Assembly (NCBI GenBank): GCA_017640615.1
Contig: JAEPQK010000007.1
Coordinates: forward strand, 104,407-168,406
Length of the DNA stretch: 64,000 nt
Direction: 5' to 3'
Source: Rhizobiaceae bacterium
GTDB lineage: Bacteria; Pseudomonadota; Alphaproteobacteria; Rhizobiales; Rhizobiaceae
Position numbers and translations under genes: made by a program. The notes under the pieces were generated by a model. It ran no database searches. It had not been told where the DNA came from and saw only the letters and a program-made list of their open reading frames with translations. This document shows, one piece after another, positions 1 to 64,000 of this stretch. How positions within the stretch are numbered: position 1 is the first letter of the stretch; each line of letters starts with the position of its first letter.

Positions 1-605
1 ATGCAGAGCGGCAGCATCTCGCGCTCCTCTTCCCGATAGATAAGGTTGTAGTGCGGTTGCATGGAAACGAAGCGAGCCCAGCCGTTTGCGCGTTGCAGAC
101 CGAGGGCCTTCATGAACTGCCAGGCGAACATGGAGGAGGCGCCGAGATAACGCACCTTGCCCGAACGCACGACATCGTTAAGCGCCTCAAGCGTCTCTTC
201 CAACGGCGTTTCGTAGTCGAAGCGATGCAACTGCAACAGGTCGATATGATCGGTGCCGAGCCTGCGCAGGCTACCCTCCACACTGTCGAAGACGTGCTTG
301 CGCGAAAGACCGCGATCATTGGGGTCGTCGCTCATCGGATTATAAAGTTTGGTAGCGATTACAAGCTTGTGACGCGGCTGAAGAGGCATCAGTCTGTCGC
401 GCAATATCTCTTCGCTTACGCCGCGCGAGTACATGTCGGCGGTGTCGAAGAGGTTGATACCGCGCTCAACGGCCGCTTCGATGATCGGAGCCGATGCATC
501 GGCGTCGAGCACCCATGACGCCCATTCGGGTGAACCGAATGTCATACACCCGAGGCCGATCCTGGACACTTTGAGCCCGGTTCTGCCCAACGACACATAT
601 TCCAT
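1..605 (-). CDS. aldo/keto reductase (5' part only; 3' end lies outside the window)
   Basis: Manual minus-strand translation from ATG 605-603 gives MEYVSLGRTGLKVSRIGLGCMTFGSPEWASWVLDADASAPII..., a typical AKR N-terminus. It is absent from the ORF track because it runs off the edge. The 51..518 + ORF is its antisense shadow. Confidence 0.8.
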   Translation of the reverse strand, partial: MEYVSLGRTGLKVSRIGLGCMTFGSPEWASWVLDADASAPIIEAAVERGINLFDTADMYSRGVSEEILRDRLMPLQPRHKLVIATKLYNPMSDDPNDRGLSRKHVFDSVEGSLRRLGTDHIDLLQLHRFDYETPLEETLEALNDVVRSGKVRYLGASSMFAWQFMKALGLQRANGWARFVSMQPHYNLIYREEEREMLPLC

Positions 606-684
606 CTTTCCGATTCTCCGCTGTTTGGCGCTCTGCAGCCCAATCCGAGCCGCTGCACGACCATAAATCACATAGTGTCACGTT

Positions 685-1788
685 TTGTTAGCACACGAGT
701 GCACAATTTTTCGCTTGTGTTGTCGTGAGAATCCTAATTACACTCAAAGTGTGACAAACGAACATAACACTTTCGCTTTCGATCTCAACGCCGGCTGCAT
801 CGACAAATCGCTGCCGGTACCGGTGGGCCGCCAGCTTTACGGACTGCTGAGCTATCAGCTTTCGCATGGCGATCTGCGGAAGGGCACACGGCTCCCGTCG
901 GTGCGCCAGCTGGCGCGCTCGCTAGGCATAGCGCAGGCGACGGTTGCGCAGGTCTACAAGGATCTGCGCGATGCCGGGCTACTGGAGATGCGCCATGGCG
1001 CGGGCGCGTTCACCCGTCTCGCAATGCCCACGGACACCGACCTTTCGTCGGGAGACCTGCGTGCCGACATAGCGCGGCTGCTCAACCGGGCCGAACATGC
1101 CGGCATCCCGCCGCTGGCGCTCGTTGGAATGGTCAATGCGCAGGCGCAGCTACGCCAGGGTGCGCCTGGTCTGAACATTGTCTTCGTTGCCATCTTCGAA
1201 GGTCCGGGCCGCGCCTATGTGGATGCGATCATGCCGCATCTCCTGTCTGCTGACCGGGTGACGCTCTTGACCACCTCGGCCCTCACCGAGGACCCGAAGG
1301 CCCGTGCGACCTGTGAAGCAGCCGATCTTGTGCTGACATTCGTTCACCGCACTGCCGAAGTTTCCGCGCTCGTCCCGACAGCGAATGTGATGGGTCTGCG
1401 CTTCATTCCATCCGATGCGACGCGGCAGGCTCTTGCGGCCCTGGACCCGCGTAGCCGGGTCGCGGCCATCACGCATCTTGAAGACTACATCGCCATCATG
1501 CGTCCGAGTGTGCAACGCTTCGCGCCACATATCAGCGATGTCGCCGTTTCGTGGTCGCATGCACCGGACCTGAAGGCGACGATCGCCCGCTCGGACGCCG
1601 TGATCTACGCCACAGGCGCCGACCACGTGGCCGCCATGGTGCGGCCCGGCACCACCTGTTTTGAGTATCGCCACATGCCCGACCCTGCTGGACTCGAGGC
1701 GGATCTGGAACCGCGCCTCGCAGAACTTCGTGCAGGTCGTCGGCTGCGTGTGGTCGAGGGCGGTCTAACGAAGAGCGCCGACATTTGA
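685..1788 (+). CDS. GntR-family transcriptional regulator with a large C-terminal effector domain
   Basis: Winged-helix GntR signature RLPSVRQLARSLGIAQATVAQVYKDLRDAGLLEMRHGAGAFT, followed by a ~270-aa C-terminal domain. The track start is TTG; GTG at 751 is an alternative. The gene is divergent from the AKR and sits upstream of the peptide ABC operon. Confidence 0.75.
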   Translation: MLAHECTIFRLCCRENPNYTQSVTNEHNTFAFDLNAGCIDKSLPVPVGRQLYGLLSYQLSHGDLRKGTRLPSVRQLARSLGIAQATVAQVYKDLRDAGLLEMRHGAGAFTRLAMPTDTDLSSGDLRADIARLLNRAEHAGIPPLALVGMVNAQAQLRQGAPGLNIVFVAIFEGPGRAYVDAIMPHLLSADRVTLLTTSALTEDPKARATCEAADLVLTFVHRTAEVSALVPTANVMGLRFIPSDATRQALAALDPRSRVAAITHLEDYIAIMRPSVQRFAPHISDVAVSWSHAPDLKATIARSDAVIYATGADHVAAMVRPGTTCFEYRHMPDPAGLEADLEPRLAELRAGRRLRVVEGGLTKSADI

Positions 1789-1823
1789 ACCGAGCGACAT
1801 AACGAAAACAGGGAGAAACCGAC

Positions 1824-3338
1824 ATGCTCAGATTCAGACTACTCGCAGCAACCGCCGCGCTTGCTCTCGCAACCGGCATCGCAGGGGCTCAGGAACTCGT
1901 CATCGGTGCCGATGTCGATGCCGGCACGCTCGATCCGCGGCTTGCCCGCGATACGACGGCCTACCGGTCCGTAAATCTCATCTATTCCGGTCTCGTGCAT
2001 TTGACGCCCGAGCTGGAGCCGGTGCCCGACCTGGCAGAAAGCTGGGAAAGCCCGGACCCGAAGACGATCGTATTCACGCTCCGCGAAGGCCTCAAATTCT
2101 CTGATGGCTCCGCGCTCACCGCCGAGGATGTCGTCTTCACTTTCGAGACCATACTGAACCCGGATTTCAGTGCCCCGCAGCGCGGTCTATTCACGCCGAT
2201 TGAAAGCGTGGAGGCGGTCGATGAGCGCACCGTGCGCTTCAATCTCGCTTCGCCCTATGCGCCGCTGCTCAGCTATCTCGACATGGGCATCGTGCCCTCG
2301 GACTACGATGGCGATCTCTCCACCGATCCGGTCGGCGCTGGCCCGATGGTTCTGAGCAACTGGAACCGAGGCTCCGAGATCGTCTTGTCGGCGTCCGACA
2401 GCTACTGGGCGGGTGCTCCTGAGGTCAAAGAGCTGACTTTGCGCATCGTGGGCGACAACGCCGCACGGGCACAAGCCTTCGAAGCGGGTGACCTCGATGT
2501 CATTCAGTCCCCGCTATCGCCGGGCGACATCAAGCGGCTGGCGGCAGACGACAGCTACAATTCAAACCTGTCGGCCGGCCTTGGTGTGACCTATCTCAAC
2601 ATGAACACCAACAACCCGTTGCTGGCCGATCCGGCCACGCGGCGCGCCTTTGCAATGCTGGTCGATCAGTCGACGATCGTGGACGCGATCTATGAAGGCG
2701 TCGATGAGGTTGCGAACTCGATTATTCTGCCGTCTTCATGGGCTTACGACGCCTCGATCGCGCAGCCGACCTTCGACCCTGAAGGCGCAAAAGCCGCCTT
2801 CGCAGAGCTCGGCTGGAGCGACAGCGATGGCGATGGCGTGCTCGACCGTGACGGTCAGAAGCTGTCGGTTACGCTGGCCACTCACAGCGAAGATCCGAAC
2901 CGCATCCAGGCAGTCGAATTTCTGCAGGCTACTATGCAGCAGGCGGGCATCGACGCCCAGGTTCAGATATCGGACTGGCCATCCTTCTCGACCGGATACG
3001 TCCAGAAGGGCGAGCATGAAATCGCGCTTCTCGGTTGGCTCAACATCGTCGATCCCGATCGGCTGACCTACAACCAGCTCACTACGGGTGCCGGCCTCAA
3101 CTGGGGCGGTTATTCGAACGAGGAGGTCGACAAGCTGCTTGAGGAGGGCCGCACCGCGCTCGATCAGGAAGCGCGCAAGGCCGCATATCAGAAGGCGGCG
3201 GCGATCATCGCTGAGGAGGTGCCGTATTACATCATCTCCTATCAGGGCTATCACCTGTTCTACAAAAAGGACATGCCTGCAGATGTGACGGCCAACCCGC
3301 GCGGAACGTTCCGCGGCATGATCGGCATGCCCGGATAA
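1824..3338 (+). CDS. ABC transporter substrate-binding protein, family 5 (DppA/OppA/NikA-like)
   Basis: Signal peptide MLRFRLLAATAALALATGIAGAQE. The ~500-aa length and overall sequence are typical of peptide/nickel binding proteins. GGGAGA RBS upstream. Confidence 0.9.
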   Translation: MLRFRLLAATAALALATGIAGAQELVIGADVDAGTLDPRLARDTTAYRSVNLIYSGLVHLTPELEPVPDLAESWESPDPKTIVFTLREGLKFSDGSALTAEDVVFTFETILNPDFSAPQRGLFTPIESVEAVDERTVRFNLASPYAPLLSYLDMGIVPSDYDGDLSTDPVGAGPMVLSNWNRGSEIVLSASDSYWAGAPEVKELTLRIVGDNAARAQAFEAGDLDVIQSPLSPGDIKRLAADDSYNSNLSAGLGVTYLNMNTNNPLLADPATRRAFAMLVDQSTIVDAIYEGVDEVANSIILPSSWAYDASIAQPTFDPEGAKAAFAELGWSDSDGDGVLDRDGQKLSVTLATHSEDPNRIQAVEFLQATMQQAGIDAQVQISDWPSFSTGYVQKGEHEIALLGWLNIVDPDRLTYNQLTTGAGLNWGGYSNEEVDKLLEEGRTALDQEARKAAYQKAAAIIAEEVPYYIISYQGYHLFYKKDMPADVTANPRGTFRGMIGMPG

Positions 3339-3413
3339 CAGGCTCCGAAATCTCATGCGGCGCGCGCTTCCTAGCGCGCCGCATGAGCCAACCTTTCCGA
3401 ACCCGGTAGAGTC

Positions 3414-4394
3414 ATGACCGCCTACGTGATCCGACGGCTGCTGCTTTTCGTGCCGATGGCAATCGGCATCGTCGTCGTAACCTTCTGCCTATTGCTGCTG
3501 ATCCCGGGCGACCCCGCTGCGGTGCTGCTTGGGCAAGAAGCAACGCCGGAGGCAATCGCCACATTGCGGCGGACGCTGGGCCTGGATCAGCCGGCTTATA
3601 TTCAGCTCTTCATCTATTTCGGAAATATCCTGCAAGGCGACCTCGGCCAGTCGATCTTCCAGAATGCACCGGTGTCGGAAATCATCCTTGGCCGCATCGG
3701 CGCGACGCTGGAACTGGCCATTGTTGCACTCACAATGTCAGCCGCTATCGGCATTACGCTGGGCGTGATTGCCGCCATGCGTCCGGGCGGTATCGTCGAT
3801 GCCTCGGCAATGCTGCTCGCGCAGCTCGGCATCTCCATGCCGGTCTATTGGCTGGCGCTCCTCCTGATGCTGGCTTTCGCTGTGATGCTCGGCTGGCTAC
3901 CGGCAATCGGACGCGGGGAGCCGCTCGTGTCGGCATTCGGCATGGCCTTGGCCGGCAACCCGGCGCCATTGCTTGATTCACTGTCTCACATCGCGCTGCC
4001 TGCGGCCTCGCTGGCTGTCAATTCCGCGGCGATCATTTCGAGGCTCGTACGCGCTTCCATGCTGGAAGTGCTGAACGAGGACTTTGTCCGCACCGCGCGC
4101 GCAAAAGGTGTCCGCCGCAGGCAAGTGATCTGGAACCATGCTCTGCGCAACGCTTTGTTGCCGGTGATCTCAGTGATCGGCCTGCGGTTTGGCGCTTTGC
4201 TGGGCGGTGCAATTCTGACCGAAACAATCTTCGCGTGGCCTGGCCTCGGTCAGCTGACGATTGCGGCTATTTCGCAGCGCGACCTGCCGCTCATCCAAGG
4301 CATCGTGCTGACCTTCGCGATGATCTTCGCCACAGTGACGCTCATCGTCGATCTTCTCTACGCGGTTGTCGATCCGCGAATTCGCCTCAAATGA
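3414..4394 (+). CDS. ABC transporter permease (DppB/OppB-like)
   Basis: Multi-TM protein with a BPD-transporter EAA-like loop (RTARAKGVRRRQVIWNHALRNALLP). Directly follows the binding protein gene. Confidence 0.9.
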   Translation: MTAYVIRRLLLFVPMAIGIVVVTFCLLLLIPGDPAAVLLGQEATPEAIATLRRTLGLDQPAYIQLFIYFGNILQGDLGQSIFQNAPVSEIILGRIGATLELAIVALTMSAAIGITLGVIAAMRPGGIVDASAMLLAQLGISMPVYWLALLLMLAFAVMLGWLPAIGRGEPLVSAFGMALAGNPAPLLDSLSHIALPAASLAVNSAAIISRLVRASMLEVLNEDFVRTARAKGVRRRQVIWNHALRNALLPVISVIGLRFGALLGGAILTETIFAWPGLGQLTIAAISQRDLPLIQGIVLTFAMIFATVTLIVDLLYAVVDPRIRLK

Positions 4395-5263
4395 GTACCG
4401 GCATGGCAGATACACAGTTGCGCGCACGGCGTTTCAGGCTGCCTAAGAGGCTGCGCAATGCAGCGCTACTGATTGGCGCGGCGATCTCCTCAACAATCAT
4501 CCTGCTGGCGATTTTTGCACCGTTCCTGGCAACGCACGATCTCGCCGCAATGGATATGGTCAACCGCTTCAGCGGCCCCTCCTTCGAGCACTTGCTCGGC
4601 ACAGACAATTTCGGCCGCGACATATGGAGCCGGCTGATCTACGGAGCGCGCATCTCTCTTACGATCGCGATCATTGCCGTTACCTGCTCGGCGATAATCG
4701 GCACGATTGTCGGCCTTGTGTCGGGCTATTTCGGCGGCTGGATCGATCTGCTGCTGATGCGGCTGACGGACATCTTCCTGGGTTTCCCGCCACTGCTGCT
4801 GGTGCTTGCAGTTGTGGCCGTGTTGGGCCCCGGCCTGTTTAACGTTGCAGCATCGCTCGTCGTCGTTTCGTGGACGGAGTATGCGCGCGTGGTGCGCAGC
4901 ACCACGCTTTCTCTGCGAGAACAGAACTATGTACAGGCCGCCCGCGCGCTCGGCGCATCGCCGTGGCGCATCCTGTTGCGCGAGATACTGCCGAACTCTC
5001 TGGGTCCGATCACCGTGCTGGCCTCTCTGGGTCTGGGAACCGCTATCGTTTGGGAAAGCGCGCTGAGCTTCCTCGGTTTCGGGTTGCCGCCGCCTGCCCC
5101 GACCTGGGGCTGGTCGCTAAGTTACGGCACCCGCTTCATTCGCGACGAGCCTTGGCTGTCCGTCGTCTCTGGCGCGGCAATCATGATCACCGTGCTCGGT
5201 TTCAATCTGTTGGGTGACGGGCTCCGCGACGTGCTCGACCCTCGTCACAAAACCCGGGGCTAG
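4391..5263 (+). CDS. ABC transporter permease (DppC/OppC-like)
   Basis: In frame with ORF 4235..5263. I moved the start to ATG 4391, which makes an ATGA overlap with the upstream stop. N-terminal TM segment LLIGAAISSTIILLAIFAPFLATHD is typical of DppC. Confidence 0.9.
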   Translation: MSTGMADTQLRARRFRLPKRLRNAALLIGAAISSTIILLAIFAPFLATHDLAAMDMVNRFSGPSFEHLLGTDNFGRDIWSRLIYGARISLTIAIIAVTCSAIIGTIVGLVSGYFGGWIDLLLMRLTDIFLGFPPLLLVLAVVAVLGPGLFNVAASLVVVSWTEYARVVRSTTLSLREQNYVQAARALGASPWRILLREILPNSLGPITVLASLGLGTAIVWESALSFLGFGLPPPAPTWGWSLSYGTRFIRDEPWLSVVSGAAIMITVLGFNLLGDGLRDVLDPRHKTRG

Positions 5264-5284
5264 CGCCCCCAAAAGGAGAAAAAG

Positions 5285-6226
5285 ATGGTCAAGACGATCA
5301 ACCGGCACAGCCCCAAGATCACGACACTCGCGGACGGAACCGACGCGCTGCTGCACATGACCGACCTGGTGGGTGAGGAAGATGGGCCGCTGATCGGCAT
5401 CTCGGCCTCGATCCACGGCAATGAAAACTGCGGTAGTCAGGCCATTCTCGACCTTTATCGCCGGCTGAAGGATATGCGGCTGCGCGGTACGATACGCCTG
5501 CTGCCCGTGGTCAACGCGCGAGCCATGGTCGTCAATGCCAGGTTCTCGCCTATCGATCAGCGCGACCTCAACCGCGAGTTTCCGGGCGATCCTGCAGGCA
5601 CCTTCTCTCAGCAACTCGCCGCTGCGCTAACGCGGGAGTTCCTTGGCAAAATCGATATGCATATCGACCTGCATTCTGGAACGGATCGGCCGACCGTCGA
5701 CTACGTCTATCTGCTCAACGACGAGGGGTTGAGCCGCGCCTTCGGTTCGAAAATCCTCTACCGACCGGACGATACCAAGCAAGGCACGAAATTCTCCGGC
5801 ACGACGAAGGATGTAACGGTCGAGCGCGGTGTCCCCGCCGCGGTGATCGAACTTGGCGGCGGCATCGTCGATCAGGGACCCTATATCGAGCGGATCGTTG
5901 AGGGCGTGCTCAACATGCTGCGCCATGCTGGCGCTATCGACGAGGAAGCCACGCCGCCACCGGCGCAGATCGTGGTCAACGAGATCGCTGGCATACGGCC
6001 TACCAAGGGCGGCTGGATCGAACCGCTTTCGCCGCCGCTCGGTGACGAACTCGCGCCACATCAGCCGCTCTTCCGTGTCGTGAGCCCATACAATTTCGAG
6101 GTTCTGGAAGAAGCGAAGAGCCCGTTCGAACGCGGCATCATGATCATGGGTCATCTCACTCGCAACATTGTGGAAGCCGGTGACTATGGCTGGATGGTCG
6201 GCAATCTGGACGGTGCCACTTCATGA
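5285..6226 (+). CDS. succinylglutamate desuccinylase/aspartoacylase (AstE/AspA, M14-like) family deacylase
   Basis: Motifs SIHGNENCG, DLNREFPG and DLHSG are characteristic of the family. Strong RBS AAGGAGA. The gene is inserted between the permease and ATPase genes. Confidence 0.75.
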   Translation: MVKTINRHSPKITTLADGTDALLHMTDLVGEEDGPLIGISASIHGNENCGSQAILDLYRRLKDMRLRGTIRLLPVVNARAMVVNARFSPIDQRDLNREFPGDPAGTFSQQLAAALTREFLGKIDMHIDLHSGTDRPTVDYVYLLNDEGLSRAFGSKILYRPDDTKQGTKFSGTTKDVTVERGVPAAVIELGGGIVDQGPYIERIVEGVLNMLRHAGAIDEEATPPPAQIVVNEIAGIRPTKGGWIEPLSPPLGDELAPHQPLFRVVSPYNFEVLEEAKSPFERGIMIMGHLTRNIVEAGDYGWMVGNLDGATS

Positions 6227-7191
6227 GCCAGGCCGCGCTCACAGTGCGCGATCTGGATGTGCGCATAGCTTCGGCCGATCCACCATTCACGGTGGTGGCC
6301 GACATGTCGCTCGCCGTCTCGCAGGGCGAGACGCTCTGCATCGTCGGCGAAAGCGGCTGCGGGAAATCGATGACTGCGCTGGCGCTGATGCGGCTCTTGC
6401 CTCAAGGGGTCGATGTCGCCCGCGGTTCGGTCGTACTCGGCGATGTCGAGCTGACGGCGCTGTCGGAGCGACAGGCGGAAGACTTCCGCGGCAACCGCAT
6501 CGCGATGATCTTTCAGGAACCCCTCACGGCGCTGAATCCAGTCATGACCATCGGGTCGCAAATCGCCGAAGCCATCGCGCGCCATCGCGGCCTTTCGGGG
6601 CGCGAAGCGTGGTCGGCCGCGGTCGAAGCGTTGCGTCAAACACAGATGCCCGATCCCGAGCGACGCGCCGGCCAGTACCCGCATGAACTCTCGGGCGGCA
6701 TGCGTCAGCGCGCGGTGATCGCGCTCGCCCTTTGTTGCGAGCCGCAGGTGATCGTCGCTGACGAGCCAACAACCGCCCTCGATGTAACGGTTCAAGCACA
6801 GATACTGGGGCTGATCCGGCAGATGCAGGAGCGTCACGGCACTGCTCTTGTGCTGATCACGCACGACCTCGGCGTCGTTGCCGAAACGGCCGACCGCGTA
6901 GTGGTTATGTATGCCGGCCGCTGCGTCGAAGAGGCGTCGGTCGAAGACCTCTTCGATGCGCCCCTGCACCCCTACACGCACGGCCTCATGGGCGCGATCC
7001 CGCGCCGGGGCGCAGAGCATCTGACGGAGATCGGCGGCACCGTTCCGCCACTATGGAAGTTGCCGCAGGGCTGCGCATTTGCGCCGCGTTGCCCCCGTGT
7101 GACCGATCGCTGCAGAGAAGAACGGCCGCCGCTCCTTGAATACCGACCCAACCACCGCGCCGCCTGCTGGAATGTCCACGATGCAGCATGA
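6223..7191 (+). CDS. ABC transporter ATP-binding protein (DppD/OppD-like)
   Basis: Walker A GESGCGKS, signature LSGGMRQR, Walker B VIVADEPTTALD, and a C-terminal oligopeptide-transporter extension. ATGA overlap with the upstream gene. Confidence 0.9.
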   Translation: MSQAALTVRDLDVRIASADPPFTVVADMSLAVSQGETLCIVGESGCGKSMTALALMRLLPQGVDVARGSVVLGDVELTALSERQAEDFRGNRIAMIFQEPLTALNPVMTIGSQIAEAIARHRGLSGREAWSAAVEALRQTQMPDPERRAGQYPHELSGGMRQRAVIALALCCEPQVIVADEPTTALDVTVQAQILGLIRQMQERHGTALVLITHDLGVVAETADRVVVMYAGRCVEEASVEDLFDAPLHPYTHGLMGAIPRRGAEHLTEIGGTVPPLWKLPQGCAFAPRCPRVTDRCREERPPLLEYRPNHRAACWNVHDAA

Positions 7192-8155
7192 CGGCTCAGC
7201 CTTGCTTCAGGTCCGCGACCTGAAGGTGCACTTCCCGATTCGGCAGGGCGTGCTGCAGCGGCAGGTGGGGGCTGTGCGCGCCGTAGACGGTGTTGGCTTT
7301 GAGTTAGCCCGTGGCGAGACGCTTGGGCTCGTCGGCGAAAGCGGTTGCGGCAAGTCGACGACGGGCCTCGCTCTCGTCGGCCTCATAGAACCTACCGCGG
7401 GTCAGGTGTTCTGCGAGGGGGTGGACGTCGCGCGTGCGGGACGGGCGGCAGCGCTGCGTTTCAGGCGCCGGCTGCAGATCGTCTTTCAGGACCCGTTTTC
7501 CTCGCTTAACCCGCGCCAGCGCATCCGCACCATCCTGCGCGCCCCGCTCGACATTCACGATGTCGGCGATCCATCAAGCCGCGATGAGCGTGTCATCGCA
7601 ATGATCGAACGCGTTGGGCTGCGCGCCGATCAGGCCGAGCACTTCCCGCATCAGTTTTCCGGCGGCCAACGGCAGCGCATCGGGATTGCGCGGGCGCTGA
7701 TGCTGGAGCCCGATGTGATCGTATGCGACGAGCCTGTGAGCGCACTCGATGTCTCCGTGCAGGCGCAAATTCTGAACCTGCTTGCCGACCTGCGGTCTGA
7801 ACTTGGTGTTTCGTTGCTGTTCATCAGCCATGACCTGGGTGTGGTCGAACATATCGCCGACCGTGTTGCGGTCATGTATCTCGGCAAGATCGTGGAGACG
7901 GGCCCGAGAGACACGATCTTCTCATCCCCCCGACACCCCTATACGGAACTGTTGTTGAACTCCGTACCTTCGCTCGATCCGCGCCGGCGGCACAAGTTCC
8001 AGGCGAGTTCGATCGAAGTGCCGTCTGCGACATCCAAGCCCTCAGGCTGCGCCTTCCGCACCCGTTGCCCTCTCGCAACCGCCGAATGCGCTTCAACGGA
8101 GCCACCGCTTTCGCCTCGCGATGACGGCCGCGCTCTCGCCTGCCACAACCGTTGA
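7172..8155 (+). CDS. ABC transporter ATP-binding protein (DppF/OppF-like)
   Basis: Walker A GESGCGKST, signature FSGGQRQR, Walker B VIVCDEPVSALD. In frame with ORF 7136..8155. ATG at 7172 or 7181 is the likely start. Confidence 0.9.
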   Translation: MSTMQHDGSALLQVRDLKVHFPIRQGVLQRQVGAVRAVDGVGFELARGETLGLVGESGCGKSTTGLALVGLIEPTAGQVFCEGVDVARAGRAAALRFRRRLQIVFQDPFSSLNPRQRIRTILRAPLDIHDVGDPSSRDERVIAMIERVGLRADQAEHFPHQFSGGQRQRIGIARALMLEPDVIVCDEPVSALDVSVQAQILNLLADLRSELGVSLLFISHDLGVVEHIADRVAVMYLGKIVETGPRDTIFSSPRHPYTELLLNSVPSLDPRRRHKFQASSIEVPSATSKPSGCAFRTRCPLATAECASTEPPLSPRDDGRALACHNR

Positions 8156-8163
8156 GTGACCAG

Positions 8164-9402
8164 ATGACCTACGCCCTGACCGGTGCGCGCCTGCTTGACC
8201 CAGCAACCGCCAGCTATCGTGAGAATGTTTCCCTGCTGATAGACGGCGACCGCGTTGCTGACATTGGCGACGGGACACCGGCTCCCGAGGGCGCAACCGC
8301 AATTCCGCTTGCCGGCAAAGTTGTGATGCCCGGACTGATCGACGCGCACGTTCACGTGGTCGCCGAAACGCTGGATCTTTGGTCGAACATGGTTGCGCCG
8401 ACATCGCTGGCCGCTTTGCGTTCCGCACGAGTGATGGAGGACCTGTTGCAGCGCGGCTTCACCACCATCCGCGATCTCGGCGGCGCCGATTATGGCCTGG
8501 TGCGTGGTGTGGACGAAGGACTTATCGCCGGGCCGCGCGTCGTCATATGCGGCAAGGGGCTCTCCACGACAGGCGGGCACGCCGATCTGCGCCCACGCAC
8601 TGACGACCGGCCGGGCATGATGTCCGACCGGCTGGGCAGCATGGGCGTCATTGCAGACGGTGTCGATGAGGTGCGCAGAATTTCCCGGACCTACATCAAG
8701 GAAGGCGCGGGTTTCATCAAGATTATGGCGAATGGCGGAGTGTCATCGCCCAACGATCCCATCCATGCTCTTCAGTTCTCACGCGAGGAGATCAGCGCCG
8801 CGGTCGAGGAAGCCGAAAATGCCGGCCTCTATGTCGCAGCGCATCTTTACACCGACGCGGCAATACGGCGCTGTGTGGAGCTCGGCGTTCACTCACTGGA
8901 ACACTGCAACCTGATCGAACCGGAGACGGCGGACCTGGCGGCCGCGCGGGGCTGCATCGCAGTGCCGACGCTGGTCGCGTATGAGGCATTGGCGCGCGAC
9001 GGGGAAGCGCTCGGCCTCGGCGCGGAGAGCCTGGCCAAGATCGACGTGGTGCGCGAGGCAGGTCGCCGCTCGCTGGACGTGATGCGCACCGCGGGGCTGC
9101 CTATGGCATTCGGCACCGACCTGCTGGGCGAGTTGCGCCGCTATCACAGCCTCGAAATCGACCTGCTCGCGGAAGTTCTGAACCCTTCAGAGATCATTCG
9201 GTCGCTGACGGAGACCGGGGCACAGCTTTGCCACCTCAAAACGGAAGCGGGCTCGCTCGCGCCGGGCAAACTTGCTGACCTCATCGTAGTCGATGGCGAT
9301 CCGCTGTCGGATATCACCCTGCTCGGTGCAGATGGCAAACACATCAAGGCCGTCATGGCGCGGGGCCGGTTCTTCAAGAACGAGATCGGAGGTACATCAT
9401 GA
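8164..9402 (+). CDS. amidohydrolase-superfamily metal-dependent hydrolase
   Basis: N-terminal PGLIDAHVHV metal-binding motif and a C-terminal GKLADLIVVDGDPL motif typical of the amidohydrolase fold. ATG 8164 preferred over TTG 8152. Confidence 0.8.
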   Translation: MTYALTGARLLDPATASYRENVSLLIDGDRVADIGDGTPAPEGATAIPLAGKVVMPGLIDAHVHVVAETLDLWSNMVAPTSLAALRSARVMEDLLQRGFTTIRDLGGADYGLVRGVDEGLIAGPRVVICGKGLSTTGGHADLRPRTDDRPGMMSDRLGSMGVIADGVDEVRRISRTYIKEGAGFIKIMANGGVSSPNDPIHALQFSREEISAAVEEAENAGLYVAAHLYTDAAIRRCVELGVHSLEHCNLIEPETADLAAARGCIAVPTLVAYEALARDGEALGLGAESLAKIDVVREAGRRSLDVMRTAGLPMAFGTDLLGELRRYHSLEIDLLAEVLNPSEIIRSLTETGAQLCHLKTEAGSLAPGKLADLIVVDGDPLSDITLLGADGKHIKAVMARGRFFKNEIGGTS

Positions 9403-10556
9403 CCATCGGAGTTGACCTCGCCGAGACTACAGCCGGCATCGATCTGCTCTATCGCGCGGCCACCGGCTCGGGCTCGGTTCTCAACGCCGAGGGGCTGATA
9501 CCGGTCGCGGTTGCCGAGGTGAACCCGCGCGAATTGCGGGATTGGTCCGAGGCCGATGCTGCGCTCGCTACACTGATCGCGCGCATAAAAGGCGAATGCG
9601 ATGACGAGCTGCGCGCGGGCTGGCTCACCGAGATGGCGCTCTCGTTGAAGTCACTGGTCGCCATGTTTTCGGGCGAGAAGATCGGGTTTGCGCAGCGGTT
9701 GGCCGATCAACTGCGGGTCGATCCCAATCCGGTTTCCGAAGACCGCCTCAATGCCGAGCGTACTACGTTGCGCGATGCGCTCGACGAGATGGGGTATCGC
9801 TCCGGCGATTTTGCAGAAGATGTCTCTGCCTGGGAAAGCAAGCGTACCGTGCCCACGGACCAGGTACTTGCGGTGCTGGGCGAGTACCAGACCGAAGCGC
9901 GCCGCCGTTGCGAAGCGCTCGTGCTCGACATTGGCGACGATTGGCTGAAACCCGAGGGCGTTACGGAGCGGCCCTATAACGCCTATTGCGACTATCCCGG
10001 CCGTTGGGTCTGGCTCAATCTCGATTTCCGCTACACGTACAGCGATCTGAAGCATCTGGCCACACATGAAGCTTTTCCAGGCCACCTGGTGCACCTGGCA
10101 AGACGCGAGGCGCTGGTGCGCGAGGGCAAAATGCCGCTTGAAGGCGCTCAGGTGGTTACATGCTCGGCGTCGAGCGCGCTGTTCGAGGGTATCGCCGACA
10201 ACGGCATCGAACTGCTCGACTGGGACGAGACACCTGAGGATGCGGCCGGCTTGGCGCTGCAGCGCATACGCAGCGCTCTCCGCTGCAATGCCTCATGGAT
10301 GATCTATGAGGAAGGCAAAAGCCTGGAAGAAGCGGTCGAAGCCACGGCCGGTCCGGCTTTCCAAGATCGACAGACGACGCGACGCCGGCTCGACTTAGTT
10401 CATCACGAACTGCGCGCACCATTCCTGTTTGCTTATTGGTGCGGCGATGAGGCGGTGCGTGCATTCAGGAAGAAGACGCGCGATGCCGACCGTCGGCATG
10501 TCGTCAAAACACTTTTCGATTACATGCACACGCCGACTACTCTTGCTGCCGCTTGA
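9399..10556 (+). CDS. DUF885-like putative metallopeptidase (HExxPGH motif)
   Basis: ATGA overlap with the amidohydrolase gene. The motif HEAFPGHLVH resembles the HExxPGH signature I recall for DUF885. The family assignment needs an HMM search. Confidence 0.5.
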   Translation: MTIGVDLAETTAGIDLLYRAATGSGSVLNAEGLIPVAVAEVNPRELRDWSEADAALATLIARIKGECDDELRAGWLTEMALSLKSLVAMFSGEKIGFAQRLADQLRVDPNPVSEDRLNAERTTLRDALDEMGYRSGDFAEDVSAWESKRTVPTDQVLAVLGEYQTEARRRCEALVLDIGDDWLKPEGVTERPYNAYCDYPGRWVWLNLDFRYTYSDLKHLATHEAFPGHLVHLARREALVREGKMPLEGAQVVTCSASSALFEGIADNGIELLDWDETPEDAAGLALQRIRSALRCNASWMIYEEGKSLEEAVEATAGPAFQDRQTTRRRLDLVHHELRAPFLFAYWCGDEAVRAFRKKTRDADRRHVVKTLFDYMHTPTTLAAA

Positions 10557-10647
10557 CGGTGCCTCGCACCCGAGAATCGCTCGATATCCGGGAGCGCTGC
10601 ACCGAACTGAGCCTACGACCGGTCGTCCTTTCCACGGTCGGGCTCCA

Positions 10648-12654
10648 TCACGACCCCAATGTTTCGAATGCCAGCACCTCTCGCGCCGCGAGCGGTTGCT
10701 GACCGATCAATAGATCGCGGCCGGCGACGAGGGCCGATACGTCAGCCGCTTCATTGCCATAGTTGATCACAAAACGGATGTTGCCATTGTCGCGGATACG
10801 CACGCCCTCAGGGAGAGGTGCGGCATCCACACCGGCCTGCGCCAGCATTTCGCCGACGATCGTCAATGCAAGTTCGTCATTTGGCCGGCCGCCGAGATAA
10901 CTGACCCGTCCCGACCGCAATTGCGCCGCGTGCCCATCTTTTGAGGTTCGCGCCACCTCAACGCCCTCCCCCGGCACAAGAAATTCGCGCCAGCCGTCGA
11001 ATGAGCCACCGTTTTGAAGCGGGACATCGACAATAGGTGGAAGGCTTTCAACCCGGCGTATCTTCATGTCGATCAGGCTCCTGAAACGGCCCGGCGGCAG
11101 ACCCTCGGCTATCTGGAAATCGTCACTCCTGGAGCCGGTTCGCGGACCCAAAAGGATGGTTGCATCGGATTTCCCAAGCGCTTCGACAATGCTCTCGCTG
11201 CCCGCGAATAACCCCGGAACAACGATGAGCTTTCGGTCGGCAATCGCCTCGACACGCGGCGGAACGACATCGATCGATATCCCGTTCCTGCGCAGCGCTC
11301 GGTAGAACCGAAACACCAGATCGAAATAGTCGAAGTCGCGGCCCTGCGGCTGGATCTTCCAGGCCCAGGCGCTTTCATAATCGAACACCAGCGCGACATC
11401 CGAACGGGTGGGACTTGCAACCGCGCCGATTGCCCGAAATTCCTTTGAGATACGGCAGCAGGCCTCATATGCCTCATTCGGCTCCGCATTCGGAAGTAGC
11501 AACGCCTCGTGCATCTGCTCCTGCGCAAATGAAGGCTGGCGCCAGCGAAAATAGCTCACGACCTCCGCCCCGGCCGCAAAAGCCTCCCATGCCCAGAGCC
11601 TCACGGCGCCGGGCCATGGGGCGGGGTTCCATGGCGCCCAGTTCACCGGACCGGGTTGCTGCTCCATCACCCACCAGCGGCCCTCGGCATCGCCGTTTCG
11701 CACCTGACCGCAGGCCCGGTAGAGATCGTGATGAAACGCCTGATTGTCGGGGTCGCCAACCCCGAGATACCGCTTCTTGTTTTCTTCATTGTGGGTGTCG
11801 CGGTCGAGAAACCCGATCGGATAGGAATCCCACGACGCAATATCGAGCTCTTCGCTCACCGCGAAGTGGTCGAAATCCAAGAACCGACCCATGAAATTAT
11901 GGGCAATCGGCACACCGGGCGAATGGGCACGGATTATGTCGGTCTGAATCTTGTTGAAGGCACAAACCTGATCCGACGAAAAGCGGTGAAAGTCGAGCAA
12001 GTGGGAGGGATTTGGTTCCGTGACCGTCAGGTTGGGAAGATCGACTTCCTCGAAGGACCGGTATTCCATCGACCAGAATACGTTGCCCCAGGCCCGGTTG
12101 AGCCTGTCGGGTGACTGGTATTTTTGACCCAACCAGTCGCGAAAAGCCGTGCGAGCAGCATCGGAATAGCTGAGCACAGTATCATGGCATCCATATTCGT
12201 TGTCGGTCTGCCAAGCCGCCAATGCGGCATGCTGGCCGTAGCGCCTGGCCAATGCGGTAACGATACGGGCGCACTCTTTCTGGTAGCCGCGGTGGCTGAA
12301 GCAATAGTGCCGTCGCGAGCCGAAACCGCGTGGTCTGCCTTCGCGATCAAGCGCAACCATGTCGGGCATACTGTCGACCAACCATTTCGGCGGTGTCGCG
12401 GTCGGCGTGCCCAACACCACGCGGAGACCATGCCTGTGCAACGTTTCGATTGCACGGTCCATCCAATCGAACGTCAGCTGGCCGGGGTCCGGTTCAAGTC
12501 GGCTCCACGCAAACTCGCCGATGCGGACATGCGAAATTCCGGCATCGGCCATCATGCGCGCATCGATTTCCCAGCGCTCTTCGGGCCAATGTTCGGGATA
12601 GTAGCAGACACCCAGCGTCTGCCTGCGAGGCTGGTCGACCGACTTGGTAATCAT
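10648..12654 (-). CDS. beta-galactosidase, glycoside hydrolase family 42
   Basis: 668 aa. N-terminus GVCYYPEHWPEERWEIDARMMADAGISHVRIGEFAWSRLEP and the overall length are typical of GH42. Confidence 0.9.
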   Translation of the reverse strand: MITKSVDQPRRQTLGVCYYPEHWPEERWEIDARMMADAGISHVRIGEFAWSRLEPDPGQLTFDWMDRAIETLHRHGLRVVLGTPTATPPKWLVDSMPDMVALDREGRPRGFGSRRHYCFSHRGYQKECARIVTALARRYGQHAALAAWQTDNEYGCHDTVLSYSDAARTAFRDWLGQKYQSPDRLNRAWGNVFWSMEYRSFEEVDLPNLTVTEPNPSHLLDFHRFSSDQVCAFNKIQTDIIRAHSPGVPIAHNFMGRFLDFDHFAVSEELDIASWDSYPIGFLDRDTHNEENKKRYLGVGDPDNQAFHHDLYRACGQVRNGDAEGRWWVMEQQPGPVNWAPWNPAPWPGAVRLWAWEAFAAGAEVVSYFRWRQPSFAQEQMHEALLLPNAEPNEAYEACCRISKEFRAIGAVASPTRSDVALVFDYESAWAWKIQPQGRDFDYFDLVFRFYRALRRNGISIDVVPPRVEAIADRKLIVVPGLFAGSESIVEALGKSDATILLGPRTGSRSDDFQIAEGLPPGRFRSLIDMKIRRVESLPPIVDVPLQNGGSFDGWREFLVPGEGVEVARTSKDGHAAQLRSGRVSYLGGRPNDELALTIVGEMLAQAGVDAAPLPEGVRIRDNGNIRFVINYGNEAADVSALVAGRDLLIGQQPLAAREVLAFETLGS

Positions 12655-12684
12655 CTTTTCAACCGGCTTTCAGCTGTCGCCATG

Positions 12685-13533
12685 TCAGCCTTTGGTCGCG
12701 CCGAGGGTCAGACCTGCAATGAAGTGACGTTGCATCAGGAAGAACATCAGCACAGGCGGCAACGCAGCAACGATCGAGCCGGCCGACACGAGGTGCCATT
12801 GGGCGATCCACTGCCCGTTCAGCGAAAACAGACCCGCCGTCACCGGCTGAACATCGGCACCCTGCGTTAGCACCGTTGCCCAGAAATACTCGTTCCAGAT
12901 GAATGTGAAGACGAGAACCGAAAGGGCGGCGATGGCCGGGCGCATGAGAGGCAGAACGATATGCCGGAATATCTTCCACTCGCTCACGCCTTCCACGCGC
13001 GCAGACTCAATCAGCTCATAGGGCAAGGCCTTGATGAAGTTGCGCATGAAAAGCGTACAGAAGCCGGTCTGGAACGCGACGTGAAAGAGGATGAGTCCGA
13101 GATAGGTGTTGTAGAGGCCCGTCTGCACGGTGAGATCGCGTACGGGCACCATAAGTATCTGGAAGGGAACGAAATTCCCTGCCACAAACATGAAAAACAC
13201 CAGTAGGTTCGACCGGAAATTATAGACCGCCAGCGCAAAGCCGCAGAGGCAAGAAAGCGCCACGGCTCCAAACACCGTCGGGATCGTCACGATGAACGAA
13301 TTGCGGATGTATTTCGCCATCGGCGTGTTGAGGAAAATCTCGATGTAGTTGCCCAGCGCGATCGTCGAAGGGACGCCGAAATAATTGCCCTGCGCCAGGT
13401 CGCTTGCCGGGCGGATCGACGTCACTGCTACGCCCAGAAGCGGCAGCAACCAGAGCAAGAGCGCCAGCGGCAGCGCGACAGTGTAGGTCCACTGAGCGGG
13501 TTGGGGCGCCTTCTGGATCGGACGTGGAAACAT
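12685..13533 (-). CDS. carbohydrate ABC transporter permease (MalG-like)
   Basis: Six-TM permease with the EAA loop ESARVEGVSEWKIFRHIVLPLMRPA. Confidence 0.9.
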   Translation of the reverse strand: MFPRPIQKAPQPAQWTYTVALPLALLLWLLPLLGVAVTSIRPASDLAQGNYFGVPSTIALGNYIEIFLNTPMAKYIRNSFIVTIPTVFGAVALSCLCGFALAVYNFRSNLLVFFMFVAGNFVPFQILMVPVRDLTVQTGLYNTYLGLILFHVAFQTGFCTLFMRNFIKALPYELIESARVEGVSEWKIFRHIVLPLMRPAIAALSVLVFTFIWNEYFWATVLTQGADVQPVTAGLFSLNGQWIAQWHLVSAGSIVAALPPVLMFFLMQRHFIAGLTLGATKG

Positions 13534-13536
13534 CGC

Positions 13537-14472
13537 TCAGCCTCCCGACCGCTCATCATTCACCATCTTCCAGATGAAGCCGGTGATGAAAATCATCATG
13601 ATCAGGAACAGTACGACGGCGATCGCGGCGCCATAGCCCATGCGGTAGCCGTATTCCGACAGCGCCTGCTCATACATGTAAAATGAGAGCACCCGAGAGG
13701 AGCCGAATGGCCCACCATCGGTCATGATCGAAACAATGTCGAACGAGCGCAAAGCGCCAATCACCGTCACCACAATGGCGATGAATGTCGCCGGCCGCAG
13801 CTGCGGAATGATCACATACCAGAGCATGCGCCAGCCGCTTGCATTGTCGAGCCTGGCGGCTTCGATCTGGTCCGGCGAAATGTTGTTCAACCCAGTCAGG
13901 TACAGGATCATACAATAGGCGATCTGCGGCCAAAGCCCGGCCGCGACCAGCGCATAAGTCACGTAATCCGGGTCGGCGAGAAAGGCTATTCCCGTTCCGG
14001 TGACCCACTCGATCAGCTTGAATAGCAGACCGAAATTCGGCGCATAAAACCACGAGAAAATGAGACCAACCACGACCTGCGAAATAACGAAGGGGAAAAA
14101 GAAGAGCGATTTGTAGATGCGAATGCCGGTGACAGTCTGGTTGAGAAATATCGCAATGAACAAGCCAGCCGGCACGGCCAACATGAACAACACCAGCCAA
14201 ATGACATTATTTTTCAACGAGATATAGAAATTTTCGTCGTCCATCAGCTCGGCATAATTGTCGAGACCGAGCCAGGTCTTTTCACCAAGACCATCCCAAT
14301 CGAAGAACGACAGCCAGATCGAATTACCGATCGGCCAGATCACATAGATCAGGAACATCAGCAGACCTGGCGCAAGGAAGAGCCAGGGCGCGAGCTTGCG
14401 CTGGTTGCGTTTCCAGTAGCTGGTTCGCGGTGCGGAAACGACTGGCATCACCGCGGTTGCTGAGCCGCTCAT
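13537..14472 (-). CDS. carbohydrate ABC transporter permease (MalF-like)
   Basis: EAA loop EAARLDNASGWRMLWYVIIPQLRPA. Start set to ATG 14472, which is preceded by AGGAGG; the track ORF extends to 14532. Confidence 0.85.
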   Translation of the reverse strand: MSGSATAVMPVVSAPRTSYWKRNQRKLAPWLFLAPGLLMFLIYVIWPIGNSIWLSFFDWDGLGEKTWLGLDNYAELMDDENFYISLKNNVIWLVLFMLAVPAGLFIAIFLNQTVTGIRIYKSLFFFPFVISQVVVGLIFSWFYAPNFGLLFKLIEWVTGTGIAFLADPDYVTYALVAAGLWPQIAYCMILYLTGLNNISPDQIEAARLDNASGWRMLWYVIIPQLRPATFIAIVVTVIGALRSFDIVSIMTDGGPFGSSRVLSFYMYEQALSEYGYRMGYGAAIAVVLFLIMMIFITGFIWKMVNDERSGG

Positions 14473-14565
14473 GATCGTCCTCCTGACAACCTGCGCAGAT
14501 GCAATTGGCGCGGCTGATGCGTTGGCGAGCAACCGGGCGGCGCACTGCCGCCCGGTCTTGTCGAC

Positions 14566-15816
14566 TTATTTGTAGATGCGCTGACGCGCTTTTTCGAGCC
14601 GCTCAAGAATGTTGTCCAACTGATCGGGCTGAACCATGAACTGCTGGAAGCCTTCCATGCCCACCTTGGCCATTTCTGCTGGGGCATCGCGGTCGAAGAA
14701 CTGGGCGATGCCGCCTTCCGCGGTCGACAGCATTTCGAAGCCGGCAACGAGGAACGGATCGTCTTCATTTACGTTCGCGTTCTTGTTGATCGGAAGCTGC
14801 CCCTGAGCCGCGTTCCACTTGGTCTGCGCCTCAGCGGAAGCGAGGAACGCCAGGAACTTCTTCGCGTCATCGACATTGCTGGCGCCGGCCGGAATGTGGA
14901 TCGTATCCGTAGGCGCTTCTTCGGCTCGCGGGATACCAGCTGTGATTTCCGGGAACACCATGAAGCCGAGGTTCTCGTCGGTCATGCCACCCTGCTTGAA
15001 CACACCGACTGCGAAATTGCCCATGACGTAGTGGGCGGCTTTGCCCTGAACGAGCAGCGCAGCGGCATCCTGCCAGTCGATCGCGGCATGGTTGGCCGTG
15101 ATGTATGGCTGGATCTTCGCCCATTCGGCGAAGGTGGCTTTCACGCGGTCATCCGTCCACTCGACCTTGCCGGCTGTCAGGTCCATGTGGAACTCATAAC
15201 CGTTGGTGCGCAGGTTCATGTAGTCGAAAATGCCGGCTCCAGGCCACAGAGCCTTCGTCCCGGTGGTCAGGCAATCGATGCCAGCTGCCTTGAACTTTTC
15301 GCAGTTCTCGACGAACTGGTCCCAGCTCACGCCGTCATCACCCGGGAGCTCGACGCCCGCAGCTTCATAGGCGTCGCGGTTATAGTAGATGCCCCACTGG
15401 TAGTAGGTATACGGAATTCCCCACTGCTTGCCGTCGATCGTCATGGATGCAAGGGCCGAGCCAAGGGAATCCTTCAGCCCGTTGTCTTCCCAGACATCCG
15501 ACACATCCATGAACTGGCCGGCATTGACGAAGGGCGCCATACGGTTGCCCGCATACCAGTTGGCAAGGTCAGGTGCATCGGCGGTCAGGAAGTTGCGGAT
15601 CGCCGTCTTGTAGCCTTCATGGTCGAAGTTGGTCAGCTGGACGTCGATGTCCGGATTAGCTGCCTCGAAGTCGGCGATCAGTTCTTCCATCGCCTTCAAC
15701 GGAATCGGATCGTAGTCTGCATTGTACTTGAGCACGCGCTGCTGGGCAGTCGCGGCCGTTGCGAGCAATGAGGCCGCCGCAAAGCCTAGAATGACGGATT
15801 TCGTCTTCAGTTTCAT
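14566..15816 (-). CDS. carbohydrate ABC transporter substrate-binding protein
   Basis: Start moved to MKLKTKSVILGFAAASLLATAATAQQ (signal peptide), preceded by GGGAGGAG. Family-1 sugar-binding protein length. Confidence 0.85.
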   Translation of the reverse strand: MKLKTKSVILGFAAASLLATAATAQQRVLKYNADYDPIPLKAMEELIADFEAANPDIDVQLTNFDHEGYKTAIRNFLTADAPDLANWYAGNRMAPFVNAGQFMDVSDVWEDNGLKDSLGSALASMTIDGKQWGIPYTYYQWGIYYNRDAYEAAGVELPGDDGVSWDQFVENCEKFKAAGIDCLTTGTKALWPGAGIFDYMNLRTNGYEFHMDLTAGKVEWTDDRVKATFAEWAKIQPYITANHAAIDWQDAAALLVQGKAAHYVMGNFAVGVFKQGGMTDENLGFMVFPEITAGIPRAEEAPTDTIHIPAGASNVDDAKKFLAFLASAEAQTKWNAAQGQLPINKNANVNEDDPFLVAGFEMLSTAEGGIAQFFDRDAPAEMAKVGMEGFQQFMVQPDQLDNILERLEKARQRIYK

Positions 15817-15916
15817 TGAAATTCTCCTCCCAGAAGTCGGTGGCCTGAGCCTCCAACAAAAGCTTATCGCTAAGCCTACGCCGACGGAAATCACGCCGTC
15901 AGCAATCGGTCAACGA

Positions 15917-15933
15917 GTTCCGATAAATGGAAC
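15917..15933. promoter_or_regulatory. inverted repeat GTTCC-N7-GGAAC (candidate IclR operator)
   Basis: GTTCCGATAAATGGAAC in the divergent region between the sugar-binding protein gene and the IclR gene. Confidence 0.35.
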
Positions 15934-16010
15934 GACGTTTGACTATTTAGAACTATTCGCCTAACGTAAATGCTTGTCAAGGGTTCCTCCCTTGGCTGCG
16001 GGAGGAGTTC

Positions 16011-16781
16011 ATGCATAGCGGCACAGGCACGCTGGGAAAGGCTATCGCAGTTCTGGACGCGGTTGCTGCGTCGCAGGTTCCGTTGCGATTTACGGACCTG
16101 CTAGCGCGTGTCGATCAGCCACGAGGAACACTTCACCGGCAGATATCCAATCTCGTCGAAGAGGGTCTGCTCCAGGTCAATTCCGATCATTCATACGAAC
16201 TCGGGATTCGACTGCTGAGATTTGCCTCCAACGCCTGGTCACGCAGCAAATTCAGGAACATAGCCGAGCCGCATTTGATTGAGCTGCACAAGAAGGTCGG
16301 TGAAACGATCCACCTTGGCGTGCTGCAGGGCATAGAGGTCATCTATCTCGACAAGGTGGAATCCAGCCAGGCAGTTCGCATGCACAGCCAGATTGGAAAC
16401 GCGTCGCCCTGCTACTGCACAGGCGTTGGCAAGGCCGCGCTCTCGCTGCTTTCGCCAGCGCAGCTCGAAGAGCGCATCAGCGTGATCGAGTTTCGGAATT
16501 ACACCCCCACCACCATTGCCGATGCAGACGGCCTGCGCCGAGAGATCGAGGACATTCGAGCCAAGGGCTACGCGCTCGACCGCGAGGAGCACGAAGCGGG
16601 AATTCATTGCGTTGCCGCCGCGATCGGCTCGCCCGGAGAACCGCTGGCTGCTGGCATCTCGATTACGGCCCCCGTTTATCGCCTGCCTCTTGAGACCCTG
16701 GAATCCTGGGCCGGCGAAGTGCACCAGGCCGCGGCGGCAATCACAGAAGATATGAGAGTGCGGGCCGGCCCACGGGGCTGA
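16011..16781 (+). CDS. IclR-family transcriptional regulator
   Basis: N-terminal wHTH ([14 protein letters not shown]...[29 protein letters not shown]) plus an IclR effector domain. Divergent from the sugar ABC operon. Confidence 0.9.
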
Positions 16782-16804
16782 TCGGACCTGCGGAGAGGAA
16801 CGAG

Positions 16805-17887
16805 ATGGCAGACGTCGAGCTTACCAATCTGAAAAAGTCCTTCGGCAAAGTGGATGTGATCCATGGCGTTGATCTGTCCATCAATTCAGGCGAGTTCGTC
16901 GTTTTCGTCGGGCCGTCGGGCTGCGGAAAGTCGACCCTTCTTCGTCTTGTCGCCGGGCTGGAGGACGCAACCGGCGGCAAGATCACCATCGGCGATCTCG
17001 ATGTCACACATCTCGAGCCGGCCGAGCGCGGCGTCGCCATGGTGTTCCAGTCATACGCGCTCTACCCGCATATGACGGTCGAAGAGAATATGGGTTTCGG
17101 CCTCAAGATGACCGGCACCGAAAAGCGGGTCGTTAGTGAGCGGGTAAACAAAGCCGCGCAGATTCTCCATCTCGAACAGTTGTTGCAACGCAAGCCGAAA
17201 CAGCTCTCGGGCGGGCAGCGGCAGCGCGTGGCGATCGGGCGGGCAATCGTTCGCGAGCCCAAGGTCTTTCTCTTCGACGAGCCGCTGTCGAACCTGGACG
17301 CCGAATTGCGCGTGCAGATGCGGCTTGAGATCGCAAAACTGCACAGCGACCTCGGCGCGACGATGATCTATGTGACGCATGACCAGGTCGAGGCGATGAC
17401 GCTTGCCGACAAGATCGTCGTCTTACGCGCAGGCAAGATCGAGCAGGTTGGTGCGCCACTTGAACTATATGGCAACCCGGACAACCAGTTCGTCGCAGGC
17501 TTCATCGGCTCACCGAAAATGAACTTCCTGCGCGGGGTGGTTACGGAAAGAAACGCCTCCGGCGCGACGGTCCAGCTCGGCGAGCACCAAAGCGAACCGT
17601 TCATCCTGCCGGGCATCTCGGAAGCTCAGGTCAACCAGGAAGTGCTCGTCGGCATCCGGCCGGAACATTTCAACCCGACCGGAAGCGCGTCAATCGAGGC
17701 ACCCATCGACGTCATCGAGCATCTGGGGGGCGTTTCCTATGGCTATTCCGACGCCGGCTCGGACGACCCGCTCACCATCGGGCTCACCGAGGGCGACAAC
17801 GCCACGCCTGGAGCGCGCTACACCGCGCACTTCGATCCTGCGCGCGCTTTCCTGTTCGATCCAGCGACCGGGCTTAGAGTGCGCTGA
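16805..17887 (+). CDS. sugar ABC transporter ATP-binding protein (MalK/UgpC-like)
   Basis: Walker [10 protein letters not shown], signature LSGGQRQR, Walker [12 protein letters not shown], and a C-terminal TOBE-like regulatory domain. Confidence 0.9.
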
Positions 17888-17916
17888 CTTTAACGCCACG
17901 CTACGCGGCATCCACA

Positions 17917-18618
17917 CTATCGCAAGCGCGAGACGTAGCGCGCTGTATCTGGGTCAAACCAAGTTCGGGAAAACTCAGCAGACACGCCCTCATTGGTCCA
18001 TGCTGATCGTTCGATGTAACCGGCCGGTGCTCCAACGCTCAGCTGAAAGTCAGGCGGCGTCCAATCCGGCAATGCGCAGACACCGATGCGATCTTCAGCG
18101 CGGGCAATCCAAAAGCCGAGCGCCTTGCGATAAAACAGGTAGAGGGACTCGGAGAGGTCGCTCTTGGTGATCGTCTCGGCCAGCGAGCCGTCGAGCCATA
18201 TTTCTTCCACAGCCGCAAGTTTGCCGCCGAGGCTGCGCAAGCGACGGATGCGATGCCCTTCCCCGCTTGTACCGAATTGCGGCAGGTCGTCCGGCTTGCG
18301 CATGCGCACGACCGAAAGCACACGGGCGGTCGGCAGCCCACCTCCGGCGATCAGTTCGAGGCGGAACATCGCGTAGACGCTGTTCACGTCCGCTCGGGAG
18401 CGCACATAATTGCCCGACCCCTGAACACGCTCCAACATGCCCTGTCGTGTCAGCTCTGCCAGCGATTTGCGTAAGGTGCCAACCGCAATTCCGAGCGTGG
18501 CAGCCATTTCACGTTCCGGCGGAAGCTTCTCGCCGTCGACCATGCGGCCGGCAGCAATTTCGCGGATCAGCATTTCTGCGACCTGCTGATGAACTGGCAA
18601 AGAATGGCGATCTTGCAT
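17917..18618 (-). CDS. GntR/HutC-family transcriptional regulator (SmoD-like by context)
   Basis: N-terminal HTH LPPEREMAATLGIAVGTLRKSLAELTRQGMLERVQGSGNYV plus a UTRA-size C-terminal domain. Divergent from the LLM monooxygenase operon. Confidence 0.85.
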   Translation of the reverse strand: MQDRHSLPVHQQVAEMLIREIAAGRMVDGEKLPPEREMAATLGIAVGTLRKSLAELTRQGMLERVQGSGNYVRSRADVNSVYAMFRLELIAGGGLPTARVLSVVRMRKPDDLPQFGTSGEGHRIRRLRSLGGKLAAVEEIWLDGSLAETITKSDLSESLYLFYRKALGFWIARAEDRIGVCALPDWTPPDFQLSVGAPAGYIERSAWTNEGVSAEFSRTWFDPDTARYVSRLR

Positions 18619-18634
18619 GAGCCTCGGCGAAAAA

Positions 18635-18654
18635 ATTGATACACTATTGATCTA
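18635..18654. promoter_or_regulatory. candidate GntR/HutC operator (ATTGATACACTATTGATCTA), copy 1
   Basis: AT-rich 20-mer in the GntR/LLM divergent region. It is the exact reverse complement of 26360-26379 and is followed by the palindrome TATTGAT-CTAC-ATCAATA. Confidence 0.6.
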
Positions 18655-18731
18655 CATCAATACGGATGGTACCCATTTCGAAAATCCCGCCATCCGTATG
18701 GCCATAACCAGCATTTGGAACATAGCCGAGA

Positions 18732-19889
18732 ATGTCGATCGTGCCTATCACATCGCCGGATTTGGATACCTCGGAGGTCTCCTGGTTTGCCGCGCTATGT
18801 TCGGACGATTATGCCTTTCTCGGCGTGCCCGACGGTAAATTGAGGTCGAGCTGGGATCACTGTTCGAAGATCGTGAAGACAGCCGAAGCGCAGGGCTTCC
18901 GAAACATCCTTTGCCCGTCCTCCTATCAGGTTGGGCAGGACACACTTTCCTTCGTCGCGGGCTGCGCTCCAATAACATCCAAGATCAACATGCTGGCGGC
19001 GGTTCGTTGCGGCGAGATGCAGCCCATCATGCTGGCGCGCACGGTGGCCACGCTCGATCACATGCTGGAGGGCCGGCTTACCATCAACATCATCTCGTCG
19101 GACTTCCCCGGCGAAAAGGCGGATTCGGCTTTTCGCTACCGGCGCTCTCACGAGGTGGTTGAAATCCTTCGCCAGGCCTGGTCGCAGGACAAGATCAACC
19201 ACGAAGGCGAAGTCTATTCGTTCAAGGATGTCTGGACCGAGCCGGCCAAGCCCTATCAGCAAAATGGCGGTCCGCTGATGTATTTTGGCGGCTACTCGCC
19301 GGATGCGCTCACCCTGTGCGGCCAGTTCTGCGATGTGTACCTGATGTGGCCTGAGCCAAAGGAGCAGATCGCGCAGCGCATGCGCGACGCCAACGCGGCG
19401 GCCGAAAAGTTCGGACGCACGCTCGACTATGGTCTGCGTGTCCACATGATCGTGCGCGATACCGAGAAAGAAGCGCGCGAGTATGCCGACCATCTTGTCT
19501 CGAAACTCGATGACGAATTCGGGCGACTGATCCGCGAGCGCGCTCATGATTCCAGCTCACTGGGTGTCTCGCATCAGGCTCGCGCGAGAGAGCTGGCCGA
19601 TCAGTTCGGCTATGTCGAGCCGCATCTTTGGACCGGCATCGGGCGGGCACGTTCGGGCTGTGGTGCGGCGCTGGTGGGCTCCGCCGACCAGGTGCTTTCT
19701 GAAATCGAGGAGTACCGAAAGATGGGCATTCGCTCCTTCATCTTCTCCGGCTACCCGCATCTCGACGAATGTGAACACTTCGGCCGGCTCGTAATGCCAG
19801 AACTGAAAACCTGCTCGCTGCCGCATGAATATGGGCGGGTGCCAGCTGGAACGCCGGCAACCCCCCTCGGAACGGGAGCACGTCACTGA
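18732..19889 (+). CDS. LLM-class flavin-dependent monooxygenase (SsuD/alkanesulfonate monooxygenase-like; SmoC-like by context)
   Basis: 385 aa with luciferase-like monooxygenase features (GRLTINIISSDFPGE...). First gene of a translationally coupled trio. Confidence 0.85.
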   Translation: MSIVPITSPDLDTSEVSWFAALCSDDYAFLGVPDGKLRSSWDHCSKIVKTAEAQGFRNILCPSSYQVGQDTLSFVAGCAPITSKINMLAAVRCGEMQPIMLARTVATLDHMLEGRLTINIISSDFPGEKADSAFRYRRSHEVVEILRQAWSQDKINHEGEVYSFKDVWTEPAKPYQQNGGPLMYFGGYSPDALTLCGQFCDVYLMWPEPKEQIAQRMRDANAAAEKFGRTLDYGLRVHMIVRDTEKEAREYADHLVSKLDDEFGRLIRERAHDSSSLGVSHQARARELADQFGYVEPHLWTGIGRARSGCGAALVGSADQVLSEIEEYRKMGIRSFIFSGYPHLDECEHFGRLVMPELKTCSLPHEYGRVPAGTPATPLGTGARH

Positions 19890-20782
19890 TGGAACGGGTG
19901 AAGATAGCCGACGGTCTCGAATTCTCGCGCATTGTTTATGGCACCTGGCGCCTGGGCGACGACAGCGACACGTCGGCAAAGCATATCCAGGCCAAGATCG
20001 AGAGCTGCCTTGAGCAGGGGATCACCACGATCGACCAGGCCGATATTTATGGCGGCTACACAGCCGAGGCCCTGCTCGGCTCGGCATTCAAGGCCGCTCC
20101 ATCGTTGCGCGAAAAACTCGAGATCGTCACCAAATGCGGCATCGTTGCCCCAGCCGGGCGCTACTCCGATGCGCGGGTGAAATACTACGATACCTCGGCC
20201 GATCACATTCGCCGGTCGATCGAACATTCGCTCAAGGAAATGAGTATCGAGACCATCGATCTGCTGCTTATTCACCGTCCGGACCCTTTCATGGATCACC
20301 ATGAAACGGGCGGCGCGCTCGATGAGGCAGTTGCCAGCGGCAAGGTGCGCACGGTCGGCGTTTCGAACTTCCGTCCTTATGACTTCTCGCTGCTCCAGTC
20401 GGCAATGAAAAATCGTCTGGTGACCAATCAGATCGAGCTTTCGCTGCAATGCCACGAGCCATTTGTGAACGGCGACGTCGCCTATCTGCAGGAGCGCGAT
20501 CTTTCGCCGATGGCCTGGTCGCCGCTCGGCGGTGGTCAACTCTTTAGCAATGCCGGCTCAGAGCTGACGTCGAAGATCGATCGGCTTGCCAAGGCGAATG
20601 GTGTCGATGCGGCTTCCATTGCGATCGCTTGGCTGCTCGCACATCCCGCAAAGATATTGCCGGTCATGGGCACGAACCGCCTGGATCGCATTGCACTGTT
20701 CTCGGATGCGATGAAGGTCGGGATGGATCGCGAGACCTGGTTTGAGCTCTACACCGCCGCGCTAGGGCGAGAGGTTGCCTGA
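19889..20782 (+). CDS. aldo/keto reductase (YdhF-like; SmoB-like by context)
   Basis: MERVKIADGLEFSRIVYGTWRLGDD... is an AKR N-terminus, and DIYGGYTAE resembles the AKR active-site region. TGATG overlap with the upstream stop. Confidence 0.85.
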   Translation: MERVKIADGLEFSRIVYGTWRLGDDSDTSAKHIQAKIESCLEQGITTIDQADIYGGYTAEALLGSAFKAAPSLREKLEIVTKCGIVAPAGRYSDARVKYYDTSADHIRRSIEHSLKEMSIETIDLLLIHRPDPFMDHHETGGALDEAVASGKVRTVGVSNFRPYDFSLLQSAMKNRLVTNQIELSLQCHEPFVNGDVAYLQERDLSPMAWSPLGGGQLFSNAGSELTSKIDRLAKANGVDAASIAIAWLLAHPAKILPVMGTNRLDRIALFSDAMKVGMDRETWFELYTAALGREVA

Positions 20783-21315
20783 TGTACCATTTTGCCGATC
20801 AGGGGAATTCGATGAGAAGCTTTGTCCCCGGCCCGGAGAGGACACGCGAGTTCCGCGACGCCCTCGGGCGATTTGCAACCGGAGTTACTGTCGTCACCAC
20901 GCAAACGAACCAAGGCCCGGTTGGCATCACGGCCAACAGCTTTGCATCGGTCTCTCTCGACCCGCCGATCGTGCTGTGGTCGATCGGCCGGCACTCCAAG
21001 CGCTTTGCCGCATTCGCCGAGTGCGAGCATTTCGCGGTCCACATTCTTGGCGCGGAGCAGATCAGCCTGAGCCGCCGCTTCGCCAAGGCCGGAAATGCCT
21101 TTGCCGGGCTCGGCTTCGTCCGCAATGACGTCGGCGTACCTCTTCTCGATGGGTGCCTGTCCCGTTTCGAATGCCGGCGTATAGCCGGGCACGAAGGCGG
21201 CGACCATCTCATCATGCTGGGAAAGGTGGCCAATGCGACGCTGCGCGACGGCGAGCCGCTGCTCTTCGCGGGCGGTGACTATGGCCGCTTCGACGGCTTT
21301 ACGCCTGTCGCGTAA
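20782..21315 (+). CDS. flavin reductase family protein (HpaC/SsuE-type partner; SmoA-like by context)
   Basis: FRDALGRFATGVTVVTT...GITANSFASVSLDPPIVLWSI is the flavin reductase-like domain signature. TGATG overlap with the AKR stop. Confidence 0.85.
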   Translation: MYHFADQGNSMRSFVPGPERTREFRDALGRFATGVTVVTTQTNQGPVGITANSFASVSLDPPIVLWSIGRHSKRFAAFAECEHFAVHILGAEQISLSRRFAKAGNAFAGLGFVRNDVGVPLLDGCLSRFECRRIAGHEGGDHLIMLGKVANATLRDGEPLLFAGGDYGRFDGFTPVA

Positions 21316-21318
21316 ATA

Positions 21319-22422
21319 TCAGATTCGCTTCGTCTGATAGCGCTCTGAAAGCGAACGTCCGGTTTCCGCGTCGAAGAGATGGGCCAGAGCCGGGTCGATC
21401 TCGACGTGGATGACTTCGCCCGGTTCAACTGGAACCTGCCCCTGCATATGAACGGTGATATCGGTCCCGTCCGGAACGATTCCGTAGACAAAGGTCTCGC
21501 CGCCAAGCTGTTCAACAGACTTGGCTTCGACCGGCATGCCATCACCGTCTTTCGAAAGGCGCAGATGGTTGGGACGAATACCAAGCTCGACAGAGGTGCC
21601 CGGCGCCACTGCGAAGCGTGACCTGTCGAGCGCGAGTTCGGCGCCCTCGGACACGAACCTGATCCCCGCCACTTCACCATCGGCGACTGTGCCGCCAATG
21701 AAGTTCATCTTCGGCGAGCCGATAAAGCGCGCAACGAAGCTGTTTGCTGGATGGTTGTAAAGATCGAGCGGCGCGCCGAACTGTTCGAGCAAGCCGGCGC
21801 GCAGAACCGCGATCTTGTCGGCCATGGTCATTGCTTCCACCTGATCGTGGGTCACATAGACCATCGTGTTGCCGAGCTTGCGGTGGAGTGTCGATATCTC
21901 GCCGCGCGTAGCCACACGGAGCTCCGCGTCGAGGTTCGACAGAGGTTCGTCGAACAGGAAGATCCGCGGTTCGCGTACAACCGCACGCCCGATCGCGACA
22001 CGTTGGCGCTGGCCGCCAGAGAGCTGACCGGGCCGTCGGTCAAGATAGTCCTCGATCTGTAGCATTCGCGCGGCTTCATTGACGCGCATGTCGATTTCCG
22101 GCCGTGGCATATTCACGTTTTCCAGGCCGAACGAGAGGTTGCTGCGCACGCTCATATGCGGATAGAGCGCGTAGGACTGGAACACCATCGCAAGCCCGCG
22201 CTTGGCGGCGGGAATGGCGTTCACGACCTCACCGTCGATGGCAACTTCGCCGGCGGTGATATCTTCCAGCCCGGCGATCATTCTCAGCAGGGTTGATTTG
22301 CCGCAGCCGGATGGGCCAACAAACACGCAGAATTCGCCCGATGGAATATCAAGGTCGATGCCATGGATGGCGGGGACCTTGCCGTAGCGCTTTTTGACTG
22401 CCCGAAGTTCTAGCCTAGCCAT
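21319..22422 (-). CDS. sugar ABC transporter ATP-binding protein (MalK/UgpC-like)
   Basis: Walker [10 protein letters not shown], signature LSGGQRQR, Walker [12 protein letters not shown]. Its stop lies 3 bp from the convergent flavin reductase stop. Confidence 0.9.
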   Translation of the reverse strand: MARLELRAVKKRYGKVPAIHGIDLDIPSGEFCVFVGPSGCGKSTLLRMIAGLEDITAGEVAIDGEVVNAIPAAKRGLAMVFQSYALYPHMSVRSNLSFGLENVNMPRPEIDMRVNEAARMLQIEDYLDRRPGQLSGGQRQRVAIGRAVVREPRIFLFDEPLSNLDAELRVATRGEISTLHRKLGNTMVYVTHDQVEAMTMADKIAVLRAGLLEQFGAPLDLYNHPANSFVARFIGSPKMNFIGGTVADGEVAGIRFVSEGAELALDRSRFAVAPGTSVELGIRPNHLRLSKDGDGMPVEAKSVEQLGGETFVYGIVPDGTDITVHMQGQVPVEPGEVIHVEIDPALAHLFDAETGRSLSERYQTKRI

Positions 22423-22429
22423 CTGACAC

Positions 22430-23866
22430 CTATTTCATGCCGGAATTGGCGATACCGGTGGTGATGTATCGCTGCAGGAAAACGAAGACGAGCGTGGTCG
22501 GGATCAGGCTGACCACCGTCATCGCAAGCCGGTAATGCTCCTGGCTGATGTGCTCGCCTCGGAACTCAAGCAGGCATAGCTGGATCGTGTAAGCTTCCTT
22601 GGTCGTCGAGATCGCGACCATGGGGATAATGAGATCGTTCCAGCGCCAGATGATGGAAAGAATGCCGAGTGCCGCGATCGCCGGCAGTGCCAGCGGCAAC
22701 ACGATGCGCCAGTAGACTTTCCACTCGCTGGCAGAATCCATGCGTGCCGCTTCCATAAGTTCGTCAGGGATGGTCAGCATGTACTGCCTGAGCAGGAACA
22801 CGCCCGCCGGCGTCGCGGCGCCCGGTATGATCACACCCCAGATAGAACCTGACAGCCCGGTCGCGTTGATCGCCTTGAATACGCCGACCAGCGTGATCGT
22901 TGCCGGCACCATGAGCGTGGTCAGGATGATCGTCAGAAACAGAACCTGACCGCGAAAGCGGTATTTCGACAGAGCGAATCCGGCCATCGAATTGATCAAC
23001 AGGGTGATGATCGTCGCGATGATCGTAACCAGCACCGAATTGGTGATGCATGTCGCGAAATTGACGTTCACGCCGTAAGCCTTGCCGCGCAACGGGTCGA
23101 GATAGTTGCCCCAGGCCGGCCGAAATTTGCGGCTCGCCGTGACGGTTTCGACCGGCAAACGCACCACACCCTCAATCGAACCATCGACGGCGCGACCCGG
23201 AAGGAATTCGGCCTGCGGATTGATGTCCGGTATGGCCCATTCCATGGCTTCGCCGGTTTCCGGATTGGGCGCTGTGACCAGTACCTGCGTCACAAGCCGG
23301 TTGGGATCGAAAGGCGAGACGCCGAGATACTCTTTGATGAGGCGCACCTCGTCCGGTGCGAGGCCCTGTAGTGCGCCTTCCAGATCGAACGCCTTTCGAG
23401 CGTCGTCGGTGAGCGAATTGTAGCGGTTCAGCCAGTCGGGCAGATTTTTCTGCGCAATCAGTGCGCGGGCTGCTTCAGGCACCTGATCGAGATGGCTTCG
23501 CAGTGCGTAATATTCACGGCCGCTATACGCCGTCAGAAAGGCCTCTACGTCGATATCGGCCTGCTCGCTTGCCGAAAGACTACGCCAGTTGAGCACCCAG
23601 TCGGGCAGGTCCGAAATGATGAAAATCTCGCGTCCGTCCGGTCCGTTGACGGTCGCGCGCGCGACACGCTCATAGTCGCCCGGCAGCAGCGAAAGATCCT
23701 GCTTTTCGATCTGGAATGCCGTCTTGACCGAATTGATGCCAAGCCAGAGAACCGGCAGGAAAATGATCAGAAAGCCGAGCAGCAGATAAGCGTAGGCAAC
23801 CCAGTCGGTCCACGAGAGCCGATTGCGGCCCTGCGTTCTGGTAAGGAACTCCCAGACCGTGCTCAT
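22430..23866 (-). CDS. carbohydrate ABC transporter permease with a ~200-aa periplasmic insertion after TM1
   Basis: C-terminal half is a MalG-type permease (EAARMDSASEWKVYWRIVLPLALPA). Residues ~50-260 are a hydrophilic insert between TM1 and TM2. Confidence 0.85.
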   Translation of the reverse strand: MSTVWEFLTRTQGRNRLSWTDWVAYAYLLLGFLIIFLPVLWLGINSVKTAFQIEKQDLSLLPGDYERVARATVNGPDGREIFIISDLPDWVLNWRSLSASEQADIDVEAFLTAYSGREYYALRSHLDQVPEAARALIAQKNLPDWLNRYNSLTDDARKAFDLEGALQGLAPDEVRLIKEYLGVSPFDPNRLVTQVLVTAPNPETGEAMEWAIPDINPQAEFLPGRAVDGSIEGVVRLPVETVTASRKFRPAWGNYLDPLRGKAYGVNVNFATCITNSVLVTIIATIITLLINSMAGFALSKYRFRGQVLFLTIILTTLMVPATITLVGVFKAINATGLSGSIWGVIIPGAATPAGVFLLRQYMLTIPDELMEAARMDSASEWKVYWRIVLPLALPAIAALGILSIIWRWNDLIIPMVAISTTKEAYTIQLCLLEFRGEHISQEHYRLAMTVVSLIPTTLVFVFLQRYITTGIANSGMK

Positions 23867-24924
23867 CGCGCGTTCCGCCCTGACAGAGCAATCTGGGCGA
23901 CCGATAGAAGCGCCAGCACGCCCGCGGCGATCAGCGAGGCCGTAGCCGCAATGCCGAGGCCGTTGGCCGTGGGCTGACCACGCAAGCCGGCCGTCTCGAA
24001 GATATACGAGACAAGCGACATCCAGCTCACCTGCATTGCGTAGAGTTCCTCAAAGGCCTGAAACGCCTTGATGAGCGAAAGAACGGTGACGACGAGCAAA
24101 GTAGGCATGAGCAGCGGCAGCGTAATGCGCGTGAGCATGCGCCAGTCGGAGGTGCCGTCCATCTCGGCTGCTTCATAGAGGTCGCCGGGAATCGCCTGCA
24201 GACCAGCAAGCAGAATGAGCATGTAAAAGCCCAGATGCGCCCAGGTGTAGACGAGCACGGACCAGAACATGGTCCAGGCCGGATCGACCAGCCACTGTAT
24301 CGGCTCATCGATGATGCCCCAATCCATGAGCGTCAGAGACAAAAGCCCCTGGCGCTTCAGTATCAGCGTCCACAGGAAGCCGACGACAACCGGGCTCAGC
24401 ATGACTGGATAGAAAAAGATGGAGCGCCAGAAACCGCGCGCCACGATGTTGCGGTTCAACACAAGCGCGGTGACCAGAGAGAAGAACACCATGATCGGCA
24501 CCTGGAACACGACAAACACAGCCGTATCCATCACCGACCGGTGGAACTTGTCGTCTTCGAGATTTACGCCACCGGTGTCGATCTGCGTTTCGGCGAGCAG
24601 GCGCGACCAGTTGTCTGTGCCAGCGAACGGCCGGTCGCTGAAGTTGATGCTTTGTCCCTCGGTGAAGGAAAAGCCGACATTTATGAACAGCGGCGCGAAG
24701 GTGTAGATGCCGAAGATCAGCAGATTGGGCAGCAAGAACAGGTAGGGCATCGGCCCTGCCCCGGCGAGCTTTTGTGCTAGCTCGATCGGCCACCCGACGA
24801 CGCCCATGACGCGGGCCTGCAGGCTACCGCGAGGGCGCGAAACAATCGCGCCGACAACAAAATAAGCGAGGATGGCGAAAGGCCAGCCGGAGCCGCCAAA
24901 GGCGGCTTCGATAGCGGTCCACAT
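23863..24924 (-). CDS. carbohydrate ABC transporter permease
   Basis: EAA loop EAAEMDGTSDWRMLTRITLPLLMPT. 4-nt overlap with the downstream permease. Confidence 0.85.
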   Translation of the reverse strand: MWTAIEAAFGGSGWPFAILAYFVVGAIVSRPRGSLQARVMGVVGWPIELAQKLAGAGPMPYLFLLPNLLIFGIYTFAPLFINVGFSFTEGQSINFSDRPFAGTDNWSRLLAETQIDTGGVNLEDDKFHRSVMDTAVFVVFQVPIMVFFSLVTALVLNRNIVARGFWRSIFFYPVMLSPVVVGFLWTLILKRQGLLSLTLMDWGIIDEPIQWLVDPAWTMFWSVLVYTWAHLGFYMLILLAGLQAIPGDLYEAAEMDGTSDWRMLTRITLPLLMPTLLVVTVLSLIKAFQAFEELYAMQVSWMSLVSYIFETAGLRGQPTANGLGIAATASLIAAGVLALLSVAQIALSGRNAR

Positions 24925-24957
24925 AGGGCGGCTCCGGTTGCTGGCCTAAGCCGGTTG

Positions 24958-26226
24958 CTATTCGGCGATTTTCGCGGCGACGTCGGCGTCGATCGCTGCG
25001 AGCGCGTCGTCCAGAGATATCTCACCAACGATCGCCTTCGTGATGTAGTCGGGCACGATGCCGTAAATCACGAAGTTCTTGGAGTAGCCCTGGAAGGTGA
25101 AGCCCTGTGGAGCCGTTTCGGCGGCCTTGGCGATTGAAGTTGAGAAGGTCGACAGGGCAGCTGAAACCGCAGGCTCGGTTGCGCCGTAGTCCACGCCTTT
25201 GGCGAGCAGGCCCTCATGCGCGGTGATAGACTTTGTGCCGGCGGCATATTTCGCCGCGTTCTCCTCGCGCGCCATGTAGGCGACGAAGCCCGCAGCCGCT
25301 TCCGGGTTCGCGGTCGATTTGAATGCGACCAGACCTGAACCGCCCGGCATGGCGCCACAACCGCCAGGTCCGCACGGAGCCGGCACAGCCCGCCACTCGA
25401 AGTCTTTGATGTTGCTCGCGTAGTTGTTGATCATCCACGAGCCGGACATGTGCATCGCGACCTTGCCCGACAGGAAAAGAGGCGCGGCGTTCTGATACTG
25501 CGTGCCGCTGCCGGCCGGCCAGCCCTCTACAGGCATCAAACCATTCTCATGCCAGCCGACGAAGGTCTCTGCGAAGCTGCGGAACCCATCGTCGACGAGA
25601 ATCGGTGTACCGCTTTCGTCAAAGAACTTCGCGCCATACGAGAAGGCGGGGCCGGCCCAGCGGTGCGCTGTACGGTCCATTGCCAGTCCGGCATCGAGGC
25701 CGAGCGTTTCCTTGACTTCCATCAGGGCCGCCGCCCAGTCTTCCCATGTCGCGCCCTCGCCAGGCATTTCGACGCCTGCATCGTCGAACATGGTCACATT
25801 CACATATGGGCCCGTGACAGTGAGCTCCATCTGCCAGCCGTAAATACCCATATCCTCGCCGCCGGGCCGGCGGTACCAGGGCAGCACAGCCTTGAAGTTC
25901 TGGTTGAAATAGTCGGCATCCACATGCGGCGTCAGGTCCAGATAGTACTGGTTGAGCCCACCCAGATTGTTGACGCGCGCAACATCGGGCGCAGCACCTG
26001 TCTGAAGCTGGTTTTCCAGCTGGTCGCGAACAACCTCGTAGCCAACCTTCTCGGTGATGACGGTGTGACCGGACTCCTCTTCGTAGCCCTTCGCGATTTC
26101 CTCCAGAACGTCGCACTCATTGCCGTTCTGGAAGCACAAAAACTTTATTTCGGCGGCGAAGGATGGCGCCGCAGGCGCGATTGCGCTGATCAGCACGCCG
26201 GCTGCAAGCCAGTTCTTGTAGAGCAT
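24958..26226 (-). CDS. carbohydrate ABC transporter substrate-binding protein (SmoF-like by context)
   Basis: Start moved to MLYKNWLAAGVLISAIAPAAPSFA (signal peptide), preceded by GGGAGGA. Confidence 0.85.
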   Translation of the reverse strand: MLYKNWLAAGVLISAIAPAAPSFAAEIKFLCFQNGNECDVLEEIAKGYEEESGHTVITEKVGYEVVRDQLENQLQTGAAPDVARVNNLGGLNQYYLDLTPHVDADYFNQNFKAVLPWYRRPGGEDMGIYGWQMELTVTGPYVNVTMFDDAGVEMPGEGATWEDWAAALMEVKETLGLDAGLAMDRTAHRWAGPAFSYGAKFFDESGTPILVDDGFRSFAETFVGWHENGLMPVEGWPAGSGTQYQNAAPLFLSGKVAMHMSGSWMINNYASNIKDFEWRAVPAPCGPGGCGAMPGGSGLVAFKSTANPEAAAGFVAYMAREENAAKYAAGTKSITAHEGLLAKGVDYGATEPAVSAALSTFSTSIAKAAETAPQGFTFQGYSKNFVIYGIVPDYITKAIVGEISLDDALAAIDADVAAKIAE

Positions 26227-26359
26227 TTCAGTTCCTCCCATTGGACCACCCGCGTGGTTCCTGATTGACTCGTTGGCTGCGCGATCAACCACATATCCGG
26301 CTCAAAGGGCATGCGAGCGGGCGCACTGCCATGTTAAAATTTAACAGCCTTTCACGAAA

Positions 26360-26379
26360 TAGATCAATAGTGTATCAAT
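26360..26379. promoter_or_regulatory. candidate GntR/HutC operator (TAGATCAATAGTGTATCAAT), copy 2
   Basis: Identical 20-mer in inverted orientation, in the divergent region between the binding-protein/ABC operon and the Gfo/Idh/MocA gene. Confidence 0.6.
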
Positions 26380-26476
26380 CGTGCCGGTCGCGCGGCCAAA
26401 TGGCCCGCGATCTTGCCACAGATGACGTCCGGCAGAGAGAACCACTGACCGCGCGCAATCTCTCCCGGGAGGACAT

Positions 26477-27568
26477 ATGACAATTCGATACGGTATCCTC
26501 GGCGCCGGCTTCATGGGCCAGGAGCATATTCGCAATATCGGCTTCATCGACGGTTGCGAGGTAACCGCCTTCTATGAGCCCGACGCGGCAATGAGAGCGT
26601 CCGCGCAGACGCTCGTTCCAAACGCGAAAGACTGCGCATCTCTGGAAGAGTTGCTTGGGCACAAGGACATCGACGCTCTCGTCATCGCGACACCCAACTA
26701 CCAGCATGCCGGACAGCTGCGTGAAATCTCAGCGATACGTCAGCTTCCCATCCTGGTCGAAAAGCCGCTCGTCGTGCGCGCGGAAGATCGCGGCGTGATC
26801 GAAGACCTGGAGAAGACCTATTCCGCCCCAATCTGGGTCGGCATGGAGTATCGCTACATGCCACCGCTGAAACGGTTTCTGGAGGAAGTCGAAGAGGCTA
26901 CCGGCGGTGTGCGTCATGTCAGCATTCGCGAACACCGATTTCCGTTTCTGGTGAAGGTGGGCAACTGGAACCGATTCAACAAAAACACCGGCGGGACGCT
27001 GGTCGAAAAATGCTGTCATTTTTTCGATCTTATGCGCCTGATCGCACAGGCTGACCCGGTACGCGTTCAAGGTTCGGGCTGGCAAGCAGTGAACCACAAG
27101 GATGAAGGCGGTGAAGGCGTCCCGGACATCTGGGACGCCGCGTTTGCAATCGTCGATTTCGACACCGGAACGCGCGCGATGCTCGATCTGTGTATGTTTG
27201 CCGAAGGTGCGCATTATCAGGAAGAGATCACCGCTGTCGGCCCCAAGGGCAGAATTGATTGCCTGATTCCGGGTCCGTCGCGTCGCTGGCCGGCGCATCT
27301 CGGCGATCAACCCAACGCAAAAATTGTCATCTGGCCGCGCGACATGAGCCGCAAGATCGAGATACCGATGCCTGTGGATCACACGCTGGCGGGTGCCGGC
27401 GATCATCACGGCTCGACCTATTTCCAGCACATCGCATTCCGCGACATGCTGCTAAATGGCGGAAAGCCTGCGGTGACATTGCGCGACGGCTGGCTCGCAG
27501 CCGAGATGGGCATGGCGGCACAGCAAGCATCAGAAACCGGCTCCGCGGTCTCCATCCAGGCACCATAG
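26477..27568 (+). CDS. Gfo/Idh/MocA-family NAD-binding oxidoreductase (candidate NAD-dependent sulfoquinovosidase, see findings)
   Basis: N-terminal Rossmann motif IRYGILGAGFMGQEHIRNI, with EKPL in the usual position. Divergent from the binding-protein/ABC operon. Confidence 0.85.
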   Translation: MTIRYGILGAGFMGQEHIRNIGFIDGCEVTAFYEPDAAMRASAQTLVPNAKDCASLEELLGHKDIDALVIATPNYQHAGQLREISAIRQLPILVEKPLVVRAEDRGVIEDLEKTYSAPIWVGMEYRYMPPLKRFLEEVEEATGGVRHVSIREHRFPFLVKVGNWNRFNKNTGGTLVEKCCHFFDLMRLIAQADPVRVQGSGWQAVNHKDEGGEGVPDIWDAAFAIVDFDTGTRAMLDLCMFAEGAHYQEEITAVGPKGRIDCLIPGPSRRWPAHLGDQPNAKIVIWPRDMSRKIEIPMPVDHTLAGAGDHHGSTYFQHIAFRDMLLNGGKPAVTLRDGWLAAEMGMAAQQASETGSAVSIQAP

Positions 27569-27626
27569 ACAGACGCTACCGGCTGACCGACTCCAAGTAC
27601 CTGGCGACGCAATTCGCTCCAGTGCG

Positions 27627-27644
27627 CTCCCTCATTTGGGAGAG
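27627..27644 (+). promoter_or_regulatory. island palindrome S0: CTCCCTCATTTGGGAGAG
   Basis: 18-bp imperfect palindrome 61 nt upstream of the DUF3137-like copy 1 ATG. Confidence 0.6.
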
Positions 27645-27705
27645 GCAAAACCACGACGATGACGGCAATTTCCGGCGGCACGATCACCAGCGACGAGAGC
27701 CGGAC

Positions 27706-28674
27706 ATGGACGACAGACCCGCCACAGCCGCGAGCAGCGGCGACGGCTTCGACTCATATTTCCAGCGCGAGGTCGAACCGGCGCTCGATGCGCTGGAAGA
27801 AAAGCGTGCGACACACGTTCTTTACGTCAAGATTCTGCTCGCAGTCGCAGCGCTGTTTCTGGCAGTCATTCTGTTCAAGGCTTTGACGCGGGACGGCGCG
27901 TCCGAGCAGCTCTTTGAAAACCAGCTGGTCGGGCTCGCCGTTTTTGCGCTCATGTTCATTCCGCTGGTTGCTGCCTTCCTGATCTACCACCGGCTGACAC
28001 GTGCCTATAAGGGCGTGCTCACCGGCAGGATCTGTGACTATTTCGGCTTTGAGTTCGAGGCGCGCGGCTTCGACTTTCCGGTCAACGATTTCGCGGCAGT
28101 GATCCCTCCTTACCGCAGGAAGCAGCTCGAAGACCGGATTGCTGGCCAACACGACGGGGTCAACTTTGCCCTTTGCGAAGCCCGCTTGATGCGCCGTTCC
28201 GACGGCAAGGACAGCGAGGACAAGGAAGTCTTCCGGGGCCTGCTCCTGGCGTTCGAATTGCTCGAGCCATTCAAGGGCGAGACGGTTCTGACACCGGACT
28301 GGGGCGGCGCCGTCAATCTGCTCGAGAGCTGGAGGCAGAAGGGCGAGCGCGTGCTGCTGGAAGGAATCGAATTCGAGGAAACCTTCGAGGTCTACTCCAC
28401 CGATCCGCTAGAAGCGCGTGCCATCCTCACACCGCTCTTCATGGAACGGGTGATGCAACTTGCCGAGCATCTCGGCAGTCGCAAAGGCGTGAGCCTTGCG
28501 TTTCAGGGAAACCGGCTTCTTCTGGCGATCAGGCATTTGCGCACCGAGGGCCGGTTCGAGGCAGGGCACGTCTTCTCCGAGATCGACAATTGGCCTGAAC
28601 GCGCTCAGCGCGTGAAAGATCAGATCGAAACCGTTCTCGGTATCGTCGATGTGTTGAAACTCAGGCCTGTCTGA
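27706..28674 (+). CDS. DUF3137-like membrane protein (copy 1)
   Basis: In frame with ORF 27259..28674, which overlaps the previous gene; start set to ATG 27706. Two N-terminal TM helices (ILLAVAALFLAVILF, LAVFALMFIPLVAAFLIY) then a soluble domain. Architecture and LemA neighbourhood match what I recall of DUF3137; needs an HMM. Confidence 0.6.
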   Translation: MDDRPATAASSGDGFDSYFQREVEPALDALEEKRATHVLYVKILLAVAALFLAVILFKALTRDGASEQLFENQLVGLAVFALMFIPLVAAFLIYHRLTRAYKGVLTGRICDYFGFEFEARGFDFPVNDFAAVIPPYRRKQLEDRIAGQHDGVNFALCEARLMRRSDGKDSEDKEVFRGLLLAFELLEPFKGETVLTPDWGGAVNLLESWRQKGERVLLEGIEFEETFEVYSTDPLEARAILTPLFMERVMQLAEHLGSRKGVSLAFQGNRLLLAIRHLRTEGRFEAGHVFSEIDNWPERAQRVKDQIETVLGIVDVLKLRPV

Positions 28675-28690
28675 GCCGCTGATCTCGAAA

Positions 28691-28708
28691 CTCCCCCAAA
28701 TGGGAGAG
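28691..28708 (+). promoter_or_regulatory. island palindrome S1: CTCCCCCAAATGGGAGAG
   Basis: 59 nt upstream of the lemA ATG and 16 nt after the preceding stop. Confidence 0.6.
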
Positions 28709-28767
28709 TGCCCGCGCCACGTTTTCCGCGAAACGAAAGGTGGAAAATACAGCAGATTGGGCACCCC

Positions 28768-29340
28768 ATGACAGTCACTCTCATTGCACTCGTCGTTCTC
28801 GGTTTCGTCGTCATCCAGAACCGGCTGGCGAGCGCACAGAACGCGGTCTATTCGGGCTTCTCCACGATCGAGGTTCAGCTCAAGCGGCGACACGATCTGG
28901 TTCCAGCACTTGTCAGCTCCGTTCGCAGCGCGATCACACAGGAAAACAAACTGTTCGACACCATTCTCGCTGTTCGCGAGAAGGCCGTACAGGCCGTCGG
29001 TCAGGGCAAGCTGGACGAGATGAAAGAGGCCGAGGCCGAGCTGTCTGCGTCTTTGCGGACGTTCTTCGGATACGCGGAAGATCACCCCGAGGTGACCTCG
29101 ACCACGAACATTCTTGAGCTACAGAAGCAGCTTGAGGAGGCCGAGGACCAGATCAGCGCCGCCCGGCGGCTCTACAATGGCAATGTCCAACGCTTCAACA
29201 CAATGCTGGATGCGATCCCCTCCAACTGGGTAGCCGGCCTTCTCCGGATGAAGAAAGCCGAGTTTTTCGCACTATCGGATTCGGAAGCCAAAGCCGCTCA
29301 TACGATGCCGAAGATCGAATTGCCAGGCGCTCAAGGATGA
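28768..29340 (+). CDS. lemA: LemA family protein
   Basis: MTVTLIALVVLGFVVIQNRLASAQNAV...QLKRRHDLVPALV...ISAARRLYNGNVQRFNTML is the typical LemA layout of one N-terminal TM plus a helical domain. The track ORF starts at GTG 28708. Confidence 0.85.
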   Translation: MTVTLIALVVLGFVVIQNRLASAQNAVYSGFSTIEVQLKRRHDLVPALVSSVRSAITQENKLFDTILAVREKAVQAVGQGKLDEMKEAEAELSASLRTFFGYAEDHPEVTSTTNILELQKQLEEAEDQISAARRLYNGNVQRFNTMLDAIPSNWVAGLLRMKKAEFFALSDSEAKAAHTMPKIELPGAQG

Positions 29341-30368
29341 GTGCGGCGAAAACCCACTGGGACCCCATACGCGGCACAATCGACATCGAAACCCCCGATA
29401 TCGCCAATATCAGAAAGAGTATCGCCGTCCCGCCAATCATATCGCGGATTCTGCTGTTCGCTGCGCTCGCGAGCGTGCTTCTGGTGTTTGTGGAAGGGAT
29501 CATCCAGGGCGACTTTCCCTTCATTTCGGTTGCGGTCACGACGGTGATCTGGGGCCTGTTTCTCGGCGCCAGCCACCTTGAAAACGAAGACGGCCGCAAG
29601 ACAATCCGCCGCGTAAAGCTCGCCAGAAACAAGGGCTGGTCCTACACCGGCGCGTTGATGGAGCGCGTGCGCGAGTTCCAGACGGCGTGGAAAAGCGACG
29701 GCGCGGAACGCACGACACGCCTCGTCAAATCGGAGCGGGCACGTGCCGTCGAGGCCAAGCTTCCAGAGCTGACCAAGGTCCGGCTCGGCGCGTTTGTCGG
29801 CGCGCAGTTCGATGGTGAATTCTGGGGCGAAAGCAGCGAAGACGGGCTTCCGCTCTGGTTTGCCGTAGGCTCGATGCGGATGGAGGCGGGTCTCGCCTTC
29901 AACGCCGATTTGCGGCAAGACGCCTTTGGCGGCAAGGGCGGGTACGGCCAGTTCTTTTCGTTGCTCGGCGCCTACAGAATTGACCGCAAGACCGGCGTGC
30001 GCGCGACCATCATGCCGGAAAACATATTCAACAAGGGGCCGCTCGATCGCGACATCAAGACAGAGTCGGTCGCGTTCAACGAGGCGTTCAATATTTCGGG
30101 ACGCCGCAAGGACGATACATCCGGCAAAGCCGATCCAACGCTCGATGTGTTGCGCATCCTTACGCCGGCAACGCAGGATTCCATGCTGTCGCTCAGCGAG
30201 CGCTACCACAATATCGGGTTCGTGCTCGATGACGATGTCCTCTTCTTCATGGCGCAGGACAAGGTGGTCGGCAAGAACGCGACCCAAGATCGGATCGACA
30301 CGCTGCTTGTCAGTATTTTCGAGGATTTTGAGAAAGCGAAACTCGGCATCAAGCGCTACGTCGAGTAA
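29337..30368 (+). CDS. DUF3137-like membrane protein (divergent copy 2)
   Basis: ATGA overlap with the lemA stop. Two TM helices (ILLFAALASVLLVFV, VAVTTVIWGLFLGA). The C-terminal block ESVAFNEAFNIS...LRILTPATQDSMLSLSERYHNIGFVLDDDVLFFMA parallels IEFEETFEVYS...RAILTPLFMERVMQLAEHL...SLAFQGNRLLLAI in copy 1. Confidence 0.5.
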   Translation: MSAAKTHWDPIRGTIDIETPDIANIRKSIAVPPIISRILLFAALASVLLVFVEGIIQGDFPFISVAVTTVIWGLFLGASHLENEDGRKTIRRVKLARNKGWSYTGALMERVREFQTAWKSDGAERTTRLVKSERARAVEAKLPELTKVRLGAFVGAQFDGEFWGESSEDGLPLWFAVGSMRMEAGLAFNADLRQDAFGGKGGYGQFFSLLGAYRIDRKTGVRATIMPENIFNKGPLDRDIKTESVAFNEAFNISGRRKDDTSGKADPTLDVLRILTPATQDSMLSLSERYHNIGFVLDDDVLFFMAQDKVVGKNATQDRIDTLLVSIFEDFEKAKLGIKRYVE

Positions 30369-30420
30369 GCCACCCTCAACATTTGTAACATTACCTCTAT
30401 ATGTTTTTTCGTGAACGGGT

Positions 30421-30476
30421 TTATGAATGGCTCGTTCATAAGCAGTTCACTGACCAGAACCTAGTTTTGGTTCTGG
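30421..30476 (+). promoter_or_regulatory. two inverted repeats in the AT-rich leader of the LuxR-type gene
   Basis: TTATGAA-N7-TTCATAA (30421-30441) and CCAGAACC-N7-GGTTCTGG (30454-30476). The second arm overlaps the GGAG RBS. Confidence 0.4.
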
Positions 30477-30486
30477 AGAAACATAT

Positions 30487-32292
30487 ATGGAATCCAGATA
30501 CTTACCGCGCGCGAATGCGCCCACATTGTTTTTTAGAACCTGGAAAAGCAAGCCTGGCCCGACCGGCAGCCGGACGAAACGGTCGGTATTCATCGGCCAT
30601 AGCCAACCAACGCATTCTGGCATGATCGAAGGGATCGCGCGCGGATTTCACCGCGCCGGCTGGAACGCGTTCTCCGGCGATATTCGCGGGCACGGCAACA
30701 GCACAGACAAGGATTTCCTGCTCGGTCATCTCAGCGAGCAGGATGGCTGGGGTGAAGCAATCGAAGACATGCGGCTCTTCCTGGAGAAGAGCTTCGAAGG
30801 CGTTGCCTGGGAAGACAGGCTGATTGTTGTGCCCAACATCACCGCGTTGCTGACGCTTGAGGTGATGAAGGACTGGCCGGACCTGGCGCAGCATGTTGTG
30901 CTGATCTCGCCCGTGCCCAACCAGAAGACGCTCGCTCTGTTCGGCAAGGCGTTCACGCAGGTCCGGCTTCGGCTGCGAGGCCCGCGCGAGCCTGACGACC
31001 AAGCATTGCACCATCTCTACACATTTCTCGGAAGCCACTTGAAGGACCGTCAGCACCTGGCGGATGTGATGTCCTCCGACCGGGCCGTCATCCAGAAGGT
31101 GATCGACGACCCGCTGGCATGGCCGACCCCGACCGCATCCTATTGGGCGAGCATCTTCAGCGGCATGCTCTCGGCCTGGAGATGGCCGCGCGGGGCCCGT
31201 GTGAAAGCCGGCACGCGGTTTCTGATAATGTTCGGCGGCGAAGATGCGATGTTGCGCGACGGCGGGTTTCTGGCGCCGATCGAGCGGTTCTTGAGTGGTA
31301 TCGGCGTCGACGATGTTGCTTCTGAGCGCGTCCAGGGCGCTCGCTCGGCACTCTTTCTGGAAGAGGAAAAGTTCAACATCAGCGGCCGGATACTGGACTG
31401 GACCGAGAATCGCAGCCGGCCGAGGGCCGACAATGAGGAGGTCGATGTCGAGCAGATGGCCTCAAGCATGCTTGCGCAGTTCGACAATTTCCGCAGCAGC
31501 AACCTCAGCCCGGATGAACTGGTCGAGCTCTGTTACAACGCCGTCGACGACGAAAGCCGCTGGACCGAGCTCATCTACCGGATGATCTATGAGGCGGAGC
31601 GTTCCGGCGATGCGAGCGAGGAGGAAATCCAGTCGCGCATCAGCCGCGTGATGCCTCACTGGGAGCGCGCCTATAACATCAACCGTCAGGTGATGATGAG
31701 CGCTACACTTGGCGTGCTTTTGCAGGGCGTCATCGAGCGCCTGCAAATCGGCGTGGCGATCCTCGACAAGGAAGGCCACCTGCTGCACGCCAACACCGCC
31801 TACGACGCTGCGGTTGCCAGACTCTTCGGCGGAGCGCAGATGGGAGCCACGACCTGTGTTTCGAAAGCGACGCAGGATTTGCTTTCATCGAGTGTGGCGA
31901 CCGACAGGTCCGGCAGGCCGTCGGAACGGATCATACTGCACGAAGACCGACCGGTCGGCTTTCAGTTTCACCCTGAAGCGCTCAAGCAAACCGGGCTGCA
32001 GAGGCAGGGACCGGCGAGCATTCTCGTGCTGCGTTCGGCAGATGTGGCCGAGCAGGCCAGCGATACACGCCGCGTTCTCGCCGAACTCGCCTATGGCCTG
32101 ACCAGCAAGGAAGCCGAGATCGCGCTTGCCGTTGCCGGTGGGCAAAGCCTGGACGACATAGCCGGGAAAATGGGCATTCTCGTCAGCACCGTCCGCGGGC
32201 ATCTGAAAAAGAGCTTTCACAAGATGGCCGTCCACAGCCAGGCCGAGCTTGCGGCCCGCATCATGTCCGGGCCGCTCGGGTGGCTCAAATAG
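30487..32292 (+). CDS. alpha/beta-hydrolase-like / PAS-like / LuxR-type HTH transcriptional regulator
   Basis: N-terminus resembles lysophospholipase/monoglyceride-lipase-type hydrolases (VFIGHSQPTHSG...SGDIRGHGNS). The middle GVIERLQIGVAILDKEGHLLHANTAY is PAS-like. The C-terminus LTSKEAEIALAVAGGQSLDDIAGKMGILVSTVRGHLKKSFHKM is a GerE/LuxR HTH. GGAG RBS. Confidence 0.75.
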   Translation: MESRYLPRANAPTLFFRTWKSKPGPTGSRTKRSVFIGHSQPTHSGMIEGIARGFHRAGWNAFSGDIRGHGNSTDKDFLLGHLSEQDGWGEAIEDMRLFLEKSFEGVAWEDRLIVVPNITALLTLEVMKDWPDLAQHVVLISPVPNQKTLALFGKAFTQVRLRLRGPREPDDQALHHLYTFLGSHLKDRQHLADVMSSDRAVIQKVIDDPLAWPTPTASYWASIFSGMLSAWRWPRGARVKAGTRFLIMFGGEDAMLRDGGFLAPIERFLSGIGVDDVASERVQGARSALFLEEEKFNISGRILDWTENRSRPRADNEEVDVEQMASSMLAQFDNFRSSNLSPDELVELCYNAVDDESRWTELIYRMIYEAERSGDASEEEIQSRISRVMPHWERAYNINRQVMMSATLGVLLQGVIERLQIGVAILDKEGHLLHANTAYDAAVARLFGGAQMGATTCVSKATQDLLSSSVATDRSGRPSERIILHEDRPVGFQFHPEALKQTGLQRQGPASILVLRSADVAEQASDTRRVLAELAYGLTSKEAEIALAVAGGQSLDDIAGKMGILVSTVRGHLKKSFHKMAVHSQAELAARIMSGPLGWLK

Positions 32293-32310
32293 CCTGTTCA
32301 ACCGGATGCC

Positions 32311-32793
32311 TCAGCACCCGTCCGCGGACGCGGTGAAGTATGAGGTGATCGTGTTTCGCGTCTTGCCGGAATCAGGATCGAAGTTCTGGATGAAGAACTC
32401 CATGTTCTGACGCACGCCAGCGCCAAGAGATTTGCCCGAAAAGGTGAACGTGTACGCCTGCTTGACGGATTTGAAATTTTTGTAGGCCTGCCATTTCGGA
32501 TTGATCGTGGAGTTCTCAGCTCGCCTCATTTGGACGTCGAAGGAACCGCATTTCCCGTTCTTGCAGTTCTTGATTCGTGCCTTGCATTGATTGTTGGCTT
32601 CGAAAAAGAAGACGGTTTTGGTTACGCGGTCGCGGTGCGTGGTCGCATAACATCCGACCGGCGACGGCATGTCGAAACGGGCGCAGCCATTGTTGATCGC
32701 GCCGCTCTGTGCACTCACCGGCTGGGCGGACACGAGTGCCAAAACCAGCCCCGCTGAAATCGAAAATCCTGCCCCAAAAAATCGAATTGTCAT
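32311..32793 (-). CDS. small secreted Cys-rich protein, unknown function
   Basis: Signal peptide MTIRFFGAGFSISAGLVLALVSAQPVSAQS and 7 Cys in the mature part. GC content is visibly lower than in neighbouring genes. Confidence 0.6.
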   Translation of the reverse strand: MTIRFFGAGFSISAGLVLALVSAQPVSAQSGAINNGCARFDMPSPVGCYATTHRDRVTKTVFFFEANNQCKARIKNCKNGKCGSFDVQMRRAENSTINPKWQAYKNFKSVKQAYTFTFSGKSLGAGVRQNMEFFIQNFDPDSGKTRNTITSYFTASADGC

Positions 32794-32861
32794 CTCAAAT
32801 AATCTCCGTTCGTTGCGAATTTCCCTTCGCGCGGAGACTAAGACTTTGACGTCGATGGCCC

Positions 32862-32879
32862 CTCTCCCAAATGGGTGAG
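32862..32879 (-). promoter_or_regulatory. island palindrome S2: CTCACCCATTTGGGAGAG (minus strand)
   Basis: 68 nt upstream of the small secreted protein ATG (32793) and 17 nt after the stop of the repeat-protein gene. Confidence 0.6.
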
Positions 32880-32896
32880 ATCGACCAATTCAACGG

Positions 32897-34117
32897 CTAC
32901 TTGCAGACGATGTAGCTGAAAGCCTGGCAGGCGCCACCCTCGCAATGGGTTCCCGCGCTCATGGCCCTGCTCGCGGTTGTGACACCGTAGCAGAGGGCGC
33001 CGATGCTGCGGGCCTTTGCCAAACAGAAAAGATTCGCCGCAGGCAGTCCGCAATCAGCGGCGTTGCTATTGCCTGCCAAGCAGGTCGAGACGGCAATCCC
33101 CGGCATCAGGCTGGGCGCTTCGAAAAGCCGACCCGGGCAAGGCGTCTCGGAATACCCTTCCCATTGGGTATATGCTGGAGCCGGACCGCTTTCCTTTGCC
33201 TCGTCTTCCCCGAAGAGATCGATGGGTTTGTCGCCCTCGATGGTCGACAGGTCGATGGGCTCTTTGCCTCCGCCATCATCGAAAAGGTCGATCTCTTCCC
33301 CATCGGAGTTTGCGACGTCCTCCTCATCGAACAGTTCGATCGGTTTGTCAGGATCGCCTTCGGCGGGATTGGTGTCGCGTCCATAGGCGTCGGGATAGGC
33401 TTGCTCATACGCTTCGGCGGCGTCGGCCTGAGTGCTCAAGCCGAGTAGAACCTTCGCGCTGTCGGAATCGACAGCCAGTCCCTCACAGCCGAACCCGGCT
33501 GCGCAGCGCAACATGTCCTGATTGTCCACGGTTTCCTGCGGTGTGTGCTCGAGCGCGTCCAGATCGACCGGATTGCCTTTATCGCCCTCGGAGCCGTAGG
33601 CATCGTTGGCGTAAGCTTCGGGATATTCCTGGGCGTAGAGATCACGCGCCTCTGAAACATTGTTTACGCCGGCGAGAACCTTCGCGTCGCCGGCGTTGAC
33701 GTCCAGGCCCTCGCACCCGTAGCCCGCCGCGCAGCGCAGGAGGTCTTGTTCGTCGACCGTTTCCCGGGATGTTTGCTCGATTGCGTCCAGATCGACAGTC
33801 TGCGAGCTTTCTGCATCCCAGTCCTGACTTTCGACGTGATCAGGCTGTTGCTTCGCCTGAGCCTCGTCGGAAAACGCATCCTCGACATAGGCTTCAGGAT
33901 ATGAGGCGGCGTAATCGTCTCGCGCAGCCTCCGCATTGGCGAGACCGAGCGCGGAGCGCGCCTCCTCGGGCGTCGAGGAGAGGCCGGTGCAGCCGAAGCC
34001 GGCGGCGCACCGGAGCTCTTCCTTGACGCCTGGAACCTGCTGCGCGAAAGCCGCCCCAACCACAACAAGCAAGGCGGCGCAGCACGAGGCCGGCCAACGC
34101 CAGGACCAGACACTCAT
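32897..34117 (-). CDS. secreted acidic protein with three LRCAAG(F/Y)GC(E/T)GL repeats and a C-terminal 8-Cys domain
   Basis: Start set to MSVWSWRWPASCCAALLVVVGAAFAQQ (signal peptide), ATGA-overlapping the vWA gene stop. Internal ~76-92-aa repeats. Confidence 0.7.
   Translation of the reverse strand: MSVWSWRWPASCCAALLVVVGAAFAQQVPGVKEELRCAAGFGCTGLSSTPEEARSALGLANAEAARDDYAASYPEAYVEDAFSDEAQAKQQPDHVESQDWDAESSQTVDLDAIEQTSRETVDEQDLLRCAAGYGCEGLDVNAGDAKVLAGVNNVSEARDLYAQEYPEAYANDAYGSEGDKGNPVDLDALEHTPQETVDNQDMLRCAAGFGCEGLAVDSDSAKVLLGLSTQADAAEAYEQAYPDAYGRDTNPAEGDPDKPIELFDEEDVANSDGEEIDLFDDGGGKEPIDLSTIEGDKPIDLFGEDEAKESGPAPAYTQWEGYSETPCPGRLFEAPSLMPGIAVSTCLAGNSNAADCGLPAANLFCLAKARSIGALCYGVTTASRAMSAGTHCEGGACQAFSYIVCK
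33364..34024 (-). repeat. three diverged in-frame coding repeats (~230-275 bp each)
   Basis: They encode ...VDLDA(I/L)E(Q/H)T..ETVD(E/N)QD(L/M)LRCAAG(F/Y)GCEGL...AK(V)L.G......A...Y...YP(E/D)AY..D. The LRC motif falls at residues 58-60, 150-152 and 226-228 of the 429-aa ORF. Confidence 0.75.
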
Positions 34118-36123
34118 TGGCCGATGCTCTCGATGGCGAAGTTGTCGAGGTAGAAGTGGCTCTCGCCGGGAGCGCCCTTGTGCCACTGACCAACGAAGAT
34201 GCTCGGTTTGCCGGACAGTCTCAGCGCAGTGATCGGCTCGCTCTCAATCGAGAAATTACGCGCTTCGCGATCCTCGAATGCCGGCAGCACCATTTCGAGC
34301 GCCGCGGTGACTTGGCGTCCCCGCCGCTTAAGCCTCATAACAGCGCCCTCTTCGTGCAGCGCACGAAAGATGGCGTCGGCGTAAGGGCGGCCTTTGCCGC
34401 AGATATCGTCCACCATCGGGCCGCCAAACAGTGACGTATCGAATGCTGTCTTTTCCGGCTTGGATCTTTCAGCGCCGGCAAGCTTGATCAGCGATAGATG
34501 GATGGCTGGGCCACAGCCCTTCCAATCGGTCCACAATGCCGCGCCGATCTGGTTGTTGGCATCTTCCATGAGCGATAGCCAAATGTGTTCCCGTCCAGTC
34601 TGGAGGACCAGGCGGGCGTCCAGGACGAGGTCGAAGTCGCCATCAGGCAAGGCCTTGTCGAGCACGAAGCGGTTGATTGCGTCCTGCTTGTCATAGTGGT
34701 TGTGCTCGCCTGCCACGGCGACAAACATGGCGCCTTTGCTGTCCAGCGCCTTCAGCTTCCGGTTCTCGTTGATAAACGACCATGCTTCGCTGATTTCCGG
34801 GCCGTCGAAGGTTTCGACAAAATATGCCTCCTGCTGCGGGGGCGGTGCTGGCTGCTCAACTTCCTTGGTCGCGGCGACCGCCTCATTGACCGCCTCGACG
34901 AACTCCTCGGCGTTGTTGGCTGTGTAATAGTTGCCATTGCCCTCGTCCGCGATGCATTGCAATGCGCGGTTCTCCTCATCCGTGAGATCGAAACCAACGA
35001 CATGAACGCGCGTCTTGATGCCCTGGCTGGCGAGCGCCTTAGCTGCAGCGCAGGGATCGCCTCCGCAAGTTTCAAGGCCGTCCGAAATCAGGAGGATATT
35101 CGCCTGCCGGTCGGCCGCCGGGAACACGCCTGCGGCCGCTTCCAGCGTGCGTGCGATAGGGGTTTTGCCACGCGGCGTGATGCCGTTGATTGCCAGACCG
35201 ACCGCCTCCGGCGCGTGGTTCGCCACCGGCAACAATGTCTCGATATCGCCGCAGTCTCCTTCGCGACGGTGTCCGTATGCCATCAAGCCGACATTGGTTT
35301 GCCCGCTCAGGTCGCTGAGCAGGCCGGATAGCGCCTGTTTGGCGGTTGAAATCTTGGCCGTGCCGTCGATCTGCCCCCACATCGAGCCGGAACCGTCGAG
35401 AATGAAAAGCAGGTCGCTGCCCGTCCCGTCATTGGTGTAGGCTGGCGTATCGCCCTGCTCCATGCCGATATCTGCATCCGGGTCGGCGGTGCCGGCCTCG
35501 GCCATTGCGCTTTCTTCATTCATGTGGGCGGGCAAATCGCCTTCTTCCATGCCGGATTCATTTGCGCCTGCCTGCCCGCCCGCCGGCGGGTCAAACAGCG
35601 TGATCTCGGTTGCCGGATCGCAGGCGACATTCGGGATGCCGGCATCGCGCATGAGTTCGGTCAAAGACCAGCCGTCATCGTCGGAATAAATGTCGCTGAT
35701 CTGCCACTCGCCGTTTGCCGCCTTTATCAGGGTGTAGACGAAAGACCGTTGCGCACCGAAATTCGTGAAATCGAGGCGGATTTGCGTAGCTCCGCGAAAC
35801 ATCGGCATGTCGGGATCGGGATAGACCTTCAGCCCGGCGATCTCGGCATCCTGCGCGCCATAGACCGGGTCAAAGCCGAGCTTGCCCTGAAGGCCGTCGA
35901 CGGCCAGGCAATCGACGAAGAAACGCGAAATCATGCCGGCTTCGTTCATCAGAGGCGCATCGTTTGCCTTGAACCGCGCCGTGTGTTTGGCGAACAGAAG
36001 CCGGACGACGTCGCTCGCCTTGCCGAGCTCCTGATCCTGGGCCATCGCAGGCGTTACAATCGCGCCGGCGAGCGTTACGCCGAGCGCGAATATGGTCGTC
36101 GAAATAGCTTTCTTGAGCATCAT
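34114..36123 (-). CDS. secreted von Willebrand factor A (vWA) domain protein
   Basis: Signal peptide MMLKKAISTTIFALGVTLAGAIVTPAMAQ. MIDAS-type DGSGSM motif in LLFILDGSGSMWGQIDG...ILLISDGLETCGGDPC. The C-terminal ~230 aa are paralogous to the upstream gene product. Confidence 0.85.
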   Translation of the reverse strand: MMLKKAISTTIFALGVTLAGAIVTPAMAQDQELGKASDVVRLLFAKHTARFKANDAPLMNEAGMISRFFVDCLAVDGLQGKLGFDPVYGAQDAEIAGLKVYPDPDMPMFRGATQIRLDFTNFGAQRSFVYTLIKAANGEWQISDIYSDDDGWSLTELMRDAGIPNVACDPATEITLFDPPAGGQAGANESGMEEGDLPAHMNEESAMAEAGTADPDADIGMEQGDTPAYTNDGTGSDLLFILDGSGSMWGQIDGTAKISTAKQALSGLLSDLSGQTNVGLMAYGHRREGDCGDIETLLPVANHAPEAVGLAINGITPRGKTPIARTLEAAAGVFPAADRQANILLISDGLETCGGDPCAAAKALASQGIKTRVHVVGFDLTDEENRALQCIADEGNGNYYTANNAEEFVEAVNEAVAATKEVEQPAPPPQQEAYFVETFDGPEISEAWSFINENRKLKALDSKGAMFVAVAGEHNHYDKQDAINRFVLDKALPDGDFDLVLDARLVLQTGREHIWLSLMEDANNQIGAALWTDWKGCGPAIHLSLIKLAGAERSKPEKTAFDTSLFGGPMVDDICGKGRPYADAIFRALHEEGAVMRLKRRGRQVTAALEMVLPAFEDREARNFSIESEPITALRLSGKPSIFVGQWHKGAPGESHFYLDNFAIESIGQ

Positions 36124-36141
36124 GTCGGGAGCCTTTCCAGT

Positions 36142-37050
36142 CTACTCGACTGCAACAATCGTGAAGTCTTCGAAGAGCGCGCTCGTCTCCCCGCTTCTGG
36201 CCTTTCTCGACTGGCCGAGCATGAAAAAGGGCTGGCCGAACGGCGTCACGCGCGAAACGGAATAAGTCGATACCCGCTGCAGCCCGCCCGGGCTGTCGCC
36301 ATGCGGCGGCACCTCAACCGCGATGGTCGCGAAATAGCGGAACCCGCGGCGCGAAAGAGTGAGCTTGAACGCGGCCTCGCCGAGGTTCGCGATAATCTCG
36401 TCGCCGACTGCTCGCGGCCCCTTGCTGCAGATGCCGTCGATAATCGGACCGTCAAGAAGATTGTCCGTGAATGAGGTGACGACAGGCTTGTCGCCCTCGG
36501 CCAGACTGCGCCTGTTTTCCACACGCAGATAGAGGCTGGCGCCACAGCCCTTGGTGTAGACATTGAGATTGGCTGCGAGATAGTTTTCGGCATCCGCCCG
36601 CAGCCCCACCCAGACATCCTCGTAGCCCGTCTTGGCGTCGAGCGTCAGGCTGGCGGTCATGTCGAAATCGGTGTCCGGCATGATCCCGTTGACGAGAAAA
36701 ATGTTGTCGGTTTCGACCGTTGCCGGGTGCGCTTTGCCGCCGGCCTGAAGGGCGAAGATCGCGCCGCCGTCGGGTACATATTTGTCCTGATTTTCGTTGA
36801 CGACCGTCCAGTCCTCGGCCAGCTGGCGGCCATCGAATGTGTCGCTGAAGGGCAAGCGGACTTCCGGCAGAACGACCTCTTCACCAATGACAACGTCTGA
36901 CGCCGCAAGGCGCGCTTTTTCCTCTTCCGAAAGCGTTTCTTGTGCCGGTGCGGCTAGAGTGCCCGCCAGTAGTGTGGCGGCTGCGAGGCCAAAAACTTGC
37001 CGTTTCAACCCGCGGTGAACGCCGGGCACGGAATAGCTTTCCAAACGCAT
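36142..37050 (-). CDS. secreted protein, paralogous to the C-terminal domain of the vWA protein
   Basis: Signal peptide ...VFGLAAATLLAGTLAAPAQE. Matching blocks, this protein versus the vWA protein: FSDTFDGRQLAEDWTVVNEN / FVETFDGPEISEAWSFINEN; MPDTDFDM / LPDGDFDL; GICSKGPR / DICGKGRP; LFEDFTIVAVE / FYLDNFAIESI. AGGAGA RBS. Confidence 0.7.
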   Translation of the reverse strand: MRLESYSVPGVHRGLKRQVFGLAAATLLAGTLAAPAQETLSEEEKARLAASDVVIGEEVVLPEVRLPFSDTFDGRQLAEDWTVVNENQDKYVPDGGAIFALQAGGKAHPATVETDNIFLVNGIMPDTDFDMTASLTLDAKTGYEDVWVGLRADAENYLAANLNVYTKGCGASLYLRVENRRSLAEGDKPVVTSFTDNLLDGPIIDGICSKGPRAVGDEIIANLGEAAFKLTLSRRGFRYFATIAVEVPPHGDSPGGLQRVSTYSVSRVTPFGQPFFMLGQSRKARSGETSALFEDFTIVAVE

Positions 37051-37108
37051 CTGGTCACGTCTCCTGTCTTGAGATCGTGACCGCCTAACAAGCTGCCTGC
37101 CAGGATAC

Positions 37109-37126
37109 CTCCCTCAAATGGGAGAG
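37109..37126. promoter_or_regulatory. island palindrome S3: CTCCCTCAAATGGGAGAG
   Basis: Centred in the 139-bp divergent intergenic region. It lies 58 nt from the vWA-operon ATG (37050) and 63 nt from the membrane-protein ATG (37190). Confidence 0.6.
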
Positions 37127-37189
37127 CTATGAAACATTCTTCAGACACAGTTCCTACGTTATTGCGTCGACCTTCAATGGAGCAGTGGA

Positions 37190-37624
37190 ATGAAACCTAC
37201 CCCCGCCGCAAAGGCGGCTTTGCCGGCGATCGCAATCGTAACGGCGCTGTGCGCCGCGCTTTTGCCCGTAGCAGCGGAGGCGTTCGTGTGGTTCGGCTCG
37301 GGCCAGCCGGAGCGCTTTTTCGCCGAACCCCGCACAATCACTCTTCAGATGCTGCTCGCATCAGGGCCATTCTGGGTTACAGCGCTGCTCATCCCGTCTG
37401 GCGTTCTCACCCATAACCGCGGCAGGGTGCGAAACGGTCTTGCGGCCGGCTTTGCGCTGACACTCGCAATGTGGGCTTGGACCGCATGGGATGGATATAG
37501 CTATCAAGTCGACCCTGGCGCTTCGGGCGGAGCGAATATCGGCCTCGGGCTCGTAATGCTCGCCTCGCCAGCCATGATCCTGCTGGTCATGATTGTGATG
37601 ATTGGCAGAGCTCGCGCCAGCTAG
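37190..37624 (+). CDS. small integral membrane protein (about 4 TM), unknown function
   Basis: Hydrophobic segments LPAIAIVTALCAALLPV, GPFWVTALLIPSGVL, LAAGFALTLAMWAWTAW, IGLGLVMLASPAMILLVMIVMI. GGAG RBS 9 nt upstream. Confidence 0.6.
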   Translation: MKPTPAAKAALPAIAIVTALCAALLPVAAEAFVWFGSGQPERFFAEPRTITLQMLLASGPFWVTALLIPSGVLTHNRGRVRNGLAAGFALTLAMWAWTAWDGYSYQVDPGASGGANIGLGLVMLASPAMILLVMIVMIGRARAS

Positions 37625-37732
37625 GCGCGCGCGACAGATGTGTGCCAGGTAAACAGCGGCTTTGCGCGCGCGCAGAACACCGCCTTATACAGACGAACTA
37701 TTCCATCGGAGCGCTGGGGTGATATGACATTT

Positions 37733-37756
37733 TGCAGCGCGGTATGACGCGCTGCA
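37733..37756 (+). promoter_or_regulatory. 9-bp stem / 6-nt loop inverted repeat upstream of the mutase gene
   Basis: TGCAGCGCG-GTATGA-CGCGCTGCA, 18 nt upstream of ATG 37775. Confidence 0.3.
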
Positions 37757-37774
37757 TCACCTGTGAGGCGCATA

Positions 37775-39916
37775 ATGGACCGGAAACCCGAACTCGAAGC
37801 ATGGCGGGCGCTCGCCGAAAAGGAGATCAAGGGCGATCCGGACAAGCTCGTCTGGCAGACGCCAGAAGGCATTCCCGTAAAGCCGCTTTACACCGAAGCC
37901 GACTTAAGCGGCATCGACCATCTCGGTTCGCTGCCCGGCATCAACCCCTATCTGCGCGGACCCCGCGCGACGATGTATGCCGGCAGGCCCTGGACCATTC
38001 GCCAGTATGCGGGCTTCTCGACCGCAGAAGAGAGCAACGCATTCTACCGCAAGGCGCTGGCCGGCGGGCAGAAAGGTCTTTCCGTCGCCTTCGATCTCGC
38101 CACGCATCGCGGCTATGACAGCGACCATCCGCGCGTTGAGGGCGATGTCGGCAAGGCAGGCGTTGCGATCGACAGCGTCGAGGACATGAATATCCTGTTC
38201 GACGGCATTCCGCTCAAGGAGATGTCGGTCTCCATGACCATGAATGGCGCGGTGATCCCAATCCTCGCCTCTTTCATCGTCGCCGGTCAGGAACAGGGCT
38301 GCGATGTAGCGGAACTGTCGGGCACCATTCAGAACGACATTCTGAAGGAGTTCATGGTCCGCAACACCTATATCTACCCGCCCGAACCTTCGATGCGCAT
38401 CGTGTCGGACATCATCGCCTATACGGCGGACAATATGCCGAAATTCAACTCGATCTCGATCTCCGGCTATCACATGCAGGAGGCGGGCGCGACGCTGGTG
38501 CAGGAGCTTGCCTTCACGCTTGCAGACGGGCGCGAATATGTGCGCGCCGCGATCGCTCGGGGGCTCGATGTCGATGCATTCGCAGGACGGCTTTCCTTCT
38601 TCTTCTGCATCGGCATGAACTTTTTCATGGAGGCCGCGAAGCTGCGCGCCGCGCGGCTTTTGTGGTCGCGCATCATGGCGGACTTTAATCCGAAAAAGGC
38701 CTCGTCTTCGATGCTTCGCACGCATTGCCAGACCTCCGGCGTCTCGCTGCAGGAGCAGGACGCCTACAACAATGTCGTGCGCACGGCATTCGAGGCGATG
38801 AGCGCGGTGCTCGGCGGCACGCAGTCGCTTCACACCAACTCCTTCGACGAGGCGATTGCGCTGCCGACAGAGTTCTCGGCCCGCATTGCCCGCAACACGC
38901 AGCTCATCCTCAATCATGAGACCGGCGTGACCAAAGTCGTCGATCCGCTCGCCGGCTCCTATTATGTGGAGAGCCTCACCAACGAACTGGCCGAAAAGGC
39001 CTGGGCGCTGATGGAAGAAATCGAGGCCATGGGCGGCATGACGAAGGCGGTCAATGACGGCTATCCCAAGCGGCTGATCGAAGAGGCGGCGACGCGCAAG
39101 CAGGCGGCGGTCGACCGTGGCGACGAGGTGATCGTCGGCGTCAACAAATACCGGCCCGACAATGACGACAAATTCGAAATCCTGACCATCGACAACAAGG
39201 CTGTGCGCGAGGCGCAGATCAAGCGGCTGGAGCGTATCCGCCGGCAGCGCGATCCGAAGCAGCTTGAAACCGCGCTTGAGGAGCTGGCGCGGGTGGCCAG
39301 TACCGGCGAAGGCAATCTGCTGGCGGCGGCTGTGGAAGCGGCTCGCGCCCGCGCCTCGGTCGGTGAGATCACCGAGGCGATGCGGCGGGCCTTCGGCGAC
39401 CACAGGGCAGAACCCGAGGTCGTGCACGACGTCTATGGCCCCGCATATCGCGATGAGCCGGAATACAAGACGCTGGTCGAGCGCTTCGCAGCGCACGCAA
39501 AATCCTCAGGCGCAACGCCGAAGATCATGGTCGCCAAGCTCGGCCAGGACGGGCACGACCGCGGCGCCAAGATCATCGCATCTGCCTTCGGCGATATCGG
39601 TTTCGATGTGCTGGCAGGGCCGCTGTTTCAGACGCCAGAGGAAGCCGCGAAGATGGCGGTCGAGCGCAAGGTCCATGTGGTGGGCATGTCGTCGCTCGCG
39701 GCCGGCCACAAAACACTTGCCCCGCAGCTGATCGATGCGCTCAAGGCGCAGGGCGGCGAGGATATCATTGTCGTTGTCGGCGGTGTCGTGCCGAAGCAGG
39801 ACTATGAGTTCCTCACCGACAATGGCGTGGCCGCAGTGTTTGGCCCCGGCACCAATGTGCTAGATGCGGCACGCGCGGTGCTCGATCTGCTGGAAGGGAA
39901 GAGAAGGAACGCTTAG
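37775..39916 (+). CDS. methylmalonyl-CoA mutase, large (single-chain catalytic + B12-binding) form
   Basis: Highly characteristic sequence ([22 protein letters not shown]..., C-terminal [24 protein letters not shown]12-binding motif). ATG 37775 with a GAGG RBS is preferred to GTG 37763. Confidence 0.95.
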
Positions 39917-39918
39917 CT

Positions 39919-40243
39919 GTGCGTCCTTCGAGGCTCGCCTTCGACAAGCTCAGGCTCACACCTCAGGATGAGGACCGAAGCCGCGGTTTCCCTCCCCTTC
40001 CAAGGGAGGGTGCCGAGCGAAGCGAGGCGGGTGGGGCTGATTCATGCCGTGCTTCTACACCCGCACCCGTCCAATCGCCTTTCGCCTTCGCCCTGCCGGG
40101 CACGGCGAACATACCGGCGATTGTCCACCTTCTCCAACGGGGGAGAGAAATCGCAAAACTTCCAACATGCACCAACCTCACGGCGACAATGCTCAACAGC
40201 CCTCATCCTGAGGTGCTTGCAATGCAAGCCTCGAAGGACGCAC
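39919..40243. repeat. palindromic intergenic mosaic element (long form, MITE/RIME-like)
   Basis: Termini: block A GTGCGTCCTTCGAGGC (39919-39934) and block B CACCTCAGGATGAGG (39959-39973), mirrored by B' CCTCATCCTGAGGTG (40201-40215) and A' GCCTCGAAGGACGCAC (40228-40243). The interior carries further CCCTCCCC...GGGAGGG hairpins. It fills the convergent gap between the mutase and the MoaD-like gene. Confidence 0.8.
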
Positions 40244-40254
40244 GAAGGAGCCCT

Positions 40255-40560
40255 TCACCCGCCGCTGATTGCCGTCAGCACATAAACGTCCGCGCCCGGC
40301 GCGAGCGGCGTTTCCAGCGTTGCGCGCTCACCTTCCACGAAGATGTTCATGTGTTTGCGGATTTTCGGAGTGGTGTCGCAGATGCGGTCGCGCATGCCGG
40401 GCCATTTGTCGTTGAGCGCATCGACCATGTGATCGACATTGCCGGCAACGACGCTGGTGCGGCGAGGCGCACCCGGAAACAAGTCGGCAAGAGGCGCTGC
40501 GAGCGTGACATTCACCTCGCCCGCATTCGCCGTGGCGGCGCTGTCGCTTCGCTGATTCAT
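40255..40560 (-). CDS. MoaD/ThiS-family ubiquitin-like beta-grasp protein with C-terminal Gly-Gly
   Basis: 101 aa ending ...PGADVYVLTAISGG. Its start overlaps the stop of the BNR gene (TAATG). Confidence 0.7.
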   Translation of the reverse strand: MNQRSDSAATANAGEVNVTLAAPLADLFPGAPRRTSVVAGNVDHMVDALNDKWPGMRDRICDTTPKIRKHMNIFVEGERATLETPLAPGADVYVLTAISGG

Positions 40561-41639
40561 TAGCCGACAACCACCGTTTCCACCGAGTGGATCGCCGGCA
40601 GGTGCTCGGCGATCGCAACCCAGCTGTCGCCTTCGTCGTTGCTGGCATAGAGCGCGCCGCCGCCGGTTCCGAAATAGACGCCGGCCTTGTCGAGACTGTC
40701 GGTCGCCATCGCCTGGCGCAGCACGCCGAAATAGGCGTTCTCCTGCGGCAGGCCGTTGCGCAAATCCTGCCAGGTCTCTCCCGCGTCGCGTGTGCGGTAA
40801 ACGGCAGCCGCCGCGTCCGGCATATAACGGCCGACCGAGTCGCCGTTGAGCGGCAGAAGGAACAGCGTGTCAGGATCGCGAGGATGCGCCGCGGCCGGGA
40901 ATCCAAAAGCCGACGGAAGGCCGGGCTCGATGCTTACCCAGCTCTTGCCGGCATCGTCGGAGCGATACATGCCGCAATGGTTTTGCTGATAGAGGCGGTC
41001 TTTCATGCCTGGCGCCTTGACCACGCAATGTACGCATTGGCCGAACTCCGGGTAGCGTTGATCCTCCGGCATGAAATCGGCGCGTGTCCCTTTGTTGCGG
41101 GTCTCCCATGTCTTGCCGCCATCGTCGGATCCGAAAACGCCAGCTGCGGAGATGCCAACCCAGATGCGTCCGTCATCGTCAGGATCGGGCACAAGCGAAT
41201 GCAGAATGAGCCCGGCGCCACCAGGGTTCCAATCCGGACGTGTCGGGTGCTTTTGCAGCCCGTCCATGTGCGACCAGCTGTTGCCGCCGTCGGCAGATGA
41301 AAACAGCCCCGCCGGCTGCACGCCGGCATAAAGCGTGCCGTTGCGCCGCGCCAGACTCCAGACCTGGCTCACAGGCTCCTTGCCCTCCTCATAGGCGAGG
41401 CCTTCGCTGGAATGGCTCCAGGTCTCGCCGAGATCGTCGGACTTCCAGACAGCCGGACCGAACCACTCTGAACCACCGCCGGCGTAGATCGCGCCGGTCT
41501 CGGGGTCGGCGATCGCATGGTTGATGGGCCAATGCTCGCAATAGGGTCCCCGCAAGCTCCAGTCCTTACGCGCCGTATCACTCTCGGCGATGAACAGCCC
41601 CTTCTTGGTTCCGACCAGAACCAGCACCTTGTCCGCCAT
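40560..41639 (-). CDS. BNR/Asp-box repeat beta-propeller protein (sialidase-like fold), no signal peptide
   Basis: Six Asp-box motifs: SDDLGETW, SADGGNSW, SDDGGKTW, SDDAGKSW, TRDAGETW, SNDEGDSW. Start set to MADKVLVLVG, preceded by AAGGAGGA. Confidence 0.8.
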   Translation of the reverse strand: MADKVLVLVGTKKGLFIAESDTARKDWSLRGPYCEHWPINHAIADPETGAIYAGGGSEWFGPAVWKSDDLGETWSHSSEGLAYEEGKEPVSQVWSLARRNGTLYAGVQPAGLFSSADGGNSWSHMDGLQKHPTRPDWNPGGAGLILHSLVPDPDDDGRIWVGISAAGVFGSDDGGKTWETRNKGTRADFMPEDQRYPEFGQCVHCVVKAPGMKDRLYQQNHCGMYRSDDAGKSWVSIEPGLPSAFGFPAAAHPRDPDTLFLLPLNGDSVGRYMPDAAAAVYRTRDAGETWQDLRNGLPQENAYFGVLRQAMATDSLDKAGVYFGTGGGALYASNDEGDSWVAIAEHLPAIHSVETVVVG

Positions 41640-41735
41640 GTGTTCCTCCTTGCGTCCAATCATTCCCACTCAAGGACGTTCGAAGAAGCCTAACACCGAC
41701 AGCGCTGACTGAATATTCGAGATTATTTCGGGCGT

Positions 41736-42083
41736 TCAGTCTGTGTCTGATTTCCGCGGCTCTAGCATCGCGTGGATATGCTCGCGCGCCGCTTCTTCAG
41801 CGGCGGCTTCAATAGCTCGGAAGCGGACGAGCATTTCTTTGCCAGCTGGCGTGAGGCGGGCTCCGCCGCCCTGCGCGCCGCCAGCCCGCGTCTCGACTAC
41901 GGGCGTGCCGAGCAACCGGGCCGTCTCGTCGACCAGATCCCAGGCGCGCTTGTAGGACATACCCATGGCGCGCGCGCCGGAAGAGATGGAGCCGGTTTCG
42001 GCGATCTTTTCCAACAATGCGACCTTGCCCGGCCCGATACGGCCGCCATCGTCGAAATCGATACGCAGGCTGAGCACAGGCAT
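41736..42083 (-). CDS. modE: ModE-like molybdenum-responsive regulator, DNA-binding domain only
   Basis: GPGKVALLEKIAETGSISSGARAMGMSYKRAWDLVDE...GGAQGGGARLTPAGKEML is the ModE/MopB N-terminal wHTH. At 115 aa there is no Mop/TOBE domain. Last gene after modC. Confidence 0.8.
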   Translation of the reverse strand: MPVLSLRIDFDDGGRIGPGKVALLEKIAETGSISSGARAMGMSYKRAWDLVDETARLLGTPVVETRAGGAQGGGARLTPAGKEMLVRFRAIEAAAEEAAREHIHAMLEPRKSDTD

Positions 42084-42095
42084 GAGAGGCCTCCT

Positions 42096-43187
42096 TCAGC
42101 GGGCTGCGGCCACCGCGTCAGGGCCGACGCTAACCGTCTTCACCACGGCGAAAACAGGCTGTCCGGCCTCGAGCCGCAAACGCACCATCGAGAGTTTGGT
42201 GATGCGGGCGACGATAGTTTCGCCGCCGCAATCGATGCGGGCATCGAACATGTTGTCGGTAACCGGCTCCAGTGCCGCGAGCGTGCCGGCCAGCACATTC
42301 TGGGCGCTCAGGCCTACGGGCTTTTCGGTCGCGATCATCACATCGCGGGCCCGCAATCGAACGCGCACCACGGTGCCCAGCGTCACCGCCATCCTGGGTA
42401 CGATGACTTCGCCGGCAGCGGAGCGCAGCCGCGAAACGCCGAAGACCTGATCATGACCCGACACCCGCATCTCAAGTACGGCGCCGCCCTCGCCCATCTC
42501 GTCAGCGGGCAGAAGATCGAGCCGCGAAAGTATCGCCGCGGTTGGGCCCGCGGCCGCGACCTTGCCGTCGCGCATGACAACGACATTGGTCGCAAGCCGG
42601 GAAACCTCGGCAACAGAGTGGCTGACATAAACGATCGGTATGCCGGCCTCGTCGCGCAAGCGCTCCACATAAGGCAGGATTTCGCCCTTACGCGCCTCGT
42701 CGAGCGAGGCCAGCGGCTCATCCATCAGAATGAGGCGCGGGCTGGCCAGCAAGGCACGGCCGATGGCGACCCGCTGCTTTTCGCCGCCCGAGAGCTTTTC
42801 CGGCCGTCGGTTGAGCACATGGCCGATGCCGAGCAGATCGACCACTGTGTCGAACTCGGCGTAGCGCTCGCCGCGCGGCGCGAAAAAGCGGCCATAGCGC
42901 AGGTTTTGCGCGACGCTCAGATGCGGGAAAAGCCGCGCGTCCTGGAACACGTAGCCGATGCGCCGTTTCGATGCTGGCAGGAGAATACGGCCGCCAGTGT
43001 CGGCAAGGACGCGCCCGTCAACAGTGATGCTGCCGCTGTCCGGCCGGAGAAGGCCTGCAATCAGATTGACCAGCGTGGTTTTGCCAGAACCGGATGCGCC
43101 GAACAGCGCGGTCAACTTGCCCGCGCTCTCGAAGGCGGCATCCAGCGTGAAATCGCCCAGACGACGCGTGACATCGACCGACAGCAT
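42096..43187 (-). CDS. modC: molybdate ABC transporter ATP-binding protein
   Basis: Start set to MLSVDV (overlaps the modB stop). Walker A GASGSGKTT, signature LSGGEKQR, Walker B LILMDEPLASLD, and a C-terminal TOBE/Mop-like domain. Confidence 0.9.
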   Translation of the reverse strand: MLSVDVTRRLGDFTLDAAFESAGKLTALFGASGSGKTTLVNLIAGLLRPDSGSITVDGRVLADTGGRILLPASKRRIGYVFQDARLFPHLSVAQNLRYGRFFAPRGERYAEFDTVVDLLGIGHVLNRRPEKLSGGEKQRVAIGRALLASPRLILMDEPLASLDEARKGEILPYVERLRDEAGIPIVYVSHSVAEVSRLATNVVVMRDGKVAAAGPTAAILSRLDLLPADEMGEGGAVLEMRVSGHDQVFGVSRLRSAAGEVIVPRMAVTLGTVVRVRLRARDVMIATEKPVGLSAQNVLAGTLAALEPVTDNMFDARIDCGGETIVARITKLSMVRLRLEAGQPVFAVVKTVSVGPDAVAAAR

Positions 43188-43888
43188 CACGCGCCTCCCC
43201 TGCGGCGCGCAATGCGGCGCGCAAGAAGCTCGGAGCCAACAAGTGCCGCCATCGAAATGGCGATGGAAATGACCGTTAGCCGGATCGCTGCGCTCTCGCC
43301 GCCCGGCACCTGCAGGAAGGTGTAAATCGCGGTCGGCAGCGTCTGCGTTTCTCCCGGAATGTTGGAAACGAAGGTGATCGTTGCGCCAAACTCGCCCATT
43401 GCCTTGGCGAAAGCCAGGATCATGCCGGCGAGGATACCGGGCAACGCAAGTGGCAGCGTCACGGTTGCAAGAACCCACAAACGGCCTGCGCCAAGCGTGG
43501 CCGCCGCCGCTTCGAGCTTGGTGTCGACCGCTTCCAGCGAAAGGCGGATCGCCCGAACCATAAGCGGGAAGCCCATCAGCGCGCATGCGAGCGCGGCTCC
43601 GGTCCAGCGGAACGAAAATGTGACACCGAGATACTCGGCGAAGAATGCGCCGGCAGGGCCCTTTGCGCCAAAGCTCAAGAGCAAAAGATAGCCGGTCACG
43701 ACCGGCGGCATGATCAGCGGTAGATGGACCAGACCGTCAAGCAGGATGCGGCCCGGAAAGCGGCCCCGCGCCAACACCAGCGCCACCAGAATGCCGAAAG
43801 GCAGGCTGGCAAGCGTTGCCCAGAACGCTATGCGCAGCGACAGCTTCACCGCGCTCCATTCGTCCGGGCCGAGGCCGAGCCAGTCCAT
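43187..43888 (-). CDS. modB: molybdate ABC transporter permease
   Basis: 233 aa, five or six TM segments, with a typical ModB/CysT-type EAA region (LEAAAATLGAGRLWVLATVTLPLALPG). Confidence 0.9.
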   Translation of the reverse strand: MDWLGLGPDEWSAVKLSLRIAFWATLASLPFGILVALVLARGRFPGRILLDGLVHLPLIMPPVVTGYLLLLSFGAKGPAGAFFAEYLGVTFSFRWTGAALACALMGFPLMVRAIRLSLEAVDTKLEAAAATLGAGRLWVLATVTLPLALPGILAGMILAFAKAMGEFGATITFVSNIPGETQTLPTAIYTFLQVPGGESAAIRLTVISIAISMAALVGSELLARRIARRRGGA

Positions 43889-44697
43889 CAGCCGCCCTCC
43901 TCGATCTTGGGAACGTCAGTTTCGAAGCCATGCGCTTCGAAAATCGCACCAGCCGTCTCACCACCCAGAAACGCCAAAAGCGCTTCCGATCCGGGGTTTT
44001 CCGAGCCGGACAGGATTGCTGCCGGATACACGATCGCCGGGTGAGCGGTTGCCGGGAACATATCAAGGATGCGGACTTGAGGATCAGCATTCGCGTCGGT
44101 GCGATAGACGATGCCGAGCGGAGCTTCGCCTGTGGAGACGAGGGCCAGGGCCGCGCGCACATTTTCCGCCTGCGCCAGCCTGCCCGACACGGAATTCCAG
44201 ACGCCAAGCGTTTCGAGCGCGGCCTTTGCGTACCGGCCGGCCGGCACCGCGTCGGTATTCGCGACCGCAAGCCGGCCATCGCCAAGCGCCGCCGCGAGAT
44301 CAAAATCCGGTGCAATTTTCGCCGTCACATTGGAACCGGCCGACGCGACCAGCACGAGCCGGTTGCCAAGCAGCGCCGTTTCGGTCGCCTTGTCCGTCAA
44401 GCCGCGATCGGAAAGCCATGTCATCCAGTCGAGATCGGCCGAAATAAAGATGTCGGCAGGTGCGCCCCGTTCGATCTGCCGCGCCAGCGCGGAGCTTCCC
44501 GCATAGGAGATAACGACACGCTGTCCGTTCTCGGTTTCGTATGCAGTTGCGATTTCATCGAGCGCGTTTTTCAGGCTGGCGGCGGCGAAAACAAGCAGAC
44601 GTTCGGCAGCGACTGCGGCACTCGGCGCAACGAGAGAAGCCACCAAAAGCGCGGCGGCGAACGCCGCCCGGCCAAACCAGTTTTGTGTCGCAGGCAT
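43888..44697 (-). CDS. modA: molybdate ABC transporter substrate-binding protein
   Basis: Signal peptide MPATQNWFGRAAFAAALLVASLVAPSAAVA. ModA-like VFAAASLKNALDEI and YAGSSALARQIERGAPADIFISAD. Start 44697 is favoured because a Mo-box lies at 44729-44752. Confidence 0.9.
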   Translation of the reverse strand: MPATQNWFGRAAFAAALLVASLVAPSAAVAAERLLVFAAASLKNALDEIATAYETENGQRVVISYAGSSALARQIERGAPADIFISADLDWMTWLSDRGLTDKATETALLGNRLVLVASAGSNVTAKIAPDFDLAAALGDGRLAVANTDAVPAGRYAKAALETLGVWNSVSGRLAQAENVRAALALVSTGEAPLGIVYRTDANADPQVRILDMFPATAHPAIVYPAAILSGSENPGSEALLAFLGGETAGAIFEAHGFETDVPKIEEGG

Positions 44698-44728
44698 CAG
44701 GCGCGGCCGTCCCCACCAAATTCGCAAC

Positions 44729-44752
44729 CGTTATATATGCGTGTGTATAACG
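44729..44752. promoter_or_regulatory. Mo-box (ModE operator) CGTTATATA-N8-TATAACG
   Basis: CGTTATATATGCGTGTGTATAACG lies 32-55 nt upstream of the modA ATG 44697. It matches the ModE consensus CGnTATATA-N-TATATAnCG as I recall it. Confidence 0.7.
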
Positions 44753-44868
44753 GTCAATGGACCAGGCGCGATTTGGAATTCGTGCGAAAATCGTCAAGGT
44801 AGGGAGATTGACCCTGCGGTATGATTGCAACATACTCGGTAGTATGTCGCCTTTTGGGAGGGAAGCGC

Positions 44869-45651
44869 ATGCGGTTCACCCGCGTCAACGGGGTAGTGAT
44901 ACATCACGCGGTACGAGGCGCCGGGGATCGCCCGACCATTGTCTTCTCCAATTCGCTCGGAACCGATTTCCGCATCTGGGATGCGGTCGCCCGGGAGTTC
45001 GAGCGCGACTACCAGCTTGTGCTCTACGACAAGCGCGGACACGGGCTTTCCGAGGCACCGCCGGCACCCTACGCGCTGACCGACCATGTCGGCGATCTTG
45101 CCGCCCTGCTCGAACACCTGGGCATCAAGAGCGCGACCGTCGTCGGGCTTTCGGTAGGCGGCATGATCGCGCAGGGCCTTGCCGCGCTCAGGCCGGACCT
45201 CGTGGAGCGGCTGGTGCTTTCCGATACAGCGCACAAGATCGGCAATGAAGAGCTGTGGAATGCCCGCATCGACGCCGTCACGAAAGGCGGCATTGCGTCG
45301 ATTTCCGACCAGATAATGGAGCGCTGGTTCACGCCGGCCTATCGCGATCCTGACAACGCTGACTTTGCCGGCTACACGGCAATGCTGACGCGCACGACTG
45401 TTGACGGCTACGCCGGCACTTGCGCAGTCCTGCGCGATGCCGACCTCACGGAATCCACGCGTGCGCTGAAGGTGCCAGTCATGTGCATCGTTGGCGATCA
45501 GGACGGCTCGACGCCGCCTGACCTGGTGCGCTCGACCGCCGCGTTGATCGATGGCGCGCGGTTTGAAATCATCAAGGATGCGGGGCATCTGCCTTGCATC
45601 GAGCAGCCGGCGAAAACGGCCGCTCTGATCCGCGATTTCTTACAGTCATAA
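44869..45651 (+). CDS. alpha/beta hydrolase, 3-oxoadipate enol-lactonase (PcaD)-like
   Basis: Start at MRFTRVNGVVIHHAV, preceded by GGGAGGGAAG. Nucleophile elbow GLSVGG. PcaD-like length. Confidence 0.75.
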   Translation: MRFTRVNGVVIHHAVRGAGDRPTIVFSNSLGTDFRIWDAVAREFERDYQLVLYDKRGHGLSEAPPAPYALTDHVGDLAALLEHLGIKSATVVGLSVGGMIAQGLAALRPDLVERLVLSDTAHKIGNEELWNARIDAVTKGGIASISDQIMERWFTPAYRDPDNADFAGYTAMLTRTTVDGYAGTCAVLRDADLTESTRALKVPVMCIVGDQDGSTPPDLVRSTAALIDGARFEIIKDAGHLPCIEQPAKTAALIRDFLQS

Positions 45652-45681
45652 AGCCGCGCGAGCGGCGCAACGGGAGACAGA

Positions 45682-47772
45682 ATGAGCAATATCGTTACGA
45701 CGCGGCGCGAAGGCGACATCGCGGTCATCACGCTGGACAATCCGCCGGTCAACGCGCTCAGCTTCCGCCTGCGAGAGCCGCTTTATGCGGCGCTTGAAAC
45801 ACTTGGCACCGATGACGGCGTGAAGGCAATCGTGATCGCCTGCGCGGGCCGTACCTTTATTGCCGGCGCGGACATAACCGAATTCGGAACGGAAAATGCG
45901 CTGAAGCGGCCCAACCTGCCGGATTTGTGCGCATTGCTGGAGGACATGTCGAAGCCGGTCGTAGCGGCAATCCACGGCACCGCTTTCGGCGGCGGTCTGG
46001 AGCTCGCGCTCGCCTGCCATTTCCGCGTCGCAGTGCCGTCGGCCAAGCTCGGCTTGCCGGAAGTGAAGCTTGGCCTGCTGCCAGGCTCCGGTGGTACGGC
46101 GCGGCTGCCGCGCATCGTCGGCCCCGAAAAAGCGCTCAAGATGATTGTGTCCGGCAATCCGATTGGCGCTGCGGAAGCTGCCAAGTCCGGGCTGGTCGAC
46201 GCTGTCGCTGAAGGCGATCTCGGCGAAGATGCCGTCGCATTCGCTCAGGCGAAGCTTGCAAAGCATGCGCCTCTCGTGCGCGTCCGCGACCGTGACGAGA
46301 GGCTCGCCGAGACGCGCAAGAACACCGAAGGTTTCGAAGGGCTGATCAAGGAAGTGACCCGCAAGGCGCGTGGCCTGGAAGCGCCGATAATGGCGGCGGC
46401 GGCCGTGCGCAACGCAGTCGAGATGGATTTCGACGCCGCGCTGAAAGCCGAGCGCGATGCCTTCATTCACCTCGTCCAGGGCGACCAGTCGCGCGCGCAA
46501 CGGCACCTCTTCTTCGCCGAACGCGAGGCGGCCAAGGTTGCAGGTGTGGGCAAGGACGTACAGCCCCGCGCGCTCAAGCGCGCCGGCGTCATCGGCGCTG
46601 GAACCATGGGCGGCGGCATCGCAATGTCGCTGGCGAATGGCGGCGTGCCGGTCACCATTCTGGAAATGACCGACGAAGCGCTTGAGCGCGGGCTCGGCAT
46701 GATTGCGAAGAACTATTCGGTCTCCGTCGAACGCGGCTCGATCAGCGCTGAGGAAAAAGAAGCACGGCTTGGCCGCATTACCGGCACCACCGACTATGCC
46801 GATCTCGCCGATTGCGACCTCATCATCGAAGCGGTGTTTGAGGAAATGCCGATCAAGAAGGAGGTTTTCGGCAAGCTGGACGCCGTTGCCAAGCCGGGCG
46901 CGGTGCTCGCCAGCAACACGTCCTATCTCGATGTCAACGAGATCGCTGCTTCCACCAGCCGACCTGAAGATGTGCTCGGCATGCATTTCTTCTCACCGGC
47001 CAATGTGATGCGGCTTCTGGAAATCGTGCGCGGCGACGAGACCGCACCCGACGTTCTGGCAACCGCGTTGGAAGCCGGACGTCGCATGCGCAAAGTGCCG
47101 GTCGTGGTTGGCGTGTGCCACGGCTTCGTCGGCAACCGCATGCTGTCTGCCCGCTCCTCGGAAGGCGAGGCGCTGCTTCTGGAAGGCGCAACGCCGGAAG
47201 AGATCGACAAGGCATTTCTCGATTTCGGCTGGCCGATGGGTCCGTTCCAGATGGGCGACCTCGCCGGCCTCGACATTGGCTGGCGTAACCGCAAGTCGCT
47301 CAGCAAGACGGCCGTCATCGGCGACGCACTTTGCGAGATGGGCCGTTTCGGCCAGAAGACCGGCAAGGGCTTCTACCTCTATGAAGACGGCTCGCGAAAG
47401 CCGAAACCCGACCCTGAAGTCAACACGCTGATCGAAGAAAAAGCGCGAGAGACCGGCATCAACCGTCGTACCATTTCGGCCGAGGAAATCATCGAGCGCT
47501 CGCTCTATCCGATGGTGAATGAGGGCGCGAAAATTCTCGAAGAGAAGATCGCGCAGCGCCCCTCCGACATCGATATCGTCTGGACCAATGGCTACGGTTT
47601 CCCGATCGGAAAAGGCGGGCCGATGTTCTGGGCCGATCTTGTCGGTCTGCCAAAGATCGTGGAGCGGCTCGAGTACTGGTACGGCAAGACCGGCAACGAG
47701 GTCTTCAAGCCGGCAGCTTCGCTCAAGCAGCTGGCAGCCACCGGCGGCAGCTTTTCGGCACGACCCGCATAG
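45682..47772 (+). CDS. bifunctional enoyl-CoA hydratase / 3-hydroxyacyl-CoA dehydrogenase (FadB/FadJ-like)
   Basis: N-terminal crotonase fold (FIAGADITEFG...AAIHGTAFGGGLELALAC), then the NAD-binding motif VIGAGTMGGGIA. Confidence 0.9.
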   Translation: MSNIVTTRREGDIAVITLDNPPVNALSFRLREPLYAALETLGTDDGVKAIVIACAGRTFIAGADITEFGTENALKRPNLPDLCALLEDMSKPVVAAIHGTAFGGGLELALACHFRVAVPSAKLGLPEVKLGLLPGSGGTARLPRIVGPEKALKMIVSGNPIGAAEAAKSGLVDAVAEGDLGEDAVAFAQAKLAKHAPLVRVRDRDERLAETRKNTEGFEGLIKEVTRKARGLEAPIMAAAAVRNAVEMDFDAALKAERDAFIHLVQGDQSRAQRHLFFAEREAAKVAGVGKDVQPRALKRAGVIGAGTMGGGIAMSLANGGVPVTILEMTDEALERGLGMIAKNYSVSVERGSISAEEKEARLGRITGTTDYADLADCDLIIEAVFEEMPIKKEVFGKLDAVAKPGAVLASNTSYLDVNEIAASTSRPEDVLGMHFFSPANVMRLLEIVRGDETAPDVLATALEAGRRMRKVPVVVGVCHGFVGNRMLSARSSEGEALLLEGATPEEIDKAFLDFGWPMGPFQMGDLAGLDIGWRNRKSLSKTAVIGDALCEMGRFGQKTGKGFYLYEDGSRKPKPDPEVNTLIEEKARETGINRRTISAEEIIERSLYPMVNEGAKILEEKIAQRPSDIDIVWTNGYGFPIGKGGPMFWADLVGLPKIVERLEYWYGKTGNEVFKPAASLKQLAATGGSFSARPA

Positions 47773-47776
47773 GCCG

Positions 47777-49444
47777 ATGGACCTCGCCAACGCCCCATGG
47801 AAAGGCATCTATCCGCCGGGCCTGAGCCCGGACGCGAAGCTCGATGCCTACCCGGTGCACGACATCGTGGATCGGGCTGCGGCGGAGTGGAGCGACAAGA
47901 CGGCGTTTCGGTTTCGCGGCCGCACGACCAGCTTCGTGGCGCTGAAGGGCCTTGTCGATCGCTGCGCGCAGGCCTTCATGGCGGCGGGGCTGAAGAAAGG
48001 CGATCGCGTCGCGCTGTTTCTGCCCAACACGCTCTACCATCCAATCGCTTTTTTCGGCGCGGTAAAGGCAGGGCTTGTCGTGGTGCATCTGTCGCCGCTC
48101 GATGGCGAGATCGTGCTGAAGCACAAGATCGCGGACAGCGGCGCGCGGGTTCTCATCACGACGAATTTCGAGAAGATGGCCGAGCGCGCAGCGAGCCTGC
48201 TTGCCGGTGGTCTGGTGGAAAGCGTGATCATCGGCGATGACGCCGCGCTCGGCGCTTCAGACGGAGCGGGGCCGAAGCCGGAAGGCACGGGCATCGTTGA
48301 CTTCAAGGCATTTCTCGATCAGGCCGGCGATGCGCCGTTTCCCACCGTGACGCCGGACGATCTGGCGCTTCTGCAATATACCGGCGGCACGACCGGCCTG
48401 CCGAAAGGCGCGATGCTGACTCACCGCAATCTCTCGTCCTCCGTGTCGAGTTACGATCTGTGGTCCGACGCCTTCGACCTGATGCGGCCAGGCGAAGACC
48501 GGATTGTCCTCTTCCTGCCGCTGTTTCACATCTACTCGCTGTCGGCGGTGATGCTGCGCACCGTGAAGAATGGAATCGAGACGATCCTGCACACACGTTT
48601 CGACGCCGAAACCGCGCTGCGTGAAATCGAAGCCGGCGCAACTGGCTTTCCCGGTGTGCCGACCATGTGGATCGCAATGGCTGCGGTACCTGACTTCGAA
48701 AAGAGGAACTTTTCCAGCCTGCGCTACTGCGCCTCGGGCGGCGCGCCGCTGCCTGTGGAGGTTGCGCGCAAGATAAAGTCCGGCACCGGCCACAGCCTGC
48801 TGGGCGGCTGGGGCATGACAGAGACCTCGCCGGCGGGGACCAACATTCCGGCGACCCGGCCGGACATGGTGGGCAGCATCGGCGTGCCGCTTCCCGGCAT
48901 CTGGATGGACATCGTTGCATTGGACGATCCCGACCGCGTGCTGCCGCCCGGCGAGACCGGCGAGTTGCGCATTGTCGGGCCGAACGTCGCGACGGGCTAC
49001 TACAATCGGCCTGAGGAAACGGCCGCTGCTTTCACGCCCAATGGCTTTCTCACCGGCGATATCGGCTTCATGGACGATGAGGGCTTCTTCACCATCGTCG
49101 ACCGCAAGAAGGACATGATCCTGAGCGGCGGGTTCAACATCTACCCGCAGCTTATCGAACAGGCGATCTACGAACATCCCGACGTCGAGGAAGCGCTCGT
49201 CATCGGCGTCGCCGACGAATATCGCGGCGAGGCGGCAAAGGCCTTCGTCAAGCTGCGCGCGGGCGCCGAGCCTCTGGCTCTGGATGCGCTGCGCGCTTTT
49301 CTCAAAGGCCGGTTGGGACCGCATGAGCTGCCCGCCGCGCTCGAAATCCGCGATGCGCTGCCGCGCACGCCTGTCGGCAAGCTTTCGAAACTCGAACTGA
49401 AACAGGAAGAGGCCGAGCGGCGCAAAACCGCTCTGGCTTCATAA
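47777..49444 (+). CDS. long-chain-fatty-acid--CoA ligase (AMP-binding enzyme)
   Basis: Start set to MDLANAPWKG. AMP-binding motif LQYTGGTTGLPKGAMLTH and C-terminal LPRTPVGKLSK. Confidence 0.9.
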   Translation: MDLANAPWKGIYPPGLSPDAKLDAYPVHDIVDRAAAEWSDKTAFRFRGRTTSFVALKGLVDRCAQAFMAAGLKKGDRVALFLPNTLYHPIAFFGAVKAGLVVVHLSPLDGEIVLKHKIADSGARVLITTNFEKMAERAASLLAGGLVESVIIGDDAALGASDGAGPKPEGTGIVDFKAFLDQAGDAPFPTVTPDDLALLQYTGGTTGLPKGAMLTHRNLSSSVSSYDLWSDAFDLMRPGEDRIVLFLPLFHIYSLSAVMLRTVKNGIETILHTRFDAETALREIEAGATGFPGVPTMWIAMAAVPDFEKRNFSSLRYCASGGAPLPVEVARKIKSGTGHSLLGGWGMTETSPAGTNIPATRPDMVGSIGVPLPGIWMDIVALDDPDRVLPPGETGELRIVGPNVATGYYNRPEETAAAFTPNGFLTGDIGFMDDEGFFTIVDRKKDMILSGGFNIYPQLIEQAIYEHPDVEEALVIGVADEYRGEAAKAFVKLRAGAEPLALDALRAFLKGRLGPHELPAALEIRDALPRTPVGKLSKLELKQEEAERRKTALAS

Positions 49445-49459
49445 CCCGAGGAGAACACC

Positions 49460-50641
49460 ATGACCGAGGCGGTAATCGTTTCCACTGCCCGCACGCCCGT
49501 CGGCAAGGCCTATCGCGGCGCGCTCAACGACACGCCGGGCGCCACACTGGGCGGCCACGCCATTGCCGCGGCGCTACAACGCTCCGGCCTTGAGGGCGGC
49601 GAGATCGAAGACGTGATCATGGGCTGCGCGATGCAGGAGGGGACGACCGGGCTCAATGTCGCGCGCCGTGCTCTCGTTGCCGGCGGGCTTCCGGTATCCG
49701 TTGCCGGCACGACGATTGACCGGCAGTGTTCTTCGGGCCTGCAGTCTATGGCGCTTCTTGCCAATGCGATCCGCAATGACGGAGTTGTGGCTGGTATCGC
49801 CGGCGGGCTGGAGTCGATCAGCCTCGTGCAGAACGACAAGCGCAACACCTTTCGGCTGGTCGATGAAAAGCTGATGGACATCAAGCCGGAAATCTATCTG
49901 CCGATGATCGACACCGCGGAGGTAGTCGCCAAGCGCTACGGCATTAGCCGCGAACGGCAAGACGAATACGGCCTTGAATGTCAGCGCCGTGTGGCCGCTG
50001 CCCGCGAGGCCGGGCGCTTCGAAGCGGAGATCGCGCCGATCGATGTGCGCATGGCCGTCATCGACAAGGAAACGAAAGAGGTCAGCCACAAGGAGCTCAC
50101 ACTGTCGCATGACGAGGGACCGCGTCCCGAAACGACCGCCGAGGGCCTTGCCGGTCTCAAGCCGGTGCGCGAGGGCGGATGCATTACCGCCGGCAATGCG
50201 AGCCAGCTCTCCGATGGCGCGTCGGCCAATGTCATGATGAATGCCAAGGAAGCCGAAAAGCGCGGGCTGGAGCCACTCGGCATCTTCCGCGGCTTCGCTG
50301 TCGCCGGCTGCGAGCCGGACGAGATGGGCATCGGGCCGGTGTTCGCCGTTCCACGGCTTCTCGAGCGGAACGGGCTCAAGGTCGACGATATCGGCCTTTG
50401 GGAGCTCAACGAGGCATTCGCCGTGCAGGTGATTTATTGCCGCGACAAGCTCGGCATCGACCCCGAAAAGCTCAATGTGAATGGCGGCGCGATCGCTCTC
50501 GGCCATCCTTACGGCATGAGCGGTTCGCGACTGGCCGGCCATGCGCTCATCGAGGGCAAACGCCGGGGCGTGAAATATGCCGTGGTGACCATGTGTGTTG
50601 GCGGCGGCATGGGTGCTGCCGGCCTGTTCGAGATTAACTGA
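49460..50641 (+). CDS. acetyl-CoA C-acyltransferase (thiolase)
   Basis: Thiolase active-site regions [33 protein letters not shown]. Confidence 0.9.
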
Positions 50642-50651
50642 GGAGGCTCCG

Positions 50652-51851
50652 ATGGAACTGCGCTTCACGCCTGAGGAACTGGCATTCCGCGACGAGGTCC
50701 GGGCCTTCTTCGCCGAAAACGTGCCGGAAGAAACCCGCGCCAAGATGAGCGAAGGCGAGCATCTTGAAAAAGACGACATGGTGGAATGGACGCGCATCCT
50801 CAACAAAAAGGGATGGGCGGTTCCGCACTGGCCGGAGGAATATGGCGGCACCGGCTGGGACCCGATGCGGCAGTACATCTTCCTGGAAGAGCTGCAGCGC
50901 TATCCGGCGCCCTCGCCGCTGCCTTTCGGCGTGAACATGGTCGGGCCGGTCATCTACACCTTCGGCAATGAAGAGCAAAAGAAGCACTTCCTGCCGCGCA
51001 TCGCCAATCTGGACGACTGGTGGTGCCAGGGTTTTTCGGAGCCGGGCGCGGGGTCCGATCTGGCCTCTCTGAAGACACGGGCCGTGCGCGATGGCGACCA
51101 CTACATCGTCAACGGCCAGAAGACCTGGACGACGCTCGCCCAATATGCCGACTGGATATTCTGCCTCGTGCGCACCGACACGGAGGCGAAAAAGCAGGAG
51201 GGCATCTCCTTCCTGCTGATCGACATGAACACGCCCGGCATCGAGGTGCGCCCGATCGTTACCATCGATGGCGGACGCGAAGTCAATGAGGTGTTTCTCA
51301 CCGACGTGAAGGTGCCGGCCGAAAATCTCGTCGGCCAGGAGAACAAGGGCTGGGACTACGCGAAGTTCCTGCTTGGCAACGAGCGTACCAACATCGCCCG
51401 CGTCGGCATGTCGAAACAGCGAATCGCGCGGGTACGCGAACTCGCCGCCAAGGAAATGTCAGGCGGGCGGCCTCTCATCGAGGACCAGCGGTTCCGTGAA
51501 AAGCTGTCATCGATCGAGATCGACCTCAAAGCGCTGGAGCTCACGCAGCTGCGCGTCGTGGCGGCAGATGCAAAGCGCGGCAACACCGGCCGGCCCGATC
51601 CGGCATCCTCGATCCTGAAGATCAAGGGTTCGGAGATCCAGCAGGGCATCACGCATCTTCTGATGCAGGTCATGGGGCCACACGCCCTGCCCTATCACGA
51701 GGACATCGAGGGTTCGAACGAACCGCCGATCGAGCCGGACTATGCGGGCAGCGCCGCACCCGGCTACTTCAATTATCGCAAGGTCTCCATCTATGGCGGA
51801 TCGAACGAGATTCAGAAGAACATTATCGCCAAGGCGGTGCTGGGGCTTTGA
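50652..51851 (+). CDS. acyl-CoA dehydrogenase
   Basis: Start at MELRFTPEELAFRDE, preceded by GAGGAGG. ACAD fold. It has LLGNERTNIA (Glu at the helix-G catalytic position) and IYGGSNEIQ (Gly at the MCAD-type position). Confidence 0.9.
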   Translation: MELRFTPEELAFRDEVRAFFAENVPEETRAKMSEGEHLEKDDMVEWTRILNKKGWAVPHWPEEYGGTGWDPMRQYIFLEELQRYPAPSPLPFGVNMVGPVIYTFGNEEQKKHFLPRIANLDDWWCQGFSEPGAGSDLASLKTRAVRDGDHYIVNGQKTWTTLAQYADWIFCLVRTDTEAKKQEGISFLLIDMNTPGIEVRPIVTIDGGREVNEVFLTDVKVPAENLVGQENKGWDYAKFLLGNERTNIARVGMSKQRIARVRELAAKEMSGGRPLIEDQRFREKLSSIEIDLKALELTQLRVVAADAKRGNTGRPDPASSILKIKGSEIQQGITHLLMQVMGPHALPYHEDIEGSNEPPIEPDYAGSAAPGYFNYRKVSIYGGSNEIQKNIIAKAVLGL

Positions 51852-51883
51852 GCTCCGGCCGATAGGGATTTTCGGAACACATC

Positions 51884-53029
51884 ATGGATTTTGACCTCAC
51901 CGAAGAACAGTCGATCCTCAAGGATTCGCTCGACCGGCTGCTGGCCGACAAATACGATTTTGAAAAGCGCAACAAGATCATGGCGCAGCCTGACGGCTGG
52001 AGCGGCGAAATGTGGAACGCCTATGCCGAGATGGGGCTGATGGCGCTGCCCTTCGCGGAGGAAGATGGTGGGCTTGGCGGCTCGCCGGTGGAGACCATGA
52101 TCGTCATGGAAGCACTTGGCAGGGCTCTCGTTCTTGAGCCCTACCTTGCCACCGTGGTGCTTGGCGGCGGCGTGCTGCGGCACGGCGCGTCGGCGCAACA
52201 GCGAGCGGAATACGTGCCGCAAGTTGCTTCCGGCGAGCTCAAACTCGCGCTTGGCCATACAGAGCGCAATTCGCGCTACGACCTCAACCATGTCGAGACG
52301 ACGGCAAAAAAAGACGGCGAGGGCTGGGTGCTTTCGGGCCAGAAAAGCGTGGTGCTCGGAGGCGACGCAGCCGACTACATCTTTGTGACGGCACGCACGG
52401 GCGGCGACGTGCGCGACCCGAATGGTATCGGCATTTTCATGATCGACGCTAAGGCCGAGGGTCTTTCACGGCGCAGCTATGCCAATCAGGACGGCACCCG
52501 CGCCGCCGAGATTTCGCTCGACGGCGTGAAGGTGCCGGCTGGCGGGGTGATCGGTGATCCGGCAGTTGGTCTGCCGGTCATTCGCCGGGTCGCGGATGAG
52601 GCTATTGCCGCACTTTGTTCGGAAGCGATTGGCGTGATGGAGCAGCTGCACGCGCTGACGCTTGAATATCTGAAAGTGCGCAAGCAGTTTGGCGTGCCGA
52701 TTGGCGCGTTTCAGGTGCTGCAGCACAAGGCGGTGGATATTTTCGTGGCGCTGGAACAGGCGCGATCGATCACGCTCTATGCCACGATGATGGCCGACAG
52801 CGACGACGAAGCCGAGCGAGGCCGGGCAATGAACGCTGCCAAGGCCGAGACCGGCCGCGCAGGAAAACTGGCCGGCGAAAACGCCATCCAGTTGCATGGC
52901 GGCGTGGGCATGACGATGGAATATGCCGTCGGGCATTACTTCAAGCGCATGACGGCAATCGACCTCACCTTCGGCGATCACGACCACCATCTACAGCGGC
53001 TCGCCGAGCGGGGCGGGTTGTTCGGTTAG
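51884..53029 (+). CDS. acyl-CoA dehydrogenase family protein (possible non-catalytic partner subunit)
   Basis: ACAD fold (LGGSPVETMIVMEALG..., GAFQVLQHKAVD...). No Glu seen by eye at either canonical catalytic-base position. Confidence 0.85.
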   Translation: MDFDLTEEQSILKDSLDRLLADKYDFEKRNKIMAQPDGWSGEMWNAYAEMGLMALPFAEEDGGLGGSPVETMIVMEALGRALVLEPYLATVVLGGGVLRHGASAQQRAEYVPQVASGELKLALGHTERNSRYDLNHVETTAKKDGEGWVLSGQKSVVLGGDAADYIFVTARTGGDVRDPNGIGIFMIDAKAEGLSRRSYANQDGTRAAEISLDGVKVPAGGVIGDPAVGLPVIRRVADEAIAALCSEAIGVMEQLHALTLEYLKVRKQFGVPIGAFQVLQHKAVDIFVALEQARSITLYATMMADSDDEAERGRAMNAAKAETGRAGKLAGENAIQLHGGVGMTMEYAVGHYFKRMTAIDLTFGDHDHHLQRLAERGGLFG

Positions 53030-53042
53030 GCCAGAGGCCTGA

Positions 53043-53399
53043 TCAGGCAGGTACTGCCTGCCGGCTCTCGGGTTGTGCAATTGCCGGGGCGCAATAGATG
53101 TCGTGCAGCAGCGCCAAAATCCGCGAGACGTTTTCCGACGCCACGCGGTAATAGATCGCTCGCCCCTCGCGGCGGGTCGCAACCAATTTGAGCGCCCTCA
53201 GCTTGGCCAGTTGCTGCGACAGCGCCGACTGGTTCATGCCGACAGCATCGGCCAGCGGCAGCACCGCCATCTCGCCATTAAGCAAGTTGCACAGGATCAT
53301 CAGCCTGTTCTTGTTGGCGATAGCAGCCAGCAGTTCCGCAGCCTCTTCAGCCGATTTGGCCAGTTCCTCAAGATCGGGCACGTTCTGTTCCTCTTGCAT
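53043..53399 (-). CDS. ArsR/SmtB-family repressor, BigR-like (two-Cys persulfide sensor)
   Basis: HTH NRLMILCNLLNGEMAVLPLADAVGMNQSALSQQLAKLRALKLVATRREGRAIYYRV. Cys in LMILCNL and Cys in DIYCAP are in the positions I recall for the BigR sensing cysteines. The start could be 53399, 53417 or 53435. Confidence 0.8.
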   Translation of the reverse strand: MQEEQNVPDLEELAKSAEEAAELLAAIANKNRLMILCNLLNGEMAVLPLADAVGMNQSALSQQLAKLRALKLVATRREGRAIYYRVASENVSRILALLHDIYCAPAIAQPESRQAVPA

Positions 53400-53407
53400 A
53401 CATGCAT

Positions 53408-53419
53408 ATATGATCATAT
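53408..53419. promoter_or_regulatory. perfect 12-bp palindrome ATATGATCATAT (candidate BigR box)
   Basis: AT-rich perfect palindrome in the short divergent region between the BigR-like gene and the YeeE/PDO operon. Confidence 0.55.
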
Positions 53420-53450
53420 TTGAACAGAACTGCAACCGAATGGGCTTACC

Positions 53451-53882
53451 ATGGACGCAAGTACAGAATTCACGCCCTGGCTGTCGCTGTTTGGCGGTGC
53501 GCTGATCGGACTTTCAGCGGTGTTGCTGATGGGTCTTCACGGGCGCATAGCGGGCCTCACCGGCATCGTGCGCGGTGTGCTGCCACCTGTCAGTGAAGGC
53601 TGGCAATGGCGGTTGGCATTTCTCGCAGGCGCCGCCTTGTCGCCGCTGCTGCTCCTGGCTGCCGGCAGCGAGATACCTTTCGCGGTGCCAATCTCCATGC
53701 CCGCACTGATCATCGGCGGATTTATCGTCGGCATCGGCGTTACATACGGCAATGGCTGCCCGAGCGGGCACGGCGTTTGTGGCATTTCGCGGCTTTCAGC
53801 GCGTTCGATCGTCGCCGTAGTCACTTTCATGATCACCGCGGCGATCACCGTCTATGTAAGCCGTCATGTGTTTGGAGCCTGA
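53451..53882 (+). CDS. YeeE/YedE-family (half-size) sulfur-compound transport membrane protein
   Basis: 143 aa, 4 TM, conserved GNGCPSGHGVCG motif. Confidence 0.75.
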   Translation: MDASTEFTPWLSLFGGALIGLSAVLLMGLHGRIAGLTGIVRGVLPPVSEGWQWRLAFLAGAALSPLLLLAAGSEIPFAVPISMPALIIGGFIVGIGVTYGNGCPSGHGVCGISRLSARSIVAVVTFMITAAITVYVSRHVFGA

Positions 53883-53885
53883 GCG

Positions 53886-54329
53886 ATGAAAAAGCTTCTC
53901 TCGGCATTCGCAATTGGCGGCGTTTTCGGCGTCGGCATCGCTATTTCGGGCATGATCAACCCCGCCAAGGTGCTCAATTTCTTTGACTTTGCAGGCACAT
54001 GGGATCCCTCTCTGGCATTCGTCATGGGCGGTGCCGTAGTCGTTGCCTTCGTGGGCTTTCGTCTCATTTTCGGCAGCCGCGCACGCCCCATTTTCGAGAA
54101 CAGCTTCGCGTTGCCAACGCGCAAGGACATCGACGGCACGCTGGTCGGCGGCTCTGCGGTTTTCGGCATTGGCTGGGGTATCGCGGGCTTCTGCCCAGGC
54201 GGCGCTGTGCCGGCGCTCGGTCTTCTCCATTGGGAGACACCGATTTTCCTCGCTGCTATGATTGCCGGGATGATCGTGGCCCGGCTGGTGCAGGCCCGAG
54301 CGACGACTGCAAACGCACCCGTTGGCTGA
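53886..54329 (+). CDS. YeeE/YedE-family (half-size, DUF6691-like) membrane protein
   Basis: 147 aa, 4 TM, GIGWGIAGFCPGG motif. Pairs with the upstream half-size protein. Confidence 0.75.
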   Translation: MKKLLSAFAIGGVFGVGIAISGMINPAKVLNFFDFAGTWDPSLAFVMGGAVVVAFVGFRLIFGSRARPIFENSFALPTRKDIDGTLVGGSAVFGIGWGIAGFCPGGAVPALGLLHWETPIFLAAMIAGMIVARLVQARATTANAPVG

Positions 54330-54354
54330 GATCGCATTCTTGAGGAGCATCAGG

Positions 54355-55245
54355 ATGACCATCCCCTTCGAGCCCGATACGAGTGTAAAACCGGGAGTGA
54401 TCGCCTTCTTCGATGCCGCGACCAATACGGTTTCCTACATCGTCAAGGACCCGGCGTCGGATGCCTGCGCCGTCATCGATTCGGTTATGGATATCGACTA
54501 CGCCGCCGGCCGGATCACCTATGACGGCGCCGACAGGATCATCGAGCACATCCGCTCAAATGGCTGGAAAGCAGAGTGGATCATCGAGACGCATGTGCAT
54601 GCCGACCATTTGTCGGCGGCGCCCTACATCCAGCAGATGATCGGCGGCAAACTAGGCATCGGCGAGAACATCACCATCGTGCAAGACACGTTTGGCAAGA
54701 TTTTCAACGAAGGCACGGAATTCCAGCGCGACGGTTCACAATTCGACCGGCTGTTCAAGGATGGCGACAGCTATCAGATCGGCTCGCTAACCGCCTACGC
54801 CATGCACACACCTGGGCATACGCCTGCCTGCATGACACATGTGATCGGTGATGCAGCCTTTGTCGGCGATACGCTTTTCATGCCCGATGGCGGCTCCGCG
54901 CGCGCCGATTTCCCCGGGGGCGACGCGCGCGAGCTTTACCGTTCGATCATGCGGGTTCTGGAACTGCCGGACGAAATGCGCCTCTTCATCTGCCATGACT
55001 ACGGCCCCAACGGCCGCGACATCAAATGGGAAACGACTGTAGCCGAAGAGCGCGAACACAACATCCATGTGCATAGCGGCGTGAGCGAAGACGAGTTCGT
55101 GGCGGTGCGTGAGGCGCGCGATGCGACGCTCGCCATGCCGAAGCTGATCATTCCATCATTGCAAGTAAACATGCGCGCAGGGCAATTGCCGCCGAAGGAC
55201 CGGGATGGCAGAACCTTCCTGAAGGTGCCGGTCAACCAACTCTGA
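54355..55245 (+). CDS. MBL-fold persulfide dioxygenase (ETHE1/Blh-like)
   Basis: Metal motif ETHVHADHLS, later HTPGHTPAC and GDTLFMPDGG. Start at MTIPFEPD, preceded by GAGGAG. Sits in the BigR operon. Confidence 0.8.
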   Translation: MTIPFEPDTSVKPGVIAFFDAATNTVSYIVKDPASDACAVIDSVMDIDYAAGRITYDGADRIIEHIRSNGWKAEWIIETHVHADHLSAAPYIQQMIGGKLGIGENITIVQDTFGKIFNEGTEFQRDGSQFDRLFKDGDSYQIGSLTAYAMHTPGHTPACMTHVIGDAAFVGDTLFMPDGGSARADFPGGDARELYRSIMRVLELPDEMRLFICHDYGPNGRDIKWETTVAEEREHNIHVHSGVSEDEFVAVREARDATLAMPKLIIPSLQVNMRAGQLPPKDRDGRTFLKVPVNQL

Positions 55246-55272
55246 CGGCCGATCGAGGAACAAGAGGACATA

Positions 55273-55605
55273 ATGGAAATCAAACAAGTCGCAGACGGCT
55301 TCGCCGTTTCGCCGCAAATCAGCGCTTCCGACGTCGCGGCCATCAAGGATGCCGGCTTTCGCAGCATTATCTGCAATCGGCCCGACAATGAAGACGGGGC
55401 GGTTCCGCATGGCCAGGTCGAAGCAGCTGCAATCGACGCCGGGTTGAACTTCCGCTACCTGCCGGCAATCAGCGGTCAGCTCACGCAGGCTAATGTAGAC
55501 GAGATGGCGACCGCGCTCGGCGAACTCGAAGGCCCGGTACTGGCCTATTGCCGCTCGGGCGCGCGCAGCACCAACCTCTACATGATGGCCAGCCAGAAGG
55601 GCTGA
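55273..55605 (+). CDS. DUF442/TIGR01244-family sulfurtransferase-like protein
   Basis: 110 aa. IICNRPDNE...AYCRSGARS (CX5R-like loop) is typical of the DUF442 domain found fused to Blh in other bacteria. Confidence 0.7.
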   Translation: MEIKQVADGFAVSPQISASDVAAIKDAGFRSIICNRPDNEDGAVPHGQVEAAAIDAGLNFRYLPAISGQLTQANVDEMATALGELEGPVLAYCRSGARSTNLYMMASQKG

Positions 55606-55621
55606 CACGCAGCGCGTCGGC

Positions 55622-56944
55622 TCAGTACAATAGCCGCATCAGATAGAGCGTGATCGTGGGGAAGGCGGCCAACAGCGCCACCCGTGCAATATCGGTCGCC
55701 ACAAAGGGCATCACACCGCGATAGGTGTGCTGGATCGGCGTCTGTTTTGCCATCGAATTGATGACAAAGAGGTTCATTCCAACCGGCGGCGTGATCAGCC
55801 CAACCTCCACGACGATCAGTACGAGAATACCAAACCAGATTGCAAACTCTTCAGGCGGCAGTCCGAAATCGAGTGCAGTCACGATCGGGAAGAATATCGG
55901 GATCGTCAGCAGGATCATGGACAGTGAATCCATGACACAGCCGAAAAGCAGATAGAAGAACAAGATCACCGCCAGAACCATCCAGGCATTGAAGCCCTGA
56001 TCGGTGACGAATGCTGCTGCCTGCTGCGGCAGCTGCGACAATGCCAGGAAGCTGTTGAACATCGATGCGCCGAAGACGATGAAGAAAATCATCGCCGTGG
56101 CGCTTGCCGTCGCCAGAATACTTGCCATGAAGGTTTGGCGGTTGAGACCGCCATTTGCGAGCGCAATGATGCCGGTCCCCGCCGCGCCCACCGCAGCGCC
56201 CTCGGTTGGAGTGAACCAGCCAAGATAGATGCCGCCGACCACCGTGATGAAGACGAGCAGTACGGGCCAGACCTCGATGAGCGCCGCAAACCTCTCCGCA
56301 TAGGGCGCACGTTCGCGCATTCCAGCCGAGCCGGGGCTGACGCGCACATAGATCGCAATCGCAAGCATGTAGCCGATCGCCGCCAAAATGCCCGGCACGA
56401 ACGCCGCGACAAACAGCTTGGCAATGTTCTGCTCCGTCAGGATCGCGTAAATGACCAGGATCACCGACGGCGGAATGAGAATGCCAAGCGTGCCGCCGGC
56501 GGCAAGCGTGCCGGTGGCCAGAGCGCCCGAATAGCCGTAGCGCCTGAGCTCCGGCAGCGCGACCTGGCTCATCGTGGCGGCTGTTGCTAGCGAGGAGCCG
56601 CAAATGGCGCCGAAGCCCGCGCAGGCGCCGACGGCCGCCATCGCGACTCCGCCCTTTCGATGGCCCAGCCAGGTTTCGGCCGCGTTGAAAAGTGCACGCG
56701 ACATACCGCCAAGCGTTGCGAACTGTCCCATCAAGAGAAACAGCGGAACAATCGACAATGAGTAGCTGGAGAAGGTCGAATAGGTTTCGCCCTTCAGTTT
56801 GGACAGGATCGGGTTCCACGAACCGAAGATGATGTAGCTGCCGACCGTGCCGCAGATCAGCATCGCCAAGCCGATTGGTATCCTGAGAAAGATAAGCAGG
56901 ATCAGGATCGGGAAGGACAGGAATCCGAGCTCGAGATTGCTCAC
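55622..56944 (-). CDS. dctM: TRAP transporter large permease (DctM family)
   Basis: Start set to GTG 56944 (GTGA overlap with the dctQ stop), giving SNLELGFLSFPILILLIFLRIPIGLAMLICG... Polytopic DctM-like sequence. Confidence 0.9.
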   Translation of the reverse strand: MSNLELGFLSFPILILLIFLRIPIGLAMLICGTVGSYIIFGSWNPILSKLKGETYSTFSSYSLSIVPLFLLMGQFATLGGMSRALFNAAETWLGHRKGGVAMAAVGACAGFGAICGSSLATAATMSQVALPELRRYGYSGALATGTLAAGGTLGILIPPSVILVIYAILTEQNIAKLFVAAFVPGILAAIGYMLAIAIYVRVSPGSAGMRERAPYAERFAALIEVWPVLLVFITVVGGIYLGWFTPTEGAAVGAAGTGIIALANGGLNRQTFMASILATASATAMIFFIVFGASMFNSFLALSQLPQQAAAFVTDQGFNAWMVLAVILFFYLLFGCVMDSLSMILLTIPIFFPIVTALDFGLPPEEFAIWFGILVLIVVEVGLITPPVGMNLFVINSMAKQTPIQHTYRGVMPFVATDIARVALLAAFPTITLYLMRLLY

Positions 56945-57561
56945 TCGCCGCCTCCGCCCGGGCTGCGCAGAGACACGCCGGTGGCCAGTTCGCGGCCACG
57001 CTCGTAAAGCAAGAACAGCGAGACGAAGACGCCAATGGCGGCGGCGGCCATGCAGGCGGCGAACGCCCACCAGATCGGGAACTGCAGAATGAAGGTGGTT
57101 TCGTTATAGCGAATTTTGTCGAGCATGCCGTACCAGAGCCGCCAAGCCACCACGACGATGAATACCGTCATCAGCAGCTCGGTTATGAAATCGATCACGC
57201 GGTTGGTGCGCGCGCTCAGGAAGTTGGTGAAGATGTCGACGGTCGCGTGACCGCGGGCATATTGGCACCACGGCAGAAACGAGAAGATAGCGAAGGCGAC
57301 GCCAGCTTCGACCAGCTCGAAATCGCCCGGCACATTGCCGACAGAGAATGTCCAGCCACCGATATCGATATCGATGTTGACCAGCCATAGCGCACCCTCG
57401 CGCAGCAATTGCAGGGGGCCGCCGGTGTCGCCATGAGCAAATGTTCCAATCGCACGGCCGGTAATGCTGACCACCGTCAGCACCGTCAGCACGATCAGCA
57501 CCACACCACCATATGCAGCGAGTGCGCGTGCGAGCCGTTCGACGAAGGCCGAGAGGCTCAT
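56941..57561 (-). CDS. dctQ: TRAP transporter small permease (DctQ family)
   Basis: Start at MSLSAFVERLARALA, preceded by GGGGAG. 4 TM. Confidence 0.8.
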   Translation of the reverse strand: MSLSAFVERLARALAAYGGVVLIVLTVLTVVSITGRAIGTFAHGDTGGPLQLLREGALWLVNIDIDIGGWTFSVGNVPGDFELVEAGVAFAIFSFLPWCQYARGHATVDIFTNFLSARTNRVIDFITELLMTVFIVVVAWRLWYGMLDKIRYNETTFILQFPIWWAFAACMAAAAIGVFVSLFLLYERGRELATGVSLRSPGGGGE

Positions 57562-57673
57562 TGCCCTGCTCCCCTGGATCGTTCCCCGCATGCCATCACC
57601 CGCCGGACAGCGGGGCAGCGCGCATGTTACTGTTATATCGCATAACAGTGGAAAGACAACATGATCGCCCGGT

Positions 57674-57697
57674 GGGTGGGACCAACCGGTCCCACCC
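57674..57697 (-). promoter_or_regulatory. intercistronic hairpin between dctP and dctQ
   Basis: GGGTGGGACC-AACC-GGTCCCACCC (10-bp perfect stem), 22 nt downstream of the dctP stop within a 157-nt dctP-dctQ spacer. Confidence 0.5.
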
Positions 57698-57718
57698 GTA
57701 AGTAGCGTCTACCAAGGC

Positions 57719-58768
57719 TCACTGCGTGCTGGTGTACTTGTCGATCAGCGAGCGCGCCTCGTCGATCAGCGCCTGACCGTCGATGCCCTTGGCCGTCATT
57801 TCGGCGATCCAGTTGTCGATGACCGGCTGGGCGGCTGCCTTCCAGGCTTCCACCTCTTCGGCGCTCAGCTCGATGATGTTGTTACCTCGAGACTGCGCGA
57901 TTTCGAGGCCCGGCGCATCATATTCCTGCATCGTCTTGCCGGCCCAGGCCGACAGCTCGGCGCCGGCATTGTCGTCGATCACCTTTTTCAGGTCATCCGG
58001 CAGGCCTTCATAGCTGTCCTTGTTCATGGCCAGCACGAAGGTGGTTGTGTAGAGCGCGTGATCGCCGCCGAAGCTGGTATGGTTGCTCACCAATTCCGCT
58101 ACCTTGAGCGCCGGCGTCACCTCCCACGGGATAACCGTTGCGTCGATCACGCCCTTGGACAGTGCCTCGGTCACCTGCGGAACCGGCATACCGACCGGCG
58201 ATGCACCGAATTCAGTGAACAGGGCATTGATGACGCGCGTGGGCGCGCGGACCTTGAGGCCTTTCAGATCGTCCAGTGTGGTCACCGGCGATTTTGAGTG
58301 AATCAGGCCCGGCCCATGAACCCAGGTGCCCAGAATATGAAGGTCCCTGAACTCACTGTCCTTCATGTGCTTTTCGAACATATCCCAATAGGCGCGGGAT
58401 GTCGCTTCGGCGTTGGTCATCATGAAGGGCAGTTCGAAGACTTCCGTGCTCGGGAAGCGGCCCGGCGTGTAGCCCGGCAGTGCCCACACCATGTCGACCA
58501 CACCGTCGGTCGCCTGATCGATGAGCTGCGGCGGCGTGCCGCCCAGCGTCATGGCCGGGAAGCGTTCAATCTTGATGCGGCCGTCGGACGCCGCCTCGAC
58601 GCGATCAGCCCAGGGGTCGAGAATATGGGCCGGCACATTTGCCTGCGGCGGCAGGAACTGGTGAAGCCGTAGCGTGACTTCCTGCGCGGCGGCGCTGCTG
58701 GCGCCTGCAATCGCGCCCGCAGCTGCCATCAGGCCCGCCAGCAGAATGCGTCTGGTAACTGAAATCAT
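57719..58768 (-). CDS. dctP: TRAP transporter substrate-binding protein (DctP family)
   Basis: Signal peptide MISVTRRILLAGLMAAAGAIAGASSAAAQE. DctP-like length. GGGAGG RBS. Confidence 0.9.
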   Translation of the reverse strand: MISVTRRILLAGLMAAAGAIAGASSAAAQEVTLRLHQFLPPQANVPAHILDPWADRVEAASDGRIKIERFPAMTLGGTPPQLIDQATDGVVDMVWALPGYTPGRFPSTEVFELPFMMTNAEATSRAYWDMFEKHMKDSEFRDLHILGTWVHGPGLIHSKSPVTTLDDLKGLKVRAPTRVINALFTEFGASPVGMPVPQVTEALSKGVIDATVIPWEVTPALKVAELVSNHTSFGGDHALYTTTFVLAMNKDSYEGLPDDLKKVIDDNAGAELSAWAGKTMQEYDAPGLEIAQSRGNNIIELSAEEVEAWKAAAQPVIDNWIAEMTAKGIDGQALIDEARSLIDKYTSTQ

Positions 58769-58864
58769 GTCTATCCTCCCGAGGTGTATGCGGCGCGTTT
58801 TCGCGCGGTAAATCGCCGGCGCATGTAACCGGCAAAAAATGTAACTAAAAAGGTGGTGGCAGCG

Positions 58865-59338
58865 CTAGGTGTCGAGCGGTAGCGCGTTGGTCTCCTTGAG
58901 CGTTTCAAGCACGATCGCGGTCTTGACATGCTGGACGCTGTCATGAGGCAGCAACACGCCATTGACGAAATCAGCCAGCGAGCGAAGATCGGGCGTAACC
59001 ACCTTCAGAATGTAATCCATCTCACCGGTCAGCGCATGCGCCTCCTGCACCTCCGGCAGGCGCTCCAGAAGCCGCGCGAAATGGCGGGCGTTGTCACGAT
59101 TGTGCGTGGAGAGCGTTACGGTAATGATGTTGACCAGCGGGAACCCCAACCGCTCACGGTCGAGCACGGCGCGATAGCCGCGCACATAGCCCTCGTCCTC
59201 CAGCCGCTGGCGGCGGCGCGAACATTGGGATGGCGACAGATTCACCTTGGCCGAGAGCTCATTGTTGGTCAGCCGCGCATCCTGCTGCAGGAGCGCGAGT
59301 ATCTTGCGGTCAAACCCGTCAAGTTGCTCGGAATTCAT
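58865..59338 (-). CDS. Lrp/AsnC-family transcriptional regulator
   Basis: Start set to MNSEQLDGFDRKILALLQQDARLTNNELSAKVNLSPSQCSRRRQRLEDEGYV. Divergent from hppD. Confidence 0.9.
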   Translation of the reverse strand: MNSEQLDGFDRKILALLQQDARLTNNELSAKVNLSPSQCSRRRQRLEDEGYVRGYRAVLDRERLGFPLVNIITVTLSTHNRDNARHFARLLERLPEVQEAHALTGEMDYILKVVTPDLRSLADFVNGVLLPHDSVQHVKTAIVLETLKETNALPLDT

Positions 59339-59464
59339 GTAGAACGCTCCGCAGTCGCGCAAAGTATGCGAAAAATCCCCTCGCAAGGCATCAGAACGCA
59401 AACTCCGTGCGGACGCAAGGGCGTATGCTGATGAAAGTGAGTTTCCAATCCCCGGAGGAATGCT

Positions 59465-60577
59465 ATGGGTCCCTTCCCGCACGACGCACCGCCTGCCAAG
59501 ATCAGCGACGAAAACCCGGCTGGAACCGACGGGTTCGAATTCGTCGAATTTGCTCATGCCGAGCCGGCAAAGCTCGAAGAGCTGTTCACGCGAATGGGCT
59601 ACACCAAGGTAGCCACACATAAATCGAAGGCGATTTCAGTCTGGCGGCAGGGCGATATCAACTACGTCATCAATGCCGAACCCGGCTCGCACGCCATGCG
59701 CTTCGTGGAAGAGCACGGTCCGTGCGCACCTTCGATGGCTTGGCGCGTGGTCGATGCGGACCACGCCTTCAAACATGCGGTCGCCAAAGGCGCGACGCCC
59801 TATGACGGCGACGACAAGACACTCGATGCGCCGGCAATCGTCGGCATCGGCGGTTCGCTGCTCTATTTCATCGAGACCTACGGCGACAAAGGCTCGACCT
59901 ATGACGCCGAGTTCGAATGGACGGGTGAGCGCGACCCGAAGCCCGAAGGCGTCGGCTTCTATTATCTCGACCACCTGACCCACAATGTGTTTCGCGGAAA
60001 CATGGACAAGTGGTGGGATTTCTACCGCGATCTATTCGGCTTTAAGCAGATTCACTTCTTCGACATCGATGGCCGGATCACCGGGCTCGTCAGCCGTGCG
60101 ATCACCTCGCCCTGCGGCAAAATCCGCATTCCGCTGAACGAGTCGAAGGACGACACCAGCCAGATCGCGGAATATCTGCGCAAATACAAAGGCGAAGGCA
60201 TTCAGCACATCGCAGTCGGCACCGATGAAATCTACGACGCGACCGACCGGCTAGCCGCCAACGAACTGAAATTCATGCCCGGCCCGCCGGACACCTATTA
60301 CGACATGTCATTCGACCGCGTGAACGGCCATGACGAGCCGGTCGAGCGGATGAAAAAGCACGGCATCCTTATCGACGGCGAAGGCGTCGTCGATGGCGGC
60401 ATGACCAAGATCCTGCTGCAGATCTTCTCCAAGACCGTGATCGGCCCGATCTTCTTCGAGTTCATTCAGAGAAAGGGCGACGAAGGGTTCGGCGAGGGCA
60501 ATTTCCGCGCACTGTTCGAGTCGATCGAACAGGACCAGATCAAGCGCGGCGTGATCAAGGTCGAAGCTGCCGAATAA
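59465..60577 (+). CDS. hppD: 4-hydroxyphenylpyruvate dioxygenase
   Basis: 370 aa. GFEFVEFA..., GIQHIAVGTDEIY and FFEFIQRKGDEGFGEGNFRALFESIE are hallmark HPPD motifs. Confidence 0.9.
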   Translation: MGPFPHDAPPAKISDENPAGTDGFEFVEFAHAEPAKLEELFTRMGYTKVATHKSKAISVWRQGDINYVINAEPGSHAMRFVEEHGPCAPSMAWRVVDADHAFKHAVAKGATPYDGDDKTLDAPAIVGIGGSLLYFIETYGDKGSTYDAEFEWTGERDPKPEGVGFYYLDHLTHNVFRGNMDKWWDFYRDLFGFKQIHFFDIDGRITGLVSRAITSPCGKIRIPLNESKDDTSQIAEYLRKYKGEGIQHIAVGTDEIYDATDRLAANELKFMPGPPDTYYDMSFDRVNGHDEPVERMKKHGILIDGEGVVDGGMTKILLQIFSKTVIGPIFFEFIQRKGDEGFGEGNFRALFESIEQDQIKRGVIKVEAAE

Positions 60578-60589
60578 TGACGAGTTCTG

Positions 60590-60628
60590 TGCGTCCTTCG
60601 CGGATCGCGAAGGACGCATCTATTTTTT
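60590..60628 (+). terminator. rho-independent terminator of hppD built from repeat block A/A'
   Basis: TGCGTCCTTCGCG-GAT-CGCGAAGGACGCA (13-bp stem) followed by TCTATTTTTT. The T-tract overlaps the last codons of the convergent DUF2783-like gene. Confidence 0.7.
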
Positions 60629-60814
60629 CGCGGCTGCCAGCGCCTTTTTCAACGCTTCGAGATCGCCCACCTGGTTGGCCAGCAAAAGCACCAGCCGGGC
60701 ATTCAGGCGCGCGCTTTCTTCAAAGCTCAGCCCCTCATGCGCGGCCATGAGCGCGGCGTAGAAATCATCCCCCGCCGCACCCAGCCGATCACGGCCGATA
60801 TCGCCCAAGCTCAT
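60620..60814 (-). CDS. DUF2783-like small protein (possible MhaB-type hydroxylase coupling protein)
   Basis: 64 aa. 4-nt overlap with the upstream FAD monooxygenase gene. The family assignment is from memory of the DUF2783/monooxygenase pairing. Confidence 0.6.
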   Translation of the reverse strand: MSLGDIGRDRLGAAGDDFYAALMAAHEGLSFEESARLNARLVLLLANQVGDLEALKKALAAAKK

Positions 60815-62433
60815 AGAGCCCTCCCCGTCGCACGCTTCAGCGCAGCCGCCAGGTCGCCTGCGTTTGGCTCGCGAAAGCGCGCCGCAACGTGCTGGTCGGG
60901 GCGCAGCAGATAGACATTGCCGGCACCGTAGCGCCGAGCCACCAGCCCCTCCACATCGAAAAGCACCGAACCATCATTGGCACGCCGCGCGGGGTCGCCT
61001 GTCACCGCGATGCAGGCGAGATCGTCAGGCAATCCGGCCGGAATTTCGGCATCAACAGCCATGACCGCAAAGCCGCCTCCGCAATGCCCCAGCAGCCAGC
61101 CCGGGCCAGTCTTTCCATTGGCCACCGGGGCGTCCGGGATCGCTTCGCCGGGCGCGATGCCTTCACCCTTGCCCGCAGCCGTCTGAAGCTGCATGCCAGC
61201 CAGTGAGCAGGGCCGCGACAGGCGGCCCGAATTCACCAGGCGGCGGGCAAATTCATGCTCGCCGGCGAGGTCCAGTACCGCCTCGCGAAACATCTTCTCC
61301 ATCTCGCTTTTCGGCGTCATGAACGATGTCGCGCGCGCCGAATTGGTGATGTTTTCGTCGGAGCCGTGGGTGCGCTCCTCATCATAGGTTTCGATCAGGC
61401 TTTCGGGCGCCTCGCCGCGCAGCACCGCCGCCAGTTTCCAGATCAGATTGTCCGTGTCCTGAATGCCGCCATTTCCGCCGCGCGCACCGAAGGGGGAAAC
61501 GATATGAGCGCTGTCGCCTGCGAAGACGACGCGGCCATGGACAAAGCGCTCCAGCCGCCGGCACTGAAAGGTGTAGACCGACACCCAGTCGAGCTCGAAG
61601 TTGGAATGTCCGAGCACCTTTTCGATGCGCGGAATGACGTTCTCCGGCTTCTTTTCTTCCTCAGGGTCGGCATCCCAGCCAAGCTGCAGGTCGATGCGGT
61701 AGATGTCGTCAGGCTGTTTATGCAAAAGCGCCGACTGACCTGGGTGGAAAGTCGGCTCGAACCAGAACCAGCGTTCGGACGGGAAGTCCGCTTTCATCTC
61801 GACATCGGCAATGAGGAAGCGTTCCTCGAATATCCGGCCTTCAAATTCGAGGCCCATCATGGTGCGCAGCGGCGAGCGTGCGCCATCGCAGGCAATCAGC
61901 CAATCGGCCTCGAGCTGATAGGAGCCGTCCGGCGTATCGATGTCCACGGTGACGCTGTCGGCAGTCCGTTCTAGCCCGGTGACTTTGTTGTTCCAGCGCA
62001 GGTCGATGAGGCCGGGGAAGTCCGCGGCGCGATCGACCAGATATTCTTCCACGTAATATTGCTGAAGGTTGATGAAGGCCGGCATTTTGTGCCCAGCCTC
62101 CGGCAGCAGATCGAAGTTCCAGACTTCGCGGTCGCGATGGAACAGGCGGCCGACCTTCCAGGTCACGCCCTTTTCGACCATGCGCTCGCCGACACCGAGC
62201 CGGTCGAAAATCTCCAGTGTGCGCTTCGACCAGCAGATCGCACGGCTGCCCAGCGAGACGACGTTGTTGTCGTCGAGTACCACGCAGCGCACGCCATGCA
62301 GCGCGCAGTCGATCGCCGCCGCCAGCCCGACCGGCCCCGCGCCAACGATGATGACCGAGTCGCGCTCGCCTTTTGCGCCCACCAGCTCGGGCGGCGGCGA
62401 ATAGGGGAAGGGCTGATAGGCGTAGCGCGGCAT
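60811..62433 (-). CDS. FAD-dependent aromatic-ring monooxygenase (MhpA/PheA/MhaA-like)
   Basis: N-terminal VIIVGAGPVGLAAAIDCALHG, GDSAHIVSPFGARGGNGGIQD motif, 540 aa. Confidence 0.85.
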   Translation of the reverse strand: MPRYAYQPFPYSPPPELVGAKGERDSVIIVGAGPVGLAAAIDCALHGVRCVVLDDNNVVSLGSRAICWSKRTLEIFDRLGVGERMVEKGVTWKVGRLFHRDREVWNFDLLPEAGHKMPAFINLQQYYVEEYLVDRAADFPGLIDLRWNNKVTGLERTADSVTVDIDTPDGSYQLEADWLIACDGARSPLRTMMGLEFEGRIFEERFLIADVEMKADFPSERWFWFEPTFHPGQSALLHKQPDDIYRIDLQLGWDADPEEEKKPENVIPRIEKVLGHSNFELDWVSVYTFQCRRLERFVHGRVVFAGDSAHIVSPFGARGGNGGIQDTDNLIWKLAAVLRGEAPESLIETYDEERTHGSDENITNSARATSFMTPKSEMEKMFREAVLDLAGEHEFARRLVNSGRLSRPCSLAGMQLQTAAGKGEGIAPGEAIPDAPVANGKTGPGWLLGHCGGGFAVMAVDAEIPAGLPDDLACIAVTGDPARRANDGSVLFDVEGLVARRYGAGNVYLLRPDQHVAARFREPNAGDLAAALKRATGRAL

Positions 62434-62741
62434 CAGGCGGAAGGTGCGTCCGGCACACCGAGAGTGATGAACAGTGCGAAAAATACGAAGCCGCCAAGAA
62501 TGATAAGCAGCCGCCGGTTCATCTGTCGGCGCAGCTCCTGCGTATCATTGTCCTGAGCGACGCCCCTGTTCATCGCCACCGCCCAAATATTGGCGTAGGT
62601 CGGCAGCCCCCATTTCTGGCGTCCGCTGATGCCTGAGCGGTTTTCGACCGCGTAGCAAAGCCTGATTGCATCAACGAAGTTGACGATCATGGCGAGGCCC
62701 CAGAAGCCCGAAACCAGAATGAAAATCGTACCGTAGTCCAT
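62433..62741 (-). CDS. small membrane protein (2 TM), unknown function
   Basis: MDYGTIFILVSGFWGLAMIVNFV ... LLIILGGFVFFALFITLGV. Start is 2 nt after the upstream stop, and its stop overlaps the monooxygenase start. Confidence 0.45.
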   Translation of the reverse strand: MDYGTIFILVSGFWGLAMIVNFVDAIRLCYAVENRSGISGRQKWGLPTYANIWAVAMNRGVAQDNDTQELRRQMNRRLLIILGGFVFFALFITLGVPDAPSA

Positions 62742-62743
62742 CT

Positions 62744-63694
62744 CTATCCCTGCAATGCGTCCCACATTTGCCGGTCGCGCTCCGCTGTCCAGATGCGCGG
62801 CGTGTCTATGTCCAGCGCTTCATCATAGGCGCGTGCGACGTTGAAGGGCAGACAATGTTCGTAGATTGCGTAGTCGGCGAATTTGGGATCGCACTCGGCG
62901 CGGCAGGCGTCCCACGCTTCCTTGAGCGAGCCGCCGCCAAGCGCCACGCGCGCAACGGGACGGTAGGTCGAACGCACGAAATCGGCGGTGTTGTCGAGCG
63001 CCTCGTTGACCCTCTCCCGCCCAACCAGCGCATCGCCGCGCCCGGGGGCGATTGCGTCAAGATCCCATGCCCTGATGCGGTTCAGCGTGCCCGGCCAGTC
63101 ATGGAAATGACCGTCGCCGCAATAGCAGGCGGAGTGATATTCCACGATATCGCCAGTGAACATTACGTTCGCGTCCGGCACGAAAGCGACGATATCGCCG
63201 GCTGTGTGCGCGCGGCCCATGAACATCAGATCGACCCGCCGTTTGCCGAGATAGACGGTCATGCGGTCGTTGAAAGTCATGGAGGGCCAGGTGAGCCCCG
63301 GTATCGATTCATGACCCTGAAACAGTCGCGGGAAACGGGCGAACTCGGAGTCCCAATCTTCCTGGCCGCGCTCGGCAACCATCGCGCGCGCCTTTTCCGA
63401 CATGATGATTTCGGAAGCGCCGTAGGCTGAAGCGCCGAGCACCCGCACGGCGTGATAATGCGTCAGCGTTACGTATTTGATCGGCTTGTCGGTGACCGAG
63501 CGAATGTTTTCGATCACCTTGGTTGCGAGCCTCGGGGTCGCCTGCGCATCCACGATCATCACCGCGTCGTCACCGATGATCACGCCGGTGTTGGGGTCGC
63601 CCTCGGCGGTAAAAGCCCAAAGATCCTTGCCGATCTCGGTGAAGGATACCTTCTTTTCAGCGAGATCGCCTGCCGAGGCAAATTGCTTGGTCAT
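62744..63694 (-). CDS. MBL-fold protein with an atypical metal motif
   Basis: Start set to MTKQFASAGD. MBL fold (VIIGDDAVMIVDAQ..., TLTHYHAVRVLG, GRAHTAGDIVAF, FTGDIV). HYHAVR stands in place of HxHxDH. Confidence 0.75.
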   Translation of the reverse strand: MTKQFASAGDLAEKKVSFTEIGKDLWAFTAEGDPNTGVIIGDDAVMIVDAQATPRLATKVIENIRSVTDKPIKYVTLTHYHAVRVLGASAYGASEIIMSEKARAMVAERGQEDWDSEFARFPRLFQGHESIPGLTWPSMTFNDRMTVYLGKRRVDLMFMGRAHTAGDIVAFVPDANVMFTGDIVEYHSACYCGDGHFHDWPGTLNRIRAWDLDAIAPGRGDALVGRERVNEALDNTADFVRSTYRPVARVALGGGSLKEAWDACRAECDPKFADYAIYEHCLPFNVARAYDEALDIDTPRIWTAERDRQMWDALQG

Positions 63695-63720
63695 GCTTGG
63701 GCTTCTCCATCCAATTTCAA

Positions 63721-63831
63721 TGCGTCCTTCGAGGCTTTGCTCACGCAAAGCGCCTCAGGATGAGGGAGGCAGGCGCCAGCGATCCTCATCCTGAGGTGCG
63801 AGCCTAAGCCAGGCGAGCCTAGAAGGACGCA
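63721..63831. repeat. palindromic intergenic element (short form: A-B-B'-A')
   Basis: TGCGTCCTTCGAGGC (63721-35), CCTCAGGATGAGG (63753-65), CCTCATCCTGAGGTG (63784-98), GCCTAGAAGGACGCA (63817-31). Same blocks as at 39919-40243. Confidence 0.8.
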
Positions 63832-63832
63832 G

Positions 63833-64000
63833 CTAATGCTCATACTTCTTCACAGTCTGCTCGATCGCGCCGAACAGCGAATGGCCATCGCCGTCTTTCA
63901 TTTCGATGCGCACCGTGTCGCCAAACTTCATGAAGGGTGTTGACGGCTTGCCGCTCTCGATTGTCTCGATCATGCGGATTTCGGCGATGCAAGAATACCC
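63833..64000 (-). CDS. fumarylacetoacetate hydrolase (FAH) family protein, C-terminal 55 aa only
   Basis: Manual minus-strand translation gives ...GYSCIAEIRMIETIESGKPSTPFMKFGDTVRIEMKDGDGHSLFGAIEQTVKKYEH*, resembling FAH-family C-termini. The 5' part lies outside the window. Confidence 0.55.
   Translation of the reverse strand, partial: GYSCIAEIRMIETIESGKPSTPFMKFGDTVRIEMKDGDGHSLFGAIEQTVKKYEH

Follow-up and report, generated by a model that had tools for sequence, protein, structure and literature searches.

A predicted sulfoquinovose monooxygenase gene cluster of marine type with a GH188 SqgA candidate in place of a GH31 sulfoquinovosidase

Nine genes at the locus

We analyzed a 64-kb stretch of DNA (the window), in which positions 17917-27568 hold nine genes. 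Pfam, NCBIfam, and homology confirmed their coordinates and families as the original prediction had given them. A GntR/HutC-family, SmoD-like regulator (17917-18618, minus strand) has a Pfam GntR helix-turn-helix domain (residues 11-72) and a UTRA domain (residues 95-225) and is divergent from smoC. The plus strand then carries smoC (18732-19889), a luciferase-like monooxygenase gene whose product is predicted to convert sulfoquinovose (SQ) to 6-oxo-glucose and sulfite with FMNH2 and O2; smoB (19889-20782), for a predicted NADPH-dependent aldo/keto reductase that would reduce 6-oxo-glucose to glucose; and smoA (20782-21315), for a predicted HpaC/FerA-type NAD(P)H:flavin reductase supplying FMNH2. 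TGATG stop/start overlaps couple smoC to smoB (19886-19890) and smoB to smoA (20779-20783), both as predicted. An ABC importer is encoded on the minus strand, with a MalK/UgpC-type ATPase gene (21319-22422) convergent with smoA, genes for a 478-amino-acid MalG-type permease (22430-23866) and a 353-amino-acid MalF-type permease (23863-24924), and a gene for a periplasmic CUT1 solute-binding protein (SBP) of 422 amino acids (24958-26226). The last gene, sqgA (26477-27568, plus strand), encodes a cytoplasmic Gfo/Idh/MocA family protein, predicted to be a GH188 NAD+-dependent sulfoquinovosidase that cleaves sulfoquinovosyl glycerol (SQGro) to SQ and glycerol.

SmoC, SmoB, SmoA, and SqgA

The monooxygenase matched SmoC proteins by phmmer, with an E value of 9.7e-225 (749 bits) for 7OH2 (RoSmoC, the crystallized Rhizobium oryzae SQ monooxygenase) and 2.1e-220 (735 bits) for 7OLF (AtSmoC). 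Both alignments were gapless over residues 1 to 385, and identity to RoSmoC was 82.1%. MsuD and SsuD scored only 200 and 183 bits, far below SmoC, and we rejected them as assignments; the enzyme is a SmoC rather than a member of a non-SQ clade. All five sulfonate-site residues described in PMC8795539 are conserved (W206, R236, H238, Y341, and H343). SmoB likewise grouped with its characterized counterpart (7BBY, AtSmoB; E value of 1.2e-136, gapless over residues 1 to 297, 68.0% identity). It keeps the catalytic tetrad and NADPH site as D49, Y54, K82, H129, F219, T262, N263, and R267, equivalent to the published D71, Y76, K104, H151, F241, T284, N285, and R289 with a construct offset of 22. SmoA matched Pfam Flavin_Reduct (E value of 2.9e-38) and NCBIfam FerA at 221 bits, under that model's cutoff, and is 53% identical to the same-position gene product of the Rhizobium sp. 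SL42 cluster. In about 30 loci, smoB is followed by a smoA homologue. Agrobacterium tumefaciens C58 also has a flavin reductase (Atu3277), and we named SmoA by family and position.

The original prediction had proposed the Gfo/Idh/MocA protein as a candidate NAD-dependent sulfoquinovosidase, and comparison with the characterized GH188 enzymes bore this out. Its best matches were 8ZN9 (RdSqgA, the Roseobacter denitrificans enzyme validated by Ma et al. 2025, PMC12780224; E value of 7.4e-127, 426 bits, 54.7% identity), 8QC2 (FlSqgA; 1.2e-98, 334 bits, 46.1% identity), and 8QC3 (ArSqgA; 1e-95, 324 bits), and the next match was at 2e-12. The identity to RdSqgA just exceeds the 54% cutoff of Ma et al. 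2025, which we counted against our assignment. The active-site and sulfonate-binding signature is complete, with K96, Y125, R154, L158, K160, E177, and H181 corresponding to RdSqgA K98, Y127, R156, L160, K162, E179, and H183. We propose that H310 is equivalent to ArSqgA H321, a correspondence drawn from the conserved GDHHGSTY motif. We found no signal peptide on SqgA, and the SBP has one, so SqgA can act only if a glycoside is taken up into the cell.

Operator-like sites

The window contains two exact copies of the 20-mer ATTGATACACTATTGATCTA, an ATTGAT direct repeat with 11-bp spacing (core ATTGAT-N5-ATTGAT), one in each divergent promoter region. Site 1 (18635-18662, plus strand) lies between gntR and smoC, with the 20-mer at 18635-18654, leaving 16 nucleotides (nt) to the gntR start codon on one side and 77 nt to the downstream smoC ATG on the other; it runs on into the inverted repeat TATTGAT-CTAC-ATCAATA at 18645-18662. 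Site 2 (26360-26379, minus strand) faces the transporter operon between the SBP gene and the divergent sqgA; it precedes the SBP ATG (26226) by 133 nt and the sqgA ATG (26477) by 97 nt. No further match with up to three mismatches was present in the window, and there were none in 100 shuffles, so that none would be expected by chance. In 33 of 34 related loci, the gntR-smoC spacer matches at least 16 of the 20 positions in the same orientation, and a homologue of the regulator is divergent from smoC in all 34. The 20-mer predicted to be common to both regions is thus a real, phylogenetically conserved operator-like site, as judged from sequence. A sigma-70 consensus scan of both intergenic regions gave no promoter, with matches not above chance, which we counted against the overall interpretation.

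The ABC importer

The ATPase carries the Pfam domains ABC_tran, OB_MalK, and TOBE_2 and scored 468 bits with the NCBIfam UgpC subfamily model, above its cutoff. Both permeases match BPD_transp_1. In the MalG-type permease this domain occupies residues 295 to 470, and hydropathy places a hydrophilic insert of about 215 residues between the first transmembrane segment (residues 19 to 51) and the next at residue 268; all relatives have a permease of this length, and an independent gene call agrees with it. The MalF-type permease is 60 to 83% identical to its counterparts in related loci with this gene. The SBP matches SBP_bac_1 and SBP_bac_8 and has a signal peptide ending SFA/AE; its open reading frame was listed as 24958-26292, and homologues and an independent gene call favor the ATG at 26226.

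The original prediction had likened the whole set to the smo cluster of A. tumefaciens. The enzymes, regulator, and presence of an ABC importer agree with this, but the importer is not SmoEFGH. Neither phmmer nor a family profile at E values up to 10 matched the SBP to SmoF (7NBZ/7OFY), and SmoF was absent from the 50 best Foldseek matches of an AF2 model of the SBP (pLDDT of 82), the best of which were generic MalE-like proteins with at most 20% identity. We rejected a relationship of the SBP to SmoF and assign the SBP to an uncharacterized CUT1 family; by sequence the transporter is analogous rather than orthologous to SmoEFGH. That the closest characterized or solved SBP is no more than 20% identical counts against our interpretation. 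From genomic context, we propose that the SBP is the SQGro/SQ receptor. In about 30 genomes, from Rhodobacterales and others, smoCBA is followed by the SBP-permease-permease-ATPase cassette. It adjoins gntR, sqgA, a PfkB kinase gene, and a fucose-isomerase-like gene in Thioalkalivibrio sp. HK1, and sulfo-EMP2-like genes with an SqgA-like gene keeping all signature residues in Pseudothioglobus and marine single-cell genomes. The window's four transporter proteins are closer to a stand-alone or non-SMO lineage than to SMO-linked cassettes (75 to 83% versus 62 to 74% identity for the SBP and permeases, 70 to 73% versus 62 to 69% for the ATPase).

GH31 and sulfite exporter genes

As predicted, there is no GH31 sulfoquinovosidase gene in the window: a six-frame tblastn search with a GH31 protein as the query gave a best E value of 4.8. 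Pfam searches of six open reading frames of 504 to 717 amino acids found GH42, VWA, methylmalonyl-CoA mutase, FadB-like, AMP-binding, and SBP_bac_5 proteins, and a 601-amino-acid frame (30487-32292) is Hydrolase_4 plus GerE. The long frames at 41772-43325 (517 amino acids) and 60811-62433 (540 amino acids) were covered by the tblastn search alone. The 64 kb also holds no PSE/YeiH-family putative sulfite/sulfate exporter gene, which counts against our interpretation, since the fate of sulfite is then not accounted for within the window. A PSE gene adjoins the cluster in 17 related loci of the ABC type and in both TRAP-type plasmid loci.

Comparison with known clusters

The window has the same enzyme set as the Roseobacter-clade clusters that combine a sulfo-SMO pathway with SqgA (R. 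denitrificans OCh 114, RD1_2308 and neighbors; PMC10755693, PMC12780224). We compared two annotated examples, Roseicitreum antarcticum pRA01 and a Rhizobium sp. SL42 plasmid, which share GH188 SqgA, the GntR regulator, smoC-smoB-smoA, the lack of GH31, and ATTGAT-N5-ATTGAT between gntR and smoC. SmoC is 81% identical to both, and SqgA and the same-position regulator of SL42 are 58% and 62% identical to those of the window. However, these clusters have a TRAP transporter (DctQMP) followed by the PSE gene where the window has an inverted CUT1 ABC cassette, and their sqgA follows gntR in tandem, whereas that of the window stands apart from gntR, past the transporter, and has an operator copy of its own. 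Rhodobacterales ABC-type clusters (e.g., Amylibacter marinus, Yoonia maritima, Thalassococcus halodurans, and Marivivens spp.; loci L015-L071) have the same nine gene families, the same SBP family (67 to 72% identity), and the long 478-amino-acid permease. Their order is sqgA-gntR divergent from smoC-smoB-smoA-SBP-permF-permG-ATPase(-PSE) around one operator region, whereas the transporter of the window is convergent with smoCBA. An SMO cluster "with an ABC transporter cassette" is also mentioned for a Marinovum sp. (bioRxiv 10.1101/2023.03.31.535182), and this cassette may belong to the same family.

Compared with A. tumefaciens C58 smoA-I (Sharma et al. 2022, PMC8795539), SmoC (82%, to RoSmoC) and SmoB (68%) keep their functional residues, and the importers belong to one superfamily, with SmoF not detectably related to the SBP. 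A GntR regulator is present in both (Atu3280 in C58), and ours is likened to SmoD by family and position. C58 has the GH31 enzyme SmoI, and the window has the GH188 enzyme in its place. The SqgA proteins of Arthrobacter sp. and Flavobacterium sp. K172 (PDB 8QC2-8QC8) share the two-domain Rossmann plus alpha/beta fold family, and their catalytic and sulfonate-binding residues are identical to those of the window (46% overall identity to FlSqgA). The founding Arthrobacter SqgA is encoded in a cluster of the sulfo-EMP rather than the SMO type (PMC10755693), and in other marine bacteria the CUT1 SBP family of the window is also found beside SqgA, in clusters that are sulfo-EMP2-like.

The pairing of SMO with an NAD-dependent sulfoquinovosidase has been described before. 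Kaur et al. 2023 (PMC10755693) reported SqgA in sulfo-SMO clusters without GH31, near-universally in the Roseobacter clade, and with Ma et al. 2025 (PMC12780224) the arrangement has been known in marine bacteria since publications of 2023-2025. Particular to the window are the rearranged layout, the second operator copy, an ABC rather than a TRAP importer, and the lack of a linked sulfite exporter, and the cluster looks like a mosaic of modules.

Proposed pathway and alternative explanations

We observed directly the gene content, the orthology of SmoC, SmoB, and SqgA with their functional residues, the duplicated conserved operator-like site, and the conserved synteny. On this basis, positions 17917-27568 very probably form a complete sulfolytic sulfo-SMO catabolic cluster of the "marine" type, with GH188 SqgA replacing GH31. 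Its substrate would be SQ, the sulfosugar of plants and algae, reached through the recently described NAD-dependent glycosidase and not the classical one. SQGro from algal sulfolipid, and possibly free SQ, would be captured in the periplasm by the 422-amino-acid SBP and imported through the two permeases and the MalK-type ATPase. Cytoplasmic SqgA would cleave the glycoside to SQ and glycerol, using tightly bound NAD+ to oxidize C3 transiently, with elimination, hydration, and re-reduction following. SmoC, with O2 and FMNH2 from SmoA, would cut the C-S bond to give 6-oxo-glucose and sulfite, and SmoB with NADPH would reduce 6-oxo-glucose to glucose. The regulator may bind ATTGAT-N5-ATTGAT in both divergent regions (gntR-smoCBA and transporter-sqgA) and probably keeps all four transcription units repressed in the absence of SQ or SQGro. 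Each activity, the transporter ligand, the regulator-operator pairing, and the effector are predicted from homology and synteny.

One alternative concerns uptake: the importer may carry only free SQ, and the substrate of SqgA would then be a different SQ glycoside, whether internal or imported. Earlier work, as cited in PMC10755693, held that Roseobacter-clade bacteria use free SQ, SQGro, the ligand of SmoF, is not transferable to an unrelated SBP, and the R. denitrificans TRAP system is described only as an "SQ/SQGro" importer. We consider this unlikely, because a cytoplasmic glycosidase that shares the operator of the importer is useful only if the glycoside enters the cell, R. denitrificans, with the same enzymes, grows on SQGro (PMC12780224), and a GH31 gene directly follows the same transporter cassette in 12 related loci. 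Far less probable is an unrelated sugar importer, for example for oligogalacturonides, that merely adjoins the smo genes. JGI labels several homologues [quoted passage not shown] and the closest relatives (L001, L005-L009, L031, and L047) have no smoC or sqgA within 10 kb, with SDR, CoA-transferase, enoyl-CoA hydratase, and GMC oxidoreductase genes, unrelated to SQ, beside L008. However, the transporter promoter of the window has the exact smo operator copy, and ATTGAT-N5-ATTGAT precedes the SBP gene in most stand-alone loci, about 180 to 280 nt upstream (L001, L006-L011, L017, L033, and L047), and occurs twice in L055. Moreover, more than 50 of the 80 loci show synteny of the cassette with SqgA, SmoC, or sulfo-EMP2-like genes.

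That SqgA is an ordinary sugar dehydrogenase, oxidizing, for example, SQ, glucose, or inositol, is slightly less probable still. Its Pfam and NCBIfam matches are generic (GFO_IDH_MocA; inositol 2-dehydrogenase at 89 bits, far under the 355-bit cutoff), but no PDB dehydrogenase scored above 50 bits against 324 to 426 bits for the three SqgA proteins, and a generic Gfo/Idh/MocA control lacks the signature residues, all kept here, at seven of nine positions checked. The least probable alternative is an assembly chimera of the smoCBA and transporter-sqgA halves joined within the conserved ATPase gene. Logan short-k contigs of DNA runs X1, X2, and X12 all end at 22017-22186, a stretch in which k-mers shared with other genomes raise the depth 3- to 37-fold, and contiguity across 22161-22186 therefore rests on the window assembly and the lineage of the ATPase. 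The smoA-side contig carries the C-terminal 279 residues and the permease-side contig the N-terminal 79, and the nearest relatives of both parts are ATPases from one transporter lineage, the one to which the permeases and SBP are also most similar. The gene reads through without a break to a full-length UgpC-type protein, and the three independent metagenome runs have the same layout with the same two ends, one from a strain 3 to 4% divergent. By sequence, the ATPase is not chimeric.

A 219-nt metatranscriptome contig, 99% identical to smoC at 19419-19637, hints that smoC is transcribed. The source of the cluster is an uncultured, alga-associated marine bacterium.

Gene content of the sulfoquinovose cluster

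Nine genes occupy window positions 17917-27568, and Pfam and NCBIfam placed them at the coordinates and in the families that the original prediction had given. The regulator gene (gntR, 17917-18618, minus strand) encodes a protein with a Pfam GntR winged helix-turn-helix domain at the N terminus and a UTRA effector domain at the C terminus. On the plus strand lie a luciferase-like monooxygenase gene with SmoC homology (smoC, 18732-19889), an aldo/keto reductase gene with SmoB homology (smoB, 19889-20782), and a gene for a Pfam Flavin_Reduct protein (smoA, 20782-21315). Both expected TGATG stop/start overlaps, smoC/smoB and smoB/smoA, are present. The minus strand carries a complete set of CUT1 (MalEFGK-type) importer genes, with a MalK/UgpC-type ATPase containing a TOBE domain (21319-22422; Pfam and NCBIfam), two Pfam BPD_transp_1 permeases, one MalG type of 478 amino acids (22430-23866) and one MalF type (23863-24924), and an SBP_bac_1/8 substrate-binding protein (SBP; ORF 24958-26292). 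Homologues and an independent gene call favor the ATG at 26226 as the SBP start codon, giving a 422-amino-acid protein. The ninth gene, on the plus strand, encodes a Gfo/Idh/MocA protein with GH188 homology (sqgA, 26477-27568).

The prediction that no GH31 gene is present was borne out by Pfam scans and by a tblastn search with a GH31 protein against all six frames of the 64-kb window (best E = 4.8). Six ORFs of 504 to 717 amino acids belong to other families by Pfam; the 601-amino-acid ORF at 30487-32292 is Hydrolase_4 plus GerE. A 668-amino-acid ORF (10648-12654) was considered as a hidden GH31 gene and rejected, since Pfam identifies it as GH42. Two further long ORFs (41772-43325 and 60811-62433) were covered by the tblastn search alone.

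The SMO enzymes retain their functional residues

The monooxygenase groups with SmoC, as had been proposed. It aligns without gaps across all 385 residues with the crystallized sulfoquinovose (SQ) monooxygenases, at an E value of 9.7e-225 and 82% identity to RoSmoC (7OH2) and an E value of 2.1e-220 to AtSmoC (7OLF), versus 5e-58 for MsuD and 1e-52 for SsuD, the next matches. The sulfonate-recognition constellation described for SQ monooxygenase, Trp206, Arg236, His238, Tyr341, and His343 (Sharma et al. 2022, PMC8795539), is present in full with identical numbering. The nearest relatives of the window SmoC are TRAP-type and Rhizobiales SmoCs (80 to 82% identity).

The aldo/keto reductase likewise groups with SmoB, with a gapless alignment to Agrobacterium tumefaciens SmoB (7BBY; E = 1.2e-136, 68% identity). 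Once the 22-residue tag of the 7BBZ/7BC1 construct is allowed for in the residue mapping, the catalytic tetrad (D49, Y54, K82, H129) and the contacts to the NADPH 2'-phosphate and adenine (T262, N263, R267, F219) are all kept. SmoA, whose gene overlaps smoB, is an HpaC/FerA-type Flavin_Reduct protein that is 53% identical to the product of the same-position gene in the Rhizobium sp. SL42 cluster.

The Gfo/Idh/MocA protein as a predicted GH188 sulfoquinovosidase

The suggestion that the Gfo/Idh/MocA protein takes the place of a GH31 enzyme was upheld at the sequence level. SqgA matched RdSqgA of Roseobacter denitrificans (8ZN9) with an E value of 7.4e-127, 426 bits, and 54.7% identity, FlSqgA (8QC2) with 1.2e-98, 334 bits, and 46.1% identity, and ArSqgA (8QC3) with 1e-95 and 324 bits. 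Every other PDB entry scored 50 bits or less, and ordinary Gfo/Idh/MocA dehydrogenases gave E values of 2e-12 or worse. RdSqgA is a demonstrated NAD+-dependent sulfoquinovosidase (SQase) (Ma et al. 2025, PMC12780224). The catalytic and sulfonate-binding residues named in the literature are K98, Y127, R156, L160, K162, E179, and H183 of RdSqgA and H321 of ArSqgA (PMC12780224, PMC10755693). The RdSqgA residues correspond at a constant numbering offset of +2 to K96, Y125, R154, L158, K160, E177, and H181 of the window protein, and H310 is proposed as the equivalent of ArSqgA H321 from the conserved GDHHGSTY motif. The catalytic set would then be K96, Y125, E177, H181, and H310, and the sulfonate triad R154, L158 (through its backbone), and K160. 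Nine positions were compared in a generic Gfo/Idh/MocA control protein, and at seven of them it lacked the signature residues. The Rossmann domain (GFO_IDH_MocA, residues 3 to 122) carries its GAGFMG motif at residues 9 to 14, right at the start of a protein that has no signal peptide; the SBP has a typical one. We predict that the window protein is a GH188 NAD+-dependent SQase. In FlSqgA, NAD+ serves as a catalytic cofactor in a sequence of C3 oxidation, elimination, hydration, and re-reduction (PMC10755693).

The combination of SMO enzymes with SqgA is already published. GH188 genes occur in sulfo-SMO clusters that have no GH31 gene, with "near-universal occurrence" in the SMO clusters of the Roseobacter clade (Kaur et al. 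2023, PMC10755693); in R. denitrificans the RdSqgA gene is found upstream of the SMO genes, and growth on sulfoquinovosyl glycerol (SQGro) was demonstrated (Ma et al. 2025, PMC12780224); and an ABC cassette in an SMO cluster of Marinovum is noted in a 2023 preprint (bioRxiv 10.1101/2023.03.31.535182). On these grounds the window is a further carrier of a known type with a variant layout; it adds one uncultured alga-associated bacterium to the SMO-plus-SqgA carriers and leaves the general picture unchanged.

An importer family unrelated to SmoF

The original prediction likened the whole gene set to the A. tumefaciens smo cluster. This likeness held for the enzymes and the type of regulator and failed for the binding protein. 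SmoF (7NBZ/7OFY) was not matched by the window SBP in a phmmer search of the PDB (E up to 1e-3) or by 24 members of the SBP family in a PDB profile search (E up to 10), and it was absent from the best 50 Foldseek matches of the SBP AlphaFold2 model (pLDDT 82). The same three approaches, when used to seek a characterized relative of the SBP, returned solely generic MalE-like proteins with identities of no more than 20%, so no ligand can be transferred to it. These searches indicate that the window importer is an analogue of SmoEFGH and not its orthologue.

An upstream SBP (14566-15894) was considered as the SmoF-like one and rejected; it is AcbH/XylA-like and part of a GH42 beta-galactosidase locus. 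The DctM-like and DctP-like genes at 55631-58612 are not an SQ-type TRAP system, with 31% and 27% identity to the Rhizobium sp. SL42 SMO TRAP proteins, and the 64 kb as a whole contain no TRAP system of the SMO type.

The SBP family is compact (67 to 81% identity) and occurs in 80 GTDB species representatives, nearly all marine. Residues that do not vary in an alignment of the family include R84, R185, H188, R189, W236, and W264. The MalG-type permease is unusually long, and its gene has the same length in all 80 related loci. Between TM1 and TM2, residues 52 to 267 form a hydrophilic insert (about 215 residues) that has no Pfam match and is, by its position, presumably a periplasmic domain.

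The genomic neighbors of the family are largely of SQ type. Around 30 genomes carry smoC-smoB-smoA followed by the transporter cassette, with sqgA and gntR on the opposite side; the genera include Amylibacter, Yoonia, Thalassococcus, Marivivens, Loktanella, Celeribacter, Epibacterium, Primorskyibacter, Tepidamorphus, and Litorivicinus. The next gene in 17 such genomes, at about position 14850 of the related loci, encodes a PSE-family putative sulfite/sulfate exporter. In Thioalkalivibrio sp. HK1 (locus L002, 4654-9821) the cassette lies beside gntR and an sqgA whose product is 62% identical to that of the window. This locus and the related L003 also encode a PfkB kinase, a fucose-isomerase-like protein, and a 441-amino-acid PhyH-family dioxygenase, with no smoC, a gene set that could represent a different oxygenolytic or EMP2-type SQ route. 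The cassette neighbors in Pseudothioglobus (fucose-isomerase-like protein, PfkB kinase, DeoC/LacD aldolase, 2-hydroxyacid dehydrogenase, and DeoR regulator) look like a sulfo-EMP2 set. L040, from a marine single-cell genome, has the isomerase-like, PfkB, and dehydrogenase genes in common with that set and has, in addition, a split TPP enzyme (ComDE-like) and a fusion of an aldose-1-epimerase with an EamA transporter. An SqgA-like gene (44% identity) with all signature residues retained is part of both sets, and in 12 sulfo-EMP2-like loci a GH31 gene directly follows the ATPase gene.

As a separate observation, L040 (2404-20555), like L035 to L046, L049, and L064 from marine single-cell genomes and MAGs, combines the transporter with an SqgA-like protein and a 793-amino-acid GH31 protein. 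Loci of this type, which also carry the fucose-isomerase-like, PfkB, and 2-hydroxyacid dehydrogenase genes, the split TPP enzyme, and the epimerase-EamA fusion, have two candidate SQases in one sulfo-EMP2-like cluster.

A conserved operator-like element links the enzymes and the importer

The exact 20-mer ATTGATACACTATTGATCTA, which had been reported for the transporter promoter region, lies both there and in the gntR-smoC spacer and has exactly two copies in the 64 kb (18635-18654 on the plus strand and 26360-26379 on the minus strand). There were no additional copies at up to 3 mismatches in the window and none in 100 shuffles. Of the 34 related loci with divergent gntR and smoC, among them those of Granulosicoccus, Litorivicinus, a Rhizobium plasmid, and a Roseicitreum plasmid, 33 have this element in the gntR-smoC spacer, with 16 or more of the 20 positions matching and with an orientation toward smoC that never changes. 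Its consensus, ATTGATACAC[C/T]ATTGAT[C/T][C/T]A, usually with NATCAA next, combines an ATTGAT direct repeat (11-bp spacing) with an inverted half-site; the window version of the inverted repeat is TATTGAT-CTAC-ATCAATA at 18645-18662. A scan of 17800-27700 for sigma-70 promoters and intrinsic terminators gave no excess over chance and nothing in either intergenic region.

With one mismatch allowed, ATTGAT-N5-ATTGAT has 74 matches in the 1.55 Mb of all loci, against about 7 expected by a rough estimate that assumes uniform composition. Most matches lie either in the gntR-smoC spacer or about 180 to 280 nt upstream of the SBP gene. Locus L055 has two copies (9833-9849 and 14828-14844), with the SBP gene and smoC each preceded by one. 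The motif also precedes the SBP gene (at about position 10000) in the stand-alone transporter loci L001, L006 to L011, L017, L033, and L047, where smoC, sqgA, and gntR are all missing within 10 kb. This arrangement points to a dispersed regulon whose regulator gene lies elsewhere. We interpret the conserved motif as a phylogenetic footprint of a regulator-binding site, which places the transporter in the same regulon as the enzymes. The adjacent GntR/HutC protein would be the binder, and SQ or SQGro the effector. With this well-supported operator consensus for the SmoD-type regulator, SQ regulons can be predicted, among them transporter operons distant from the catabolic genes.

Synteny with smoCBA, the other SQ-type neighbors, and the operator together tie the SBP family to SQ. 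On balance, we consider it probable that these proteins form a so far uncharacterized SQ/SQGro importer family, unrelated to SmoF, that acts as a portable uptake module for sulfo-SMO and sulfo-EMP2-like pathways, is paired with GH188 or GH31 enzymes, and in its alphaproteobacterial branch is wired to a SmoD-type regulator through ATTGAT-N5-ATTGAT. The family extends across marine Alpha- and Gammaproteobacteria (Rhodobacterales, Granulosicoccaceae, Litorivicinus, Thioglobus/SUP05 relatives, and single-cell genomes). Our literature search found no characterization of the 422-amino-acid SBP family; it may be discussed by Liu et al. 2023 (ISME J), reportedly the primary description of Roseobacter SMO clusters. 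The SBP family is a clear candidate for marine SQ/SQGro uptake, unrelated to SmoF or the TRAP system. According to a 2026 review (PMC13436972), the means by which aquatic bacteria obtain SQ substrates "remains largely unknown," and an importer family of this kind, if confirmed, would address that gap.

A variant, possibly mosaic layout

The R. denitrificans cluster and those on the Roseicitreum and Rhizobium sp. SL42 plasmids have the layout sqgA-gntR / smoCBA-TRAP-PSE, and the common ABC-type layout is sqgA-gntR / smoCBA-SBP-permF-permG-ATPase(-PSE). The window differs from both in that the transporter is inverted and converges on smoA, and sqgA is detached from gntR and divergent from the transporter, with a separate operator copy in this second promoter region. 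A third architecture is seen in L055 (sqgA-gntR / SBP-permF-permG-ATPase / smoCBA), with two operator copies as in the window. Compared with the sulfo-SMO cluster of Sharma et al. 2022, which has the GH31 enzyme SmoI and a SmoF-type SQGro-binding protein, the window uses GH188, as does the published marine variant, and an SBP that is not of the SmoF type. Both TRAP-type plasmid loci and 17 ABC-type loci have a PSE-family exporter; the whole 64-kb window has no PSE/YeiH-family gene, which leaves sulfite disposal unaccounted for there.

The transporter proteins are closer to the stand-alone or non-SMO lineage (SBP, 75 to 80%; PermF, 78 to 83%; PermG, 74 to 79%; ATPase, 70 to 73% identity) and consistently less similar to the SMO-linked lineage (62 to 74%). 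We infer that an smo enzyme module and a self-regulated transporter module have come together here as a mosaic, which would be evidence that SQ clusters are built from exchangeable modules (enzymes, importer, glycosidase, and exporter).

An assembly chimera joined inside the ATPase gene was considered. In the region 21772-22433, all short-k Logan contigs from three DNA runs end within this gene, between 22017 and 22186, with a 3- to 37-fold rise in depth. However, the C-terminal part of the ATPase (279 residues, smoA side) and its N-terminal part (79 residues, permease side) are both nearest to ATPases paired with the same transporter lineage, and the gene is continuous and encodes a full-length UgpC-type protein, so we rejected a chimera. 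The contig breaks come from k-mers shared with ABC ATPases of other organisms and not from a structural variant. Three independent metagenome runs give the same gene order, one identical, one nearly identical, and one 3 to 4% divergent.

Proposed pathway

The original interpretation of the cluster is supported, with the transporter corrected from an orthologue to an analogue of SmoEFGH. SQGro, and possibly SQ, from algal sulfolipid would be caught in the periplasm and brought into the cell by the ABC importer, a ligand assignment that we draw from context. In the cytoplasm, SqgA would cleave the glycoside with NAD+ as a catalytic cofactor, SmoC would use FMNH2 from SmoA and O2 to produce 6-oxo-glucose and sulfite, and SmoB would reduce 6-oxo-glucose to glucose with NADPH. 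We infer these enzyme steps from orthology to characterized proteins and intact functional residues. The GntR/HutC protein, acting at the two operators, probably represses all four transcription units until the sugar arrives; its pairing with the operators and its effector are also read from context.

Occurrence and flanking genes

The organism is known solely from metagenomes, and the cluster region occurs in marine and alga-associated ones. The best relatives of individual window proteins are split between Rhodobacterales and Hyphomicrobiales. The sole RNA-derived sequence found for the cluster was a 219-nt contig from a synthetic-community metatranscriptome that matches smoC at 19419-19637 with 2 differences, which is too little for claiming expression of the cluster.

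Upstream, the cluster is bounded by an unrelated sugar-utilization locus (10648-17887), which consists of the GH42 beta-galactosidase gene (10648-12654), the genes of an ABC transporter, and a regulator gene, in the following order: the GH42 gene, two permease genes (12685-14532), the AcbH/XylA-like SBP gene (14566-15894), an IclR regulator gene (16011-16781), and a second MalK-type ATPase gene (16805-17887) in the opposite orientation to the cluster ATPase gene, the two products being about 50 to 60% identical. Directly downstream of sqgA is a DUF3137, LemA, and DUF3137-like trio (27259-30368), followed at 30487-32292 by the gene for a fusion of Hydrolase_4 with a LuxR/GerE domain; as far as can be told, the trio and the fusion gene are unrelated to SQ.

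Follow-up and report, generated by a model that had tools for sequence, protein, structure and literature searches.

Investigating the 64-kb window (the whole stretch of DNA analysed), we observed a compact cassette, which combines genes for envelope proteins with a gene for a regulator of its own:

27706..28674, plus strand: DUF3137 protein with two TM segments (Pfam PF11335, E=5e-27; TM-like segments)
28768..30368, plus strand: lemA and a DUF3137-like 343-aa gene (Pfam LemA, E=5e-40; weak DUF3137)
30487..32292, plus strand: 601-aa regulator, candidate binder of the box described below (Pfam Hydrolase_4 and GerE)
32311..32793, minus strand: 160-aa Cys-rich protein (six Cys) carrying a signal peptide (sequence features)
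32897..37050, minus strand: vWA operon for three proteins, of 302 aa (secreted), 669 aa (secreted, vWA) and 429 aa (Cys-rich repeats)
37190..37624, plus strand: 144-aa protein with three TM segments (ORF; TM-like segments)

The coding sequences of lemA (28768-29340) and the DUF3137-like gene (29337-30368) overlap by 4 nt, and the pair is kept in all cassettes. In the vWA operon a Pfam VWA match and signal peptides are seen, and the C-terminal 240 aa of its vWA protein have a paralogue in the 302-aa protein (32% identity, E=2e-36); the 160-aa Cys-rich protein has no family match. The five predicted target units encode membrane or exported proteins exclusively. A known defence system was considered and rejected, since PADLOC models gave no meaningful match.

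An 18-bp palindromic box is found upstream of each of these five units, one of its four copies being common to two of them:

27627..27644, plus strand: box 1, CTCCCTCATTTGGGAGAG, exact match; upstream of DUF3137 copy 1, 61 nt to ATG 27706
28691..28708, plus strand: box 2, CTCCCCCAAATGGGAGAG, exact match; upstream of lemA and the DUF3137-like gene, 59 nt to ATG 28768 and 16 nt past the stop at 28674
32862..32879, minus strand: box 3, CTCACCCATTTGGGAGAG on the minus strand, exact match; upstream of the 160-aa secreted Cys-rich protein, 68 nt to ATG 32793(-) and 17 nt past the stop at 32897
37109..37126, plus strand: box 4, CTCCCTCAAATGGGAGAG, exact match; common to the divergent vWA operon (minus, 58 nt to ATG 37050) and the 144-aa membrane protein gene (plus, 63 nt to ATG 37190)

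These are the four exact matches of the pattern CTCNCNCAWWTGGGAGAG in the window, compared with a chance expectation of 0.00 (mean of 100 dinucleotide-preserving shuffles), and allowing up to two mismatches returns the same four sites without adding any. The pattern TGGGAGAG is likewise confined to the box sites within the 64 kb, GGGAGAG by itself occurring nine times, and the looser dyad TCNCNCAWWTGNGNGA has four exact matches in the window, none with one mismatch and five with two, which is the chance level. An unbiased repeat finder also returned the box as a four-copy family, with a shared unit of 18-19 nt and no longer common flanks. The original prediction, made from the sequence of this stretch, had proposed the four-fold palindrome and its restriction, within the window, to the island; both hold, its distances from the boxes to start and stop codons are all correct when re-read from the sequence, and the mismatch it described at arm position 4 (pair 4/15) is seen in four of four boxes. 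Its rule that the GGGAGAG arm always lies on the sense strand has to be narrowed: it applies to the other units of the window, but the sense strand of the vWA operon carries CTCTCCCATTTGAGGGAG. This operon keeps the opposite box orientation in orthologous loci without the divergent gene (L002, 16554; L004, 15982; L005, 16919).

Across at least eight genera, 27 of 32 regulator-containing loci carry a generalised dyad, NTCNCNCAWWTGNGNGAN; the box-bearing loci include Hoeflea, Roseibium, Amorphus, Nitratireductor, Pseudooceanicola, Aquibium, Pseudahrensia and metagenomes, and each has 1-5 copies (2-5 where both 10-kb flanks were read). The dyad has the layout 8-2-8: both arms carry the half-site CTCNCYCA (type I) or RTCACYCA (type II) around a WW centre, and the type-II box of the distant cassettes reads RTCACYCA-WW-TGRGTGAY. 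Conservation of half-site positions 2, 3, 5, 7 and 8 is 85% or more, and 95% or more for all but position 2 of the type-I distal arm. Orthologues of box 1 precede the DUF3137 gene in L001 (7146) and L139 (7143); those of box 2 are found in 11 of the 13 loci displayed, where the first ATG of the operon follows after 55-66 nt (77 nt in L144) and the flanks are not alignable; those of box 3 are found 62-68 nt before 130-137-aa genes in L001, L002, L004, L139, L141 and L145; and in every type-I locus an orthologue of box 4 precedes the vWA operon's first gene by 55-66 nt. Comparing orthologous intergenic regions, as had been suggested with the original prediction, we find the box kept at the same promoters across genera, in surrounding DNA which has diverged beyond alignment and in cassettes with differing genomic flanks; based on this sequence comparison, the box is a phylogenetic footprint.

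No recognisable box was found in five regulator loci (L147, L148, L150, L153 and the fragment L155), and no third variant of the box emerged from a search of the first four of these; a 32-bp palindrome lies upstream of the regulator gene in L147 and L150. The type-I cassettes have no box ahead of the regulator gene itself. The exact box is absent from the 53 kb of the window outside the island and also from 329 kb outside the cassette on a plasmid of Roseibium aggregatum, which was found by a protein-mode plasmid search with the island and read whole (all 348.7 kb) as a replicon-wide test; there, the box occurs at two cassette promoters only. Megablast of the island against plasmids returned one irrelevant 147-bp match only, and no contig placement was found for P0059 (Ahrensia). 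Neither the box sequence nor the recognition-helix peptide, nor LemA with DUF3137 or LemA with vWA and LuxR, returned anything relevant from literature searches.

The DNA next to the box has a recurrent layout. The distance from box to ORF is 55-68 nt in 55 of 103 cases, and when 55 promoters are aligned on the box, T is found at +22 in 32 of them (p=6e-10), A at +23 in 37 (p=4e-14), T at +27 in 23 and C at +33 in 35 (p=3e-7), the latter followed by A, giving a start-like C/A at +33/+34. A -10-like TAGnnT (+22 to +27) lies exactly 21 nt past the box on its gene-facing side, and the signal persists in 50 non-redundant sequences. Promoters with 71-125 nt from box to ATG are without the TA signal at +22 and were left out of the predicted class II targets. 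No TTGACA-like -35 element is seen at the boxes, the -35 slot reading AGGCnn, and a scan for sigma-70 consensus promoters gave none there. The corresponding +22 to +27 slots of the window are:

27666..27671, plus strand: predicted -10 of the DUF3137a promoter, CAATTT; predicted TSS near 27678
28730..28735, plus strand: predicted -10 slot of the lemA promoter, GAAACG; poor match, only A at position 2 fits
32835..32840, minus strand: predicted -10 of the small-protein promoter, TAGTCT; fits TAGnnT
37148..37153, plus strand: predicted -10 slot of the membrane-protein promoter, CAGTTC
37082..37087, minus strand: predicted -10 of the vWA-operon promoter, TAGGCG

Of these five promoters, just two carry a good TAG at +22. 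From the positions of TAGnnT and C/A, the box centre is predicted at about -42.5 (span about -51 to -34), and because the -10-like element lies downstream of it, transcripts from these promoters probably do not include the box; the 5'-UTR element, which the original prediction had offered as an alternative, is for the same reason unlikely.

The 601-aa regulator is present in every cassette and is the sole DNA-binding protein common to all. Its N-terminal pseudo-hydrolase domain, which resembles monoglyceride lipases, is followed by a helical linker, a PAS-like domain and, at residues 538-589, a GerE/LuxR HTH, which matches the DNA-binding domains of VraR, LiaR, NarL and GerE. Its AlphaFold2 model (pLDDT 83) finds monoglyceride lipases in Foldseek (TM about 0.75), and the nucleophile of the lipase-like domain is lost; this domain is probably a ligand sensor. 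The PAS assignment is based on sub-threshold profile matches and a PAS-like beta-sheet at 422-515 of the model. A quorum-sensing LuxR/LuxI system was rejected, as the regulator lacks an Autoind_bind domain and has instead Hydrolase_4 with a monoglyceride-lipase fold; among the window cassette proteins (the island being examined) no match to an autoinducer synthase family was seen.

Recognition helix and half-site vary together: VSTVRGHLKK goes with CTCNCYCA and I(H/N)TVRTHLKR with RTCACYCA, position 4 of which is always A and position 1 G or A, and R570, H572 and K574 of the regulator as well as the C-C-CA core of the half-site are invariant across both box types. Because there are essentially two clades, this co-variation is phylogenetically weak. 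The box is also found outside the cassettes, with ten exact copies in 521 kb around genes for regulators of about 380 aa, which are of the PAS-like/GerE type with a T[VA]RTHLKR helix; none of the ten is farther than 1 kb from the regulator gene, they often stand 2-28 nt past its stop, and no LemA or vWA genes are near these loci. It should also be noted that some T-helix proteins at the shorter-regulator loci adjoin boxes with C at position 4, which counts against the co-variation. The original prediction had read the box as a shared cis-element for a dimeric HTH protein, had named the protein encoded at 30487-32292 as its binder and had linked the island genes into one regulon. Conservation at orthologous promoters across genera argues for the shared element and for the predicted regulon, and as a candidate binder the regulator gains from being the only shared DNA-binding protein, from the co-variation of box and helix and from the recurrence of the same box next to shorter regulators of its HTH clade in unrelated contexts.

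We therefore read the 18-bp box as the predicted operator of the cassette's 601-aa regulator, through which five envelope-protein promoters would be activated, and give this reading a probability of roughly 75%. A dimer of the GerE-type HTH domains would bind the two inverted 8-bp half-sites CTCNCYCA with the A/T dinucleotide between them, and the box, at about -51 to -34, would take the place of the missing -35 element, the bound regulator most likely recruiting RNA polymerase in the fashion of a class II activator. The box at 37109 would serve two divergent promoters, so that in the window the regulator may turn on five units: DUF3137, LemA with the DUF3137-like protein, the small Cys-rich protein, the vWA operon and the 3-TM protein. 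This mechanism is built on sequence conservation, spacing and co-occurrence, from which we infer binding, activation, transcription starts, ligand and LexA control.

The same regulator could act at the same site as a repressor, its binding over the -35 region keeping RNA polymerase out until a ligand or signal lifts the block. Some LuxR-family proteins (EsaR, ExpR, SmaR) do repress, the predicted box overlaps the -35 region by about 2 bp, and a site at -42.5 could be used for repression too; however, the lack of a recognisable -35 hexamer (AGGCnn) and of a sigma-70 consensus at the boxes is typical of activator-dependent promoters, and the -42.5 centre together with the site shared by divergent genes matches the class II activators LuxR and TraR, for which reasons we regard repression as rather unlikely. 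Binding by a different protein, be it an AHL-type LuxR solo, a global regulator or an alternative sigma factor using GGGAGAG as its -35, is suggested by an Autoind_bind and GerE protein, which adjoins lemA in L002, L004 and L141. Such a solo is, however, absent from the window and from most box-bearing cassettes, and its recognition helix VTVELHLKNARTKL does not resemble that of the TVRxHLK clade, which the box follows in two unrelated gene contexts; the cassette has no sigma factor gene, the box is a dyad used both ways round, and GGGAGA, 22 nt from the -10 slot, is too far away for a -35/-10 pair. Another binder thus seems very unlikely.

A palindrome might also act as RNA, that is, as a 5'-UTR hairpin, a processing site or the terminator of the upstream gene. 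Boxes 2 and 3 do stand only 16-17 nt past stop codons and local hairpins reach -9 to -14 kcal/mol, but any palindrome folds, and the fold z-scores are just -0.4 to -2.0, with the copies differing in register. Among 41 type-I sites, pairing fails at 4/15 in 27 and at 6/13 in 13, without co-variation, which agrees with the original view of DNA half-sites rather than a compensated RNA stem, and the alternative 5-bp register is lost in type-II boxes. No T-run follows the box, no terminator was called at any box, no Rfam match reached the gathering threshold and a tRNA search found nothing; considering further the -10-like element 21 nt downstream and the single box between divergent genes, we hold a role as RNA to be highly improbable. 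Hardly any weight remains for a generic REP/MITE-like dispersed repeat with no specific tie to these genes. The originally proposed pattern has at least 120 matches in the genome contig collection, nearly all of them single chance ones and from every phylum, the cassette being represented among the matches listed by L100 (Hoeflea sp. E1-EBD-11) only, and it also matches true REP-like elements (cccCTCTCCCgcaagcGGGAGAGggg then ttggggagaggg) in Rhodanobacter, Rhodospirillales and other contigs (L053, L033, L058, L098). The window copies, however, are without extended GC-rich stems or a second GGGAGAGGG module, they keep a fixed 55-68 nt to start codons and are retained at orthologous promoters across genera, and no copy occurs in the 53 kb and 329 kb of surrounding or replicon DNA; elsewhere in the source genome, further regulon members or scattered copies may exist.

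Taken as an operator of the 601-aa regulator, the box is a new but conventional example of a well-known type of bacterial switch, and the mechanism is unsurprising because the element would work like textbook LuxR/TraR operators. With the 7-2-7 sites of NarL and the boxes of DosR, LiaR and VraR it shares inverted half-sites around two central bases and a GerE-type HTH dimer (dimer binding being predicted here), and the regulator HTH aligns without gaps to the DNA-binding domains of NarL, VraR and LiaR. Among the DNA contacts of NarL are K188, V189 and K192; aligned by eye, K188 and K192 correspond to the invariant R570 and K574, and the V189 position differs between the box types. Those proteins are, however, phosphorylation-controlled response regulators, whereas the regulator here has no receiver domain, and the half-site sequence differs.

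The tra box of TraR (Agrobacterium Ti plasmids) has the sequence ATGTGCAGATCTGCACAT, to which the box described here is unrelated. Both are nonetheless 18-bp inverted repeats for a LuxR-type HTH dimer (here by prediction), and both occur as several boxes in a self-contained gene set, which encodes the regulator and in which a single box serves divergent operons. The tra box lies about 45 nt upstream of the start, overlaps the -35 and likewise drives divergent operons from one box; its central bases are not read by TraR, yet they matter (PMC3907764). Unlike TraR, the regulator here has no AHL-binding domain but Hydrolase_4 and PAS-like domains, no luxI/traI gene accompanies it in the island, and its predicted targets are envelope proteins instead of conjugation genes. 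In the lux box of LuxR (Vibrio fischeri), a dyad operator is centred at -42.5 in an activator-dependent promoter (PMC3376562), the same centre as is predicted for our dyad at -51 to -34 from inferred starts; the lux box is 20 bp compared to 18 bp here, differs in sequence, and LuxR is AHL-dependent. The PAS-LuxR protein PimM of Streptomyces recognises CTVGGGAWWTCCCBAG, which lies at the -35 region in several promoters of a single gene cluster (PMC9774167). Both proteins combine a PAS-type sensor (PAS-like here) with a C-terminal LuxR HTH, and the palindromes share a WW centre, CT...AG ends and G/C triplets; however, GGG stands on the 5' arm of the PimM box, which measures 16 bp (7-2-7), whereas here the 5' arm has CCC and the box 18 bp (8-2-8), and the window box CTCNCYCAWWTGRGNGAG does not fit the PimM consensus. 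Our regulator has 601 aa with an extra pseudo-hydrolase domain, and phylum and targets differ.

LemA and DUF3137 are widespread proteins of no known role, and their presence in a compact, portable cassette with its own regulator and with a well-defined predicted operator and promoter layout should provide an easy experimental entry point to them. Moreover, the pseudo-lipase/PAS-like/LuxR HTH architecture and the broader T[VA]RTHLKR helix clade gain a candidate recognition sequence, usable for regulon prediction in many marine and soil bacteria.

The regulator gene itself is preceded by a different element:

30434..30448, plus strand: LexA-type direct repeat GTTCATAAGCAGTTC, 38 nt before the regulator ATG

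Among 28 loci, the repeat GTTCN7GTTC precedes the regulator start by 36-74 nt in 10 with an exact match and occurs in 3 more with one mismatch, all of them within 34-76 nt of the ATG, and it is missing from Roseibium-type and Rhodobacterales cassettes. It is the LexA (SOS) consensus of Alphaproteobacteria, as in Caulobacter LexA (PMC9578287, PMC4211646); the direct repeat is thus the same as in the SOS box, LexA binding being predicted here, and it concerns the regulator's own promoter and not the 18-bp box. Its presence at the regulator gene in about half of the cassettes hints at a predicted SOS input, so that DNA damage may be an upstream signal, and would, unexpectedly, connect an envelope programme with DNA damage. 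One may go further and imagine a self-contained programme with two inputs, in which DNA damage, through the release of LexA, would yield the regulator and the dead lipase-like domain would be a receptor for a lipid-like or small ligand, LemA, DUF3137, vWA and Cys-rich proteins then being activated from lux-box-like sites. We consider this extended reading doubtful, but if true, it would describe a bacterial counterpart of the plant alpha/beta-hydrolase receptors, fused straight to a DNA-binding domain, and would open, for the first time, a way into the regulation and physiology of the widespread LemA/DUF3137 proteins. The LexA-type repeat came to light while we were seeking a box ahead of the type-I regulator genes.

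In the 64-kb window, the pattern CTCNCNCAWWTGGGAGAG has four exact matches:

27627, plus strand, box 1, upstream of DUF3137 copy 1
28691, plus strand, box 2, upstream of lemA
32862, minus strand, box 3, upstream of the small secreted protein gene
37109, plus strand, box 4, between the vWA operon and the membrane protein gene

Allowing up to two mismatches added no position in the window, and dinucleotide-preserving shuffles gave a match in 0 of 100. The pattern TGGGAGAG returned the four box positions only, and the looser dyad TCNCNCAWWTGNGNGA four exact, no one-mismatch and a chance-level count of two-mismatch matches. An unbiased repeat search found a family of four copies that share exactly the 18 nt of the box, and no flanking sequence beyond it. 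The original prediction of a palindrome present four times, and only inside the island, was thus reproduced in the window by pattern and repeat search alike, and all its distances to neighbouring start and stop codons proved right on re-reading of the sequence.

Full-length homologues of the 601-aa regulator (36-99% identity) are present in Hoeflea, Roseibium, Amorphus, Nitratireductor, Pelagibacterium, Pseudooceanicola, Aquibium, Pseudahrensia and others, and the DNA around ten homologues, one plasmid copy and twenty metagenomic loci was compared. In the genome loci with both flanks read, the regulator is surrounded by the same cassette (lemA and DUF3137-like genes, regulator, small exported proteins, vWA operon), and the genes flanking the cassette vary from genus to genus. 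The generalised dyad NTCNCNCAWWTGNGNGAN (up to one mismatch) is present in 27 of 32 regulator loci, at orthologous positions and in 1-5 copies each (2-5 in loci read with both 10-kb flanks). Upstream of the lemA operon the box alone is conserved and the adjoining DNA is unalignable, which, at the level of sequence comparison, is a classical phylogenetic footprint. A recognisable box is absent from five of the 32 loci. In two box-less loci (L147 2009-2040 and L150 9771-9802; L-numbers denote compared loci from other genomes or metagenomes, followed by the position therein) a 32-bp palindrome, ggtgcacgGTCTCGCATGCGTGACcgtgcacc, lies some 200 nt before the regulator; its core resembles the box minus the two central A/T bases. 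Another locus, L008 (GCA_019801745.1, labelled Ferrimonas balearica), has a cassette layout nearly identical to that of the Pseudooceanicola locus L007; since its neighbouring genes (TRAP/DctP, LysR, GcvT) look Rhodobacterales-like, the assignment to Gammaproteobacteria may stem from contamination or a wrong label.

Where the regulator shares 54% identity or more (the closer cassettes), the half-site is CTCNCYCA, called type I here; distant cassettes (37-46%; those of Aquibium, Pseudahrensia and the R. aggregatum plasmid, and several from metagenomes) carry the type-II half-site RTCACYCA, often as the perfect palindrome GTCACTCAWWTGAGTGAC, with length and CA-WW-TG centre equal in both types. 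The recognition helix reads VSTVRGHLKKsF in the type-I group and I(H/N)TVRTHLKRsY in the type-II group, R570, H572 and K574 being invariant across both. Aligned by eye to NarL, R570 corresponds to K188, K574 to K192 and the G/T position to V189, the residues with which NarL contacts bases. This fits a core that is conserved and outer positions that drift; as only two clades are involved, the co-variation is suggestive rather than proof.

A metagenome scan revealed about 60 further loci with shorter (about 380 aa) PAS-like+GerE proteins, whose helix likewise reads T[VA]RTHLKR. These loci add up to 521 kb and hold ten exact boxes, mostly xTCACCCAWWTGGGTGAx, where a uniform sequence would give about 0.1. 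Each of the ten is no more than 1 kb from its regulator gene, and several are 2-28 nt past the stop codon. Boxes right beside such genes are:

L214 1605 and 2563, 18-bp box
L215 4940 and 5873, 18-bp box
L172 2124, 18-bp box
L183 10745, 18-bp box
L194 10707, 18-bp box
L197 1019, 18-bp box
L210 1629, 18-bp box

No LemA or vWA genes lie near the ten exact boxes. Judged from such co-occurrence, the box tracks the HTH and not the cargo genes, and since the same box adjoins the short T[VA]RTHLKR regulators, it marks a much wider regulator clade. The short regulators come from soil and other metagenomes and show distant similarity to BagY/FevT-type LuxR regulators (30-42 bits, far under the family cut-off). 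Restriction of the box to the cassette is shown for the 64-kb window, the 10-kb flanks and one 349-kb plasmid: in the complete 348.7-kb R. aggregatum plasmid it stands at the cassette's two divergent promoters only, and in the 53 kb of the window outside the island plus the 329 kb of plasmid outside the cassette, one match with a single mismatch and no exact copy turned up. Roseibium-type cassettes encode an AHL-type LuxR solo (Autoind_bind+GerE, 236 aa; L002 7447-8157, L004 7423-8133, L003 2601-3311) in the slot of the window's DUF3137 copy 1, immediately upstream of the lemA box; it is found in some cassettes only, and its recognition helix is unrelated to that of the cassette regulator.

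Of 103 box-to-start distances obtained with crude ORF calls, 55 are 55-68 nt long, and 55 gene-facing flanks were aligned at the box edge for a promoter signal. The base at +1 is G in 42 of the 55; T recurs at +22 in 32 (p=6e-10) and A at +23 in 37 (p=4e-14). G at +24 and T at +27 come next, and 35 flanks have C at +33 (p=3e-7), with A after it. The +22/+23/+33 signal holds in 50 non-redundant sequences, and box sides at 71-125 nt from a start are without the +22 signal. The TAGnnT at +22 to +27 looks like a -10 of the CTA type used by alphaproteobacterial housekeeping promoters, and the C/A at +33/+34 like a transcription start; with such a start, the box would span about -51 to -34, centred at -42.5. 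Starts are thus predicted some 34 nt past each box, near window 27678, 28742 and 37160 on the plus strand and 32828 and 37075 on the minus strand. AGGCnn occupies the -35 slot and bears no likeness to TTGACA, and a promoter scan found no sigma-70 consensus promoter at the boxes. In the window, the -10 slots are:

small protein promoter, TAGTCT
vWA operon promoter, TAGGCG
remaining three promoters, CAATTT, CAGTTC and GAAACG

Two of the five therefore fit well and three partially. A regulator bound at the box could also repress instead of activating, which is less likely because the -35 element is missing at the box promoters.

Other readings of the box fare worse than that of an operator. As an RNA hairpin it would fold weakly (z -0.4 to -2.0) and in a register that differs between copies, the conserved -10-like element lies downstream of it, and no Rfam family matches. 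The position-4 mismatch, originally read as a sign of half-sites instead of a compensated stem, holds up in the wider set: pair 4/15 is unpaired in 27 of 41 sites, and the variable positions do not co-vary. A terminator is not supported, the boxes showing no T-run and no terminator call. As to a REP/MITE-type repeat, the originally proposed pattern does match real REP-like elements of unrelated genomes:

L053 (Rhodanobacter) 3-3484, REP-like matches
L033 3404-3499, REP-like matches
L058 226-319, REP-like matches
L098 421, 1998 and 7430, REP-like matches

The window copies, however, are without the long GC-rich stems and the second GGGAGAGGG module of such elements. These repeats (cccCTCTCCCgcaagcGGGAGAGggg, then ttggggagaggg, several copies per 8 kb) are elements distinct from the window box. 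An alternative sigma promoter is not supported either: the box is a dyad that serves in either orientation, GGGAGA lies 22 nt from the -10 slot, and the cassette has no sigma gene.

Among known operators, the lux box is a dyad of 20 bp with its centre at -42.5 (PMC3376562), and class II tra boxes are 18-bp dyads about 45 nt upstream, overlapping the -35, with tra box I serving two divergent operons (PMC3907764). By analogy, the window box, with its inferred -42.5 centre and -35 overlap, has a similar layout, and box 4, with one ATG 58 nt away and the divergent one 63 nt away, fits the two-operon case; the sequence of the window box, however, fits neither lux nor tra boxes. The window box also resembles the 16-bp PAS-LuxR box of PimM, CTVGGGAWWTCCCBAG, which lies in the -35 region of promoters of its gene cluster (PMC9774167), again without fitting it in sequence. 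The window regulator has neither an AHL-binding nor a receiver domain. The box sequence and helix motif were not found in the searchable literature, and no curated family covers the 601-aa regulator. The mode of action of the box is presumably like that of tra/lux boxes.

The AlphaFold2 model of the regulator (pLDDT 83) has four parts: residues 1-310 form an alpha/beta-hydrolase domain and residues 422-515 a PAS-like sheet, the others being a long helical region and the HTH. Foldseek relates the model to monoglyceride lipases (TM about 0.75). In the model, the nucleophile elbow (strand 111-116, helix 117-129) bears Asn117 (codon about 30835-30837) where the GxSxG serine is expected; this Asn is invariant in 20 homologues, within VPNITA instead of GxSxG. 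As sequence profile matches to lipases also end before this region, the domain is probably a non-catalytic sensor, a pseudo-enzyme. Upstream of the regulator gene, 36-74 nt before its ATG, 10 of the 28 loci carry an exact GTTCN7GTTC direct repeat, the window and two type-II cassettes among them (about 0.02 matches expected by chance in that slot):

window 30434-30448, GTTCATAAGCAGTTC
elsewhere, L001 9949; L005 9943; L006 9912; L009 9943; L100 1051; L139 9950; L142 9913; L145 9949; L146 9922

Three more loci have it with one mismatch (ATTC...GTTC), and it is absent from Roseibium-type and Rhodobacterales cassettes. Since GTTCN7GTTC is the Caulobacter LexA consensus (PMC9578287 Table 1; PMC4211646), the regulator may be SOS-controlled in lineages with the repeat. 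A -10-like hexamer, CTATAT, lies at window 30397-30402. The hairpin CCAGAACC-N6-GGTTCTGG (window 30455-30476) ends within the regulator gene's Shine-Dalgarno region, is kept by compensatory changes (CCAGAGC...GCTCTGG in L001, CCAGAAC...GTTCTGG in L139) and may be a translational control element.

The genes around the boxes encode DUF3137, LemA, a weak DUF3137 paralogue, the 601-aa Hydrolase_4+GerE protein, vWA and several proteins without family, in agreement with the island content first described (DUF3137, LemA, LuxR-type regulator, vWA). Within the window, GC content stays flat across the island, and no integrase or tRNA was found adjoining it. In the window, every product adjoining a box has a signal peptide or TM segments. 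Three minus-strand genes deserve mention:

36142-37050, minus strand, 302-aa secreted protein
34114-36123, minus strand, vWA protein
32897-34186, minus strand, 429-aa exported protein with 16 Cys

The stretch from residue 62 to 301 of the 302-aa protein has a paralogous counterpart in the C-terminal 240 aa of the vWA protein (32% identity, E=2e-36), an unnamed domain that is free-standing in the former and fused in the latter. With the listed GTG start, the 429-aa gene would share 73 nt with the vWA gene, so its true start is probably further downstream. The 429-aa protein contains internal repeats of about 76 aa (33433-33568 and 33661-33796), each with LRCAAGFGCxGL.
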